NCBI RefSeq assembly: GCF_020745735.1
Contig: NC_083429.1
Coordinates: 55,843,877-55,907,876, forward strand
Length of the DNA: 64,000 nt
DNA from: Hemiscyllium ocellatum
Lineage: Eukaryota
Reading direction: 5' to 3'
The notes beneath the pieces were generated by a model. The model was not told where the DNA came from. It saw nothing but the letters and a program-made list of their open reading frames with translations, and did not search any database. Shown here in pieces: positions 1-64,000 of the stretch (the stretch's first letter is position 1; every line of letters begins with the position of its first letter). The translations under genes were made by a program, and so were the position numbers.

Positions 1-184
1 GCTATCCTAGCAGTAAGTGCAGAATTAGATGGTTTTACACCATAGAGATGGCTACTGTACGGAGACTGGTCCTATTCTTAAACTGTGCTCAGTGATCCCA
101 GTCTGTATTCATTGGCTCCAAACAACGTGCCCAAGCGGTATCTGGTTGATGATAACACATTTTGGATACTGACTATTGTATATT

Positions 185-500
185 GGGGAGGCACGGTGGC
201 TCAGTAGTTAGCACTGCTGCCTCACAGCGCCAGGGTCCCAGGTTCGATTCTAGCTGTAGGCAACTATCTGCGTGAGTTTGCACATTCTCCCCGTGTCTGT
301 GTGGGTTTCCCCCAGGTGGTCCGGTTTCCTTCCACATTCCAAAGATGTGCAGGTCAGGTGAATTGGCAATGTTAAATTGCCCATAGTTGTTATGGTGCAT
401 TAGTCAGAGGGAAAATGGGTCTGGGTGAGTTACTCTTCGGAGGGTCACTGGACTGAAGGACCAAAGGACCTGTTTCCACACTGTAGGGAATCTAATCTAA
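185..500 (+). mobile_element. HE1-type tRNA-derived V-SINE
   Basis: A/B-box head (ggtggctcagtagttagc...ggttcgattc), V-domain gtttgcacattctccccgtgtctg, CR1-derived tail ending (aatct)n. Confidence 0.88.
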
Positions 501-1117
501 TGTAATAATGAGTAACCATGACAACGGCTGACATAGCACTGTGGTCAGGCTACAAGGTACAGGCACAGCTCTCATCTCTATATTACTAAAAAGAACATGA
601 AGAAACACTTGAGAAGTGCAAACAAGATTTAAGAATGAAAAAGTTACCTATCAGAAAGTTGAATACATTGGGACATTTTTCTTTAAAAAGGCTGAGAGAG
701 AGAGAGAAGTTGACACAAATAGATAGAAAGGAAACTAAAGGAGTAATCGAGGAAGAGAAAGATCTGTTGAAATAAAGAACAAAAATAAAGGATGACAATG
801 GGAAAAAGGAGCCTGGTGGAATACAAATACCAGCATAAACGAGCTGGACCAAGTGGCCTGCTGCTGGGTTGTATTTTAGATGTACTTCAAGAAAATTATA
901 TATTGACACTTCAACAAAACCATTTTTTTAAAAATCGAAGTGCCTGTGGAGAGAGCAGCCGCGATCTTATTGAGAAACAGGTTCGAGGGACTGAATGGCT
1001 GACTCCTGTTTCTAATTTCTATGTACACAAGTAGAAAGCAGACACAGGCACTATTGACTAATGGCTTTCTCTGTTACATATTTATAAAGTTCTGTGTAAG
1101 GAGCTTTGAAAAGCAAT

Positions 1118-1126
1118 AAAGGATAC
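1118..1126 (-). other. U12-type (minor spliceosome) 5' splice site
   Basis: The intron starts GTATCCTTT, the U12 donor consensus. Confidence 0.85.
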
Positions 1127-1202
1127 AATATCCTTGAATTCCAGGTGAGGAAATCTCCGTCTTAGCTGCGCAGCTCGTCGTAGGGAACTAGTTCCCACTA
1201 TA
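1127..1202 (-). CDS. HMBS: HMBS exon equivalent to human exon 9 ([25 protein letters not shown]); the gene continues beyond the window start
   Basis: 76 nt; GTSSLRR motif; followed by a GTATCCTTT donor. Confidence 0.98.
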
Positions 1203-1372
1203 CTGTAAACAGACCAGAGAGAGGGAGATGAGAACATTGCACTCAAAACCAACACCTTCCCTGGAATGTAAGAAATCTCATCCAACAATTCCAAAATGAG
1301 AGTTGGCTTTTTCTGCAGTCCTGTAAGATTAGTTATTCCACAATAAAGCACACAGCTGGCTCAGTAGCTCAC

Positions 1373-1450
1373 CTTCTCCCCGGCAGAGTGTCCAGGGATT
1401 TATCTGCATGGCTCGGGTGCAGAACAACAGCATCAAAGGGAATTTCACGT
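1373..1450 (-). CDS. HMBS: HMBS exon equivalent to human exon 8 (REIPFDAVVLHPSHADKSLDTLPGRS)
   Basis: 78 nt; RExPxDAVV motif; ttgcag acceptor and gtgagc donor. Confidence 0.96.
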
Positions 1451-1898
1451 CTGCAACAAGACAGTTGAGAATACAAATCAAAGCTCATCTCTGCACACTG
1501 TCTGTAGTTTATTTGCAATGACAATAGCAGTTTCACTGCTTGGGGAAAGTCCCAGTCAGCACTCGCTGGTTATTGGAAAGGGGAAAATGAAAAGGGGACA
1601 ATATGTCCAAAGAGAATTGCTATTGAGTGAGACAACTATGAAATGTTAAGCTCTGTAAAGATGGACACTTCTTTAGCATCTCAATATCAGCTGTATAAAC
1701 TGAAGGGACTCTCCTCACAACCGACTTCAGATTTAGATTCAGAAGTACACCAACCCCATCAAACACTCCCCACCCCCAGGTACGATACAGCATGAGATTA
1801 GATACAGTGTAACATTCAGCTGGACTCTGGAGGCTTGTTTTGACAAAGAAAATAACTTGTATAAACCCTCACTAACATTCTTATCTGAAAACACTCAC

Positions 1899-1976
1899 TT
1901 GCAGATGGCTCCAATTGTAAACCCTGGAGGGAGTGTAGTTGGCAGATCTTTTAGAGAGTGAACTACCAGGTCAACT
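1899..1976 (-). CDS. HMBS: HMBS exon equivalent to human exon 7 ([26 protein letters not shown])
   Basis: 78 nt; catalytic HSLKD motif; gcag acceptor and gtgagt donor. Confidence 0.98.
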
Positions 1977-2141
1977 CTGCAAGACAGCAATTGCATGTGA
2001 AGTGCAGCAGTAAAACAGTTAAGACGACAGAACCAAAGGTAAAGTAATCAGGAACATCCTTCCTCCATTTACGAAGTCTAGTCCCGCCAGAATTTTATAG
2101 GTTTGAGAATCCTCCCTCATTCTTCTAACCTCCAGTGAGTA

Positions 2142-2465
2142 CAGGTACAGAACCCTTTATCTGAAATCCGTGAGCCAGCTGTTTTTCCGATTTTGGAATT
2201 TTTTTAGATTTCGGAATAAATGACATTTTCTCAGTGAAATAAAAAAACATATTACCCAACTGCACTCGCACTTGGGAGTAAGACACAATTTTCACCTGCC
2301 AGTGCTGAGCCACGCCGCCGTGTCACATCTCAGTAACGTGGTTCCACTGGGTGTGGAGTTGGGTCACGTGTTTGCCGCCAAAATGATGCTCCACACTCCA
2401 CAAAAACATTTCAGATTTCAGAACTTTTCGGATTTTGGAATTTCGGATAAAGGATTGTGTACCTG
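2142..2465. mobile_element. Tc1/mariner (Tigger/pogo-like) MITE
   Basis: Imperfect terminal inverted repeats CAGGTACAGAACCCTTTATCTGAAAT / ATTTCGGATAAAGGATTGTGTACCTG, flanked by TA on both sides. Confidence 0.8.
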
Positions 2466-2864
2466 TATATCCTAATCAATCCAGTTTCTCTTCATACATC
2501 AGAAATCAATCTGGCAAGCCTTTGCTGCATGCCCTCCAGAGTAACAACTTTTTAAAACTGGCTAAAGGAGTAAAAGTAAACTAGGAAATAGTTTGCGTCC
2601 TCTCGAGATTCGAGCACATAACTCAGGCTAGCATTTCAGTGCCGTTCCTAGGGCATGGATTATTTTTTAAAATAGTCAGATGTGGCACCCACTTTCAAAA
2701 GCAATAAAGGCAAGAACTCATTTGCCCTCTGGATGGGTGAAAATGGTGCCGTCGTACTATTTCAGAGAACAGCAACATCACCAAAATATATTACAATCAT
2801 TACCATGCAGTTTGTGGGATCTTGCTGTGTAAATTTGGTTGCTGCCTTTCTTACGTTACAATAA

Positions 2865-3066
2865 GAGTCGGTAAAGTATAGTGCTGGAAAAAGCAGATCA
2901 AGTCAGGCAGTATCTGAGGAGCTTGACCCTTCACCATTCCTGATGAAGAGCTTATGCCCAACACATCAACCTCTTGCTCCTCAGATGCTGCCTGACTTGA
3001 CGTGAGTTTTCCGGCACCAGACGTAATCGACACTGACTTCTCAAGTATGTGCAGTCCACACTATCT
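2865..3066. mobile_element. Palindromic PLE-derived short element (decayed hammerhead), inserted in an older SINE remnant
   Basis: Inverted arms around cctgatgaagagcttatgccc; TSD CTTACGTTA(C/T)AATAA at 2850-2864 and 3067-3081. Confidence 0.7.
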
Positions 3067-3472
3067 CTTACGTTATAATAATGATGGTATAGATAATGAA
3101 GTGCTTTGAAGTCCTTAGGGACTCAGGATGAGCTGAGATTGTTTTCCCTCTTACCCCGTATTAACACTGTGGAGACTCCCCAGGCCTGTCCAGCTGTCAG
3201 GCTATCTGTTTGAGGGGACAGCCAAGCCCTTACTCCACTATCTCATCCAAAGGCTGGCACCCGTGCCACTCTCCCTGCAGCATCAGTGTGTGCTCAAGTC
3301 TGTGGAATGGAACTCAATCTTGTGGCTGCCAGACAAGGGTGTTCCCCACGGTGAAGCAGCTGACAATCATATTAAATAACAGCCAAGAGGAAATATTTTA
3401 CAAAGCACGACTCCCAATATAAAATCAACAGCATTGTGAATGACAGATAGATAAACACCCAGGAATTCATAC

Positions 3473-3528
3473 TCATTTTTCTCCAATGCAGTTTCCAGCT
3501 CCTTTGTGAACAGGCTCTTCTCTCCAAT
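3473..3528 (-). CDS. HMBS: HMBS exon equivalent to human exon 6 (IGEKSLFTKELETALEKNE)
   Basis: 56 nt; GEKSLFTKELE motif; AG/GT boundaries. Confidence 0.97.
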
Positions 3529-3867
3529 CTAACAGAGAGAAATCAAAACCTGGGTTAATGATGTCAACCTGGTGCATGTATATCTCTCCCCTACTCCTGC
3601 TCCTCACTCACCTTATAGCAGTGATGTATGGACAGAGACCCACAACATACTGAAGAACCTAAAATAAGTCCACCTGACACTACGGAGAGTAGATGTGAAA
3701 TGGGGTGGACGGGAATCAGATTACCTTAAAACTGACACACATTTAGTTGTCTTTGTTATCTTTATGGAAATCAGCTAATTACAAAATATTTTAGTGTCTA
3801 CATTTGAAGTTACAAAATTGAAAAATGCTCCACTGAAAGCATAGTTTGTCAATAACAAACATTCTTA

Positions 3868-4412
3868 CACAAGGTACAGAACAGGGTTAGACACAGAGTA
3901 AAGCTCCTTCTCCTCTTTTAAACTAAAAAGAGAACTCTCTCCCCATTCCCCCCTTCAAGCAATCCCAGGACAGGTACAGCACAGGCTTTGAATCAAAGTC
4001 AAGCCTCCTCTACTCTTTTAAACTGGAAGTAAAACTTCCTTGACACTATTCCCAAACACACTCTAACCTTTTAAACTAAAAGTAAGCTCGAAGTAAAGTT
4101 CCCTGGACTCCGGCCCCATCAAACACTGCCAGGACAATAACAGCACTGGTTCAAACACAGAGTAAAACTCCCTCTGCTCTTAAACAGAAATAAACATCCC
4201 TCAAGAGTGCTGAAAGGAACCACCCCCAGGACAAGGACAGCATGGCATTCAATGCAGAGTAAAGCACCGTCTACTCTTCCAATCTTAAAGTAAAGCTGCC
4301 TTTACTCTTTTAAACAAAGTAAAGCTACCTCAACACTGTCCACATCTAACACTCCCAGGACAGGGTCAGCATAGAGTTAGGTACGGTGTAAGGCTTTCTC
4401 TACACTGCCCCA
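3868..4412 (+). repeat. Degenerate tandem array of a dispersed repeat (caggtacagcacagggttagatacagagtaaagctccctctacactgtccccatcaaacactccca-like)
   Basis: About 5 diverged units; related copies near 1730-1830 (+) and 54640-54810 (-). Confidence 0.7.
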
Positions 4413-4502
4413 TTTAAAGGGCTGAATTCAAGGATAATTGCATGACAGACACCATTTTACAGCAATTTACAAAATTGCATAATGAAAGAAAATAAGAGAT
4501 AC

Positions 4503-4552
4503 CTTTGAGAGCGCTGTATCCAAAATTTTGTCCCCAGTGGTTGTCATAGCAA
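4503..4552 (-). CDS. HMBS: HMBS exon equivalent to human exon 5 (IAMTTTGDKILDTALSK)
   Basis: 50 nt; TTGDKILD motif; AG/GT boundaries. Confidence 0.96.
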
Positions 4553-5309
4553 CTGCATTGATAAAAAAAAAGTATTATTCCAGGGTATTCAGCATCAGTT
4601 TAGGGAAAACACCAAGCTCACATCCATCTGACCTGGTGGGTGTAGCAATGCCATCTCCTGATTGCAGATCCCTCCCGAGCTGACGGACAGACCCTCTACC
4701 CAGCCTCTGTACCCTGGTTGGGTACACCCCCACTTCCCCCACCCTGGGTCATTATCCCTGCACAGCCCTGGGCGATTATGTCCCATCTCACCCCACCCAG
4801 TCAGCAGTACCACAACCACAATATGGGCCAATCCCTACCACCCGGACCCCGGTCAATCTCCCCGGCTCAGGCTGGACCCTGGTCAGCCTAACTTCAACAC
4901 AAGGTCAAAAATATCCATAGGCCAATTCCAGAAAAATTATAAAATTTCTCCAATTTGTGAGGCAAAGCAAGAACCCTCCAGACTGCCACCCACAGAGCAT
5001 CACAAAATGTATTAAACCAACCTCACCACCCATTCCTGCTCTCAGCTGTGAGGTCCAATTACCTCAATCAGACAGGTCACACACTCCTGTTTTATTTTTC
5101 TGTCCTGTAATAGCCCATTCATCAAACATTGACCCTGTAGCTTCTTAAAATTTGTAACACTTTCCTCTTTCAGCATCCCCTGGGTTTGCTATTCTGCAGC
5201 TTAATCAATCCAGTGCAAATTAGGTACACAGTCACCCAGGAACAGGCTCTTTAGTCCATGATACCATGCTGGCCATCGAACAAGTCAAATACTGCCTTCT
5301 CTGCACTTA

Positions 5310-5740
5310 AGAGTCATAGAGCTGTACGGCACGGGAACACACCCTTCGGTCCAGCTCGGCCATGCTGACCAGATATCCTAAACTAATCTAGTGCCATGTG
5401 CCAGCACTTGGCCCATATCCCTCTAAACCCTTCCTATTCGTATACCCATTCAGCTGCCTTTTAAATGCTGTAATTGTACCAGCCCCCACCACTTCCTCAC
5501 GCAGCTCATTCCATACACGCACCATCCTTTGAAAAAATTGTCCTTTAGGTGCCTTTTAAATCTTTCCCCTCTCACCCTAAACCTATGCCCTCTAGTTCTG
5601 GACTCCCCCACCCCAGGGAAAAGACCTTGTCTATTTACCCTCTCCATGCCCCTTAGATTTTATAAGCCACTATAAGGTCGCCCCTCAGCCTCCAACACTC
5701 CAGAGAAAACAGCCCCAGCCTATTCAGCCTCTCCCTTTAG
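5310..5740 (-). mobile_element. HER1/CR1 LINE 3' fragment
   Basis: RT C-terminal remnant (LFPGVGESRTRGHRF) plus the 3' tail. Confidence 0.9.
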
Positions 5741-6309
5741 CTTCTCTAATCTCAAATTTGTATGTTTAGTTTGAAAACTCTGGCCTGGGAAAGGGTCTCT
5801 CGTATATTCACCAGTGATGTCAGAGCTTAAGGGATTATCATATTAATCCATGTCAGATAAATTTGTTTTCTATTTTCTATAAATGGTAGTTCAGAGGTGA
5901 TCAGATTGAGGTGATTAAAATGATGAAAAGATTTGATAGGGTAAACAGGAAGAAACGCTTCCAACAATGGGATGTGCAGAACAAGAAGGGGACAACATTA
6001 AAATGAGAACTCAGCCTCCCAGGAGTAACATGAGCACATAGCAGAAATGAAAACCGCCCCCCCCCCCTCAAAGGTTATAGATTCGCAGATTCCATTGGAG
6101 CTTTTAAAGCTGGGACTGAGACTGATGCTGGACAAAAGCATCAATGAACAGATGGGGCACAGAGCAGTTTTGATGAGTGAAGGAACAGGCCTCTTTCTGC
6201 TGTTTTCAATACTATGTTTATGTTTTAGGGTCTAATTTATCCACTCACCAAAAAATGTCAATTTGATCCCTTCATCCTTTTTAAACTGTTGCTTTTATAG
6301 TATCTTAGG

Positions 6310-6588
6310 GAAGGCAGCAGCCGAGAGGTGTTATCACAAGACCCATTAATCCAGAGACCCTGCAACGTTCTGGTCTCCTGTGTTCAATCCCACAATAGCA
6401 AGTGATGGAATTTCAATTCCTGAAATCTGGAATTTGGAAAAACTGATTTGTCTTTAGGGAAGCAAACTGCATCCTGAGCCGTTCTGCCTCCGTGACTCCA
6501 GACCCACAGCTGGTTCTGCAAAGTCCTCTCGCCAGTTAGGGATGGGTAATAAATGCTGGTCTAGACAGTGATGTCCACAATCCATGAA
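6310..6588 (+). mobile_element. tRNA-headed SINE sharing both ends with the LINE at 32735-36850
   Basis: attaatccagagaccc head, ccagacccacagc body, agggatgggtaataaatgctgg tail. Confidence 0.65.
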
Positions 6589-6786
6589 GGGAGACAGTGA
6601 GGACTGCAGATGCTGGAGATCAGAGTCGGAGAGTGTGGTGCTGGAAAAGCACAGCCGATCAGGCAGCATCTGAGGAGCAGGAGAATTGATGTTTCAAGCA
6701 TTCCTGATGAAGAGCTTTTACTTGAAACGTTGACTCATCTGCTCCTTGGATGCTGCCTGACCAGCTGTGCTTTTCCAGCACCACGT
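6589..6786. mobile_element. Palindromic PLE-derived short element with hammerhead-like core
   Basis: gtggtgctggaaaagcacagc ... cctgatgaagagcttttacttgaaacgtt ... gctgtgcttttccagcaccac. Confidence 0.75.
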
Positions 6787-6912
6787 AATTCCTGAAAGGT
6801 ATGTATAGTCTTCCCTCATTCAGTCTGGGTTTCCAACCATAATTATCAACCCAACTATTGTATCCTCCATATCAGGATATTTTCCCTGATTCCCCAAGCA
6901 ACCAGTACTTAC

Positions 6913-6985
6913 TGATTTCAAGTTGCGTGTTTGGATAACATTGCTTCAGCATGTCTGTCACGAAGCCAGTCTGAGTCCGAGCAAG
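6913..6985 (-). CDS. HMBS: HMBS exon equivalent to human exon 4 (LARTQTGFVTDMLKQCYPNTQLEI)
   Basis: 73 nt, same size as the human exon; cccag acceptor and gtaagt donor. Confidence 0.95.
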
Positions 6986-7475
6986 CTGGGAAAAGCAAAA
7001 CCCAGATCAATCAGATTTCTCTCTCTCTCTCTCTCACACACACTCACACACCCACACACAGACACCCACAGACACACACCATCTGCCTGAGGTGAGAAAC
7101 CCAACAGGCACACCCATTTCTGCACATGGGGCAGTTTTTGCTCTGAGACAACAAAAACTGGCAACTTGAAAGCACCACCATTTTCTTGGGGAAGCAATGA
7201 CAGATTGTGGGTGTCAGGGACATCAACCTCCCGAGACTGAATGAACATAAGCTCCAAGCTAGACTTAAAAAGGAGCTGCATTTGCTGCTGCAAGGACCAT
7301 TGTCTAATTCAGAGTACCGTTAAACATAACGCTAGATTATACTCTTTTGCGTTGAGATTGAATAGGGGAAATATGAAGTAACATTTTCCAGTTTTTTTGG
7401 GGTATTATCAAAGGGACAAAAGCTGTAAATTAGGTGAAGCTGTCACCATGATGATGCTAAACTAAACCTGTTATA

Positions 7476-8965
7476 TAGTCAGAGATGTACAGCATGGAAA
7501 CAGACCCTTCAGTCCAACCCGTCCATGCCGACCAGATATCCCAACCCAATCTAGTCCCACCTGCCAGCACCCGGCCCATATCCCTCCAAACCCTTCCTAG
7601 TCATACACCCATCCACATGCCTTTTAAATGTTGCAATTGTACCAGCCTCCACCACTTCCTCTGGTAGCTCATTCCATACACGTACCACCACCCTCTGTGT
7701 GAAAACATTGCCCCTTAGGTCGCTTTTATATCTTTCCCCTCTCACCCTAAACCTATGCTCCCTAGCTTTGGACTCCCTCACCCCAGGGAAAAGACCTTAT
7801 TTACCCGACTTATCCTATCCGTGACCCTCATGATTTTATAATCCTTTGGAAGGTCACCCCTCAGCCTCTGACGCTCCAGGGAAAACAGCCCCAGCCTATT
7901 CAACCTCTCCCTATAGCTCAAATTCTCCAACCCTGGCAACATCCTTGTAAATCTTTTCTGAACCCTTTCACGTTTCACAACATCTTTCCGATAGGAAGGT
8001 GACCAGAATTGCACACTTTATTCCAAAAGTGGCCTAACCAATGTCCTGTACAGCCACAACATGGCCTCCCAACTCCTGTACTCAATACTTCGTTCAATAA
8101 AGGAAAGGATATCAAACGCCTTCTTCACTATCCTATCTTCTTGCAACTCCACTTTCAAGGAGCTATGAACCTGCACTCCAAGGTCTCTTTGTTCAGTAAC
8201 ACACCCTCGGGCCTTACCATTGAGTGTATAAGTCCTCCCCTGATTTGCCTTTCCAAAATGCAGCACTTCACATTTATCTAAATTAAACTCCATCTGCCAC
8301 TCCTCAGCCCAATGGCTCATCTGATTGAGATCCCATTGTAAACCAAAGTAACCTTCTTCGCTGTCCACTACACCTCCAATTTTGGTGTCATCGGCAAACT
8401 TACTAACTAGACCTCCTATGTTCACATCCAAATCATTTTACATAAATGACGAAAAGTAGTGGACCCAGCACCAATCCTTGGGGCACACCACTGGTCATAG
8501 GCCTCCAGTCTGAAAATCAACCCTCCACCACCCTCTGTCTTCTACCTTCAAGCCAGTTCTGTATCTAAATGGCTAGTTCTCCCTGGATTCCATGAGATCT
8601 AACCTTCCCATGAGGAACCTTGTCAAACACCTTACTGAAGTCCATATAGATCACGTCCACCACTCTGCTCTCATCGATCCTCTTTGTTACTTCTTCAAAA
8701 AATTAAATCAAGTTCATGAGACATGAATTCCCTTGCACAAAGCCATGTTGACCATCCTTAATCAGTTCCTGCCTTTCCAAATGTATGTAAATCCTGTCCC
8801 TCAGGATTCCCTCCAACAACTTGCCCACTTCTGATGTCAGGCTCACCGGTCTGTAGTTCCCTGGCTTTTCCCTACCGCCTTTCTTAAATAATGGAACCAC
8901 ATTAACCAACCTCCAGTCTTCTGGCACATAAAGTGCGACTATTGATGATACAAATATCTCAGCAA
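7476..8965 (-). mobile_element. HER1/CR1 LINE, 5'-truncated and degenerate RT
   Basis: ORF fragments with PGNYRPVSLTS, SKFADDTKIGG and RRLRGDL-like motifs; 3' tail at the low-coordinate end. Confidence 0.95.
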
Positions 8966-9287
8966 GTCTATGCATCCTGGGTGTTAATAACTAATGCTCA
9001 ATCCTGGGTAACTATTGTGATTACTGAGTTTAATATTTGCAGTGGTTTCCAGTACACGGTGATGAGCTGAGGGTGTTCTGTGAAACAGGAGTGGCAGTGA
9101 GAGATGGGGTGGCAGATCTCTGGCGCCAGGATACTCTGGGTCTACTCTGTGCCTCACACTGCAGCAGGAGTCTGATGTCAGATCAAGAAAAGTGAAACAG
9201 CTGTTATGCATGTGTAGAAATTCCTGCTGAAACTTCTAAAGTAGCATTTCAGGAGTCATTGATGGGAGAATTCCCAGAACAAAGACA

Positions 9288-9415
9288 CTTATCTGGATGG
9301 TCCACCTGCCCCACTCTGGGTTTTATCATGTTACACCCCCTCCCACAATTCTCACCACAGTGACTCAGCTACAAACTGACAGAGTTCTGCTGATCTGGAT
9401 AAGTGACAAGGATAA
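9288..9415. promoter_or_regulatory. Putative erythroid enhancer in an HMBS intron
   Basis: CAGGTG-N9-GATAAG on the minus strand (9308-9288), TTATCA 9323-9328, CACCC 9334-9338, TGACTCAGC 9361-9369 and GATAA at 9398 and 9411. Confidence 0.6.
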
Positions 9416-9679
9416 AGGAGTAACCCAGTACCCTCACACACACTGTCCCTGCTGATTCAAGTGTCAATCCACACATTTAAGCTATTGTGCTGCACATTGA
9501 AAATGTGAGCCCACAAAAACCTATTCAGTATTGAAATAAAACCTTAACCTTTGGGGGAAAAGCAAACCAAAGGAACTCTGAAAATGGTTTTTAACAAAGA
9601 AAACCTGCAGTGGATAAAATTCAGCATAGCTGATCTTCAACTGGCTGGAAAATTTTTCAGATACAAGTTTATAACTTAC

Positions 9680-9742
9680 CTGGCTCTTTCTTGTTCCAAC
9701 TCGGATGATTCTAGAAGAGTTCTCATTGTGAGCAGCAGAGTT
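9680..9742 (-). CDS. HMBS: HMBS exon equivalent to human exon 3 (NSAAHNENSSRIIRVGTRKSQ)
   Basis: Conserved IRVGTRKSQ motif, tcatctag acceptor and CAG|gtaagt donor; 63 nt. Confidence 0.93.
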
Positions 9743-10979
9743 CTAGATGAGACAGTACGAAAGAAATGACAAACTCATTGATGACCAAAACAACCCAACT
9801 TCTGAACATGTGCAGCTGTGATGCCAACACTTCACTGTGAAGACCTAATGCTATCAGCAAGCTGTTTAAAAAGCAAAAGCTGGCAACAAACTGGTTTTGC
9901 ATCTCAAGCCCATTTCTGAATTTTAGATTTACTGGGAAGGTGATTCCACTAAACACAATGTCAGGCCATACAAAATACAGTCACCCTTAACTGAGTATTT
10001 AGTCATGGGATGTAAATGGGTGTGAGGCAGAAGTTGTACATTTCAATTAATGATAAGCCTGAAAATAGTGCTGCTCCACATTGACCAGCATCTTAAATAT
10101 TCACCTTATTGATCTGTCTACTTCTCTGCATCATTTCGGGGTATTCAATAGAGTAACAGTAATGTCACAGGACAAGTCATCCAGAAGTTTCAAGTCTAGA
10201 TGACTCTTTATCAGAGCTGAAGAGTCATCGAGACACGAAATGTTACTTGCTTTCGCTCCATGGACACTTTCTGATCTACTGTGATCTCCAGCATTTTTTT
10301 GTTTTCAGTACAGATTCCAGCATCTGCAGTAATTTGCTCCTACTAAGTAATCCACAGGCTCAATTTGAATTCAAACTAAATTTAAAAAAGCACAAATCTG
10401 GAATGGAACAATTAGTCACGCTGACAATGATCATGAAGTTAACTTGAATTGCCATTTAAAATCAATTTGGTTTAATGCCTTTTTAAGGAAAGGAATCTAC
10501 TATCATTTCCTGATCTGGGCTACAGGTGACTCCAGACCTACAACAACGTGGGTGACTCTGAACTATCCTTTGAAATGGCTGAACAAGCCACTCAGTTCAA
10601 CAGCAATTACCGATGGGCAATGCCAGAAATGCCCATATCCCAGGAAAGAAAACAAATTAATTAATCTAGTAATTCTTCTGTTCAATATTGGGATTAAATC
10701 CCAGATTTAATGCAAAGGTTCCTGGGGACAGGATTCCACCCATGCTAACTGTAAAACAAGACAGACTGGATAATTATAATTAACATACAGACTCAAACCT
10801 CATTGCAGTGACCTGCTATCATGCTGGAACATAGTATGACCTTATTACCGATCTGAGTCTAGCTAAAACTAACATCTCCCATGTTCAGCTTTTCTTTACT
10901 GACATTGGCACTATCCCTTATTCCTTGATTTTTAAAAAAGTTTTTATAGAAGTCTACAGATCCCAATTTTGATCCGTAG

Positions 10980-11570
10980 ACAATCCATCCAAAACAAGCT
11001 TTCTTAGACTCTCCATGTGGACACACTGGTTACAAAGCCCCAACAACGTCCCTTCTTCCTCAGGCAGCTGAGAAGATGTGGCAGGATGGCAGATACCCTT
11101 GCCAACTTTTCTAGGTGCGCCATTGAGAGCATTTTGTCTGGATGTATCATGACCTGGTATGACAACTGTACCATTCAAGATCAGAGACAGTTACAGAGAG
11201 TGGTGAACTCGGCCCGGACAATCACAAAGGCCAACCTCCCATCTACAGAATCCATCTACCAGGCCCACTGTCAAGGAAAGGCCGCCAGCATTCTCAAAGA
11301 TCCACCCCACCCTGGCTATGTTTTTCTACAACTTCTACCATCGGGGAGAAGATACAGCAGCCCTGAACACACGCTCCAGCTGGTTTCAAAACAGTTGCTA
11401 TTGCACTGTTGTTAGAATACAGAATGGACTCTTAACATTCGCCTGTACCTGTGTTTTTGCCGCTGTTTAGCTATTATTTATTTAACTATGGTGATCTGCC
11501 TGTACTGCTCACAAGACAAAGCTTTTCACTGTGCCTCAGTACATATGACAATAAATTCAATTCAATTCAA
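10980..11570 (+). mobile_element. Rex1/Babar-like LINE 3' fragment
   Basis: ORF 11017-11415 (QQRPFFLRQLRR..NFSRCAIESILSGCI.TWY.NC...LQRVV); tail caataa(attca)n. Confidence 0.8.
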
Positions 11571-11699
11571 CAAACTCAAGACCAAGCCTACAACAAGGGC
11601 AGAAAATTCCAACCTTTTCAAACTTTTCCCTAGATTTGCTGAGTGCCAGTTTAAAATGGTTAGCATTCTCGGCTCTTCAGCACTGGAACATAGAAACAT

Positions 11700-11975
11700 A
11701 CAATGTCTACAGTTTGGAAGGCGGCCATCAAGTCCATACTGACTGTTCAATGACCATTTCACCCAGATCCAACCCTTATCCTATCCCTGTAACCTTGCAT
11801 TTCCCATGGCCAATTTACCTAACCTTTGGACTGAGGGAGGAGCACCCAGAGGAAACCCACACAGACACCAAGAGAATGTGCAAACTCCACACAGATAGTT
11901 GTCCAAGGGTGGAATTGAACCCAGGTCCTGGGTACTGTGAGGCAGCAGTGCTAACCACTGAGCCACTGTACTACC
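11700..11975 (-). mobile_element. HE1-type V-SINE
   Basis: Reverse complement of the tRNA head and V-domain. Confidence 0.85.
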
Positions 11976-13651
11976 CACAACATTCAACCTGTGACACACT
12001 TTAATCAACTGCTAAGGGAATGCCGCATGATTACAGGCACCAACTTTCAGATCATATGTTAAACAACGTGTCTCTTAGCTCTGAAGCAGGGAAACGATTG
12101 GATGTCTTTATGGAGAATGGGGGAAATTGTGCTCTCAGTCTGTCCAATTTTTATCCTTTAGCTAACACCCAGATCAAATCAATTGCAGGTACTTCCCAAT
12201 TTCAGTTTGTGGAATTTTAATATGTATAGATTGACTGCTACATTTAACCATAAAACAAACAATTCAAAAGTAATCTATCAGTTTTATCTGAAAGATTACA
12301 GTGTTTACATCACAGGAAGTGGCCATTCTACTCATCATGAAAAGCATAACCCAAATGCCCAGCTCTCCTGGTCCTGAGCCTTGTATTTTCCACACCTTCT
12401 TAAAGGGGCTTGTCTTAGCCAGTCCATGTGGCTAAATACTGCATGCTGGCTACTCTCTGCATGATGTAATTCTCCCAATCTATCGCCTCACAATGTTTAA
12501 ACTGTTTCAATCTGACTGCCAATTCCCCAGTCCAATAAAATATCAAAACCTTTTTGAAATGTAATCTTATATCTAGGCTTCTTTGCCGCAGTAGAAATAA
12601 CCACATTAACCCAACACCACTGCAGTTTTTCATTCAAAGTGTCATCCCATCAATCGATAGACAATGTGGGACTTTCACAAGCTTTCTATAAACTCAGTAC
12701 TTAAGCTGGGCACAGTACAATGACATGAATGCAATTTGTTCTTTCTCTCACTGGTCTAAACATTAGTGTACACTATAATTTCACTCTTTTCAATCTGGAT
12801 CTTTATATTCCCATTTATAAAACTCAAAATACCATTGTACTTATAAAATGACAGCGTTGGTATCTACATCTTGACTAAATATTTGCACCCTTTACCCTCA
12901 CCATCAGATAGAATCCTCCCTTTCAACTAATATTTCCATTCATCCAAAATGTGCAACATCTATGAGATTAGCTTAGGTTTTTGATGGCAAACTCTTGGTA
13001 AATCTTCCATAAATGCAGCACTTGTTAGAAAAAAGAAAGCTTTCTTTAAAACAAACTCAAAATTATCACCAGCATTTTCATCTTGGCTTTAGAACATTGA
13101 ATGACTTTATAACAATTATTGACATTCTTTTAATGCTAAATACATGAAGCAGAATGAGACAAAGAGCTGCATAACGTACAGCATACTGCTCATACTCTTC
13201 AAACTTCCTCCAAAACGTTACCCCAATCCTCAAATGGTAATTGCACAATATTTCATTCCTGCTGCAAAACTCACCCAATAATTCACCAACATTTTGCAGC
13301 GTTCTGTTTCCTTAAAGTTCCTGAGATCTCCAACTGCACGCTCAGAATTTTGGTCAAAGTGTGTGCCTTTATTTCATGCCTATCCCAACGACAATCCTCC
13401 TCCCCTCCCCACCTGCCCAGCCCTCCGATCCCTGGCTTCAATGTGGTTCAAAAGATAATAATGCAGATGGCAATGAACCTGATAGAAAGTGACAAATAAG
13501 TTGCAGCTAATGGAGTGGGTGGGGAAGCAGGGGATATACCTACCATTCAGTAGCTCAACACAAACAAAGTGAGTTGAACAATGACCCTCTGGTCTACTAC
13601 TTAGAGCAGTCTCTAAACAGGGGGGCATTGACCAGTGAATGTAACACTGCA

Positions 13652-14600
13652 GGGGATGAAGGGGGGGGGGGATTGAAGGGGGGGGGGGGATTGAAGGGGG
13701 GGGGGGGATTGAAGGGGGGGGGATTGAAGGGGGGGGGGATTGAAGGGGGGGGATGGGAGGGAAACATGAAGGGGGAAGAGAAACATGGAGGGATGAGAGA
13801 GAAATATGGGTGGAAGCAAAGCATGTGAGGGGGAGCGAAATGGGGGGGGAACATGAATGGGGGCAAGGGCAATGTGGGGGGGAGCAACATTGGGGAAGGG
13901 AGATTTGTGGGGGGGAAGAGAGATGTGGTGTTGGGGGGGAGGGAGAAGTGGGGGGGGAGGGAGAAGTGGGGGGGGAGGGAGAAGTGGGGGGGGAGGGAGA
14001 AGTGGGGGGGGAGGGAGAAGTGGGGGGGGAGGGAGAAGTGGGGGGGGGGGTGGGGGGGAGGGAGAAGTGGGGGGGGGTGGGGGGGAGGGAGAAGTGGGGG
14101 GGAGGGAGAAGTGGGGGGGTGGGGGGGGAGGGAGAAGTGGGGGGGGTGGGGGGGGGGGAGAAGTGGGGGGGTGGGGGGGAGGGAGAAGTGGGGGGGGTGG
14201 GGGGGGAGGGGGGGGGTGGGGGGGGAGGGAGAAGTGGGGGGGGTGGGGGGGGAGGGAGAAGTGGGGGGGGTGGGGGGGGGGGGAGAGAGTGGGGGGGTTG
14301 GGGGGGAGGGAGAAGTGGGGGGGTTGGGGGGGAGGGAGAAGTGGGGGGGTTGGGGGGGGAGGGAGAAGTGGGGGGGTTGGGGGGGGAGGGAGAAGTGGGG
14401 GGGTTGGGGGGGGAGGGAGAAGTGGGGGGGTTGGGGGGGGAGGGAGAAGTGGGGGGGTTGGGGGGGAGGGAGAAGTGGGGGGGGTTGGGGGGGAGGGAGA
14501 AGTGGGGGGGGTGGGGGGGGAGGGAGAAGTGGGGGGGGTGGGGGGGGAGGGAGAAGTGGGGGGGGTGGGGGGGAGGGAGAAGTGAGAGGGGTGGGGGGGA
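13652..14600 (+). repeat. Extremely G-rich tandem repeats, (G7-10 ATTGAA)n then (GGGAGAAGT G7-8 [T/TT] G7-8 A)n, in HMBS intron 1
   Basis: Directly visible; source of the spurious poly-Gly/poly-Pro ORFs. Confidence 0.95.
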
Positions 14601-15240
14601 AAGGTGCTTCCGTGAACGGGTGAATGGAGCCAGCTTTCTGGGGGGGCGGGGGGGTAGGGGGGGAGTGGGGGGGCGGGGGTAGGGGGGGAGTGGGGAGACT
14701 CACCCCCCCTCCCACTATCACTCACTCACCCGGGTAGCGGACATGGCGCCGGCGGGACACCGGCCACTGACACCTTCTCCGTTAGCGCCCGCTCCTGAGC
14801 GCCGCCATCGTCCAGCCGGATCTACGCATGCGTGCTCCCGGGGGGGCGGGGCATGGCCGGAACAGTGCCCAGGCCCCGCCCCTTCCGGTCAGTGAGCCGG
14901 CCATCGCGGCCGGAGGGGCGGGGCCCGGGCCGGGGCCGTTCTCAGTCCCAGTCCCGGTCACATCATTAACTCATTCAGGGGGAGGCCCGAGGCTTTAACC
15001 CGGAGAATGGGAACCTGATCCAGGTGAGGGCCCGGGCCCAGGCCCCGGGTGATAGAGGCCGGGCCGGCGGTGCTCGGACTGAGGGGCCCTGCTGAGGGGG
15101 AGGGGGAACAGGTCCTTCGGCCCATTGAGTGGACACCTACCCACCGCGGTCCCTCAGCCATGGCGGAGCCCGGCAGACCCGCCCCTCCCTGGGCTGTGGG
15201 ACACGGGGGGGGGGGGGGGGGTAATGTCCATCACACCGGG
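14600..15240. promoter_or_regulatory. CpG island / bidirectional promoter shared by HMBS and the plus-strand gene
   Basis: High CpG density; GC boxes 14843-14851, 14874-14882 and 14915-14923; NRF1-like ACGCATGCGT 14824-14833; ETS cores CCGGAA 14857 and CTTCCGG 14882; plus-strand donor CAG|GTGAGG at 15023/15024. Confidence 0.8.
14730..14744 (-). CDS. HMBS: HMBS coding exon 1 (MSATR)
   Basis: GCC ATG TCC GCT ACC CGG followed by a perfect GTGAGT donor inside a CpG island. Phase 0, in frame with the next exon. Confidence 0.8.
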
Positions 15241-15261
15241 CTATGGAGCATAGCCCCTTCC

Positions 15262-16450
15262 TTCAGGGGACGAGGGTAAAGCAGTAGATGTTGTGTATAT
15301 GGATTTTAGTAAGGCATTCGATAAGGTTCCCCATGGTAGGCTAATGCTAAAACTACGGAGGTATGGCATTGAGGATACATTAGAGGTTTGGATTAGGAAT
15401 TGGCTGGCTGGAAGGAGACAGAGGGTAGTAGTTGATGGACTATGTTCATCTTGGAGTGCTGTTACTAGCGGTGTACCACAAGGATCTGTTTTGGGACCAT
15501 TGCTTTTTGTTATCTTTATAAATGATCTAGAGGAAGGGCTTGAAAGCTGGGTAAGCAAGTTTGCGGATGACACAAAAGTCGGTGGAGTTGTGGATAGTGA
15601 GGAAGGATGTGGCAGGTTACAGCGGGATATAGATAAGTTGCAGAGCTGGGCGGAAATGTGGCAAATGGAATTCAATGTAGCTAAGTGTGAAGTCATTCAC
15701 TTTGGTAGGAGTAACAAGAAGATGGATTACTGGGCAAATGGTAGGCTACTTGGTAGTGTGGATGAGCAGAGGGATCTTGGTGTCCATGTACACAGATCTC
15801 TGAAAGTTGCCACCCAGATAAATAGTGCTGTGAGGAAGGCATATGGTGCACTGGGCTTTATTGGTAGAGGAATTGAGTTCCGGAGTCCTGAGGTCATGTT
15901 GCAACTGTATAAGACTGGTGCGGCCTCATCTGGAGTATTGTGTGCAGTTTTGGTCGCCATACTATAGGAAGGATGTGGAGGCGTTGGAACGAGTGCAGAG
16001 GAGGTTTACCAGGATGTTGCCTGGAATGGTAGGAAAATCTTATGAGGAAAGGCTGAGGCACTTGGGGCTGTTCTCATTGGAGAAGAGAAGGTTTAGGGGA
16101 GATTTGATAGAGGTGTATAAGATGATTAGGGGTTTAGATAGGGTCGACACTGAGAACCTTTTACCGCTAATGGAGTCAGGTATTACTAGGGGACACAGCT
16201 TTAAATTAAAGGGTGGTAGGTATAGGACAGATGTTAGGGGTAGATTCTTTACACAGCGGGTTGTGAGTTCATGGAATGCCCTGCCAGTAGCAGTGGTGAA
16301 CTCTCCTTCTTTATGGTCATTTAAGCGGGCATTGGATAGGCATTTGGAAGTTATTGGGCTAGTGTAGGTTAGGTAGGATTCGGTCGGCGCAACATCGAGG
16401 GCCGAAGGGCCTGTACTGCGCTGTATCTTTCTATGTTCTATGTTCTATGT
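15262..16450 (+). mobile_element. Young CR1 LINE, 5'-truncated (second subfamily)
   Basis: Near-intact RT (YMDFSKAFDKV, GVPQGSVLGP, FADD) with one frameshift near 15916; (ctatgtt)n tail. Confidence 0.95.
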
Positions 16451-16655
16451 TCACCAGGTGGGACCGAGCCCGTGTCCCTGCTGCTGGGAGGCTGCATTGC
16501 TGACCACTCAGCCACCCCAGAACATTGGGTCAGGGCTCTGTAGGATGTCCGGACTGAGACAGCCTGCAGCAAACATTGGGCAGGGGTGGGTTCACAGGCT
16601 GACAGCTTGTGGCAGGGAGAGCTGGCAGCTCATGTTAGACAGTGCAGAGACACTG

Positions 16656-16871
16656 GGGTTGAGAGTGTGGTGCTGGAAAAGCACAGCAGATCAAGCAGCA
16701 TCTGAGGAGCAGGAGAGTCGACGTTTCAGGCATAAGACCTTCATCAGGAAAAGGGCCCGTGAAGGGCTTATGCCCAAAACATTGATTCTCCTGCTCCTCG
16801 GATGCTACCTGACCTGCTGGGCTTTTCCAGCACCACACTCAGGACTCTGCTCACCAGTCTTCATTTTCTCC
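16656..16871. mobile_element. Palindromic PLE-derived short element
   Basis: Inverted arms; 16-bp TSD CAGTGCAGAGACACTG at 16640-16655 and 16872-16887. Confidence 0.82.
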
Positions 16872-16923
16872 CAGTGCAGAGACACTGCAAGAACTGAGTG
16901 ATTTGGAGCTGGGCTTCATCACC

Positions 16924-16961
16924 ATGTGTGGAAGTGGATCCACTGTCCATGATGGTCACAG
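16924..16961 (+). CDS. Uncharacterised gene, putative first coding exon (MCGSGSTVHDGHS)
   Basis: ACC ATG; AG|gtaaat donor in phase 2, matching the next exon; acceptor at 16874. The true start could lie further upstream. Confidence 0.55.
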
Positions 16962-17564
16962 GTAAATGATGGTGATGTCGAGGAGTCTGGGGTGGAGAGA
17001 TGCACTGGAGAGCAGCTGGTGTCAGGGTGACAATGTAATCCTGTTTGATGTTTTAGACTGGACCCAAACTGAGGTGGTGCCATGGGAAATATTGAATAAA
17101 TTGATTAGGTTATCTGACATGTCTTGTTCCGCCATCAATACAATGTGAGAGTGTGACAATGTATTGTTAAAGCTGGCTGCATGTGAGAACAAACTTTAAA
17201 AGAAGGAGGTTCACTTACTTTCTCACAACAACTAAGGTGTGCCATAAATGCTGTCATTGTCAGGGACATCCATTACGTGTGAATCAGTATTTAAAAGGAT
17301 TATGCTGTGTTGTGAATTATTTTTTAGTTAATTAGTTAATCTGGTATTTGTTTCCACTAGGGTTTGTAACTGTGATTCATGGCATCTTTTAAAACTGAGA
17401 AAAACTGGACTGATCTACAGGAAAGGTAAAATAAGTGTTTAAATAAAACAAAGATATTGTACATGTCTGAAATAAAATCAAGAAGCTATGGAGAAACTCA
17501 GCAGGTCTGGCAGAAGCTGTGGAGAGAATAACTGAGTTACCATTGAGTTGAATACAACTTCCCC

Positions 17565-18130
17565 AAACAAGATTATTTCACAGTACAATGAGACCTTGAG
17601 CAAATGATCCAGTTAACCAATGAATGGCAGATGGCATTTATTTTAGCTGTGTTGCATTTTAGTAAGGCAAATAGGTCTTATACACTTAATGGTAAAGTCC
17701 TGGAGAGTGTTGCTGGACAGAGACCTTGGGCTTCAGGGTCATAGTTCCTTGGGAGTGGAGTCACAGGTAGACAGGGTGGGGAAGAAGATGTTTGATGTGC
17801 TTTCCTTTGTTGGTCAGTGCATTGGGTATAGGAGTTGGGATGTCATTTTGCTGCTGTACAGGTCATTGGTTAAGCAGCTTCTGAAATACTGCCATCAATT
17901 CTGGTCTGTGTCATTGGAAAGACGTTGTTAGACTTAAAAAGGTGCGGAAAAGGATTACGAGGATGTTGCCAGGGTTGGAGGGTTTGAGCTATAGGAAGAG
18001 GCTAAATAGGCTGGGGCTATTTTCCCTGGAGCAGCGGAGGCTGAGGGGTGACCTTATAGAGTTTTATAAAATCATGTGGGGCATTGATAGGGTGAATAGC
18101 CAAGGTCTTTCCCCAGGGAAGGGGAGTCCA
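17565..18130 (+). mobile_element. HER1/CR1 LINE fragment
   Basis: Degenerate RT C-terminus (RMLPGLEGLSY..RLNRLGLFSLE.RRLRGDL). Confidence 0.9.
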
Positions 18131-20099
18131 ATCTGTCAGCTGTCAGATCTAAGTATTTTCAGCACTTTGTTTTGACATCACAAAAGAGTGCAGTGTGTAG
18201 AATGGAAAATAATTCACTAACATCAATGGCAGTAATGGTTCATGGCACATTGCTTCGTCTGACTGTAATCAGCATAGAGGAGGAAGTGTGGACTGCAGAT
18301 GCCGGAGAGTCAGAGGGCTTATGCCCGAGACATGGACACTTCTGGTCCTCAGATGCTGCCTGGCCTACTATGCTTTTCCAGCACCCCCCCCCCCTCATCT
18401 CAGTAATCAGTATATGTCTGGAGGGGGTTTGTGTTGTGAGCTTTCTCAACCATATTCCAGTTCCCCAACTCCCGTTGGGTGACAGAGGCACACACTCCAT
18501 TCTATCCTCCTCCTCTTTCTCATTTCTGCGGGCTAAGTGCAGCTTACTGTGAAGCTGGAATTTTGTCCTGTATACCAGCAATCTTGTAGATAGCCTGACT
18601 ATCTTGGACCATGGCAGGAATATGAGTAGGGCAACACTGTATTCCATAATTTAAATCCCTCATTTCTGTATAAACAACTTATAAAATGAAGGAACTTCCA
18701 TTGTACAAGTAATCCATTCACAGTATTAGTTGAAAAAGTTAAATATTTGTTTATTTGGTTCGATGCCTCCATTACAGATCCAGTTCTTTTTAATGACTTG
18801 GGAGTTTTTATGTGCTTTTAGTGGTTAGTTGTAATTTTTAGTCTGATGAGGTCTGTGGGACACTGCCGGTTTTCTCTTTCACTTGAACTAAAAAAGGAAA
18901 ACATAAATCCAGCGCCATCTGTAGAAAAAGACACGGAATTCATGTTTTGAGTCTGGTTCTAAAGAAGAAGGATCATACTGAACTCAACGTTATCTGCCTC
19001 TCTCTCATTACAGATGCTGTCGGGCTTGCTGAGTTTCTCCAGCATTTTTTTTTAATTTTGGAGTTTCAGTATCCAAATTACTTTGCTTTTATTTGAATAA
19101 TCTTTTCACCAGTCCTTTCTTTTCAAAGTGCTTCTTTTTGCTCACTTGCTATCTTGACATTTAAGTGACTGCCACATTTAGTTTCCTGCAGAAATTAAGC
19201 ATTATAAAATTACTGCTTTTTGCTTCTTGCAATGTAACCTTGAACCAACACAGACCCAACAACTGCTAATAGAAAGGGAAAAGTCAGTGCCTCACTGTGC
19301 CTGATCAGGGCCTGAGAAAGCTCCTCTCTTTGCCTGCCACTCTTTGCTTTAGGTCACAAGGAGAGAGGACTGCAATGACCAATTCTACAGGCCTTTCTGA
19401 TATTTGAATGCTAAGACCGTCAGTGAACTCTTGCAGTTTGCAATTATTTTGTGAATCTCTCAGCAATGTTGGGAAGAAATATCAGATCTGGAACATCCTC
19501 AGACCTTCAAAATATTCTGTTCCTTTAGATCTTAAAATTGACTTTTCCTTCTGGTTGCATTTTCCCTCATAATTATTTATTGAAGCTGTTTGTGGCAACT
19601 TGGTTACTTCTTTTTGAGAAAACATTTACATTTTCTTAGCACCTTTCACAACCTCAGGATGTGACAACTTATTTTGCAGCCAATCAAATACTTTTTGAAG
19701 AGATGACTGCTGTAACATAGGATACACAGAAGCCAGTTTGTGGGTAGCAATGTCACTTCAACATGAACTTAATAATAACCAGGTAATATCTATCTTGGTG
19801 TTGGTTGATGGAGAAATGTCAGCTATGCCATTAGAGAGAACTCCCTGCTATTTAAACAGCACCTTGAAATCTTTATGTCCACTTGAGCGAGCAGATAGGA
19901 CCTACATTTTATATCCATCTTATGGTGCAACACAGCATTGTGACTCCATTGGCAATGGTAGCCTACATTTTGTGCACAAGTGCTTTAGTTTGGGATTCCA
20001 GTCCATGACCCGACTTGCGGACTATGCTATCAGTGAGTTTAGACTCCTCAGGCTGTAATCCTGGACCAGGCTCTGAACAGATTGTCTATTTATCGGCAG

Positions 20100-20240
20100 T
20101 TTGAATCGTGTTCGACAGCAGCTCGGTCTGATTCCGCGGGCAGAATGGGATAACTTTGTGCCTCGTGAACCTCCACTTCGTGTCTGTTTAACCAGTCAGT
20201 GTGACAGATGGGTGCTGCACTCCCCATCAAACCTGCCCGG
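20100..20240 (+). CDS. Uncharacterised gene exon (LNRVRQQLGLIPRAEWDNFVPREPPLRVCLTSQCDRWVLHSPSNLPG)
   Basis: 141 nt open frame, CpG-containing codons, cag acceptor and gtaagc donor, phase 2-2. Confidence 0.85.
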
Positions 20241-20525
20241 GTAAGCTCTTTTCAAATACTTCCAGGAAATCTATGGAGAGAAAACAGAGTTAATGTTTCG
20301 ACACTTAGCAGCTTTTTCGGAGGCCATTCAGCCCTTCAGACCTGCCCAGCTATTCTAGATCATCCCTGATCATCTCCGTGAAGATATTTATCTCACTATC
20401 TCCATGTTCATTAATGTCATTAGATTCCAGAACCTATCATTTTGTCTTGAGTCTTCTGATTCATTGAGCTGCACAGTCCTTTTGCAGAGAATTCCTGAGA
20501 TTTACTGCCTTTTAAGTGAAGAAAT

Positions 20526-21040
20526 TGCATGATGGCTCAGTGGTTAGCACTGCTGCCTCACAGCAACAGGGACCTGGCTTCAATTCCATCCTAAGGCAAC
20601 TGACTGTGTGGAGTTTGCACATTCTCCCCGTGTCTGCATGAATTTCCTCCAGGTGCTCCGGTTTCCTCCCACAGTCCAAAGATGAGTAGGTCAGGTGAAT
20701 TGGCCATGCTAAATTGTCCGTAGTGTTAGGTGGATTAGTCAGAGGATAATGGGTCTGGGCGGGTTACTCATCAGAGAGTTGGTATGGACTTGTTGGGCCA
20801 AAGGACCTGTTTCCACACAGTAAGGAATCTTAATCATTCTTCCCGTGTCTACGTGGGTTTTCTCCAGTTGCTCCGGTTTCCTCCCACAGTCCAAAGATTT
20901 GGTGGATTGGCCTTGCTAAATTGCCTGTAGTCCGGGCATCTGCAGGCTAGGTGGAAATGCAGGGTTACAGGGAAAGGGTAGGGGATTGGGTTTGGATGGT
21001 TGAAATGGACTTGATGGTTTAGGGATTCTGAGATTCTATT
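20526..21040 (+). mobile_element. Two tandem HE1-type V-SINEs (second lacks its head)
   Basis: Head, V-domain and tail, then a second V-domain from about 20835. Confidence 0.8.
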
Positions 21041-21809
21041 TCTTCTTAAATGTTCCATCCTTCGTCCTGAGACTCTGTCCCCTGGTTCTTGACAGTAACC
21101 ACAGAGAGCGTCATACATATATACATTCTATCCTGCTTTCTAACAATTTTGAGATTTTAAATGAGGTCGCTTCTCATTCTTTTAAAAGTCCCAGACTCCT
21201 AATTCTCTCCTTAAGACAATCCTGCCATCCTAAGGTTTCATCTGATGAACCTCTGTTGCACTCCATCTATAACAGTTATATATTTCCTTGTGCAAGGAAT
21301 CCAGAACTGTCCCCAATAATCCAGGTGAGGCCTCTGGAAATGAAGCCCAGTCTACCAGTACTTTACAATTTCTCACTCCAACTTGATGCAACCTTTAGTG
21401 ACTCATGGACAAAGACACCCAGATCCCTCAGGAATTCCCAACAGGATTGATCTTTTACAAATCCAGGTTGACTCTGCATAACGTTGCCATTCAGTTATCA
21501 TTTCCTTTTATAATAGATTCTAACATTGTCCCAGCTGCTGGTGTCAAGCTCATACTTGTCCTTAGTAGCAGTAGTCTGTTCATCTCCGTTCTCATTCTTC
21601 CTCTCTCCTTAAATAGCAGGATTACATCCCCCACCTTCCAGTTTGCAGGTTACAGAGTCATGAAATCATAGAGCCCACCAGTGCACGCACTGTCTGTTAT
21701 TGTCTCCTTCAACACGCTGGGATAAAACTTATCTTGTCCAGGAAATTGATCAACCCTCCATCCTGATAACTTTTCAAGTGCTACCTCCTTAGATTTTGCC
21801 CTTCACTTC

Positions 21810-22875
21810 CACAAGTAACTGATCGAGGATTGGTCAACTGGCAGAAGGCAGAAAGTGGAACTAATGGGATGGTACGTGGTGACTAGTAGAGCTCTGCAGG
21901 GTCCAGTGCTGGGATCACAACTATCCATGTTATCCATAATTATTTTGGACGAAGGAACTGAAGGTATTATTGCTAAGTTTAAGTTACACAAAGATAACTG
22001 GAGGGAGAGATAGAGTTGAGAAGGCAGGGAGGCTGCAGGAGGACTTGGACAGGCTGGGAGAGTGGGCAGTACAACATGGCACAGTGAGGATTTGCACATT
22101 GGTAAGAAGAATAGAGACGCAGACTATATTCTAAACAAGGAAAGGCTTCAGAAACCTGAAGCTCAAAGGGCCTTAGGAGTCCGAGTTCAAGATTCAGTTA
22201 AAGTTAACATGCAGGTTCAGTTGGCAGTTAGGAAGGCAAATACAGTATTAGCATTCATTTTGAGGGAGCTAGAATATGAGAGCAGGGATGAATTGCTGAG
22301 GCTATAACAGGTTCTGATCAGCCCGCTTTGGAGTACTGAGAGCAGTTTTGGGCCTTGTTATTAGGGGAGGATCTGCTGGAGTTGGAGGGGTCCAGGAGAG
22401 GTTTATAAGAATGATCTCAGGGATGAAGGACTTGTCATATGAGGAGAAGTTGAGGACTCTGGGTGTGTACTCAATGGAGATTAAAAGGATGAGGGGGAAT
22501 CTGATTGAAATTTACAGAATACTGAGAGGTCTGATAGAGTCAACTTGGAGAAGATGTTTCCACCAGTAGGAGAGACTAGGACCTGAGGGCACAGCCTCAG
22601 AGTGAAGGGGGATGACTCTTTAGAACTGAAATAAGGAGGAATTTCTTCAGTCAGACGGAGGTAAATCTATCGAACTCATTTTTGCAGAGCGCTGTGGAGG
22701 CCAAGTTATTGAGTGTACTTAAGACAGAGATAGATAGTTTCTTGATTAGCAAGAGGATCAAGGGTTACATGGAGAAGGCAGGAGGATGAAGTTGAGAAAC
22801 ATAACAGCCATGATAGACTGGTGGGGCAGACTCTGGCCCGAATGGCCTAATTCTGCTCCAGTGTGTTATGTTCTA
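21810..22875 (+). mobile_element. Old CR1 LINE 3' portion
   Basis: Frameshifted RT remnants and a CR1 3' UTR (aatggcctaattctgctcc). Confidence 0.85.
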
Positions 22876-23309
22876 AGTTGCTTGATCACCTTTTATGTTT
22901 CTTGGAGATCTTCTGTCTTCTTTTGTGACCCAAAACATTAACTCTGTTTCTCTCTTCACAGATACTGTCAGACGTGCTGAGGTTCTCCAGCAATTTAATT
23001 TTTTGTTTCAGATTTCCAGCAAAGTCAGATGCTTATTTTCTCTGCCATTTGCCTGCTCTTCACTATAAAGTCTCCTATCACCTCCTGTAACATGTTCATG
23101 TTTATCCTTGTTATCTTATTCCTGTCATATATTGATAGACATTTAAGTTCCGTTACAACCTGCATTCACATTCTCTTCTCCCTTTCGGAACCTTTCTCTC
23201 AGCCCCACTTGGCTGTCAGTGCATCAGGCTTGTCACTGTAAAACCACTTCCGTTGTTCACATGCAATCCTGAACTTTTTTCATTAACAGTGGTTGATTCT
23301 CCTTTCCCG

Positions 23310-23626
23310 TTAGATTAGATCTAAGATCTAGATTAGATCCCCTACAGCATGGAAACAGGCCCTTTGGCCCAACCAGTCCACACCGACCCTCCAAAGATTT
23401 GCCCACCCAGACTCATTTCCTTTTGACTCATGCACCTAACACTATGGGAAGTTTAGCATGGCCAATCCACTCTAACGTGCACACCTTTTGGACTGTGGAA
23501 GGAAACCCACACAGACACTGGGGAGAACGTGCAAACTCCACACAGTGAGTCGCGTAAGGCCAGAATCGAACCCTGGTCCCTGGCGCTGTGAGGTAGCCGA
23601 GCTGACCAATGAGTCACTGTGCCGTC
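23310..23626 (-). mobile_element. HE1-type V-SINE
   Basis: (ttaga)n tail, V-domain and tRNA head on the minus strand. Confidence 0.85.
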
Positions 23627-24334
23627 CTTCAGATGAATGTGTATTTGTGTAGACCTTGTAGTATTTCTTTAAATGTCAGCCATTGAGGAACAGACTACAT
23701 TATCTCAGTTATTGAATGTTTTGGGTGAATTCTCTCATTCAAAGAAAAGCCCACCTCCACTATCCAATCATTTTACTGTTTTGAACAGTACTTCATTTTG
23801 TATAATCAAAGGAATACGCGTCAAAATTATGAAGTGTTTCATCCAGTGACAACGCATTAGGAATCTGCAAGTGCAGCATCTCTGATAGAACATATAACAA
23901 TACAGCGCAGTACAGCCCTCAACATTGCACCGAGCAGTGGAACCAATCTGAAGCCCTACATTCTTCCATTCTTGGCCATATGTTTATCCATATAGACCAC
24001 ATCAATCTACCTCATCCACCTGTTTGGTCACCATCTCGAAGAGCTCAATAAGATTCCCTTTAAAGAGACCTGAAGAAAGCTCGATATGTCCATGAATGTA
24101 GAAGAAATGAGATCCAGAACTGCTGCCAGGCATCCTCATGGTACTCTGGAACAGTCTCGTAATTGGTGGCTTTCTGCTCAGTCCCACTCCTCTCTGCTCC
24201 TGTCCAGTTCCTCCCCTGACCCTAACTTCCTCCCTCTGTGTTGTGGGATGTTGTATACAGGTGCTTTCTTGGAATTAGTTGGGTGATCATTTCCTCGTCT
24301 GCACTAATTTGCTGACTCAGGCTCTTGATTACAG

Positions 24335-24406
24335 GCTCCACACCAACGTCAGACGGGTTCCCCAGCTAGAGGCTCCCCGACTGTTCACTGGAAAGACCAA
24401 TGGCAA
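24335..24406 (+). CDS. Uncharacterised gene exon (LHTNVRRVPQLEAPRLFTGKTNGK)
   Basis: 72 nt, acag acceptor and gtaagt donor, phase 2-2. Confidence 0.8.
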
Positions 24407-24972
24407 GTAAGTGGAATGAGCACTTGGTTTAAATTAATAAGAAAATGCTATTAAAATAGTAGCAAACTATGAGAAGATTTTGCATAAAATAAGATTTCTT
24501 ACCGATAGCACCTTCTTAAAATGTTTGACCTCAGTCACAGAGGGGAATATTTTAAGCCCTAGGTGTCATGGCTGCTACTACACTGTTTCTGTAGAAGTAC
24601 GTTCCTAAATTACCCAGTGTCTCTCTGGATAAAACCTTACTCTCTCCTCTACTATTGACCTTACCTGAATCTAGCAACACCAGCATGGACTGTCTCTGAC
24701 CTGTGTAATGTTCAGAATGGCTAAAGTATGTGACATCAAATGAATAACATCACAGCTATTACTTTGGATGGAATGTGACAGCATTTTGCAATCCCACAAG
24801 CAGCAGTGAAATAAATGATTAGTTAATCAGTTTTTGTTGGCATTTGGTCAGGAAGGAATGTTAGAATTTTTGTCACAGTTGATAGCAATGCATTATTATT
24901 CTAATGCCAGGCTGTTTTATGACGATGTACAGTATTAACGGTTTGTTGACCATGGATCTATCCTTCAAGCAG

Positions 24973-25066
24973 AAAAGAAGTTCTGAGGAAGCAGCCACTT
25001 GGTAAACATCAACGTTCCAGTGTTCCGGATGCTGCCATGATTCTCTCCTCTGATCTCCCACTGGAG
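24973..25066 (+). CDS. Uncharacterised gene exon (KEVLRKQPLGKHQRSSVPDAAMILSSDLPLE)
   Basis: 94 nt, gcag acceptor and GAG|gtatga donor; supplies the required phase 2 to 0 transition. Confidence 0.65.
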
Positions 25067-25579
25067 GTATGAAGCCACCAGAGCAATTTTGACATTTATT
25101 TCTGTCTGTTTTCTGAAAACATTCTGTTGCTTTTTATTTTCTCAGAGGAGCTTTTTAATTCCAGTGCTCTCCTTTTTCTTTACCAGGCCCTTTCAGCCCA
25201 TCATATCTGTGCTAGCTAAATATACTTGCCATCAATTTTAATCCCATTTCCCAGAACCCAGATTGCAATCTTTCGGTTTACAGCATTTCAGATGCAGATC
25301 CCTTTTTTTTGAGATCTTGTCAAAAAGCTTAAGAATGAAAGAAAAAGCTTATTTCTGTATAACCTGAGAATCTGGTAAAATGCTTTACTGTCAGTGAACT
25401 CAAGTTGGAAAACCTCTGTGTGCTAATCTGCTCTTGTTATTGCTTCTGCTGTTATTTGCACTGTTGGGGCATTGACTTCTGCACTTTAAAGGGGTATCAA
25501 CCTAACCTTTGTTTAGTTTTAACATAACGAGCTGCCTTTGAAATATGGAGAGTGTACTGTGGTAGCTTGTAATTGGGTC

Positions 25580-26622
25580 TTAGAGTCATAGTGTCATAGA
25601 GATGTGCAGCATGGAAACAGACCCTTCGGTCCCACCCGTCCGTGCTGACCAGATATCCCAACCCAATCTAGTCCCACCTGCCAGCACCCGGCCCATATCC
25701 CTCCAAACCCTTCCTATTCACATACCCATCCAAATGCCTCTTAAATGTTGCAATTGTACCAGCCTCCACCACATCCTCTGGCAGTTCATTCCATACACGT
25801 ACCACCCTCTGTGTGAAAAAGTTGCCCTGTAGGTCTCTTTTATATCTTTCCCCTCTCACCCTAAACCTATGCCCACTAGCTCTCTTTTATATCTTTCCCC
25901 TCTCACCCTAAACCTATGCCCTCTAGTTCTGGACTCCCCAACCCCAGGGAAAAGGCTTTGTCTATTTATCCTATCCATGCCCCTCATAATTTTGTAAACC
26001 TCTGTAAGGTCACCCCTCAGCCTCCGACAGTCCAGGGAAAACAGCCCCAGCCTGTTCAGCCTCTCCCTGTAGCTCAAACCCTCCAACCCTGGCAACATCC
26101 TTGTAAATCTTTTCAGAACCCTTTCAAGTTTCACAACATCTTTCCGATAGGAAGGAGACCAGAATTGCACACAATATTCCAACAGTGGCCTAACCAATGT
26201 CCTGTACAGCCACAACATGACCTCCCAACTCCTGTACTCAATACTCTGACCAATAAAGGAAAGCATACCAAACACCTTCTTCACTATCCTATCTACCTGC
26301 GACTCCACTTTCAAGGAGCTATGAACCTGCACTCCAAGATCTCTTTGTTCAGCAACACTCCCCAAGACCTTACCATTAAGTGCATAAGTCCTGCTAAGGT
26401 TTTCTTCACATTTATCTGAATTAAACTCCATCTGCCACTTCTCAGCCCATTGGCTCATCTGGTCCAGATCCTGCTGTAATCTGAGGTAACCCTCTTTGCT
26501 GTCCACTACACCTCCAATTTTGGTGTCATCTGCAAACTTACTAACTGTACCACTTATGCTCGCATCCAAATCATTTATGTAAATGACAAAAAGTAGAGGG
26601 CCCAGCACCGATCCTTGTGGCA
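25580..26622 (-). mobile_element. HER1/CR1 LINE, 5'-truncated
   Basis: ORF 25856-26623 (PQGSVLGP, FADDTK); internal duplication of about 40 bp near 25834-25921. Confidence 0.95.
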
Positions 26623-26754
26623 TTGTGACTAACAGTATTTGAGTTAATGCAGATCCAAATACAGAAGGGATTTCAAGTCAGTCTGACATCAGATTCCAGC
26701 AAAAATATTTAGAAGTATTTCTAAGTTGATCTTCCTGAAGTTAGTATGTTCAAG

Positions 26755-27185
26755 ATGTTTGGGATATGGGGAGAGGCTGAATCGGCTGGGACTATTTTCC
26801 CTGGAGCGCTGGAGGCTGAAGGGTGACCTTATAGAGGTTTATAAAATCATGAGGGACATGCATACAGTCAATACTCAAAGCCTTCTCCCCAGGGTAGGGG
26901 AGTCCAAAACCAGTGGGCATAGGTTTAAGGTAAGAGGAGAAAGATTTAAAAGGGACCTGAGGGGCAATGTTTTCACGCAGAGGGTGGTACATGTTTGGAA
27001 TGAGTTGCCAGAGGAAGTGGTGAGGGATGGTACAATTGCAACATTTAAAAGGCATCTGGCTGGGTATATGACTAGGAAGGATTTAGAGGGATATGGGCCA
27101 AACGTTGGCAAATAGAACTAAATTAATTTAAGATATCTGGTCAGCATGAACAAAGTGCTGTATGCATTTTTAACTCTGACTCTCA
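26755..27185 (+). mobile_element. HER1/CR1 LINE 3' fragment, inverted relative to its neighbour
   Basis: ORF 26726-27115, RT C-terminus. Confidence 0.9.
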
Positions 27186-28220
27186 GTCTTGAAATTATGA
27201 TCACTTTTTGATGTAGGAGACACCATAGATTACCTGCTAACAATATTCTGCTTTATTGAGGTTGTTGAAAGGATATACTTTCCCAGCTTAGCAGAGAGAA
27301 CTTCCAGATCATCTTCCGATATTGCAATTTTTTTATATCCTGCTGACAAGGAGGATATAAAACATCACATCTGATAGTGCAGTTCTTGAGTGAGACTTGA
27401 CCCAGAAACCTCTGGGTGGTGAGAATGCTGCGACTGAGCCACAGCTGACATCTGGCTCTTATGTTTACTCTGCTTAGTGCCAGTTATTTACCACAAAGAT
27501 TAACACCTGCATTAAAATAGTGCACAGAGAAATTTAGCAAAGATTCATTAAGTATTTGTGCAAGAGCAGCCCTGACTGTAATTTGCTGCCCATGAAGTTT
27601 ATGAAAATAAAACTAATCTTTGGAGTTGTGCATAAAATGTGAAAGGTGGCCAGAAATTATACTAGGTTCATTACTTCAGCCCGATTCAGTGACAGCACGA
27701 TCTGTGCTTCAGTGGAGGCCATGCTGAGTACAGATTGTAATGCTAATTCGGTGTACAGAATTGGTGAAGATGTCATATATAACTAAATTCTAAAGTAGCT
27801 TGGCTTTATTTGGCCTGTTCAGGATCACACCAGGACATTAGGAGCAAGTGGAGACCATTTGGCCCCTTGAGTCTGCCATGGCTGCTCTAATTTACCCCCT
27901 GCCCCCATCAACCCAGACTCCCTTATCAGTCAAGAATCGATCCAACTCTGCCTTGAGTGCATTTAATGTTCTCTGGTGGAATTTCACATGACAATGGCCC
28001 TCTGAAAAAAGAAAGAATCCTCACCTTGGTATTAAATAAGGACTCCTAATTTTTAAATTCTCTCCTCAACTTCGAGACTCTCCCTCATGTCCCCACGTAG
28101 AAACACCCTGTTATCATCTTCCTGTCTTTTATGTTTCAATTTGATCATTCCTCATTCTTTGGAACTCCAGTGGGTAGAGGTCCAACATGTTCAACCTTTC
28201 CTTGTTATTTAACTTCTGCA

Positions 28221-28333
28221 GCTGCAAATGTGTTGCTGGTCAAAGCACAGCAGGTTAGGCAGCATCTCAGGAATAGAGAATTCGACGTTTCGAGCATAAG
28301 CCCTTCATCAGGAATCTCATTTTTACTCGAAGA
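28221..28333 (-). mobile_element. PLE-derived short element with an intact minimal hammerhead (28280-28315)
   Basis: 14-bp TSD ATTTAACTTCTGCA at 28207-28220 and 28334-28347. Confidence 0.82.
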
Positions 28334-29482
28334 ATTTAACTTCTGCATCCGAGGTTCCATCACTTCTCTGGACTGCCTGAAGCCAGGAGGCCAAAATTGT
28401 ACACTGTATCCAGATGACCTCTCACTTAGGGTCTGTACAGCTATGGCACCATGTGCCAACTTTTAGACAAGATTTCCTTTATCTAAATGCAAACATTGTC
28501 AAAATGACAAATGGCTGCCTTTCTCCTCACCCACTATACATGATTTTGTGATGAATTAGCCAAGTCGCCAGATCGCTCTGTGCCCCTGAGTTCTATAATC
28601 TCTGACATTTAAATAACATTTGGCTTTTAGAAACGTTAACAATAAGAGCAAGAGTAAGCCTTTCAGCCAACTAACCCAGCTCCACCATTCACCCTGATCA
28701 TGATTGTTCCTCTACCTTAACACCATACACCTGCTTTCTCCCTAAATCCCTTGATGTCTTTTGCATTGAGAAGTCTTATCTATTTCTTTCTTAAATACGA
28801 CCCGGGACTAGGTCTCCACAGCCTTCTGTAGCACAGAGTTCTGCAGGTTCACCACGTTCTGTAAAGAAATCTCTCATCATCTAGCTCCATGTCTTTGCTG
28901 TCCTTTCTGCCAAAGTGGACAAGTTCACAGCTTTCCCAATTATCTTCCATCGAACGCATTTTTGCCCACTCAATTGACCTATTTAAATTCCTTTTACAGG
29001 ATCTTTATAACCTATTTTCCTACTAATCTTTGTGTTGCCAGCAAATTTAGCTACCATTCACTCAGTCTATAACAAATGTTAAGTTTACTGACCTGTGGTT
29101 TCCTGTAGATTGTTCTTAAGTTGAATTTAAATTTCACCAGTTCCTATAGAAGGATTTGAACCAGGTCTCTTGTTCCTGGAATAGTTCCCTGGGATTATTA
29201 GTCTATTAACATTACCACTATGCCACAATTTCTTGCAATCAGTTTGTGAATTCAAATTCCAGTGAAATATTGAAGGAATTGGATGTAAAAGATCTCATGG
29301 CATTGCCTGAAGAAGATCACGAAAGTCCTAGCTGTCCCAGCCAACATTGCTCTCTCTCAATAAGCAAGACAGAAAACAGATTCACTTGTTGCCCGTGGGA
29401 TCATACAGTGCTTAATTGTCTAAACCTGAAAGTCCTGAGAGAGGAAGCAAGACTATTTGAAATTTTCTGCATTTATTTCCAG

Positions 29483-29569
29483 AACCGCTGCTCAATGAGA
29501 CAACAAGTACATGAAAGCAGCAAGAAGGGGTCACCAGGAACTGGGGGCCACAGCTCAGGACTTCAGCGG
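29483..29569 (+). CDS. Uncharacterised gene exon (NRCSMRQQVHESSKKGSPGTGGHSSGLQR)
   Basis: 87 nt, strong tttatttccag acceptor and gtaaga donor, phase 0-0. Confidence 0.72.
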
Positions 29570-30096
29570 GTAAGAGAGGAAAGGGTTTCCCTTCCTGGTC
29601 ATTACTGAATTTGCTTATCTTCAGAGGAGTGGGTCCTAACTCTTACATTATGCCCCAGGAGACAGCTGGAGCGATAAAGAAATAGATGCAGTCCAATGCA
29701 CACAAATAGATGGAGCCCCAAATGGACAGATCCACTACTCATATGGATGTTCAAAGTACAACTCAGGAACATGTATTTTATTCCTCTTTAATGCTTTGGG
29801 GCATTTGCTTGACCAGCAGAGAGGCATTCTGGGCCAGGCTTGCTCCAGTTTTCTCTGCTGATCCGTTTGCTGAGGTAGAGTACCCAGGGGAAGGAGTCCT
29901 TCCTCACTGTGTGGCATTGATTTTGGGGAGGAGGGGTGGAGTTTCCCTGCCACAATGCAGTCAGGCAGTGGCAAGATTTGTGGGGAGCAGGACTAGCGAT
30001 GGGAGGGCAGGGAGAACTGTCTCTACGTATGATCCTCACACGGCACTGATGTGTCTTTTTAGCTGAGTGACTTTATCCCATCTGATCGTCTTGTAG

Positions 30097-30234
30097 GAAC
30101 ATGCAGCATTTAGTTTCTTCAAGGAAAGCCAGTCGTTTGCCTGGAACTTTGTTGATTGGTTCATTTTGGAGATGCTTGAAGATGAGTTGGTGCCTGATAC
30201 CTTGATGGAAGTGCTGTCCCATGATGTTACTAAG
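30097..30234 (+). CDS. Uncharacterised gene exon (EHAAFSFFKESQSFAWNFVDWFILEMLEDELVPDTLMEVLSHDVTK)
   Basis: 138 nt, ttgtag acceptor and AAG|gtactg donor, phase 0-0. Confidence 0.85.
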
Positions 30235-30320
30235 GTACTGCATGCAACTCCACTGTTTCAAATGCTGCACAATCCAGGCCCAAGGGTACAAACACAGAGA
30301 GTGTTGCAGGAATTCATTGC

Positions 30321-30615
30321 AGCACCACAGTAGCTTAGTGGTTAGCACTGCTGCCTTATAATGCCAGGATTTGATTCTAATCTCAGGTGACTGGTGGAGT
30401 TTGCACATTCTCCCTGTGTCTGCGTGGGTTTCCTCCCGGTGCTGTAGTTTCCTCCCACAGTCCAAAGATGCGCAGGTTAGGTGGATTGGCCATGGGAAAT
30501 GCAGGGTTACAGGGATACGGTATGGGAGTGTGTATGGATGGGAAGCTCTTCAGATGGTCAGTATGGACTCAATGGGCCAAATGGCCTGCATCCACACTGT
30601 AGGGATTCTATGATT
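30321..30615 (+). mobile_element. HE1-type V-SINE
   Basis: tRNA head, V-domain and gattctatgattct tail. Confidence 0.85.
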
Positions 30616-32092
30616 CTGAGGTCTGGTAGCATCTGCAGAGAGAGAAAAACAGTTCATGTTTTGAATCCAGTATAACTCCTGTTCAGAAGTGATAAAACAA
30701 TGATGCCTTGTAATATGAATAATATTCATGGAGTTTAGCTGTGCAGAAACCAGCCTTACTGCTCCACGCTGGTGTTCTGCTCCACATGAGCTTTCTCCCA
30801 CCGTACTGTCAATTCTGTCCTTTTCCATTCTCTCTTGTGTTAGCTTCCCTTGTGCTAATCCCCTCAACAATTCCGTCTGGTAGTAATTCCACAATCTCAC
30901 CACGCTAGATAAAACAGTTTCTTCTGAATTCCCAGTTGGATTTATTAATGACTTTCTGGTGTTTATGGTCCCCCTACAAGTGGAAACGTCTTTATGTCTA
31001 CTCTGTAATGCCCCTCGTGGTTTAAAGACCCCAATTGATCATCATGCAACCTTTACTTTTTTGGAGGAAACATTCTTGCCTATTTAGAATTTCCTGATTG
31101 TTGTAATCTTTCAGTGAACCTGTTTCTCACTTTACCTGACGCCTCTGTATTCACGTGCTGTAATTCAAGTGAAGATTAATGAAGCTATAAGGAGAACAAC
31201 TATGTACAGTGAGGTCGAAATGTTAGGCTCTTGGATGTATTCATTGGTCTTCACCTACTGGGAAAAAACGTGAATGAAGTGGAAGGAAATTAGAAAGGTG
31301 TAAAAACTATAGACAATTTCACGGTTTTCAATATGGCCTTGAGAGGAGCAGTGTAAAGGGTAGACCAAGGGAGGAAATTCCCACGTGTTTCTGGCCCAAG
31401 AAGCATGGAGGTATTTTTCAATGTTTTTGGGGAACAAGGTGGGTTGGGTCTCTAGGTGAACATGTCGTGAATAGTTAAGGAACAATAAGGTTTAGGTTAG
31501 ATATTGAAAAGGACAAGGAAGGGTTGATTTTTATAAGGCTATAACCAGATAAATTGGAATCAGCAATTGGAAGAATGTACTGCCTTTAAAGAAGAGATGG
31601 TTTGGGTACAGACAAGGTCCATTTCCAAACAGGAAAGGTCAGACAGAGATCTAGATCTCCCTGGATATGAGACCGAGACAGCAAGAAAGCTTAAGCAGAT
31701 AAAGGGGATGGCTCAGGTTAATAATATGAGTAGAATCAAGTTAACTATAGAAAGTTCAACGGGAAAATAGAAGCAAGAAGGAAAGAGGGGTGGGAAGAGA
31801 GTAGCAGCTTACACTAAAACATTTGCAGCAATTCAGATACTGAAGTGTTCCATGCAGGAAGATCTGGAAAACATCCAGGCTTAGCTACTGGTAAGTAACA
31901 CGTGGTAAGCAGTGACCACCTCCAACAAGAGGGAATCTAAAAAATTGCCCCTTGACATTCAATGGCGTTACTGTTATTGAATCCCCCAGTTTCAACATCC
32001 TGGATGTTACCATTGACCAGAAATGGAACTGAATTAGCCCAGTAAATCCTGTGACCTCAAGAGCAGACCGGGTGAAGAGTGACCATTGGGGT

Positions 32093-32399
32093 AAGATTAC
32101 TTACAGTGTGGAAACAGGCCCTTCGGCCCGACAAGTCCACACCGACCCGCCAAAGCGCAACCCACCTATACCCCTACATTTACCCCTTACCTAACTCTAG
32201 GGGCAATTTAGCATGGCCAATTCACCTGACCTGCACATCTTTGGACTGCGGGAGGAAACCGGAGCACCCGGAGGAAACCCACGCAGACACGGGGAGAATG
32301 TGCAAACTCCACACAGTCAGTCGCCTGAGTCGGAATATGAACCCGGGTCTCTGGCGCTGTGAGGCAGCAGTGCTAACCACTGTGCCACCGTGCCGCCCA
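32093..32399 (-). mobile_element. Young HE1-type V-SINE
   Basis: Full-length with CpGs retained; highly similar to 33437-33738 and 43860-44170. Confidence 0.92.
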
Positions 32400-32905
32400 C
32401 TAAGGCACAGAAGTCAGAAAGAATCAGTACTGTTTGGAGGGCATTGCGATTTAATTATTGTGTAACAAATGGAACCATCTTATACCAACTCTCTTGACCA
32501 TGATTACTTAACCACAAAGTGAAGCCGATCTATTAGGGTGTGTACTGTCTCTGTATCTCACCAAATACCATTAGTATCTTGAACAGAGTTCACAAGGTGG
32601 GGTATTGCTATCTAGGCCAGCATTCGTTCCTTATCCCTAAATGCCCAGAAGTCATTTCATAATCAACCACATTGCTGTGGGCCTGAAGTTACATGTAGGC
32701 TGGATGAGGTGAGGATTTTTAAAAAAGGAAACATTTATTCATTTTGTGAATGTGGGCATTGCTGGCTGGCCAGTATTTATTGCCCATCCCTAGTTGCCCT
32801 TGAGAAGGTGTGTAAAAAATGAGGTCTGCAGATGCTGGAGATCACAGCTGCAAATGTGTTGCTGGTCAAAGCACAGCAGGCCAGGCAGCATCTCAGGAAT
32901 AGAGA

Positions 32906-32941
32906 ATTCGACGTTTCGAGCATAAGCCCTTCATCAGGAAT
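32906..32941 (-). ncRNA. Minimal type I hammerhead ribozyme motif
   Basis: Same sequence as 33136-33171, on the opposite strand. Confidence 0.75.
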
Positions 32942-33135
32942 AAGAGGGGGAGGAAGAGAGCTTCTTCAAGGAAGGCATCCTTGTAAGAGGATTCGCAGTA
33001 GGTTAAAATCTTCGAGTAAAAAATGAGGTCTGCAGATGCTGGAGATCACAGCTGCAAATGTGTTGCTGGTCAAAGCACAGCAGGCCAGGCAGCATCTCAG
33101 GAATAGAGAATTCGACATTTCGAGCATAAGCTCTT

Positions 33136-33171
33136 ATTCCTGATGAAGGGCTTATGCTCGAAACGTCGAAT
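33136..33171 (+). ncRNA. Minimal type I hammerhead ribozyme motif
   Basis: ATTC-CTGATGA-A-GGGC TTAT GCTC-GAAA-CGTC-GAAT: stem I AUUC/GAAU, stem II hairpin, palindromic ACGU stem III, GUC cleavage triplet. Confidence 0.75.
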
Positions 33172-33436
33172 TCTCTATTCCTGAGATGCTGCCTGGCCTG
33201 CTGTGCTTTGACCAGCAACACATTTGCAGCTTGAGAAGGTGTGGCTGAGCTGCCTTCCTGAACCACTGCAGTCCGCCTGCTGTGGGTTGATCCACACTGC
33301 CATTAGGGAGGGAATTCCAGGATTTGACCCGGTGACAGTAAAAGAACGGTGATATTTTCCAAGTCAGGATGTTGAGTTGCTTGGAGGGGAACTTGAAGGG
33401 AGTGGTGTTCCCATGTATCTGCTGCCCTCGTCCTTT

Positions 33437-33738
33437 TAGATTAGATTACTTACAGTGTGGAAACAGGCCCTTCGGCCCAACAAGTCCACACCGACCCGCC
33501 GAAGCGCAACCCACACATTCCCCCATTTACCTAACACTACAGGCAATTTAGCATGGCCAATTCACCTGACCTGCACATCTTTGGACTGCGGGAGGAAACC
33601 GGAGCACCCGGAGGAAACCCACGCAGACACAGAGAGAATGTGCAAACTCCACACAGTCAGTCGCCTGAGTTGGGAATTGAACCCGGGTCTCTGGCGCTGT
33701 GAGGCAGCAGTGCTAACCACTGTGCCACCGTGCCGCCC
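33437..33738 (-). mobile_element. Young HE1-type V-SINE nested in the LINE
   Basis: Full-length head, V-domain and tail. Confidence 0.92.
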
Positions 33739-36045
33739 TGTAAGTGGTTGTGGGTTTGGAGGGTGCTATGTGAGGACCTTTGGTGAATATTTGCCATGCG
33801 TCTTGAAGATGGTGCACACTGCTGCTCCTGAGTGTCAGTGGTGGAGGGAGTGGATGTTTGTGGACGTGGTGCCAATCAAGCGGCTGCTTTGTCCTGGATG
33901 GTGTCAAGCTTCTTGAGTGTTGTCCATCACAGTCCTGACGTTTGCCTTGTAGATGTTGACAGGTTTTCAGGAGTCAGGAAGTGAGGTACTTGTTGCAGTA
34001 TTCCTAGCCTCTGACCTGCTGTTGTAGCCACTGCGTTTGTGGTGAATCCAGTTGAGTTTCTGATCACTGATAACTCCCAGGATGTTGATAGTGGGGAATT
34101 CTGTAATGGTAACACCATTGAATGTCAAAGGTGGTGGTTAGACTGTCTTTTGTCGGCAATAGTCACAGCCTGGCATTTGTGTGGTGTGAAGGTTACTTAC
34201 CAGTTGTCAGCCCAGGCCTGGAGATTATCCAGATCTTGTTAGCATTTGGACACAGACAGCTTCAGTATCTGAGGAGTTGCGAATGGTGCTGAACAATGTG
34301 CAATCATTGGCAAACACCCCCACTTCTGGCCTTATGATGGAAGGAAGGTCATTTGTTGAAGTAGCTGAAGATGGTTGGCTTAGGATATTACCCTGAGGAA
34401 AGCCTGCAGAGATATCCTGCAACTGAGACAACTGATCTCCAACAATCACAACATCTTCCGATGTGTCAGGTATGACTCCAACTACCTGAGAGTTAGACCC
34501 CTGATACGCATTAATTCCAGTTTTGCTAGGGCTCCTTGATACCAAACTCAGTCGAATATAGCCTTGACATCAAAGGCTGTCACTATCCCCTCTCCTCTGG
34601 AATCCAGCTCTTTTGTCCATTTTTGAACCAGGGCTGTAATGAGGTCAGGAGCTGAGTGGCCCTGGGGGAACCCACAGTTGGTGTTACTGAGCAGGTGCTG
34701 CTTGATAGCCCTGTTACTGACACCGTCCATCACTTTACTGAGAATGGAGAGTAGACCATGGGGCTGTAATTGGCTCAGTTGGATTTGTCCTGCTTTTTAT
34801 GTACAGGGCATAGCTGGGCAATTTTCCACATTATCAGGTAGATGCCAGTATTGAAACTGTACTGAAATAACTTGGCTAAGGGAGTAGCACATTGTGGAGC
34901 ACAAGTCTTCAGTACTATTGCCAGAATGTTGTCAGGGCCCATAGCCTTTGCAGTATCCAGTGTCTTCAGCTGTTTCTTAAAGTTACACGGATTGAATCAA
35001 ACTGGCTGAAGCCTGGTATCTGTCACGCTGAGGATTGTTGGAGGAGGCTGAGATGGATCATCCACTTGCCACTTCTGGCTGAAAATGCGACAGCTTCAGC
35101 CTTATCTTTTGCCCTCATGTGCTGGGCTGTTCCATCATTGAGGATGGGGATAAATGTGGAGCCTCCTCCTCCAAGGAATTCTTTAATCATCCATCACCAT
35201 TCACGACTGGATGTGGCAGGACTGTGGAGTTTAGATCTGATCTGTTGGTTGTGGGATTGCTTAGCTCTGTCTATCACTTGCTGCTTCTGCTGCTTACACA
35301 CAAGTGGTCCTGTTTGGTAGCCTCATCAGGTTGACACCTCATCTTCAGGTTTGCCCGGTGCTGCCCCAGGCATACCCTCCTACACTCTCCATTGAACCCG
35401 GGTTGATCCCCTGGCTTGATGGTAATGGGTGAGTGGGGGATATGCCGGGCCATGAGGTTACAGATTGTGCTGGAGTACAGTTCTGCTGCTGTTGATGGCC
35501 CACAGCACCTCATGGATGCCCAGTCTTGAGCTACTAGATCTGTTTGAAGTCTTGTCCCATTTAGCACAGTGATAGTGCCACACAACACGATGGAGGGTAT
35601 TCTCAATGTGAAGGTGGGACTTTGTCTCCACAAGGACTGTGTGGTGGTCACTCTTACCGACACTGTCATGGACAGATACACCTGCAGCCGGCAGATTGGT
35701 GAGGATGAAGTCAAGTATGTTTGTCCTCTTGTTGGTTCCCTCACCACCTGTCGCAGACCTGTCTAGCAGTTATGACCTTTAGGACCCGACCAGCTCGATC
35801 AGTAATGCTGCTGCCGAGCCCCTCTTGGTGATGGACATTGAGATCCCCCACTATTTTGTGCCCTTACCATCCTCAGTGTTCCTCTCAGTGTTGTTTAACG
35901 TGGAGGGGTATCGATTCATCAGCCGAGTGAGGACAGTGAGTGGTAATCAGCAGGAGATTTCCTTTCCCGTGTTTGATCTGAAGCCATGTACTTTCATGGA
36001 ATCTGGAGTTGAGGATCCTAGAGCCCCCACCCCCGCAACTGCATA

Positions 36046-36252
36046 CAGGGCATTCTGCTATAATGCATGTTTCATTAACACAAATTCACTGTAATGCATT
36101 TAACAGATTGGGGACACTGTTTCTAAAGCGGGAACCTTTAAATCATGTGTTGGCTGTAACGCGATTACATCGCCAACATTTTAAGCGCTGTTTCTAAAGC
36201 TCGATTTTTCTATAACACAGGGTTGCAAAAGAGCACAACCATCGCATAACTG
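36046..36252. mobile_element. Tigger-like MITE nested in the LINE
   Basis: TA|CAG...CTG|TA ends; internal ctataa(c/t)gc subrepeats; interrupts LINE sequence. Confidence 0.6.
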
Positions 36253-36937
36253 TATCACTGTGCCTCCACCTCTGCTGGGTCTCTTCTGCCAATAAGACAT
36301 GACACATCCAGGGATGGTGGTGTCTGGGACATAGTCATACTCTCTGAATCATACCTTACAGACAGACAAAATCAGGTTGTTGTTTGACTAGTTTGTTGGA
36401 CAGCTCTCCCAGTTTTAGTACTAGTCTCCTGATGTAGTGAGGAGGACTGTGTGGGTCAACAGGGTTGTTTCTGTTGTTGTCTTTTCTTGTGCCTAGGCAG
36501 ATTCTAGGTGATCTCTTCGATTTCAGCTCCTTGAGACTTTGAATGGCTTGCTAGGCCGTTTCAGAGGGTAACTGAGAATAACTACATTGCTGTGGGTCTG
36601 GGGTCACATGTAGGCCAGACCAGTGGGGATGACAGATTTCTTCCCCTGAGGAGTTTTAGTAAACCTGATGGGTTTTTCTGACAATCATCAGTGGTTTAAC
36701 GCTCATTATTAGTCTCTTAATTCCAGATTTTTATTGAATTCAAATTCCACAATCTGTCCTGGTGGGATTTAACCCGAGTCCCCAGACCATTACCTGGGTC
36801 TCTGGATTAATAGCTCAGCAATACTAACCCTCAGCTTTCACAGCCCCCCAAACCCCACCATGCGCCATGGTTTCTCGTGGAATGTAAGTGCTGTAAAGGT
36901 TTAAAAGCTGGTGTTTATAAAGAATTTTTTTTTTCAG

Positions 36938-36993
36938 TGTGCTCCTGCATACTCACCAGCTGGGAAGAATTTCGATATCAAGGGGAAGCTACT
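36938..36993 (+). CDS. Uncharacterised gene exon (CAPAYSPAGKNFDIKGKLL)
   Basis: 56 nt, poly-T cag acceptor and gtaagt donor, phase 0-2. Confidence 0.8.
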
Positions 36994-38956
36994 GTAAGTA
37001 TGATGAAAGATAGCAAGCCTTTCACAAATACCCTGCAATTCATGACCTCGGAATGTTACAATGACCTTAGAGTCAATGAAATAATTTTGTTTCAATAAAA
37101 GAAACACAACAGACAATTTGAACAGAGGAAGTTACCACAAATATATGAACAATGAGATTAATAACTAACTCTCTTGTTTTGGTATTGTTGATTGATTGTT
37201 AAAAATTGATGAGGACACCCTGGATTGTTTATCTCCACCTGAAATACTCTTGAGTTTGTGGTTTTGCTATTTGGTACCTCATGACCTAGCAATGCTACTC
37301 TGCAAACCAGTGGCTTCAGTTACAAGTCTCTAATGCCTGGATTCTCACCCCTAAACCTCGCTCTACCTTAGATTTCTTCTTTAAAGTGATTCATAAAGTT
37401 TACTTCTTTAACAAAACTTTTATCACCTGTCTGAGGCAATATTGTGTTTTTATTTGGTTACATTCCTGTGGAGTACCTTGGTACATTGTGTTGTAGTACA
37501 GGTGCTATTTAAATGTATGTACTGTATTGTAAATGCAGTGTTAGCTCAATAATGTCTTACTCCATTCACACTAAATTTTATTTTCAGGGTGTGTCCAATA
37601 CTGACACAGCTGTTTATAATTGATGCCTCTGATTATTCTCACATTATAGCTGATGTAGAGTATTGTAACATCTCCACAGGAAAGCTACTGGAATAAAATA
37701 AAGCCAAAAAGTGCTGGAGAAACTCAGCAGGGTTTGACCGCACTATAGAGAGAGTGACCCTTTCGGCTCTGATACAGTTTTTCAGAGCAGATTGGATTGA
37801 TGTTTAGTTTAAGAGCTTTCGCCTACTGAAATCGGCTTTTATCTGAGTAAAGCATGGACGTTGCATGATTTTGATGTAACATTTTTAAATGTGGAAAACA
37901 TTAGTCCAAATGGAAGACAGTGAACAGAAAGAGAAACAAGGAATGGCATACATGTAGAATGTAAGTGTAGGACTAGGTTAGACACTGTAGGGTTCTTTAT
38001 GCAGAGAAGCATCTGAAATGACATGGCAACAGACATCGATAAATAAACATCTGTGATTGTTAGTCAGTCACTTTGATGAGCAGCAGTTTGCCTGGTGACC
38101 CTGAGAGAAATGGGGCAGTTACATTGCAGAAATAGGATAATACGGCACAGGTACAACAGTTGGTAGAACACCTTTGGCCTGACATAATGAACATCGTCAC
38201 AGAAAAATGGTAATTATTGAATGTAAACATCTAAGGTTCACACTGTTCACCTTCAATATCTCAGGAATTGCAGGATGCAGTGCAAATTAATCTTGTGATG
38301 AGTCTATTGATTAGTCTACAAGAATTGCAGATGTGAAACTCCTTGGGAGAGAATGTTGGGAATAATGGGCCTACGCTTCTGAAGCAGAGTTATTGGACTC
38401 AAAGCATTAACTCTATGGCCCTGTCTGCATGTAATGCTGGCAGACCTGCTGAGTTTTTCCAGCACTTGTTTTTAATTCGGACTTCCAGAATTCTCAATAC
38501 TTTGCTTTTGTAATGTAGCCCTAAAGTTATTCAGATTCCAAGCACATTTCATTCACCTCATACTATGTCTCAAGTTACTGCATACTCAGTCTGACAATGT
38601 TTATTTATAAACTGTAACCATCATTGCCCGGGGAGTCTAGGTCAACCGATTAACCACACTGTCTCTAAAATAATACTTTTGCAGACTAGTTTTGATTTTC
38701 TCTCCTTCAAGTCCAGACATCTCTTCTGGTTCCACTGCACAGGAGTGAGGTAAAATAGTTCGTCAACGATGGGACACTCGTGCAGTAGGCAGCCAGCTAT
38801 TGCAACAGAATGATTTCCAAAACACTTAGACACTGCACTGAGAGGCCTTGAGATCTTTAGATCGATGAAATCCTCACTTGGCCATTCAGCCCTCACTATC
38901 TTTGTAGTATTATGCTGTTCTGATATCAATCACTAGCTGCTATTTGTATTTTTCAG

Positions 38957-39164
38957 GGAGACTGTGAAACTGGACGTATTGAAGCAGCTGCCAGCTGTGA
39001 CAATATTAGACACACTCCTGGAGGAAGCTGTCAGTGAGGTGACTGTGGGATTGATCCAAAAAGTTGTTGAAGAACTTGTTGAGAATCACCTGACCAACAC
39101 AGCTATTAATGATTCTCTGACAGAGCTCATAGTGGAGACGGTTGAGCCAATGGTGCCACAGCTT
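38957..39164 (+). CDS. Uncharacterised gene exon (ETVKLDVLKQLPAVTILDTLLEEAVSEV...VEPMVPQL)
   Basis: 208 nt, tttttcag acceptor and gtgggt donor, phase 2-0; matches ORF 38964-39182. Confidence 0.88.
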
Positions 39165-39560
39165 GTGGGTATCATTAAATAATCTTTTCAGAGAGTTTTG
39201 TTTTATTTTAAAATCGTTTGTCTCATAGTGAAACAGTGATTTGTTGAATTGTCCTTGTTTTTATTGTTTCATGGAATGTGGGTGTCACTGGCAACCTCCA
39301 CATTTGTTGTGTGTCCCTATTTGCCTTTTATCTGAGGCAGTTGAGAGTCAACCACTTTACTTTGGGTCTGGAGTCATAGGCAGACCAGAGAAGGGTGTTT
39401 GATTTCCTTCCCGAAAGGATATTAGTGATCCTAGTGGGCTTTAATACAATCAATGGTCATTGTTACTGAATAAATTAAATTCCAGATTATTAATTGAATT
39501 CAAATTCCACTAGCTGCTGTGATGAGAATTGAACTCTCATTCCCAAAAAGGATTAATTTA

Positions 39561-41185
39561 TTGTAGTTCTGTTTGCCGAGCTGGGAATTTGTGTTGCAGA
39601 TGTTTCGTCCCCTGTCTAAGTGACACCCTCAGTGCTTGGGAGCCTCCTGTGAAGCGCTTCTGTGATCTTTCCTCCGGCATTTATAGTGGCTTGTCTCTGC
39701 CGCTTCTGGTTGTCAGTTGCTGTCCGCTGCAGTGGCCGGTATATTGGGTCCAGGTCGATGTGCTTATTGATTGAATCTGTGGATGAGTGCCATGCCTCTA
39801 GGAATTCCCTGGCTATTCTCTGTTTGGCCTGCCCTATAATAGTAGTGTTGTCCCAGTTGAATTCATGTTGCTTGTCATCTGCATGTGTGGCTACTAAGGA
39901 TAGCTGGTCGTGTCGTTTCGTGGCTAGTTGGTGTTCATGGATGCGGATCGTTAGCTGTCTTTCTGTTTGTCCTATGTAGTGTTTTGTGCAGTCCTTGCAT
40001 GGGATTTTGTACACTACATTGGTTTTGCTCATGCTGGGTATCGGGCCCTTTGTCCTGGTGAGTTGTTGTCTGAGAGTGGCTGTTGGTTTGTGTGCTGTTA
40101 TGAGTCCTAGTGGTCGCTGTAGTCTGGCTGTCAGTTCGGATTACCTTTGTAATCATAGAGAACACACACCGGATCATCAACCCCACACTCACAGGAATCC
40201 GATTCAGTAGAGAGGAAGAAAAGGACAACCAGCTCCCATTCCTAGACGTGATGGTACAGAGAACACCGAACGGAGAATTCAGCACAAAGGTATACAGAAA
40301 AGCCGCACACACAGACCAAGTCCTGAACTATGAAAGCAACCACCCCAACACACACAAAAGAAGTTGCATCAAGACACTATTCAAAAGGGCCACAACACAC
40401 TGCAGTACACCAGAACTGCAAAAAGAGGAAGAAAACACCTAAATTGTATTCACCAAAAACGGATACCCGCGCAATTTCATCAACAGATGCCTAAGGGAAA
40501 GACAACGGAACAAGGACATGCAACAACCGAAAGGACTAGCCACGCTACCACACATCAGGAGCATTTCCGAACTGACAGCCAGACTGCTGCGACCACTAAG
40601 ACTCATAACAGCACACAAACCAACAGCCACTCTCAGACAACAACTCACCAGGACGAAGGACCCGATACCCAGCATGAGCAAAACCAGTGTAGTGTACAAA
40701 ATCCCATGCAAGGACTGCACAAAACACTACATAGGACAAACAGAAAGACAGCTAACGAGCCGCATCCATGGACACCAACTAGCCACGAAACGACACGACC
40801 AGCTATCCTTAGTAGCCACACATGCAGATGACAAGCAACATGAAGTCGACTGGGACAACACTACTATTATAGGACAAGCCAAACAGAGAACAGCCAGGGA
40901 ATTCCTAGTGGCATGGCACTCATACAGATTCAATCAATAAGCACATCGACCTGGGCCCAATATACCGTCCACTGCAGCGGACAGCTGGAACTGACAACCA
41001 GAAGCAACAGATTCAAACCACTACAAATGCCGGAGGAAACATCTCAGAAGCGCTTCACAGGAGGCTCCCACGCTCTGAGGATGTCACCTAGACAGGGGAC
41101 GAAACGTCTGCAACACAAATTCCCAGCTCGGCGAACAGAACCACAACAACGAGCACCCGAGCTACAAATCTTCTCACAAACTTTG
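39561..41185 (+). mobile_element. Penelope-like retroelement, 5'-truncated with an inverted 3' copy (39561-40138)
   Basis: RT thumb (QLPFLDV, TKVYRKAAHTDQVLNYESNHP) and GIY-YIG endonuclease (VVYKIPCKDCTKHYIGQT); 13-bp TSD AAGGATTAATTTA at 39548-39560 and 41186-41198. Confidence 0.93.
41071..41111 (+). ncRNA. Hammerhead ribozyme motif in the PLE pLTR
   Basis: CTGAGGA-T-GTCACCT AGAC AGGGGAC-GAAA-CGTC-TGC; stem I is gca/tgc in sister copies, with one mismatch here. Confidence 0.65.
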
Positions 41186-41215
41186 AAGGATTAATTTAGG
41201 CCTCTAGATTACTAA

Positions 41216-41378
41216 GGGTTGAAAGTGAGGACTGCAGATGCTGGAGATCGGAGTCAAGATTAGAGTGGTGCTGGAAAAGCAGGTCAGGCAGCATCCAAGG
41301 AGCAGGAAAATCGATGTTTCAGGCAGGAGCCCTTCATCAGGAATGAGTGGTGCTTTTCCAGCACCACTCTAATCTTGA
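41216..41378. mobile_element. PLE-derived short element with a partial inverted arm
   Basis: TSD CTCT(A/G)GATTACTAA at 41202-41215 and 41379-41392. Confidence 0.75.
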
Positions 41379-42186
41379 CTCTGGATTACTAATCCAGTCA
41401 CATGTCCACTCTACCACAGTCTGCCCTCTATTCCCATACCCCCACACGTGTACAATACTATTATAATAAAATGTGGGCTGTTTTTCTTTGACACATGCAT
41501 TCAATGTGAATATGAAGATGCAGCCAGTGTAGCAGTCTGCATTATTCCACAATCAGCTGTATTGAGGTATCAATCCATGGTTCATGATCCTTTTGACAGA
41601 AGGAGCTTTCATTTATAGAGCTGTGTAATTGGATCTCCTAAAATACTTTACAGCCAATGAAATATATTTTGAATTAGTCTCTGTTCCAACATGGGGACGT
41701 GCAACAATCAATTTTCACACAATGAGATGGTATTACTGATTGAAAGAGAAATATTAGACCGACGTTCCTGTTGCTTTTTGAATATTGTGATGGGAGTACT
41801 TCTATTTGCTCTCTTATCTAAAAGACGGTGTCACTGACGGTGCAGCATTCCATCAAGTTACCTGACATGCTCATGTCTCCAAACTGGAGCTCAAGCTAGT
41901 AACCTCTGATTCACGCCGACTTCATGTTTGGGTCAAGTGACCCTTCTTCAGAACTCGATCCAAAACATGAACACTATTTTCTCTTCACAATGCTGCCAGA
42001 CGTGCTGAGGTTTTCCCAGCGATTTCTGCTTTTGCTTTTGAAATCCAGTATCAGCAGTTCTTTTTTTAACCTCTGATTCAGTGCTGAGAGTGAAACCCAG
42101 GCTGACACTTAGTTTTATCAACGCTGTTTGTAGAGACATTCTTCTTGGTCTGTTATTCTTCCTTTCACCAACTCTATCAGAAACAG

Positions 42187-42353
42187 AGGCAAGAGTGTGA
42201 TGCTGGAAAAACAGGTCAACATTTCGGGCATAAGCCCTTCATCATGCCTGAAACGTCAATTGTCCTGCTGCTTGGATGCTGCCTGACCTGCTGTGCTTTT
42301 CCAGCACCACACTCTCGACTCTGATCTCCAGCATCTGCACACCTCACTTTCTC
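42187..42353. mobile_element. PLE-derived short element with a partial inverted arm
   Basis: 15-bp TSD CTCTATCAGAAACAG at 42172-42186 and 42354-42368. Confidence 0.78.
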
Positions 42354-42615
42354 CTCTATCAGAAACAGTCTAATTGGCCATTAGTTTAATCACAGCCTGT
42401 AGGTGTCGCTGTTGCACAGTATTTGCTGGATTCTCTGAGCCTCAGTCAATGCATCCACAGTATATCATTGCATTTAAAGTTCGTTTGAGATGTTTCTGTG
42501 TAACATGGTAATTAGAGAACTTTCTTTATCCTGCTTCCTTGCATTGTCATGTACACTAATGCTATTTTGAGGAACTGCCAAGAATGAGTAGTAACTTGTG
42601 TTTTGAATACTGCAG

Positions 42616-42762
42616 GTGAAAGAGACTGTAAATGAAACATTGCTGGAGGGAATCCTGCAGGAAGACATCCTGCCGGAGGTACTGGATGAGGAAATGAGGA
42701 ATGTTGCAGTGTTACTGCTGAGTGAATATGACACTGAAACACATGAAGAGCAACAGCAGGCT
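42616..42762 (+). CDS. Uncharacterised gene exon (VKETVNETLLEGILQEDILPEVLDEEMRNVAVLLLSEYDTETHEEQQQA)
   Basis: 147 nt, tgcag acceptor and gtaagt donor, phase 0-0. Confidence 0.9.
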
Positions 42763-43859
42763 GTAAGTGAAAGAGCAGGGTATTGTCTTTTTGATCACCA
42801 TGGTTATCATCTTTCATGTCATACTTAAATGATGACTATCAAGGTATTTATTTTTAAAAGAAGTTATCTAATATATTAGTGCTTGCCATCTGATAAGAGG
42901 CCAATGTGGTTTAGCATTATTAAACCAGCTATAGTAAGCAGTCCAGTTTGTATTGTACAGTTTGCCTTCATGGTAGTATCCCTATGGTGAAGTTACACCT
43001 ATCTGGTCAGCAGGGCAAATTTGGATCATACTGTTGTCGGATAATTGATTGGTAATTCTTTTGAAGGCTTGTCTATGAGAAGTAGCACTTGGGCAAGATA
43101 TCGTGCATGTCTGCCAGGGATCTGTGAAAAGATTAACGGCTCAGGGCTGAACTGGAAAAAGCTTTAACCAGTTTTAAGGAATTCCAGAGGCAGTGGGAAA
43201 GGAATGAAACAGAAGATCTGTGATAAAATGGAGAGCAAGAGAGATTAAATTACTCAGGAAATGGGAGAATTAAGAAAGATGTATGAAGATGGGATGTAAA
43301 TGATCTTCTCTGGAAAAGTGCAATGTACTTATGACCTGGAATTTGCTGAACTTTGTGTTGAGTCCATAAGGCAGTGAACTTCCTAACTGAACAGTGAGGT
43401 GCTGTTTTTCATGTTCCTGGTGAGCTTTGTGGTCAGAACATCAGCAGGGTCTGTGGCTTGAGAAGATAGCTGGGCAAGTTGGGAGGGTAAAATGAGTTAA
43501 GGGATTATGATTTAAATGGATGGATCAATAATTAATTAATCGGTGGGGAACAGAACAAGAGCAATAGCACAGAAAGCGTTATAGACTGCAAGAAATCAGA
43601 GGAACAATGGAGAGTTAGAGATGAACTGGATCCAAAGGTCTCCAGGTTTTTAATGCAGTGCAGTGCCATGATGCATTCAAGTTTTGATTCAGCAATGTCT
43701 GTGGAATCAGGGAAACTGATTTGAAATAAATTAAGAGTTTGACACAAAGGGGTCTTTGTCATGTGCTACAGCCAGTGTTGTGTGCTGGGTCACTGAGAAG
43801 ATTAGGGAGTGAGCTCTTACAAAATGGTTTGCTCTTTTTTCACAAACCTCCCAAGAAAT

Positions 43860-44170
43860 GGGCGGCATGGTGGTACAGTGGTTAGCACTGCTGCCTCACA
43901 GCACCAGAGACCCAGGTTCAGTTCCCGACTCAGGCGACTGACTGTGTGGAGTTTGCACATTCTCCCCGTGTCTGCGTGGGTTTCCTCCGGGTGCTCTGGT
44001 TTCCTCCCACAGTCCAATGATGTGCGGGTCAGGTGAATTGGCCATGCTAAATTGCCCGTAGTGTTAGGTGAAGGGGTAAATGTAGGGGAATGGATGGGTT
44101 GCGCTTCGGTGGGTCGGGTGGACTTGTTGGGCCGAAGGGCCTGTTTCCACACTGTAAGTAATCTAATCTA
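43860..44170 (+). mobile_element. Young HE1-type V-SINE
   Basis: Full-length, ending taatctaatcta. Confidence 0.92.
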
Positions 44171-45047
44171 AAAAAAAATGGGGTTGAGGCACAGACCCAC
44201 CGTCAGCTAATTGGACTCGGACAGTCTGCTGGAGCTATCCAGGCCATGACATCCACGCTGTCTGATTATGGGACTACCCAATTCCTGTCATTGCAGTGTT
44301 CCTTCCCTGTACTCCTGTCATCTTTTTCTCTCCATTACTTTATTAAATTGTCTTTTGAAAGTTAGTATTGAATCGCCTCATATTACCATTCCAGGCAACT
44401 GTTGCAAATTATAACAACTCCGTGTAAATTAAATATTCCCCTTTGTTGCCTCCGGCTCTCTATCCAACCATGTCTCCTCTCATTACTGACTTTTTCATCC
44501 ATCAAAGAAGTTTTTTTCCTCATTTACTCGATCAAAACTTTTCACCATTTGAATGCTTTTATCAAACCTCCTCTTAGCCGTCTCTGCTTTCAGGAGAGCA
44601 AGCCTGGTTTCTGCCACCCTTCCCCATTACTGAAATTGCTCATTTAGGGAATAATCTAGGGAACTTCTTCTGCAGCCTGAACATCTTCTTAAAATCGATA
44701 TACCAATAGGCTCAAGAGACTTGATGACTACCTCATGTTCCTATTTTCACCTCCACAAACTATGAACAGTTGCCCTGTTGGAAGGGGATGGAAAGAGCTT
44801 TAGATGGAAAGGTCCATTTGGGCCCCACCGTCTTTGGCAGTTTCGGGTGACATAATGGGTACAGTCTGAAGACACCTAAAAGTGTTAAATTGGAATTAGC
44901 CTTGGCTGGGTTAGGATTACCTCTGAACGGGAAAAGATGCATACAATTGTGAAAGAAATATGGCAATGAGATCAAGGTACATCACTTTTCAGTAATGTAA
45001 TAGCAAGCACTTTCATAGTCTGGTAATTAACACACATTTTTCTGCAG

Positions 45048-45168
45048 GTGAGCACAAATGCTGACCAGAGACTCCTTGATATGTTCCTCTTGGAGGGTCT
45101 TTTGAAGATTCTCAGGAACCAGGGGAGAGAATTGTCTGAAATGATTGAGCTGGACAGGCTATTAGACG
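45048..45168 (+). CDS. Uncharacterised gene exon (VSTNADQRLLDMFLLEGLLKILRNQGRELSEMIELDRLLDG)
   Basis: 121 nt, ttttctgcag acceptor and gtgagt donor, phase 0-1. Confidence 0.9.
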
Positions 45169-46550
45169 GTGAGTTGTTCTATTCTCCACATATTCATGCA
45201 TTATTACTCTCCAGGCAACTGAGCACAGGGTGGCAGGGTATGGAGAAATGTCTGAGTGTCCTAATCCAACACACACACCCTCAAATTCGTCTACACCTTA
45301 GTGAAAGCATCTGCAGAGGTCAATGTTTTCCCAAGAAAATAAAAGGAAAATCCAAGGGTTTAAGGAACCACTGACAGCATTCTCTTTAGTAGCAAACATT
45401 TGAGAGATTATTGCAAAATATCAGAATGACTTTGGAACTCAAACCTCTCTGTTGTGTGAAAAAGAAGAGAGAATTTAAATGAAACAGGGAGATTTTTATT
45501 TAAACCAAGGAACCGTGCTTCATTTTCAATAATGTGAGTTTGTATCCTAAATAAATTTGGCATAAATATTAAGATTAGTAACTGTCAAATTGTGATAAAG
45601 CCTAATCCTTTTTTTAGGGAAGGAAATCTTACCTTAACATTGTTTTAAGAAGTTATTACCTGGTATGATTATATGTGACTCCAAACCTACAGGCAATTAG
45701 TTGATGTTTAACTGCCTACTAAAATGGCCTAACAAGCTACTGGGTGTATTGAAGAAGGGAGCTCACCTCCATTTTCTCAAGGCAGTTTAGGCATGGGAAT
45801 GAAATGCTGGCCTTGTCAGCCACAGTCCCATCTAAAAGTGAAGGTAGAACACATGAGGCCAGGCTGCTCACGCTGTTAGACTGAGTCTGCACTGGAAGGA
45901 CAATCTCAATACAGTGACAACATGTTCCCATTATAGATGTAGACCTAGGAATTTCTAAAGGAAATAGAAAGAGCACAAGCCAACATTAGGCCAGATGTTC
46001 CAGCCTCTTGATGGTTGGCGACTGGTCACATTCTTGAAGATGAGCTTTAGGACTGGGAAGCCCTGACTTGCATCTGGAATATCTGAAATACTTCAACTTC
46101 ACAGGGCAGTTCCCCTGACCCCCAGGACCCCCTGTGAATGTATCTGCATTTGAACTACAGTTGGAGATTTCAGACATTTCCACAATCCTTACCTAGATTG
46201 TCACCCAAAAAATGTCTGAGAGTCTGATATCCCTGAACCTAATGACCACACTTTCTCATCTGCTCAGGCCTCTGTAAGAAACGACAGCAAGGACAGGCTG
46301 TTTAGCCCGTCAGTCATGCTCAGCTGTTCAGCCTGATCACAAAGATCAGTCTGTGATGTTAACTCCCACATTCCAGCCTGCCCTTCTTGAGTACAGTATC
46401 ATACAGCATTGACTGAAATGGCGAGCAGCTCATCGAGATGCAACCAGCTTTACCACAACTCTCGAGAAACTTCACCCTGAACGTTGCGTTAATTTCATCA
46501 TCGGTTTGCAGGTCTGTGACTTAGAATATACTCTGCCCTCCCTTTTGCAG

Positions 46551-46663
46551 GTTGGATGCTTGATGTCCTTATCAGGCAATATCTGAACATTACCCAACAC
46601 TGTTGTTTAATTACTGACAATGTGGCGCTGAAGGATTACCACAGAAAGGCTTTCACTGACGTG
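46551..46663 (+). CDS. Uncharacterised gene exon (WMLDVLIRQYLNITQHCCLITDNVALKDYHRKAFTDV)
   Basis: 113 nt, ccttttgcag acceptor and gtaagt donor, phase 1-0. Confidence 0.9.
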
Positions 46664-47339
46664 GTAAGTGCATGTGCCTTCCACTTTATTCTGAATATTT
46701 CCCTCCTTAAAAGCTACTGATTTGTTTTGTTTTTCTCTCAGGAGTTTTGTTTACAGCCGCAACTTGTGGGTAAGGGCTTTTAAGGATTTAGGAATGAAGG
46801 ACTTCGATTTCACAAGCTACCATCAACGACAACCAACAGAGAGTTTCCTCTAGGCTATCTCCATCCAGCACTCCTGTGACCGGGTTTGATGCAGAGCAAA
46901 ACTGCCTCTACATTGTTGTTCAATTTAATCTGGTTCACCACCATCCTCAGAAGAACATACACCTCAGTTCCAATACACTTGCCCTGTACATTGGGAGAAA
47001 CAGCCATATCAGGAGGTTCTGTGTTTCACATCCAATGTAGTGCAGTGTTAATTGACATGAACACTTTCCATAGGCTTCTTAAAACCTGCAGACAAGAATC
47101 TTTATTGTATTGAGGCATTGCTTGGTGGTAGGGCTTAGTTTCTCTGTCATAGGATGGGGTGGCAACCACTTATAGTCCCCTTCTATGTGATTCTTCGATT
47201 TTATTTTCTCTAATTAAAGGAATTATTCAAAATTCCCAGGGGTAGGAACAAAGAGAGACCCAATGTAAAAGGCAAGTGTTCACCTACATGGTGACTGTCA
47301 GGTGTTGACCCATCAGTAATGGCTCTCTGTCTTGTGCAG

Positions 47340-47465
47340 GTGCTGGATGTGATCTTGTCAGAGCTGAGTGAACACGTGGATGAAGACCTGGCCGATCTCT
47401 TCCAGTACGAACAGCAAATGGAGGAGAGAAACTTAATCGCAGACAGTGGTTATCAGGGGGTCTGA
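47340..47465 (+). CDS. Uncharacterised gene, last coding exon (VLDVILSELSEHVDEDLADLFQYEQQMEERNLIADSGYQGV*)
   Basis: 126 nt to TGA; cttgtgcag acceptor; phase 0. Confidence 0.9.
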   Translation: MLDVILSELSEHVDEDLADLFQYEQQMEERNLIADSGYQGV

Positions 47466-49513
47466 GATCGAGGGGTGTCCGAGATGGGGTGGTGGTGTTA
47501 TTGGGGTGTCTGACACAAGGGCAGTAGTGTGTGGGTCTACAGTTTTAAATCATTATATTTTTGCAATTTATCTTTTGAACTTTATGTAAACAAGAAGTCT
47601 CACTTCGTAAACATTGATTTAACCCAAAAGTGGCTGTGATTTGATGTCAAACTAGTTAATTATGTAGATATATTTTATAGCTATGAATTTTTTTTAGCTT
47701 GTTTCTAATGATTTCAAACATAGCTGATATTTTAACTTGGTATTTTCCCCTCTGCCCCAATGTTTACATAAGAATTATTTTGGCATTGTTTAAACAGAGG
47801 AGTTGACCTAACTGTATTGATCCTATTACCCTTGTCCTGCATGCTGGAGAATAACTAGCCTTCCATGGTGTGGCCAGTGAACTAGAGTTTGACTTGATAA
47901 GCAGGGTACAGGTGGGAGACATTATCATGGATTGGTCAACAAACTGATACAGGTTTTGGTAAGTCTGCGAGAGATAACACTCCTGCTTTGATCAGATCTT
48001 CTGTTTCAAGAAACTCTTACGGACATCTTGAACTTGGACGAAGCCAGAAATTTGGCAAACGACTGCCGCAGCCGGATTGTAGGAGGGAAGTGTCTGCCCA
48101 GAGAATCCAGCCCCAAGAACTGTTCTGTGGGGACTTGGTCTAATCTTTTCCAAAAGTTGTTTTATTATTTTAGACACTTGACTTGGACAGACTAATTTAG
48201 GGTTCTTTTTACCATTTTGGATCATGTTTAGACTGGTTTGGGATTCACAGATTCCTACAGCGCCCTTCAACCCGTTAAGTCTGCAACAACATAATAACCA
48301 CTAAAAGTATGCTAATCCCTATTTCCTGCATGTGTTCCTTATCTTTGAATGTGATGATACTTGAAGTACTCATCTAATTTTTTTTAAAAAAGGTTGTAAG
48401 ATTTCCAGCCTCCACTCCCTCCCCAGGCAGTGCATTCCAGATTCCCACACCTACCGAGTGAAAATGGTTTCTTCTCAAATCCTCTCTCTATCTGTTACAC
48501 ATTACCCTAAAACTATGCCCTTTCATCTTGATGCCTCAACCCAGGGGAACAGCTGATGTCTCTTCAGTCTGTCCAAAACCCTCATAACATTATTTGAATC
48601 ATGTCCCCCCTCAGCCTTCTCTGCTCTAGAGAAAACAAACCAACCCTTTGTAGTCTCTCTTTGTAGTCTCAGTTTCTCCATCCCTGGCAACGTCCTGGTG
48701 AACCTCCTGTACGCCCCCCACCCCACCCCCACCAGTGCTAGCCTTCCTACATTGAGATTTAATGTTTGTGCTATGACAAAGTTGCATTTCTTACTTTCTA
48801 CAAGGTCTTCTGTTTCCTTTAAATTATCTTCCTTTTGTAATAATTTAGCATTTAACATTTCACTCTTGTTGTAACATTGTATCCAATAAAATGGTTGTAC
48901 TAACACGTTCCAGGGAATTGTCACTCATTCCTGTGACATCCTGAATAATGTTCTTAATCTGAGGGAGAATCTGCAGGGAATCTGTCCTCCCGGCTGTCTG
49001 TGGAATATTGGGCTGACACAGCCAGTTTGGATTGCTTTCTTACATCTGGCCTGTGGATATTGGTCAAAAGACGGTTTTTACCTTTTAGAATTAATAATGT
49101 TGCCTCCAGTGAAAAAACTGTTCGAATCCCCTTGAACTTTGAATTAAGCTCCTTCACTTTTGGTGTTTGGTGCACAAAATTGAGAAAGGTTTGGAAATGA
49201 TAAGAGCTCACTTGACCATTCAGACTTTAAACTGCATTTACTAGTTTACCTATTATCAGTCACATCTACAATGAAGGTAGCACACAGTTATCACTGGTAC
49301 GTCCAGTCCTTTGTTATCGTAGCTAAACTTTACAAAGAGAATTGGTAGCCTCAGAATAGAAGTAGCCAAAACGCTTCCTGAAATGGCTGATCTCCAACTT
49401 CAATGAAATGGTAGCTCACTTGGACCCCCACAATTCGAGGGAAATGTCAGAATTTTGTTTTCTTTGGCATCATACAATTACCACAAAGAATATAAATTAT
49501 GAAATCCAGTTTT

Positions 49514-49604
49514 TTATTGTTCACTTTGAAAGACATCAGAGATTTGTTGGCCAATGCTCGTTAAGATCTCGGGCACCTTTTGAAGGGCACTGGAAAAAAA
49601 GTCC
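49514..49604 (-). CDS. Apolipoprotein C-III/C-I-like gene, last coding exon (DFFSSALQKVPEILTSIGQQISDVFQSEQ*)
   Basis: Strong ctctctttttttag acceptor, phase 2, amphipathic helix, TAA stop. Confidence 0.85.
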
Positions 49605-49719
49605 CTAAAAAAAGAGAGAATAATTACTGCAACATCAGTGACAAAGTACAGAGGGTGCTTTACTCCATATCCCCAAAGCCTGTCCATCGTCTACAAGGCA
49701 CAAGTCAGGAGTCTGATGG

Positions 49720-50730
49720 AATAGAACATGGAACATTACAGTGCAGTTCATGCTCTTTGGCCCTTGATGTTGCACAAATCTGAAGCCAATCTACCTACAC
49801 TATTCCATTCTTGTTCATTTATCTATCCAACAACCATTTAAATGCCCTTAAAGTTGGCGAGACTACAACTGTTGCAAGCAGTGCCATGGCCCTACTACTC
49901 TGAGTAAGGAAACTACTGGCATCTGTGCTATATCTTTCACCCCTCAATTTAAAGCTATGTCCTCGTGCTCACCATCACCATCTGAGGAAAAAGGCTGTCA
50001 CTGTCCACCCACTCTAACCCTCTGATTATCTTATATGTCTCACTAAAATCACCTATCATCCTCCTCTCTAACAAAACAGCCTCAAATCCCTTAACCTTTC
50101 CTCGTAAGACCTTCCCTCCATACCAGGCAACAACCTAGTAAATCTCTGAACCCTTTCCAAAGCTTCCACACTCTCCTTATAATAGTGACCAGAACTGCAC
50201 GCAATCCTCCAAGTGCGGTTGCACCAGAGTTTTGTACAGCTGCAGCATAACCTCCTGACTCCAAAACTCAATCCCTCTACCAATAAAAGCTAACACACTA
50301 TATGCTTCATAACAACCCTATTAACCTGGGTGGCAACTTTCAGGGATCTATGTACATGGACACAGAGATTTCTCTGCTCATCTACAGTGCCAAGAATCTT
50401 ATCATTTGTGCAATACTCTGCACTCCTGTTACTCTTTCCAAAGTGAATCACCTCCTACTTTTCTCTATTTGTCACCTCAGCCCAGCTCTGCAGCTTATCT
50501 ACATCCCTCTGTAACCTACAACGTCCTTCGGCATATCCACCAACCTTCGTGTCGTCCGCAAATTTACTAACTCATCCTTCTATGTCCTCATTCAGGCCAT
50601 TATAAAAAATGACAAACAGCAGTGGCCCCTAAACGGATCCTTGTGGTACACCATTAGTAACTGAACTCCAGGATGAACATGTCCCATCAACGACCACCCG
50701 CTATCTTCTTTCAGCTAGCTAATTTCTGAT
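49720..50730 (-). mobile_element. CR1 LINE 3' portion in the last intron of the ApoC-like gene
   Basis: Degenerate RT remnants (ESVEALERVQRFTRLLPGMEGRSYEERL). Confidence 0.85.
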
Positions 50731-51499
50731 CCACTTGCCTGGATGGGTGCAGCTCCAACAACACACCTGAAGCTTGACACATCCGGGACAAAGCAGCTGT
50801 TTGATTGGCACCTCACCCACAAGCCTCCACTTCCTCCATCACCGATGCTCAATAGCAGCAGTGCGTATGATCTTCAAGATGCTCTGCAGGAATTCACTAA
50901 AGATCCTCAGACAGCACCTTCCAAACTCGCAGCCATTTCCATCGGGAAGGACAAGGACGGCAGGTACATGGAACACCACCACCTGCAAGTTCTCCTCCAA
51001 GGCACCATCCTGATTTGGAAATATATTGCCCGTTCCTTCAGTGTCACTGGGTCAGAATCCAGGAATTCCCTCCTTCAAGGACACTCTGGGTCAACCTGCA
51101 GCACATGGACTGCAGTGGGTCAAGAAGGCAGCCTCACCCCCACCTTCTCAACTGGCATGTAGAGGGATAATCAATGCTGGCTGCACGGCCATGCCCAGAT
51201 CCCATGAATTAATTTTTAAAAATCATATGTGCATACAAACTAATCTATGGAGGAGGCCATTCAGCCCCTCAGACCTGCTCCACCATTCAAGAAGATCAGA
51301 CTGATCAGATCAGTTCACATTCTATCCACTACCCAATAACCTTTCACTCTTTATGTATCAGGAATTTAACCACCTCAACCTTTAAATAAGTTAAAACTTC
51401 AATGTTTTCACTGCGCTTTGAAAAAGGGAGTTCCAAACAAAGACAACCCTCTGGTGAGAAAACAATTTTCCTGATCCTTCTCTTAAAAGGGTGACTGTT

Positions 51500-52127
51500 C
51501 AAAGTTTGTGAGAAGATTTGTAGCTCGGGTGCTCGTTGTTGTGGTTCTGTCCGCCGAACTGGAGCCAGACTGCTGCGACCACTAGGACTCATAACAGCAC
51601 ACAAACCAACAGCCACTCTCAGACAACAACTCACCAGGACAAAGGACCCGATACACAGCAGGAGCAAAACCAACATAGTGTACAAAATCCCATGCAAGGA
51701 CTGCACAAAACACTACATAGGACAAACAGGAAGACAGCTAACAACCTGCATCCATGAATACCAACGAGCCACGAAACGACACGACCAGCTATCCCTAGTA
51801 CCCATACACTCAGATGACAAACAACACAAATTCAATTGGGACAACACCACTATTATAGGGCAGGCCAAACAGAGAACAGCCAGGGAATTCCTAGAGGCAT
51901 GGCACTCATCCACAAATTCTATCAACAGACACATCGACCTAGACCCTATATACCACCCACTGCAGCGGACAGCAACTGACAACCGGAAGCGGCAGATTCA
52001 AACCAGTATAAATGCCGAAGGAAACATGACAGAAGCGCTTCACAGGAGGCTCCCAAGCACTGAGGATGTCACCTAGAAAGTAAACGTTTGCAACAAAAAC
52101 TCCCAGCTCGGCGAACAGAACCACAAC
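51500..52127 (+). mobile_element. Penelope-like element 3' fragment with a short inverted terminus
   Basis: GIY-YIG ORF 51678-52076; decayed hammerhead near 52056-52092; 12-bp TSD AGGGTGACTGTT at 51488-51499 and 52128-52139. Confidence 0.9.
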
Positions 52128-53928
52128 AGGGTGACTGTTTATTTTTAAACTGACTCAAGTTCTATATTCTCCCAAAAGATGAAACATTCTCTTCACATAC
52201 AGTCTGACGAGACCCCTCAGCATTGTACATGTTTAAATCAAGTTGCCTATTACTCTTCTAAATTCCAGTGTGTACAATCCAGCCTGCCCATCTGTCCTTG
52301 TTATCATTAGATAACAATGCCCACCCCCACCCCCACCTGCTCCCCACTCCCAACCCAGCCCCTTCCCCCCAACCCCCCACCCCATTCCAGGAAATAATCT
52401 CGTAAACCTTCCTTGAGCTGCCTCCAATCCACATCTATTTTACATTAGACAAGATGAGCAGTGCTGTGGACAGTGTTATAAATGTGGTCGCACCAGTGTC
52501 CTGGATAACTGAAGCAGTGCCTCCCAACTTGTGTATCCAATTTCACTCAGTAAAACATAACATTCAATTTGCTTTCCGCTTGCAATTCATGCAAGAGAGT
52601 TCGTCCTCTGAGCTCTGCAATCTCTCAGCATTTAAATAATTGGCTTTTGAAAAATTTTTCTTTCCAAAATGGACAATTTCACAATCTCTTTAAATCTGCA
52701 GCCACTTCTCTGACTTCACTGTCAGGTCATGGTTATTTCTGTTAGCACTCTCAGTTTGCTTTTTAATACTAAGTGCATTCAGATACAAATCCTTATTTTT
52801 GTCTTTTTATTATTTTTGTAGTCTTTAGCTTTACCTACTGAATCATTCTCAGATCTCTTGTTATCTCTGCCTGTCACAGTATACATATGATTTCCCATAT
52901 TAATACTTTGTTGTTTTTCCTCGCCTCTATTTGATTTACCACATCTTTCTAAATTAAATTCTTTAACTTATTATTTAATTTACAACTTTCTCAACTTGCT
53001 TATTTACATGTTTTGCTAGAACGCTGGCCCAAACGCATTTCAGATGTAGACCCAACTAATGGTGCAGCTCCCACTTTCCCCGGGAGTGATGCCAGTGCCC
53101 ATGAACTGGAAACCATTTCTACCACAACAATCTTGAACTACACATTCATTTCTTTAATCTTATTTCTCCTGTACCTATTTATACGTGGCTCAGGTAATGA
53201 TCCAGAAATAACTGCCTGTGAGCTTCTGCTTCCTAACTTGGTGCCTACTTTCTCTTCCTGACTCTGAAGTACCTCTTTCCTTGTATCTATGGCATTGATA
53301 GCTTCATAAATCACAACGACTGAATCCTTGCTGCTCTAATACTGGACTCTTGAGGTCCACACGCAGCATCAACATCCAACGCCAGAAGTCAATGCATTAA
53401 TAGGGGATCTCAAAGGAGCCTCAGAGCAGCTCTGTAATCGTGCAGCTTAGAGAGAACTTTGCTTTATTCTCCTTGACAACAGGTTTTGTCATGCACTGAG
53501 CAGATGTCATAATCCCTTGCACCAGACAAGAAATATAATTTTCTGGATTTCCCTCTTTGCTACAGAAAACAATGTCAATGTCCCTCAATATATTGTTCCC
53601 TATAACCACTGCTGTCCTCTTTGCTCTGCCCACTTCAGTAGCTACATTTATCACTTGCAATGGTCAACTAGCCCTGTGGTCATAACTGTCATCCTGACAA
53701 GCTGAAAGGATCTCAGACCTCTGGGGAGTTGCAAATACTGAGGCTCCTGCACTCTGCCATTTGGCTCCCCTCACCTGCCTCACTGATTACTGGGTCAGCA
53801 GGAACTGAGAAAAATGTATGAGTGTAGAATTTAAGCTTTCCATTCCCAACTGCCTCTGTAGGCTATTTTCACCCAATAATTACGAAAAGTAAACCGAGCT
53901 GAGTGAAGTCAATGTTGCGGCTGCTCAC

Positions 53929-54070
53929 TGGCTTTGTTGAACCACAGAAGACTCTCTGAAGCTGGTGAGCCATTCAGTTGCCTGATCTTTCATTCCCATT
54001 ACATAATCTTGTAGATTGCTGATGGGCTGGGCTGTAGGACTGGCTTGTTCCAATGGCAAAGCATCACAGG
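53929..54070 (-). CDS. Apolipoprotein C-III/C-I-like gene, middle exon (ACDALPLEQASPTAQPISNLQDYVMGMKDQATEWLTSFRESSVVQQSQ)
   Basis: 142 nt, ttattttccag acceptor and gtgagc donor, phase 1-2. Aligns without gaps to human APOC3 [29 protein letters not shown] (recalled sequence). Confidence 0.88.
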
Positions 54071-54891
54071 CTGGAAAATAAAGAGAGGAAAAGATTGGAA
54101 CAGATTGTTCGACAAAGGTTTGGGACAGAATATTTGGCAAAGGATTTCACAGCAAATAGAAGGATTAAAAAAACACAAGAATCTGGTTCTAATGTACTGG
54201 ATAATTTGTCTGAACTAATTATTTGTACAGAACCTGAAGGAAAACATTCAGGATTATCCAGCAAATGTTGACCAATTACAGAATCACATCTCAGATTGAA
54301 TACTGTTGTGGGTTTTGCAAGCGCAGACTGGCTGAGTATGGCTCATCCCCTGATTGGGAACAGGTTGTTTTCCCTTTACTTTGGTATTTCTTGTGATTTG
54401 TCCTGATGAGTACAAGGTTTGACAAAATGTGCTGTTTTTCAAAAATGACTCAACTTTAACCTAAGTCAGGAACCTCATTCAATTATTAATCATTGAAAAT
54501 GTCAGCCCGGGGTCATGTGTAGGTTTCTCCTTTGATGGTTTTTGGGGAACTAATTTCTGCGAGACCCTCAATCTATTGGATTGACCACCAGGGTTTATAA
54601 GAACCCAGGAAAGTTCAAAAGAAGGTCAATATAACATTAAATGTCCCTTGTGTAGGAGTGTTTGATCCGGACAGTATAGAGAGAGCTTTACTCAGTATCT
54701 AATCCCATGCTATCCCTGTCCAGGGGCCGTTTGATGGGGTCAGTGTTGAGGGATCTTTCATTTTAAAACAGTAGACCTTTACACTGTATCTAACCCAGTG
54801 CTGTCCCCACTATTGCTTGGAACAAAACAATCTCCCCAAGAAAAGAAACTGATTGATATTTACATTTAAATACAAAGTGTTGCTCACTTAC

Positions 54892-54949
54892 CAATTAGGA
54901 TTGCACCGAAGACGACTACAACAGACAACACGACCATTTGAATCTTCAT
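54892..54949 (-). CDS. Apolipoprotein C-III/C-I-like gene, signal-peptide exon (MKIQMVVLSVVVVFGAILI)
   Basis: AAA ATG; hydrophobic signal peptide; 58 nt ending in phase 1 at G|gtaagt, as in exchangeable apolipoprotein genes. Confidence 0.88.
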
Positions 54950-55734
54950 TTTGACTTGTCTTTTCTGTCTTTGCTGTCTTAAGTGAGAGGATTGATGATT
55001 GATAAAGAGGAATGGCATTATGTTACTGTGCAGTGCTCAGAATGCAAAGAATATGCTCAGAACATCTGAAACATATCAAAGATTATCTCCTGTTTTCTCC
55101 TAATCACCAGCACAAAGCAGCTTTCCCTCCAATTGTGCCTCACTCATGAATGCAGCTATCTCTGAAATGGGTAGCTCATTGTGTTGCTTCTAATCCCAAC
55201 ACTCTCGACCACAACATGATCTGTCTCTCCTCTTAACTCTCTCCCTTCACCACTTTGTCTCATCTGTCTCTTTATCCCATCTCTCATCCTCACCCCCTTA
55301 CTCTCCCCCCTCTCCCCTTCACTCTCTCTCACCTCTCCGTCTCCTCCTCATACCAAGCACTTGCTGACACTGGTGAGAAGCATAAAAAGTGGCAGCAGAG
55401 AGATGTCTCCCTGTAGTGACACAGGGTGAAGCCAGTACGAGTTGAGTGGGATTGAACACATTCCAGAAGAAAGCAGTGTGATGTTTGTAATGAAGGGGAA
55501 ATTGATTGGTTAAGTAATATTTCTCTTGTGTTTCCTAAAATAGGCCAATCAGTCAAGCGTGGAGCCAAAAGGTCAAACATTCAGTTTGGCCAACTTCAGT
55601 TGTAAGTGAATTAAACTGTTTGACACAGAATAATGTTATGTCTTCCAGTCAATGTTCCTTTTAGTGACATGGTACCACAGCATGGGACTCAATGGTATAA
55701 CAATTTCAGACTGAGATCACTCGAAACATGACCT

Positions 55735-56350
55735 GACCTTTATTGGTCAGAGTATTGAGTACGGTAGTTGGGAGGTCATGTTGCAGCTGTACAGGACATT
55801 GGTTAGGCCACTGTTGGAATATTGCGTGCAATTCTGGTCTCCTTCCTATTGGAAAAATGTTGTGAAATTTACAGAAAAGATTTACAAGGATGTTGCCGGT
55901 TTGGAGGATTTGAGCTACAGGGAGAGGTTGAATAGGCTGGGGCTGTTTTCCCTGGAGCGTCGGAGGCTGAGGGGTGACCTCATAGAGGTTGATAAAATCA
56001 TGAGGGGCATGGATAGGATCAGTAGACAAAGGTCTTTTCCCTGGGGTGGGGGAGTCCAGAACTAGAGGGCATAGGTTTAGGGTGAGAGAGGAAAGATATA
56101 AAAGGGACGTAAGGGGCAATTTTTTCATGCAGAGGGTGGTACGTGTATGGAATGAGCTGCCAGAGGAAATGGTGGAAGCTGGTACAAAGGTATTTGGAAG
56201 GGTATATGAATAGGAAGCATTTGGTGGGAAATGGGCTGGGTGCTGGCAGATGGGACTAGATTGGGTTGGGATATCTGATCGGTATGGACAGGCTGGACCA
56301 AAGGGTCTGTTTTTGTGCTATACAGATCTATGACTCAATGACTCTGACTA
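55735..56350 (+). mobile_element. HER1/CR1 LINE 3' fragment
   Basis: LYRTLVRPLLEYCVQFWSP motif; (ctatgact)-type tail. Confidence 0.92.
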
Positions 56351-56716
56351 GAAGCATTAACTGAACAGCCTAAACCAGCCCAGACACTTGTGTCTATAAA
56401 TGTAATTGTTCTTTATTATAGACAGCTGCAATTATATCACATTATCCTTGCCTAGTTTATGTTATGAGGGATAACACAAACTTTGCCATGACAGGCAAAG
56501 ATATCCTGTTGGATATCATGGTTGTAGGAGGTGGCCGTCTGGAAAGAAACAATTCCAACATCTCAATAACAGATATTTGTCAAAGTAATTGAAGATGAAT
56601 TGAACAGCAGCTCTGCATAATAAAGAATTCAGACAATTAACATCATCAGCTTCTGAGAGTACATTTACTCATACAGATCTGTAGACAGGACCTGTCAGAA
56701 GACAGGGAGATTTTCA

Positions 56717-56930
56717 TTGGGGTGGCACGGTGGCTCAGTGATTAGCACCACTGACCCGGGTTCAATTCCAGCCTCTGCTGTCTGTGTGGAGTTTGCACAT
56801 TCTCCCCATGACTGTGTGGGTTGCTTCTGGGTGCTCCGGTTTCCTCCCACAGTCCAAAGATGTGCAGGTCAGGGTGGATTGGCCATGGAATTGAAGGGAT
56901 GGGGTGGGATCCTTTTTGCAGGATCAGTGT
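56717..56930 (+). mobile_element. HE1-type V-SINE, internally deleted
   Basis: tRNA head and V-domain. Confidence 0.75.
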
Positions 56931-58549
56931 GCTGAGTTCTTTCTGGTTAAAATGTAAGTTCTTTCATGTTACAAGAAATATATAACAGTGCCTTACTTCC
57001 AAAGTAAATTGTAAATGGCAGCATATCTGAGGGTTATGGTCAGTCACTGAGATGGTGAATACTGTCTCCCTTCCTGTCTCTCTTTAAAAACATTCTGCTT
57101 CTTTTAAAAATAGGCATCTGAATGGTTCTAGAAGCACAGTTAGAAAGATCTGTAGCAGAACTACAGCGAAACCAACCCCCTTGGAAGGCCATTTTATAAA
57201 CTAAGAAGGTTTTTCTCTCTCCAGACTCCCTTCCGATTTTTCTATCAGTGCCAAAATAAACAAACAAACATCAATGGGACATCATTACTCCTATTTCAAA
57301 AAGGTTGAAGCCTGTAAATTTTAAACTTCCAGGACGTAGTTCACGAAGCATCTTGAAAGGGGCCAAGGCAAATAAAGAAACAGCTGAGAGAAAGTGAACA
57401 GGAGAGACAGAGAATTTACAGCCCAGGAACAGGCCCTTCGGCCCTCCAAGCCTGAGCCGAGACTAGCTGAAGGTAAGACTGAACAAGCTCCAACTTGTTA
57501 TATATGGGGAAGAGGCAATTGACAATCTTGTTAGAAGTTGCCCCAAGGGACAGATGTGACTGTGGCTTTTCCAGTGAGGAAATCTCGGACAGACTGATTG
57601 AGTTAGCCACCATGGTAATATGAACCAAAGCCTTCACAGCTAATAATATCATAAAATCCGAAAAGGCAGGAAATTACATGCTGAAAGTTCAAACTGAGCC
57701 AGGTGGGAGTGCCAGCATTTCACCACCATCAATGTCCTGCAATACAAGCACCTCAGCAAGTGGTGCTCAAAAGCACAGGCCATGAGAAGTTGTGTCACAG
57801 TATTTACTGAATCACACAGCAGTGACAACACCCAAGCTCCTGTTGCTTTTCAGAAATATTAATTGTGTTGGTGGCAGGGCTCTCCATGTTCATTGATCGA
57901 GATATACACCTCAATCATGAGGGTCAAACAACACTCTGCACTGGGACAATCACACATGATCCAATTTAAACAGTTAGATCAAGGATGATCTGTCCACTTT
58001 GGCCAGAGCTGGTGTCAAGTGGTCTGTTGCCTGTTTTGATCAGATTTACATCTTTTAGCAACAAGTTTCAATTAGAGAAGCTGGTGTTGTCTCTGGGACA
58101 GTGTTACTGGAGGGACACTTGGTGAACAAGGATAAGGTTATGACAGGTTTAGATAAAATAGAAGCTGTGCCTTATTGACACATGGTACCAGGGTAGAGGG
58201 CACAGATTAAAGGATTGGGAAAGAGTAGTGGAGATGAGGGAGGCAGGAGGGCTGTGAGGATGAATATATTTACACGGTGAATGCCAGTAATCCAGAATTT
58301 ACTTCATGTTCAGGGAGGTTGGTAGAGGCAGAGACAATGGTGCTTGAGGAAAGTAAATTAAACAGACAGGAATCAGTAAATTGAGAGAGACAATACTCTC
58401 CTGGAGAAGGGTGGGACATGGCATGTACAGTCAGTCTCTGTAATTAGACCCCTATCCCTTTCCCCTTCTCGGTTTGCTTCATCTCAACATTTCCCACCCA
58501 TCCAGCTACCCCTTCTCAATCTGTCTACGTCTCCTGTCCCTCCCGCTCC

Positions 58550-60321
58550 TCACCCCCTCCTACACACCCTTCCTGTATAATTACTGCCCCCCGTCCCCCT
58601 CACTCCCTCCTACATACCCTTCCTTTATAATTACTGCCCCCTGTCCCCCCCCTCACTCCCTCCTACATACCCTTCCTTTATAATTACTGTCCCCTGTCCC
58701 CCCCCTCACTCCCTCCTACATACCCTTCCTTTATAATTACTGCCCCCGTCACCCCCACTCCCTCCTACACACCCTTCCTTTATAATTACTGCCCCCTGTC
58801 CCCCCCCACTCCCTCCTACACACCCTTCCTGTATAATTACTGCCCCCTGTCCCCCCCCATTCTCTCCTACATACCCTTCCTTCATAATTACTGCCCCCTG
58901 TCCCCCCCCCACTCCCTCCTACATACCCTTCCTTTATAATTACTGCCCCCTGTCCCCCCCCACCCCCTCCTACACACCCTTCCTTTATAATTACTGCCCC
59001 CTGTCCCCCCCACTCCCTCCGACACACCCTTCCTGTATAATTACTGCCCCCTGTCCCCCCCCACCCCCTCCTACATACCCTTCCTTTATAATTACTGCCC
59101 CCTGTCCCCCCCACCCCCTCCTACACACCCTTCCTGTATAATTACTGCCCCCTGTCCCCCCCACCCCCTCCTACACACCCTTCCTTTATAATTACTGCCC
59201 CCTGTCCCCCCCCACCCCCTCCTACACACCCTTCCTTCATAATTACTGTCCCCTGTCCCCCCCCCACTCCCTCCTGCACACCCTTCCTTCATAATTACTG
59301 TCCCCTGTCCCCCCCCACTCCCTCCTGCACACCCTTCCTGTATAATTACTGTCCCCTGTCCCCCCCCCACTCCCTCCTGCACACCCTTCCTTCATAATTA
59401 CTGTCCCCTGTCCCCCCCCACTCCCTCCTGCACACCCTTCCTGTATAATTACTGCCCCCTGTCCCCCCCCACTCCCTCCTACACACCCTTCCTTCATAAT
59501 TACTGCCCCCGTCCCCCCCCACTCCCTCCTACACACCCTTCCTGTATAATTACTGCCCCCTGTCCCCCCCCACTCCCTCCTACATACCCTTCCTGTATAA
59601 TTACTGCCCCCTGTCCCCCCCCACTCCCTCCTACATACCCTTCCTGTATAATTACTGCCCCCTGTCCCCCCCACCCCCTCCTACATACCCTTCCTTTATA
59701 ATTACTGCCCCCTGTCCCCCCCACCCCCTCCTACACACCCTTCCTTTATAATTACTGCCCCCTGTCCCCCCCACCCCCTCCTACACACCCTTCCTGTATA
59801 ATTACTGCCCCCTGTCCCCCCCCCACTCCCTCCTACACACCCTTCCTTTATAATTACTGCCCCCTGTCCCCCCCCACCCCCTCCTACACACCCTTCCTTC
59901 ATAATTACTGTCCCCTGTCCCCCCCCCACTCCCTCCTGCACACCCTTCCTGTATAATTACTGCCCCCTGTCCCCCCCCCACCCCCTCCTACACACCCTTC
60001 CTTCATAATTACTGTCCCCTGTCCCCCCCCCACTCCCTCCTACACACCCTTCCTTCATAATTACTGTCCCCTGTCCCCCCCACTCCCTCCTGCACACCCT
60101 TCCTGTATAATTACTGTCCCCTGTCCCCCCCCACTCCCTCCTACACACCCTTCCTGTATAATTACTGCCCCCTGTCCCCCCCCACTCCCTCCTACACACC
60201 CTTCCTGTATAATTACTGCCCCCTGTCCCCCCCCCACTCCCTCCTACATACCCTTCCTTTATAATTACTGCCCCCTGTCCCCCCCCACTCCCTCCTACAC
60301 ACCCTTCCTGTATAATTACTG
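58550..60321 (+). repeat. Minisatellite of about 51 bp, roughly 34 copies (CCCTTCCTTTATAATTACTGCCCCCTGTCCCCCCCCACTCCCTCCTACACA-like)
   Basis: Directly visible periodic TAATTACTG anchor. Confidence 0.95.
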
Positions 60322-61396
60322 TGATTAGTCTCTGAAGGTGGACTCCAAAACCCCACCCGAACAGTTTGGCAGCTTCAGTTGTGTATCTGCCTTGATCCTA
60401 TCACTTTTTCATTTGTTTTAAAAGCTGCTCCGTAACCAGAATCAGTAAATCACTTGGAGTTTTTTCTGTTTTCTCTTCTCTCTTACACCATTCCTTCTTC
60501 AGAATTTCCAAGTGTATTTGAGTCCCCAGTTCGTAAAGCCCATCCTGAACAATCTTTGTGCTACTATCCTTTGTTGTTAATTAAAACCTTTGAGGAATTG
60601 CACAGCCACAGCCCCACCTCCTTCCTCTCGACAATAAACAGACTCATTCTCCATTAGCTCTTCAGGCACAATGGTTGTTGTAACACTGAGCTCTTACCTG
60701 GAAATGTGTGAATGTCTCTGATCTGTTGTGAAGTGAGTTGATCTTATATAGCACCTGATAAGACCATTCAGGTTAATATAATCAATTCCTGTTGACTAAT
60801 AGTTAGGGAGTTTGTTGTGTCAAAGGTTGTCAACAGCAGAAACTGATGGCCAAGGATTTTGAAAGCTTGTCGTCTTTTCTGCTGACGTGCACAAGTTGCA
60901 TTGCCTTGACTCCAGGTGAACATGTGGCCCAGGTTTCCAGATGATAGATCACACATTCTAGTCAATATTTCATGGTATGTTTGGGCACCTGGTACCGAGT
61001 TTAGTGTAACCTCCATGAACTAATTTCTGTTTTGAAACAAGTAAACTCAAGATTGGGAGCTGATTTCCTCGGATGAGGACTCCAGGATTAAAATGAGAGC
61101 AAAGGAGCGGTATCAGGAATCCCTGATACACAGACCTCCCGTGAAAAAGCTGTGAATGCTGGGGTTTCCGTTAGAATTTTTTAAAAATTCAGATATGATT
61201 TTGGTGGGTTGGGTTTCGATGGCGATGGAGCGATGGCAGGATTACCGGAAAGGCCTGAGTAACTCACCTGTTAATGAAAACAGATTCAGGTGCTATATCA
61301 ACGTAATAACTGTGCGTGGATGGATAAATTGGAAATAAAAGTTTAGAGATTCACAAAATTGTGTTTTCGGCCTGTTCTTGTGGTCCAGGTATTGTC

Positions 61397-61606
61397 GCTG
61401 AAAATGTGTTGCTGGTCAAAGCACAGCAGGCCAGGCAGCATCTCAGGAATAGGAAATTCGCGTTTCGAGCATAAGCCCTTCATCAGGAAGGGCTCATGCT
61501 CGAAACGCGAATTTCCTATTCCTGAGATGCTGCCTGGCCTGCTGTGCTTTGACCAGCAACACATTTTCAGCTGTGATCTCCAGCATCTGCAGACCTCATT
61601 TTTTAC
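61397..61606. mobile_element. Near-perfect palindromic PLE-derived element
   Basis: Arms of about 85 bp with one mismatch and an ATCAG loop; 14-bp TSD GTCCAGGTATTGTC at 61383-61396 and 61607-61620. Confidence 0.88.
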
Positions 61607-63064
61607 GTCCAGGTATTGTCATTTTGCAGCTTCCCAGCAGGAGTGTGTGCCGTACGGGATAGTTGTCAGCCTGGGGAGGAGGCGGGTGCAGTCCAGTGAT
61701 GGGCTGGTTATGGCGGGGAGGGGGTGTTTGTGATGGGTTGGTCCTTTGGACACTCTCAGATCTAACACTTGTCACCAGAGAATCTTGTGACTCTGTCATC
61801 AAGGTGAAGTCGGTCAGTTCGGGGTGACCAGGAGAGATGGGGGTGAGGGGTGAGGGCTAAGTGTCTCCTGCCCCTTGCTGGAGACTAACTCCCCAGATGA
61901 TCAAATCCTTGACCCCTCCTTGCTGCTCACTCTCAAAACTCTCAGCTATGTCTCTGCATTCTTCAGTCGTGGAGTGGATGGGAGAGGGGATAGAGAAATG
62001 TCACATTATTCCTCCTTTTTATGGGGAAACAATGAAAGCGAAGGAGGGAAGTTCAGGGCAGAGTGTCTCCGAGGAGAGCGGTGGTGTTTGCTGGGGGGAG
62101 GGGACAGAGACAGGGGGAAAGAGACACAGAGGAAGAGAGACAGAGATGGACGGGGGGGGGGGGATGGTGGGGGCGGGGTGGGAGGGAGGGACAGAGACGG
62201 AGAAAAAAAATGCTGTTTCTAAAGCCGTGGTTGAAGTAAGGTTAATGTGTGTGAGGTTCTGCCTCAAACCAAGTCCTGAGCACCTTAATTAACGGTGGAA
62301 ATGGCCCAGGATGTTAAGAGATTTCACGTCTGCATGGCTCCAGAGGCTGATAGACAGTTGCCTTTCTCCAGAACCTTGTATCTGGAGGATCGAGCTGTGG
62401 GACAGCTCAGAGCCAATCCCCACCCCTGATCTCAAACCCAACCCTCTGAAAGGCCACTTCCCAGCTGATCAGAACCAAGAATCTGGGAAACTGAAACAAG
62501 TCTTCCTACAGCTCCTTCCCCAGCAGGCGGCCCTCTCCAGGCAGTGACATGTACACACTGGGAGAGCCAACAGCCAGTGTGCACCCTCCAAACCCCCCAA
62601 TAAAAACAGTAACAATCTTGTGGCAATCAACAAGCTGTCTGGTTTGAGAGACGAAAGTATTGAGCAGGACACTGGGGAGAGCTACGTTGGCCTGGTTCAA
62701 AATGTTAGCCATGGGATTGTTTATTTTGATGTGAGACAGTAGACAGGGCATTGGTTGAACATCTTTTTGAAGGGTCCCTGACTGATCCCTCCATAACCGT
62801 GCTCTAAGACACTGGACTAATTGGAGCTCTTCATGCTTTCATCATTTGATACTGGTCTTCTAATAAACCTATAATCCCCTTCTGAATCGAGGGCAGGCAA
62901 CAGTATACAAAGTGTAAACATCAATGAATTATTTACAATCTTGTGTTTAAACCAACAGACCCATTGCCAAATTCCCAACTTCCTGAGTTGCTATCTGGCC
63001 CACAGTGTGTTGTCCGTATTTAACCTTGTTACAAAAAAATAGTGGTAGAGATCACTTCTTTAAA

Positions 63065-63870
63065 AGGTGCCCCACTGGGTCAAGTGCAGCATTGATGTTA
63101 CGGGCTGTCTCTCTCCCTCCCCGCTGGAATCCACCTCTTTTGTCCATGTTTGAACCAAGGCTATAATGAGGTCAGGAGCTGAGTGGCCCTGGGGGAATCC
63201 AAACTGGGCATCACTGAGCAGGTTATTACTGAGCAGGTGCTGCTTGATAGCTCTGTTGATGACACCTTCCATCACTTTACTGATGCTCGAGAGTAGACTG
63301 ATGGGGCGGTAATTGGCTCATTTGGATTTGTCCTGCTTTTTATGTCCAGGACATACCTGGGTAATGTTCCACATTGTCGGGTAGGTATCAGTGTTGTAAC
63401 TGGGCTGGAACAGTTTGGCTAGGGGCGCAACAGGTTCTAGAGCACAAGTCTTCAGTACTATTGCCAGAATGTTGTCAGGGCCCATAGCCTTTGCAGCATT
63501 CAGTGTCTCCAGCTGTTTCTTAATGTCACGTGGTGTGAATTAAACTGGTTGAAGCCTGGTATCTGTGATGCTGGGGGCCGCGGGAGGAGGCCAAGGTCGG
63601 TCATCCACTTGGTATTTCTGGCTGAAGATTGCTGTGAAAGTTTCAGCCTTATCTTTTGCCCTGATGTGCTGGGCTCCCCCATCATTGAGGATGGGGATAT
63701 TTGTGGAGCTTCCTCCTCCAGTGAGTTGTTTAATTATCCACCACCATTCACGACTGGATGTGGCTGGACTGCGGAGCTTAGATCTGATGTTTTGGTTTTG
63801 GGATCGCTGAGCTCTGTCTATCACTTGCTGCTTATGTAGTGTGTTTGGTGGCTTCACCAGATTAACACAG
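63065..63870 (-). mobile_element. Internal fragment of the same LINE family as 32735-36850
   Basis: QFGFPQGHSAPDL and SSREWWWIIKQLTGGG motifs. Confidence 0.85.
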
Positions 63871-64000
63871 TTATCCCAATGAAGGGTCTGCACAGGGGCA
63901 CTCTCAGACAACACTGACTCAATGATAAGAATGACATCAGGATATCCAGCAGCTCAAGCAAAGAGGAGAGGTTCAAGATTGTTTTAAATGGAATACTGAG

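What the first reader, a model, noticed from the sequence alone, without database searches (positions are those of the whole stretch)
49514..54949. Hidden 3-exon apolipoprotein C gene, a candidate cartilaginous-fish APOC3 with APOC1-like features
Seen: exons 54949-54892 (58 nt), 54070-53929 (142 nt) and 49604-49514 (91 nt) have strong splice sites and splice in frame. They give a 96-aa protein, MKIQMVVLSVVVVFGAILIACDALPLEQASPTAQPISNLQDYVMGMKDQATEWLTSFRESSVVQQSQDFFSSALQKVPEILTSIGQQISDVFQSEQ, with a signal peptide and amphipathic helices. Known: intron phases 1 then 2 are the layout of the small APOC genes. Against recalled human sequences, the 29 residues ending at the second intron match APOC3 ([29 protein letters not shown]) at about 10 positions without gaps. 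The last exon start DFFSSALQKVPEIL resembles APOC1 EWFSETFQKVKEKL. Human APOC3 and HMBS both map to 11q23.3, whereas APOC1 is on chromosome 19, and APOC3 is generally reported as missing from zebrafish. Inference: this is a likely unannotated shark APOC3 orthologue or ancestral-type ApoC, which would date this lipoprotein-lipase regulator to the jawed-vertebrate ancestor.
Basis: partly seen in the sequence, partly recalled or inferred. Interest (0 to 1): 0.88.

Follow-up and report, generated by a model that had tools for sequence, protein, structure and literature searches.

The report
Fast-evolving shark ApoC-type apolipoprotein gene
This shark DNA holds a real, apparently unannotated three-exon gene for a small secreted fat-transport (ApoC-type) protein that sharks and skates share, so this protein class predates bony vertebrates, but it cannot yet be called the true counterpart of human APOC3.

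Summary
Three minus-strand exons (54949-54892, 54070-53929, 49604-49514) have GT-AG borders and intron phases 1 and 2, and they give the stated 96-aa protein.

The gene is real. Heptranchias perlo has the same 58/142-nt exons and phases and the same tail-to-tail neighbour gene. Chiloscyllium punctatum has a partial model at 76% identity. Heterodontus francisci has a homologue that NCBI names "apolipoprotein C-III-like". Two skate homologues exist, one on a transcript-like contig.

The protein has a signal peptide followed by two amphipathic helices. It is about 8 kDa with pI about 4.

Apo-CIII is its only apolipoprotein Pfam hit (22.6 bits, below the 34.1 cut-off) and its nearest ESM cluster. 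However, human APOC1 scores higher than human APOC3, and the family consensus scores about equally against ApoC-I, ApoA-II and Apo-CIII. It is therefore an ApoC-I/C-III-type exchangeable apolipoprotein, and strict APOC3 orthology is unproven. HMBS linkage favours it, but no APOA-type gene lies in the window.

New here: exon 2 has diverged three times faster than its introns between two close sharks (p=5e-5, dN/dS about 1.4).

[quoted passage not shown] This is a new member of a known kind, of moderate interest.

The parts
54950..54991 (-). Conserved 5' untranslated stretch just upstream of the ATG. The transcription start, and any further upstream non-coding exon, are not defined.
   Evidence: blastn aligns window 54991-54886 to Heptranchias L003 14401-14508 at 72% identity. 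The four-way alignment with Chiloscyllium, Heptranchias and the skate transcript-like contig shows conservation up to about 42 nt before the ATG.
54892..54949 (-). Coding exon 1 (58 nt): the ATG and most of the signal peptide (residues 1-19 plus 1 nt). The following intron is phase 1.
   Evidence: The donor is G|gtaagt. Heptranchias has the same 58-nt exon. The exon is 97% identical to Chiloscyllium punctatum.
54071..54891 (-). Intron 1 (821 nt). It contains a roughly 100-nt element (54655-54758) that is tandemly repeated in Heptranchias intron 2.
   Evidence: Divergence from Chiloscyllium is 4.8%.
53929..54070 (-). Coding exon 2 (142 nt): the end of the signal peptide, a flexible N-terminus and the first amphipathic helix. 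This is the APOC3-like block. The following intron is phase 2.
   Evidence: On its own this exon hits Pfam Apo-CIII at E 0.0052. Heptranchias has the same 142-nt size. It is 13.4% diverged from Chiloscyllium against 4.5% in flanking non-coding DNA, Fisher p=5e-5.
49605..53928 (-). Intron 2 (4.3 kb), swollen by retroelement fragments.
   Evidence: ORFs at 50743-52076 resemble the repeat copies at 39.6-41.2 kb.
49514..49604 (-). Coding exon 3 (91 nt including the TAA stop at 49516-49514): the second amphipathic helix and the conserved C-terminal S-E-Q.
   Evidence: The Pfam Apo-CIII alignment runs through this exon to profile position 66 of 69. The window protein, Heterodontus P0002, skate P0004 and skate P0007 all end in SEQ.
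49513..49518 (-). AATAAA polyadenylation-type hexamer overlapping the stop codon (CAA TAA A).
   Evidence: Read directly. The same overlap occurs in the skate contig L002 at 340-345. A matching CAATAAAAGAACTGTGATTT block lies just past the stop in Heptranchias.
47325..47444 (+). Context: last coding exon of the neighbouring plus-strand gene (about 446 aa, unnamed). It lies tail to tail with the apolipoprotein gene, 2 kb away.
Evidence: tblastn gives 70% identity (E 5e-15) to the last exon of the 458-aa gene that lies tail to tail with the Heptranchias homologue.
1085..9742 (-). Context: HMBS (porphobilinogen deaminase) exons on the same strand as the apolipoprotein gene. HMBS runs off the left end of the window.
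   Evidence: Motif-bearing exons were found. Pfam PF01379 hits reach 41.7 and 27.1 bits, above its cut-off of 22.1.

Best explanation
Window 49514-54949 (minus strand) holds an intact gene for a small secreted exchangeable apolipoprotein of the ApoC-I/C-III type. The gene is apparently unannotated in this genome.

The 96-aa precursor has three parts:
- A signal peptide split by a phase-1 intron. I judge by eye that it is cleaved after ..ACDA.
- A short flexible acidic N-terminus.
- Two amphipathic helices (about residues 35-59 and 61-95), with a phase-2 intron falling just after their junction (codon 67).

The mature protein is about 8 kDa with pI about 4. It is expected to be made mainly in liver or intestine. 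By analogy with ApoC-III and ApoC-I, its hydrophobic helix faces should bind reversibly to the surface of plasma lipoproteins. There it would tune lipolysis and particle clearance, for example by restraining lipoprotein lipase. This function is inferred and was not shown here.

The gene is one member of a single, very fast-evolving gene shared by sharks and skates. It sits at a conserved locus, tail to tail with an unnamed gene of about 450 aa, and in this shark on the same strand as HMBS, roughly 40 kb upstream of the most 5' HMBS exon I identified.

Between two closely related sharks, the exon for the first helix has changed three times faster than the neighbouring introns while keeping its hydrophobic/polar pattern. 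This points to diversifying selection on a protein whose only hard constraint is amphipathicity.

Apo-CIII is the nearest known family. Whether the gene is the strict orthologue of tetrapod APOC3 (I estimate about 40%) or a co-orthologue or ancestral type of the APOC1/APOC3 group is unresolved.
For: Gene structure: the GT-AG borders, phases 1 and 2, and the exact 96-aa translation are confirmed.

Family:
- Pfam Apo-CIII hits at E 8.1e-5 and 22.6 bits. The alignment covers residues 37-94 against profile positions 9-66 of 69. No other apolipoprotein family hits.
- Exon 2 alone hits Apo-CIII.
- The nearest ESM-Atlas clusters are two APOC3 clusters (0.93 and 0.92), followed by C-II, C-I, A-II and C-IV. 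An APOC3 cluster is also nearest for the skate and Heptranchias homologues.
- A profile of the five cartilaginous-fish proteins hits only apolipoproteins at E below 0.1 in the PDB: APOC1 at 35.2 and 30.1 bits (a 38-residue APOC1 fragment also hits at 17.2 bits), APOC3 at 28.3, ApoA-IV at 21.3 and ApoA-I at 16.9.

Homologues:
- Chiloscyllium punctatum GCC39053.1: 76% identity, exons 1-2 joined at the same junction.
- Heterodontus francisci XP_067910277.1, named 'apolipoprotein C-III-like'.
- Heptranchias perlo XP_067826805.1.
- Leucoraja erinacea LOC129712369.
- An intron-free, transcript-like contig from SRR6291349.

Positional orthology: Heptranchias has exons of 58/142/85 nt with phases 1 and 2. 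It also has the same convergent neighbour gene, whose last exon is 70% identical.

Protein properties:
- AlphaFold predicts helices at 35-59 and 61-95.
- The hydrophobic moment peaks at 0.59, a value reached by 3 of 2000 shuffles. The mean of 0.349 is reached by 1 of 2000.
- pI is 4.05.

Selection:
- Exon 2 is 13.4% diverged from Chiloscyllium against 4.5% in 2284 flanking non-coding sites, Fisher p=5e-5.
- There are 17.5 non-synonymous against 3.5 synonymous changes, giving dN/dS of 1.4.
- All seven changes at hydrophobic positions are hydrophobic-to-hydrophobic swaps (alignment).

Linkage: HMBS lies on the same strand.

Heterodontus context: its homologue lies inside the span of an opposite-strand gene model that carries PF01442 (the ApoA/E family).
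Against: - Every Pfam apolipoprotein score is below its gathering cut-off.
- Human APOC1 beats human APOC3 in direct comparisons: 20.4 against 12.9 bits and 35.2 against 28.3 bits.
- The family consensus ranks ApoC-I, then ApoA-II, then Apo-CIII.
- There is no transcript evidence from this species. Neither the exact protein nor a close variant from this genome is in the protein collection, which includes Logan run assemblies.
- No APOA1/A4-type exon is visible in the window on either side, nor in the 14 kb upstream in Heptranchias.
- From recall, not checked here: HMBS lies about 2 Mb from APOC3 in human.
- dN/dS near or above 1 would also fit relaxed constraint, if the intact frames and the faster-than-intron rate are ignored.
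- Lipoprotein binding and lipase regulation are entirely inferred.
Confidence: 0.8

Rival explanations
1. Strict reading of the first reader: the gene is the one-to-one orthologue of tetrapod APOC3. On this reading APOC3 itself, and its role as a brake on lipoprotein lipase, dates to the jawed-vertebrate ancestor.
For: - Apo-CIII is the only apolipoprotein Pfam family hit by the window protein, and the alignment covers nearly the whole profile. It is also the best hit of Heterodontus P0002, at 26.6 bits.
- An APOC3 cluster is the nearest ESM cluster for three family members.
- The protein's length fits APOC3, since its C-terminal 15 residues align only to APOC3. Its acidic pI also fits APOC3 rather than the short, basic APOC1; the APOC1 and APOC3 charges are recalled, not checked here.
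- The phase-2 intron falls in the codon that aligns with human APOC3 Arg40. The human exon sizes are recalled, not checked here.
- HMBS linkage places the gene on the 11q23.3-type chromosome segment. In human, APOC3 is the only small apolipoprotein gene on that segment.
- The Heterodontus homologue is overlapped by an opposite-strand PF01442 gene model. This resembles APOC3 lying between APOA1 and APOA4.
Against: - The Pfam scores are sub-threshold.
- Human APOC1 scores above human APOC3.
- The family consensus and the skate member favour ApoC-I, and the Heptranchias member hits only ApoA-II.
- No APOA-type gene flanks the gene in the window or in Heptranchias.
- I could not build a phylogeny.
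Confidence: 0.4
2. The gene descends from the undivided ancestor of the small apolipoproteins, making it a co-orthologue of APOC1, APOC3 and perhaps APOA2. Alternatively it is an APOC1-type gene that has been moved. Either way it is an 'ancestral-type ApoC' and not APOC3.
For: - The family consensus scores almost equally against ApoC-I (23.3 bits), ApoA-II (21.5) and Apo-CIII (19.9).
- The family profile hits human APOC1 and APOC3 at similar scores, 30-35 against 28 bits.
- Exon 2 looks like APOC3 while the start of exon 3 looks like APOC1.
- Only one copy was found per genome where DNA could be read.
- Liu et al. 2019 also place ApoC-I closest to ApoC-III in their tree (PMC6854765).
Against: - If the two rounds of genome duplication preceded the split of cartilaginous and bony fishes, a gene on the HMBS-bearing segment should be the APOC3-side copy, not an undivided ancestor.
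- The pI and length differ from APOC1.
- No APOE/TOMM40-type neighbours are visible.
Confidence: 0.4
3. The protein is mainly a secreted host-defence or otherwise rapidly adapting amphipathic peptide. On this reading its likeness to apolipoproteins reflects shared ancestry, but its present role is not lipoprotein regulation.
For: - Exon 2 evolves three times faster than neutral flanks, and dN/dS is about 1.4. That pattern is typical of proteins in conflict with pathogens.
- Identity between shark orders is only about 30% even though the locus is conserved.
- The ESM neighbours include secreted helical antigens of parasites.
Against: - The mature protein is strongly acidic, with pI 4.05. Most membrane-active antimicrobial helices are cationic.
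- The nearest families by every method are plasma apolipoproteins.
- Only one pairwise comparison underlies the selection signal.
Confidence: 0.1
4. It is not a working gene but a chance open frame or a decaying pseudogene.
For: - There is no transcript from this species, and no protein record for it in the collection.
- dN/dS is not below 1.
- The Pfam scores are sub-threshold.
Against: - Intact frames of the same length, with identical exon sizes and phases, occur in sharks that diverged long ago.
- Intact homologues occur in four other species, one on a transcript-like contig.
- The 5' leader, the splice sites and the stop/AATAAA overlap are conserved.
- Exon 2 changes faster than neutral DNA, not at the neutral rate.
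- The amphipathic pattern is far beyond what shuffled sequence gives.
Confidence: 0.04

Closest known systems
Apolipoprotein C-III (Pfam PF05778; human APOC3, PDB 2JQ3)
   Same: - Both are small secreted proteins whose signal peptide is split by a phase-1 intron.
- Both have a second coding intron of phase 2, at the aligned position.
- The sequences align without gaps over 58 residues, to profile positions 9-66 of 69.
- Identity is 10 of 29 in the block before the intron.
- Both are acidic, about 8-9 kDa, and made of two amphipathic helices.
- APOC3 is the nearest ESM cluster.
- Both are linked to HMBS-type chromosome territory.
   Different: - The Pfam score of 22.6 bits is below the cut-off of 34.1.
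- Direct comparison with human APOC3 gives only 12.9 bits.
- Two of the three tryptophans in the lipid-binding C-terminal half of human APOC3 have no aromatic counterpart. W42 aligns with a phenylalanine, while W54 aligns with leucine and W65 with glutamine when the gapless alignment is extended by one residue (alignment).
- No APOA1/APOA4-type neighbour is in view.
- The function is untested.
Apolipoprotein C-I (Pfam PF04691; human APOC1, PDB 6DVU/1IOJ)
   Same: - It is the best direct match among solved human proteins: 20.4 bits at E 0.0046, and 35.2 bits with the family profile.
- DFFSSALQKVPEIL matches EWFSETFQKVKEKL at 7 of 14 positions.
- The skate member and the family consensus hit Pfam ApoC-I best.
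   Different: - The window protein itself gives no Pfam ApoC-I hit.
- It is 15 residues longer at the C-terminus.
- It is strongly acidic, whereas APOC1 is very basic (established knowledge).
- Human APOC1 lies in the APOE cluster on 19q13, not near HMBS.
'Apolipoprotein C-III-like' XP_067910277.1 of Heterodontus francisci, and unnamed models in Heptranchias perlo, Leucoraja erinacea and Chiloscyllium punctatum
   Same: - They belong to the same gene family: same length, MKIQ... signal peptide, (A/V)P(L/V)EE start of the mature part, and a Q-x-S motif at the exon 2/3 junction.
- The Heterodontus and skate proteins also share the SEQ end. The Heptranchias protein ends earlier, and the Chiloscyllium model lacks exon 3.
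- Heptranchias shares the exon sizes, the phases and the neighbour gene.
   Different: - Identity is only 29-31%, except with Chiloscyllium at 76%.
- This genome's copy is missing from the protein collection.
- The Heptranchias model carries a spurious 125-aa N-terminal extension, and the Chiloscyllium model lacks exon 3.
Apolipoprotein A-II (Pfam PF04711)
   Same: It is another small exchangeable apolipoprotein with the same gene layout. The Heptranchias and skate members and the family consensus give weak ApoA-II hits, 15-21 bits.
   Different: The window protein gives no hit. ESM similarity is lower, at 0.88. Human APOA2 is on 1q23.

Membership tests
Apolipoprotein C-III (PF05778 / APOC3 orthologue) | The sequence reaches the Pfam Apo-CIII gathering score of 34.1 bits. 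| tested here: not met
   The score is 22.6 bits at E 8.1e-5. The best family member, Heterodontus P0002, reaches 26.6 bits.
Apolipoprotein C-III (PF05778 / APOC3 orthologue) | Collinear, near full-length match to the Apo-CIII domain, and comparable size and charge of the mature protein. | tested here: met
   Residues 37-94 align to profile positions 9-66 of 69 as one ungapped stretch. The mature protein is about 72 aa, 8.05 kDa, pI 4.05. Human APOC3 is 79 aa (PDB 2JQ3 chain length).
Apolipoprotein C-III (PF05778 / APOC3 orthologue) | Intron in the signal peptide (phase 1) and intron in the mature region (phase 2) at the position homologous to human Arg40. | tested here: inconclusive
   Phases 1 and 2 are shown. 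The split codon 67 aligns with APOC3 residue 40. The human exon sizes are recalled, not checked here. The layout is also shared by the other small apolipoprotein genes, so it does not single out APOC3.
Apolipoprotein C-III (PF05778 / APOC3 orthologue) | Position in the APOA1/C3/A4/A5 cluster, on the strand opposite to the flanking APOA genes. | tested here: inconclusive
   No APOA-type exon was seen in window 1-49 kb or 55-64 kb, nor in the 14 kb upstream in Heptranchias. The Heterodontus homologue lies inside an opposite-strand PF01442 gene model, but its DNA could not be read. HMBS, which maps to human 11q23.3, lies on the same strand roughly 40 kb downstream, with a plus-strand gene in between.
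Apolipoprotein C-III (PF05778 / APOC3 orthologue) | Groups with APOC3 in a phylogeny of APOC1/C2/C3/C4/A2. | not testable with these tools
   No tool returned bony-vertebrate ApoC sequences as usable records.
Apolipoprotein C-III (PF05778 / APOC3 orthologue) | Binds triglyceride-rich lipoproteins and inhibits lipoprotein lipase and hepatic uptake. | not testable with these tools
   This needs plasma proteomics and enzyme assays.
Apolipoprotein C-I (PF04691) | The sequence reaches the Pfam ApoC-I gathering score of 28.3 bits. | tested here: not met
   The window protein gives no hit at E up to 10. The skate member reaches 20.4 bits and the family consensus 23.3 bits.
Apolipoprotein C-I (PF04691) | Short (57 aa), strongly basic mature protein encoded in the APOE/C1/C4/C2 cluster. 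| tested here: not met
   The mature protein is about 72 aa with pI 4.05, 3 Lys+Arg against 9 Asp+Glu. In this window HMBS lies on the same strand, and the nearest gene is an unnamed plus-strand gene, not an APOE-cluster gene. The APOC1 properties come from established knowledge.
Small exchangeable apolipoproteins (ApoA-II/C-I/C-II/C-III/C-IV group) | Signal peptide followed by amphipathic alpha-helices, with the shared intron layout and sequence likeness to the group. | tested here: met
   Predicted helices span 35-59 and 61-95. The hydrophobic moment is exceeded by at most 3 of 2000 shuffles. Intron phases are 1 and 2. Nine of the ten best named ESM hits are of this group. The PDB profile search returns only apolipoproteins below E 0.1.

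The most novel reading that the evidence does not exclude
Cartilaginous fishes keep a single small apolipoprotein gene at a fixed locus. This gene is the surviving pro-orthologue of the APOC1/APOC3 (and perhaps APOA2) lineage. It is under recurrent diversifying selection on its first lipid-binding helix. That would mean the ApoC class arose before the split of cartilaginous and bony vertebrates, and that in sharks it is engaged in an arms race (pathogen, parasite or lipid-ecology driven) instead of being a conserved housekeeping regulator.
Probability: 0.3. Interest if true: 0.6.

Novelty: new member of a known kind. Interest (0 to 1): 0.45.

Why it matters
The one published survey I found is Liu et al. 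2019 (BMC Evol Biol, PMC6854765). [quoted passage not shown]

This gene and its homologues in sharks of four orders and in skates show that an ApoC-type small exchangeable apolipoprotein was already present before cartilaginous and bony vertebrates diverged. Such proteins are simply missed by BLASTP-based surveys and by gene annotation because they are short and evolve fast.

The gene gives lipoprotein biologists a candidate regulator to test in animals whose buoyancy and energy storage depend on an enormous lipid-rich liver. It is also a natural example of how far an amphipathic-helix protein can drift while keeping its gene structure.

The faster-than-intron change in exon 2 is a separate lead that can be tested directly.

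Tried and rejected
- **Fold search.** The AlphaFold model had mean pLDDT 56 and pTM 0.24. That is too poor for a meaningful fold search, so none was run. Only the secondary structure was used.
- **Phylogeny with APOC1/C2/C3/C4/A2.** No tool supplied bony-vertebrate sequences as records. The full HMMER scan of 1.84 billion representatives found only cartilaginous-fish relatives plus two spurious repeat proteins, P0003 and P0006.
- **Second paralogue.** tblastn with all family members found only one copy in the window and one in the Heptranchias locus.
- **APOA-type neighbour.** Inspecting all stop-free stretches on the plus strand of 16.5-47.6 kb and 55-64 kb, and the ORFs of the Heptranchias locus, found none.
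- **Identity of the convergent neighbour gene.** Six exon pieces and the Heptranchias C-terminus gave no Pfam or PDB match. I considered ZPR1 (459 aa in human) but rejected it, because the C-terminus does not resemble the recalled human sequence and Pfam is silent.
- **Heterodontus locus.** I could therefore not verify that the PF01442 model there is an APOA gene fused with the neighbour gene.
- **Upstream non-coding exon.** The alignment of the skate contig's first 13 nt to window position about 55025-55036 is too short to interpret.
- **Literature.** Three searches for ApoC or APOC3 in sharks, chondrichthyans or elephant shark and one broader search found only Liu et al. 2019.

Full report
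**1. Observation**

- Exon 1 (54949-54892, 58 nt) begins with an ATG and ends at a consensus donor, TTG|gtaagt.
- Exon 2 (54070-53929, 142 nt) follows a strong pyrimidine tract and AG, and ends CCA|gtgagc.
- Exon 3 (49604-49514, 91 nt) follows ttctctctttttttag and ends in TAA.
- The CDS is 291 nt with intron phases 1 and 2, and the product is the stated 96-aa protein.
- The window contains no N.

The match is 10 of 29 with APOC3 before the second intron, and 7 of 14 with APOC1 at the start of exon 3.

**2. Is it a real gene?**

Four kinds of evidence say yes.

(a) *Relatives.* The word-index search found a partial Chiloscyllium punctatum model, GCC39053.1. It is 76% identical and joins exons 1 and 2 at the same junction. 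A full HMMER scan of 1.84 billion representatives with a two-sequence profile added three more:
- Heterodontus francisci XP_067910277.1, 98 aa, named 'apolipoprotein C-III-like' by NCBI.
- Heptranchias perlo XP_067826805.1, whose last 94 aa are the homologue.
- A 99-aa protein on a 1.5-kb contig of run SRR6291349.

A profile search then added Leucoraja erinacea LOC129712369. All share the MKIQ... signal peptide, the A-x-P-(L/V)-E-E start of the mature part and a Q-x-S motif at the exon 2/3 junction. Four of them also end in S-E-Q.

(b) *Structure.* In the Heptranchias locus the coding exons are 58, 142 and 85 nt with phases 1 and 2. The first two match the window to the nucleotide.

(c) *Position.* The Heptranchias gene is followed, tail to tail, by a 458-aa gene. 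The last exon of that gene is 70% identical (E 5e-15) to window 47325-47444 on the plus strand, which lies 2 kb from the 3' end of the window gene. So the window gene and the Heptranchias gene are positional orthologues although they are only 29% identical.

(d) *Untranslated parts.*
- The 42 nt before the ATG are conserved between shark orders.
- The stop codon overlaps an AATAAA hexamer (CAA TAA A, 49513-49518).
- The same overlap is present in the skate contig (L002 340-345).
- A matching CAATAAAAGAACTGTGATTT block follows the Heptranchias stop.
- The skate contig carries the whole frame without introns. The simplest reading is that it is a transcript, but the run type could not be checked.

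**3. What the protein is**

*Pfam.* Apo-CIII is the only apolipoprotein family hit. The score is E 8.1e-5 and 22.6 bits, with residues 37-94 on profile positions 9-66 of 69. Exon 2 alone already hits it at E 0.0052. The score is below the gathering cut-off of 34.1.

*ESM Atlas.* The two nearest clusters are APOC3 (0.93 and 0.92, with 196 and 186 shared features). C-II, C-I, A-II and C-IV follow. An APOC3 cluster is also nearest for the skate and Heptranchias proteins.

*Solved structures.*

| Query | APOC1 | APOC3 | ApoA-IV | ApoA-I |
|---|---|---|---|---|
| Window protein alone | 20.4 bits (E 0.0046) | 12.9 bits | – | – |
| Five-sequence family profile | 35.2 and 30.1 bits | 28.3 bits | 21.3 bits | 16.9 bits |

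No non-apolipoprotein hit falls below E 0.1 in the profile search.

*Other members and the consensus.* Member by member, Pfam gives Apo-CIII for Heterodontus (26.6 bits), ApoC-I for the skate (20.4 bits) and ApoA-II for Heptranchias (15.7 bits). The family consensus scores ApoC-I 23.3, ApoA-II 21.5 and Apo-CIII 19.9 bits.

*Structure and physical properties.*
- AlphaFold gives a low-confidence model (pLDDT 56), as expected for a lipid-free exchangeable apolipoprotein. It has helices at 2-23 (signal), 35-59 and 61-95.
- The 18-residue hydrophobic moment peaks at 0.59, reached by 3 of 2000 shuffles. Its mean of 0.349 is reached by 1 of 2000.
- The mature protein is about 8 kDa and acidic (pI 4.05; 3 K+R against 9 D+E).

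*Reading.* This is a small exchangeable apolipoprotein of the ApoC-I/C-III type. In length, charge and C-terminal extent it fits APOC3 better than APOC1. In local motifs it is a mosaic of both.

**4. Orthology**

*Sequence* cannot decide between APOC3 and its relatives. The intron layout is shared by the whole apolipoprotein family (Liu et al. 2019, PMC6854765).

*Synteny* gives partial support for APOC3.
- HMBS exons lie on the same strand at 9742-1085. They were confirmed by Pfam PF01379 at 41.7 and 27.1 bits.
- In human, HMBS and the APOA1/C3/A4/A5 cluster both lie in 11q23.3 (established knowledge), though about 2 Mb apart.
- In Heterodontus the homologue lies wholly inside the span of an opposite-strand 699-aa gene model that carries PF01442, the ApoA/E family. 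I read this as a possible fusion of the neighbour gene of about 450 aa with an APOA-type gene on the far side. That would mimic APOC3 between APOA1 and APOA4.

*Against APOC3:* no APOA-type exon is visible in the window (49 kb downstream, 9 kb upstream) or in the 14 kb upstream in Heptranchias.

I put strict APOC3 orthology at about 40%. A co-orthologue or ancestral-type ApoC is about equally likely.

**5. Unexpected: rate of change**

The window is very close to Chiloscyllium punctatum. Substitutions in 2284 aligned upstream and intron sites come to 4.5%. Exon 1 shows 3.4%. Exon 2 shows 13.4% (19 of 142), Fisher one-sided p=5e-5.

Over exons 1-2 there are 17.5 non-synonymous and 3.5 synonymous differences. 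This gives dN 0.122, dS 0.087 and dN/dS 1.4.

All 16 replacements keep the class of the residue at hydrophobic positions: V/I, I/V, V/L, M/I, W/L, F/I, V/M.

A neutral pseudogene would change at the intron rate, not three times faster. With the frames, the splice sites and the amphipathic pattern all kept, the best reading is diversifying selection on the first helix. The evidence is one species pair and one exon, so it needs codon models on more species.

The same fast turnover explains why orthologues in other shark orders are only about 30% identical, and why surveys have missed the gene.

**6. Annotation status and novelty**

The exact 96-aa sequence is not among about 15 billion public proteins. 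Searches that would have found a near-identical variant from this genome returned none. Within the limits of that collection, the gene is therefore unannotated here.

The family itself is not unknown to databases.
- One member is auto-named 'apolipoprotein C-III-like'.
- Two are 'uncharacterized'.
- One is 'hypothetical, partial'.

[quoted passage not shown] The present evidence contradicts the first statement and makes the second doubtful.

I class the gene as a new member of a known kind.

**7. Mechanism**

*Shown:* a signal peptide, two amphipathic helices, an acidic charge, a conserved gene structure and locus, and the nearest families.

*Inferred, by analogy with ApoC-III and ApoC-I:*
- Secretion from liver or intestine.
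- Reversible binding to lipoprotein surfaces through the hydrophobic helix faces.
- Modulation of lipoprotein lipase and of particle uptake.

No expression or biochemical data could be obtained here.

**8. Species**

Non-coding identity of about 95% to Chiloscyllium punctatum places the window in a close relative. Another note of this scan calls the genome epaulette shark. I did not check this.

Noticed in passing
window 53929-54070 (exon 2) against L001 1554-1695: Between this shark and Chiloscyllium punctatum, exon 2 of the apolipoprotein gene has 13.4% substitutions against 4.5% in 2284 flanking non-coding sites (p=5e-5). Nearly all the exon changes alter the amino acid.
   Followed up: partly
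window 16924-47465 (+), last exon 47325-47444: An unnamed multi-exon gene of about 446 aa lies between HMBS and the apolipoprotein gene. It is rich in acidic helical LLEE-type stretches. Its last exon is 70% identical to the end of a 458-aa Heptranchias perlo gene in the same convergent position. Six exon pieces gave no Pfam or PDB match.
   Followed up: partly
window 49513-49518; L002 340-345; L003 16993-17012: The stop codon of the apolipoprotein gene overlaps an AATAAA hexamer (CAA TAA A) in the shark and in the skate contig. The block is kept just past the earlier stop in Heptranchias. This may explain why the protein so often ends in S-E-Q.
   Followed up: partly
window 39616-41194 and 51344-52076: There are two copies, in opposite orientation, of a repeat. 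Its ORF has a GIY-YIG-like motif (YKIPCKDCTKHYIGQT..RQL), as in Penelope-like retroelements. One copy sits in intron 2 of the apolipoprotein gene.
   Followed up: no
window 58400-60330 and 13600-14720: These are long tandem arrays open in several frames (proline-rich or glycine-rich translations). They would generate spurious long ORFs in gene prediction.
   Followed up: no
window 54655-54758 against L003 15415-16882: An element of about 100 nt, single-copy in intron 1 of the window gene, is expanded into a tandem array of about 1.4 kb in intron 2 of the Heptranchias orthologue.
   Followed up: no
L003 10001-14444 (Heptranchias perlo XP_067826805.1): The RefSeq model of the Heptranchias homologue carries a 125-aa N-terminal extension from upstream exons. 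The extension has no counterpart in the other species and looks like a prediction artefact. It hides the signal peptide and probably explains the 'uncharacterized' label.
   Followed up: partly
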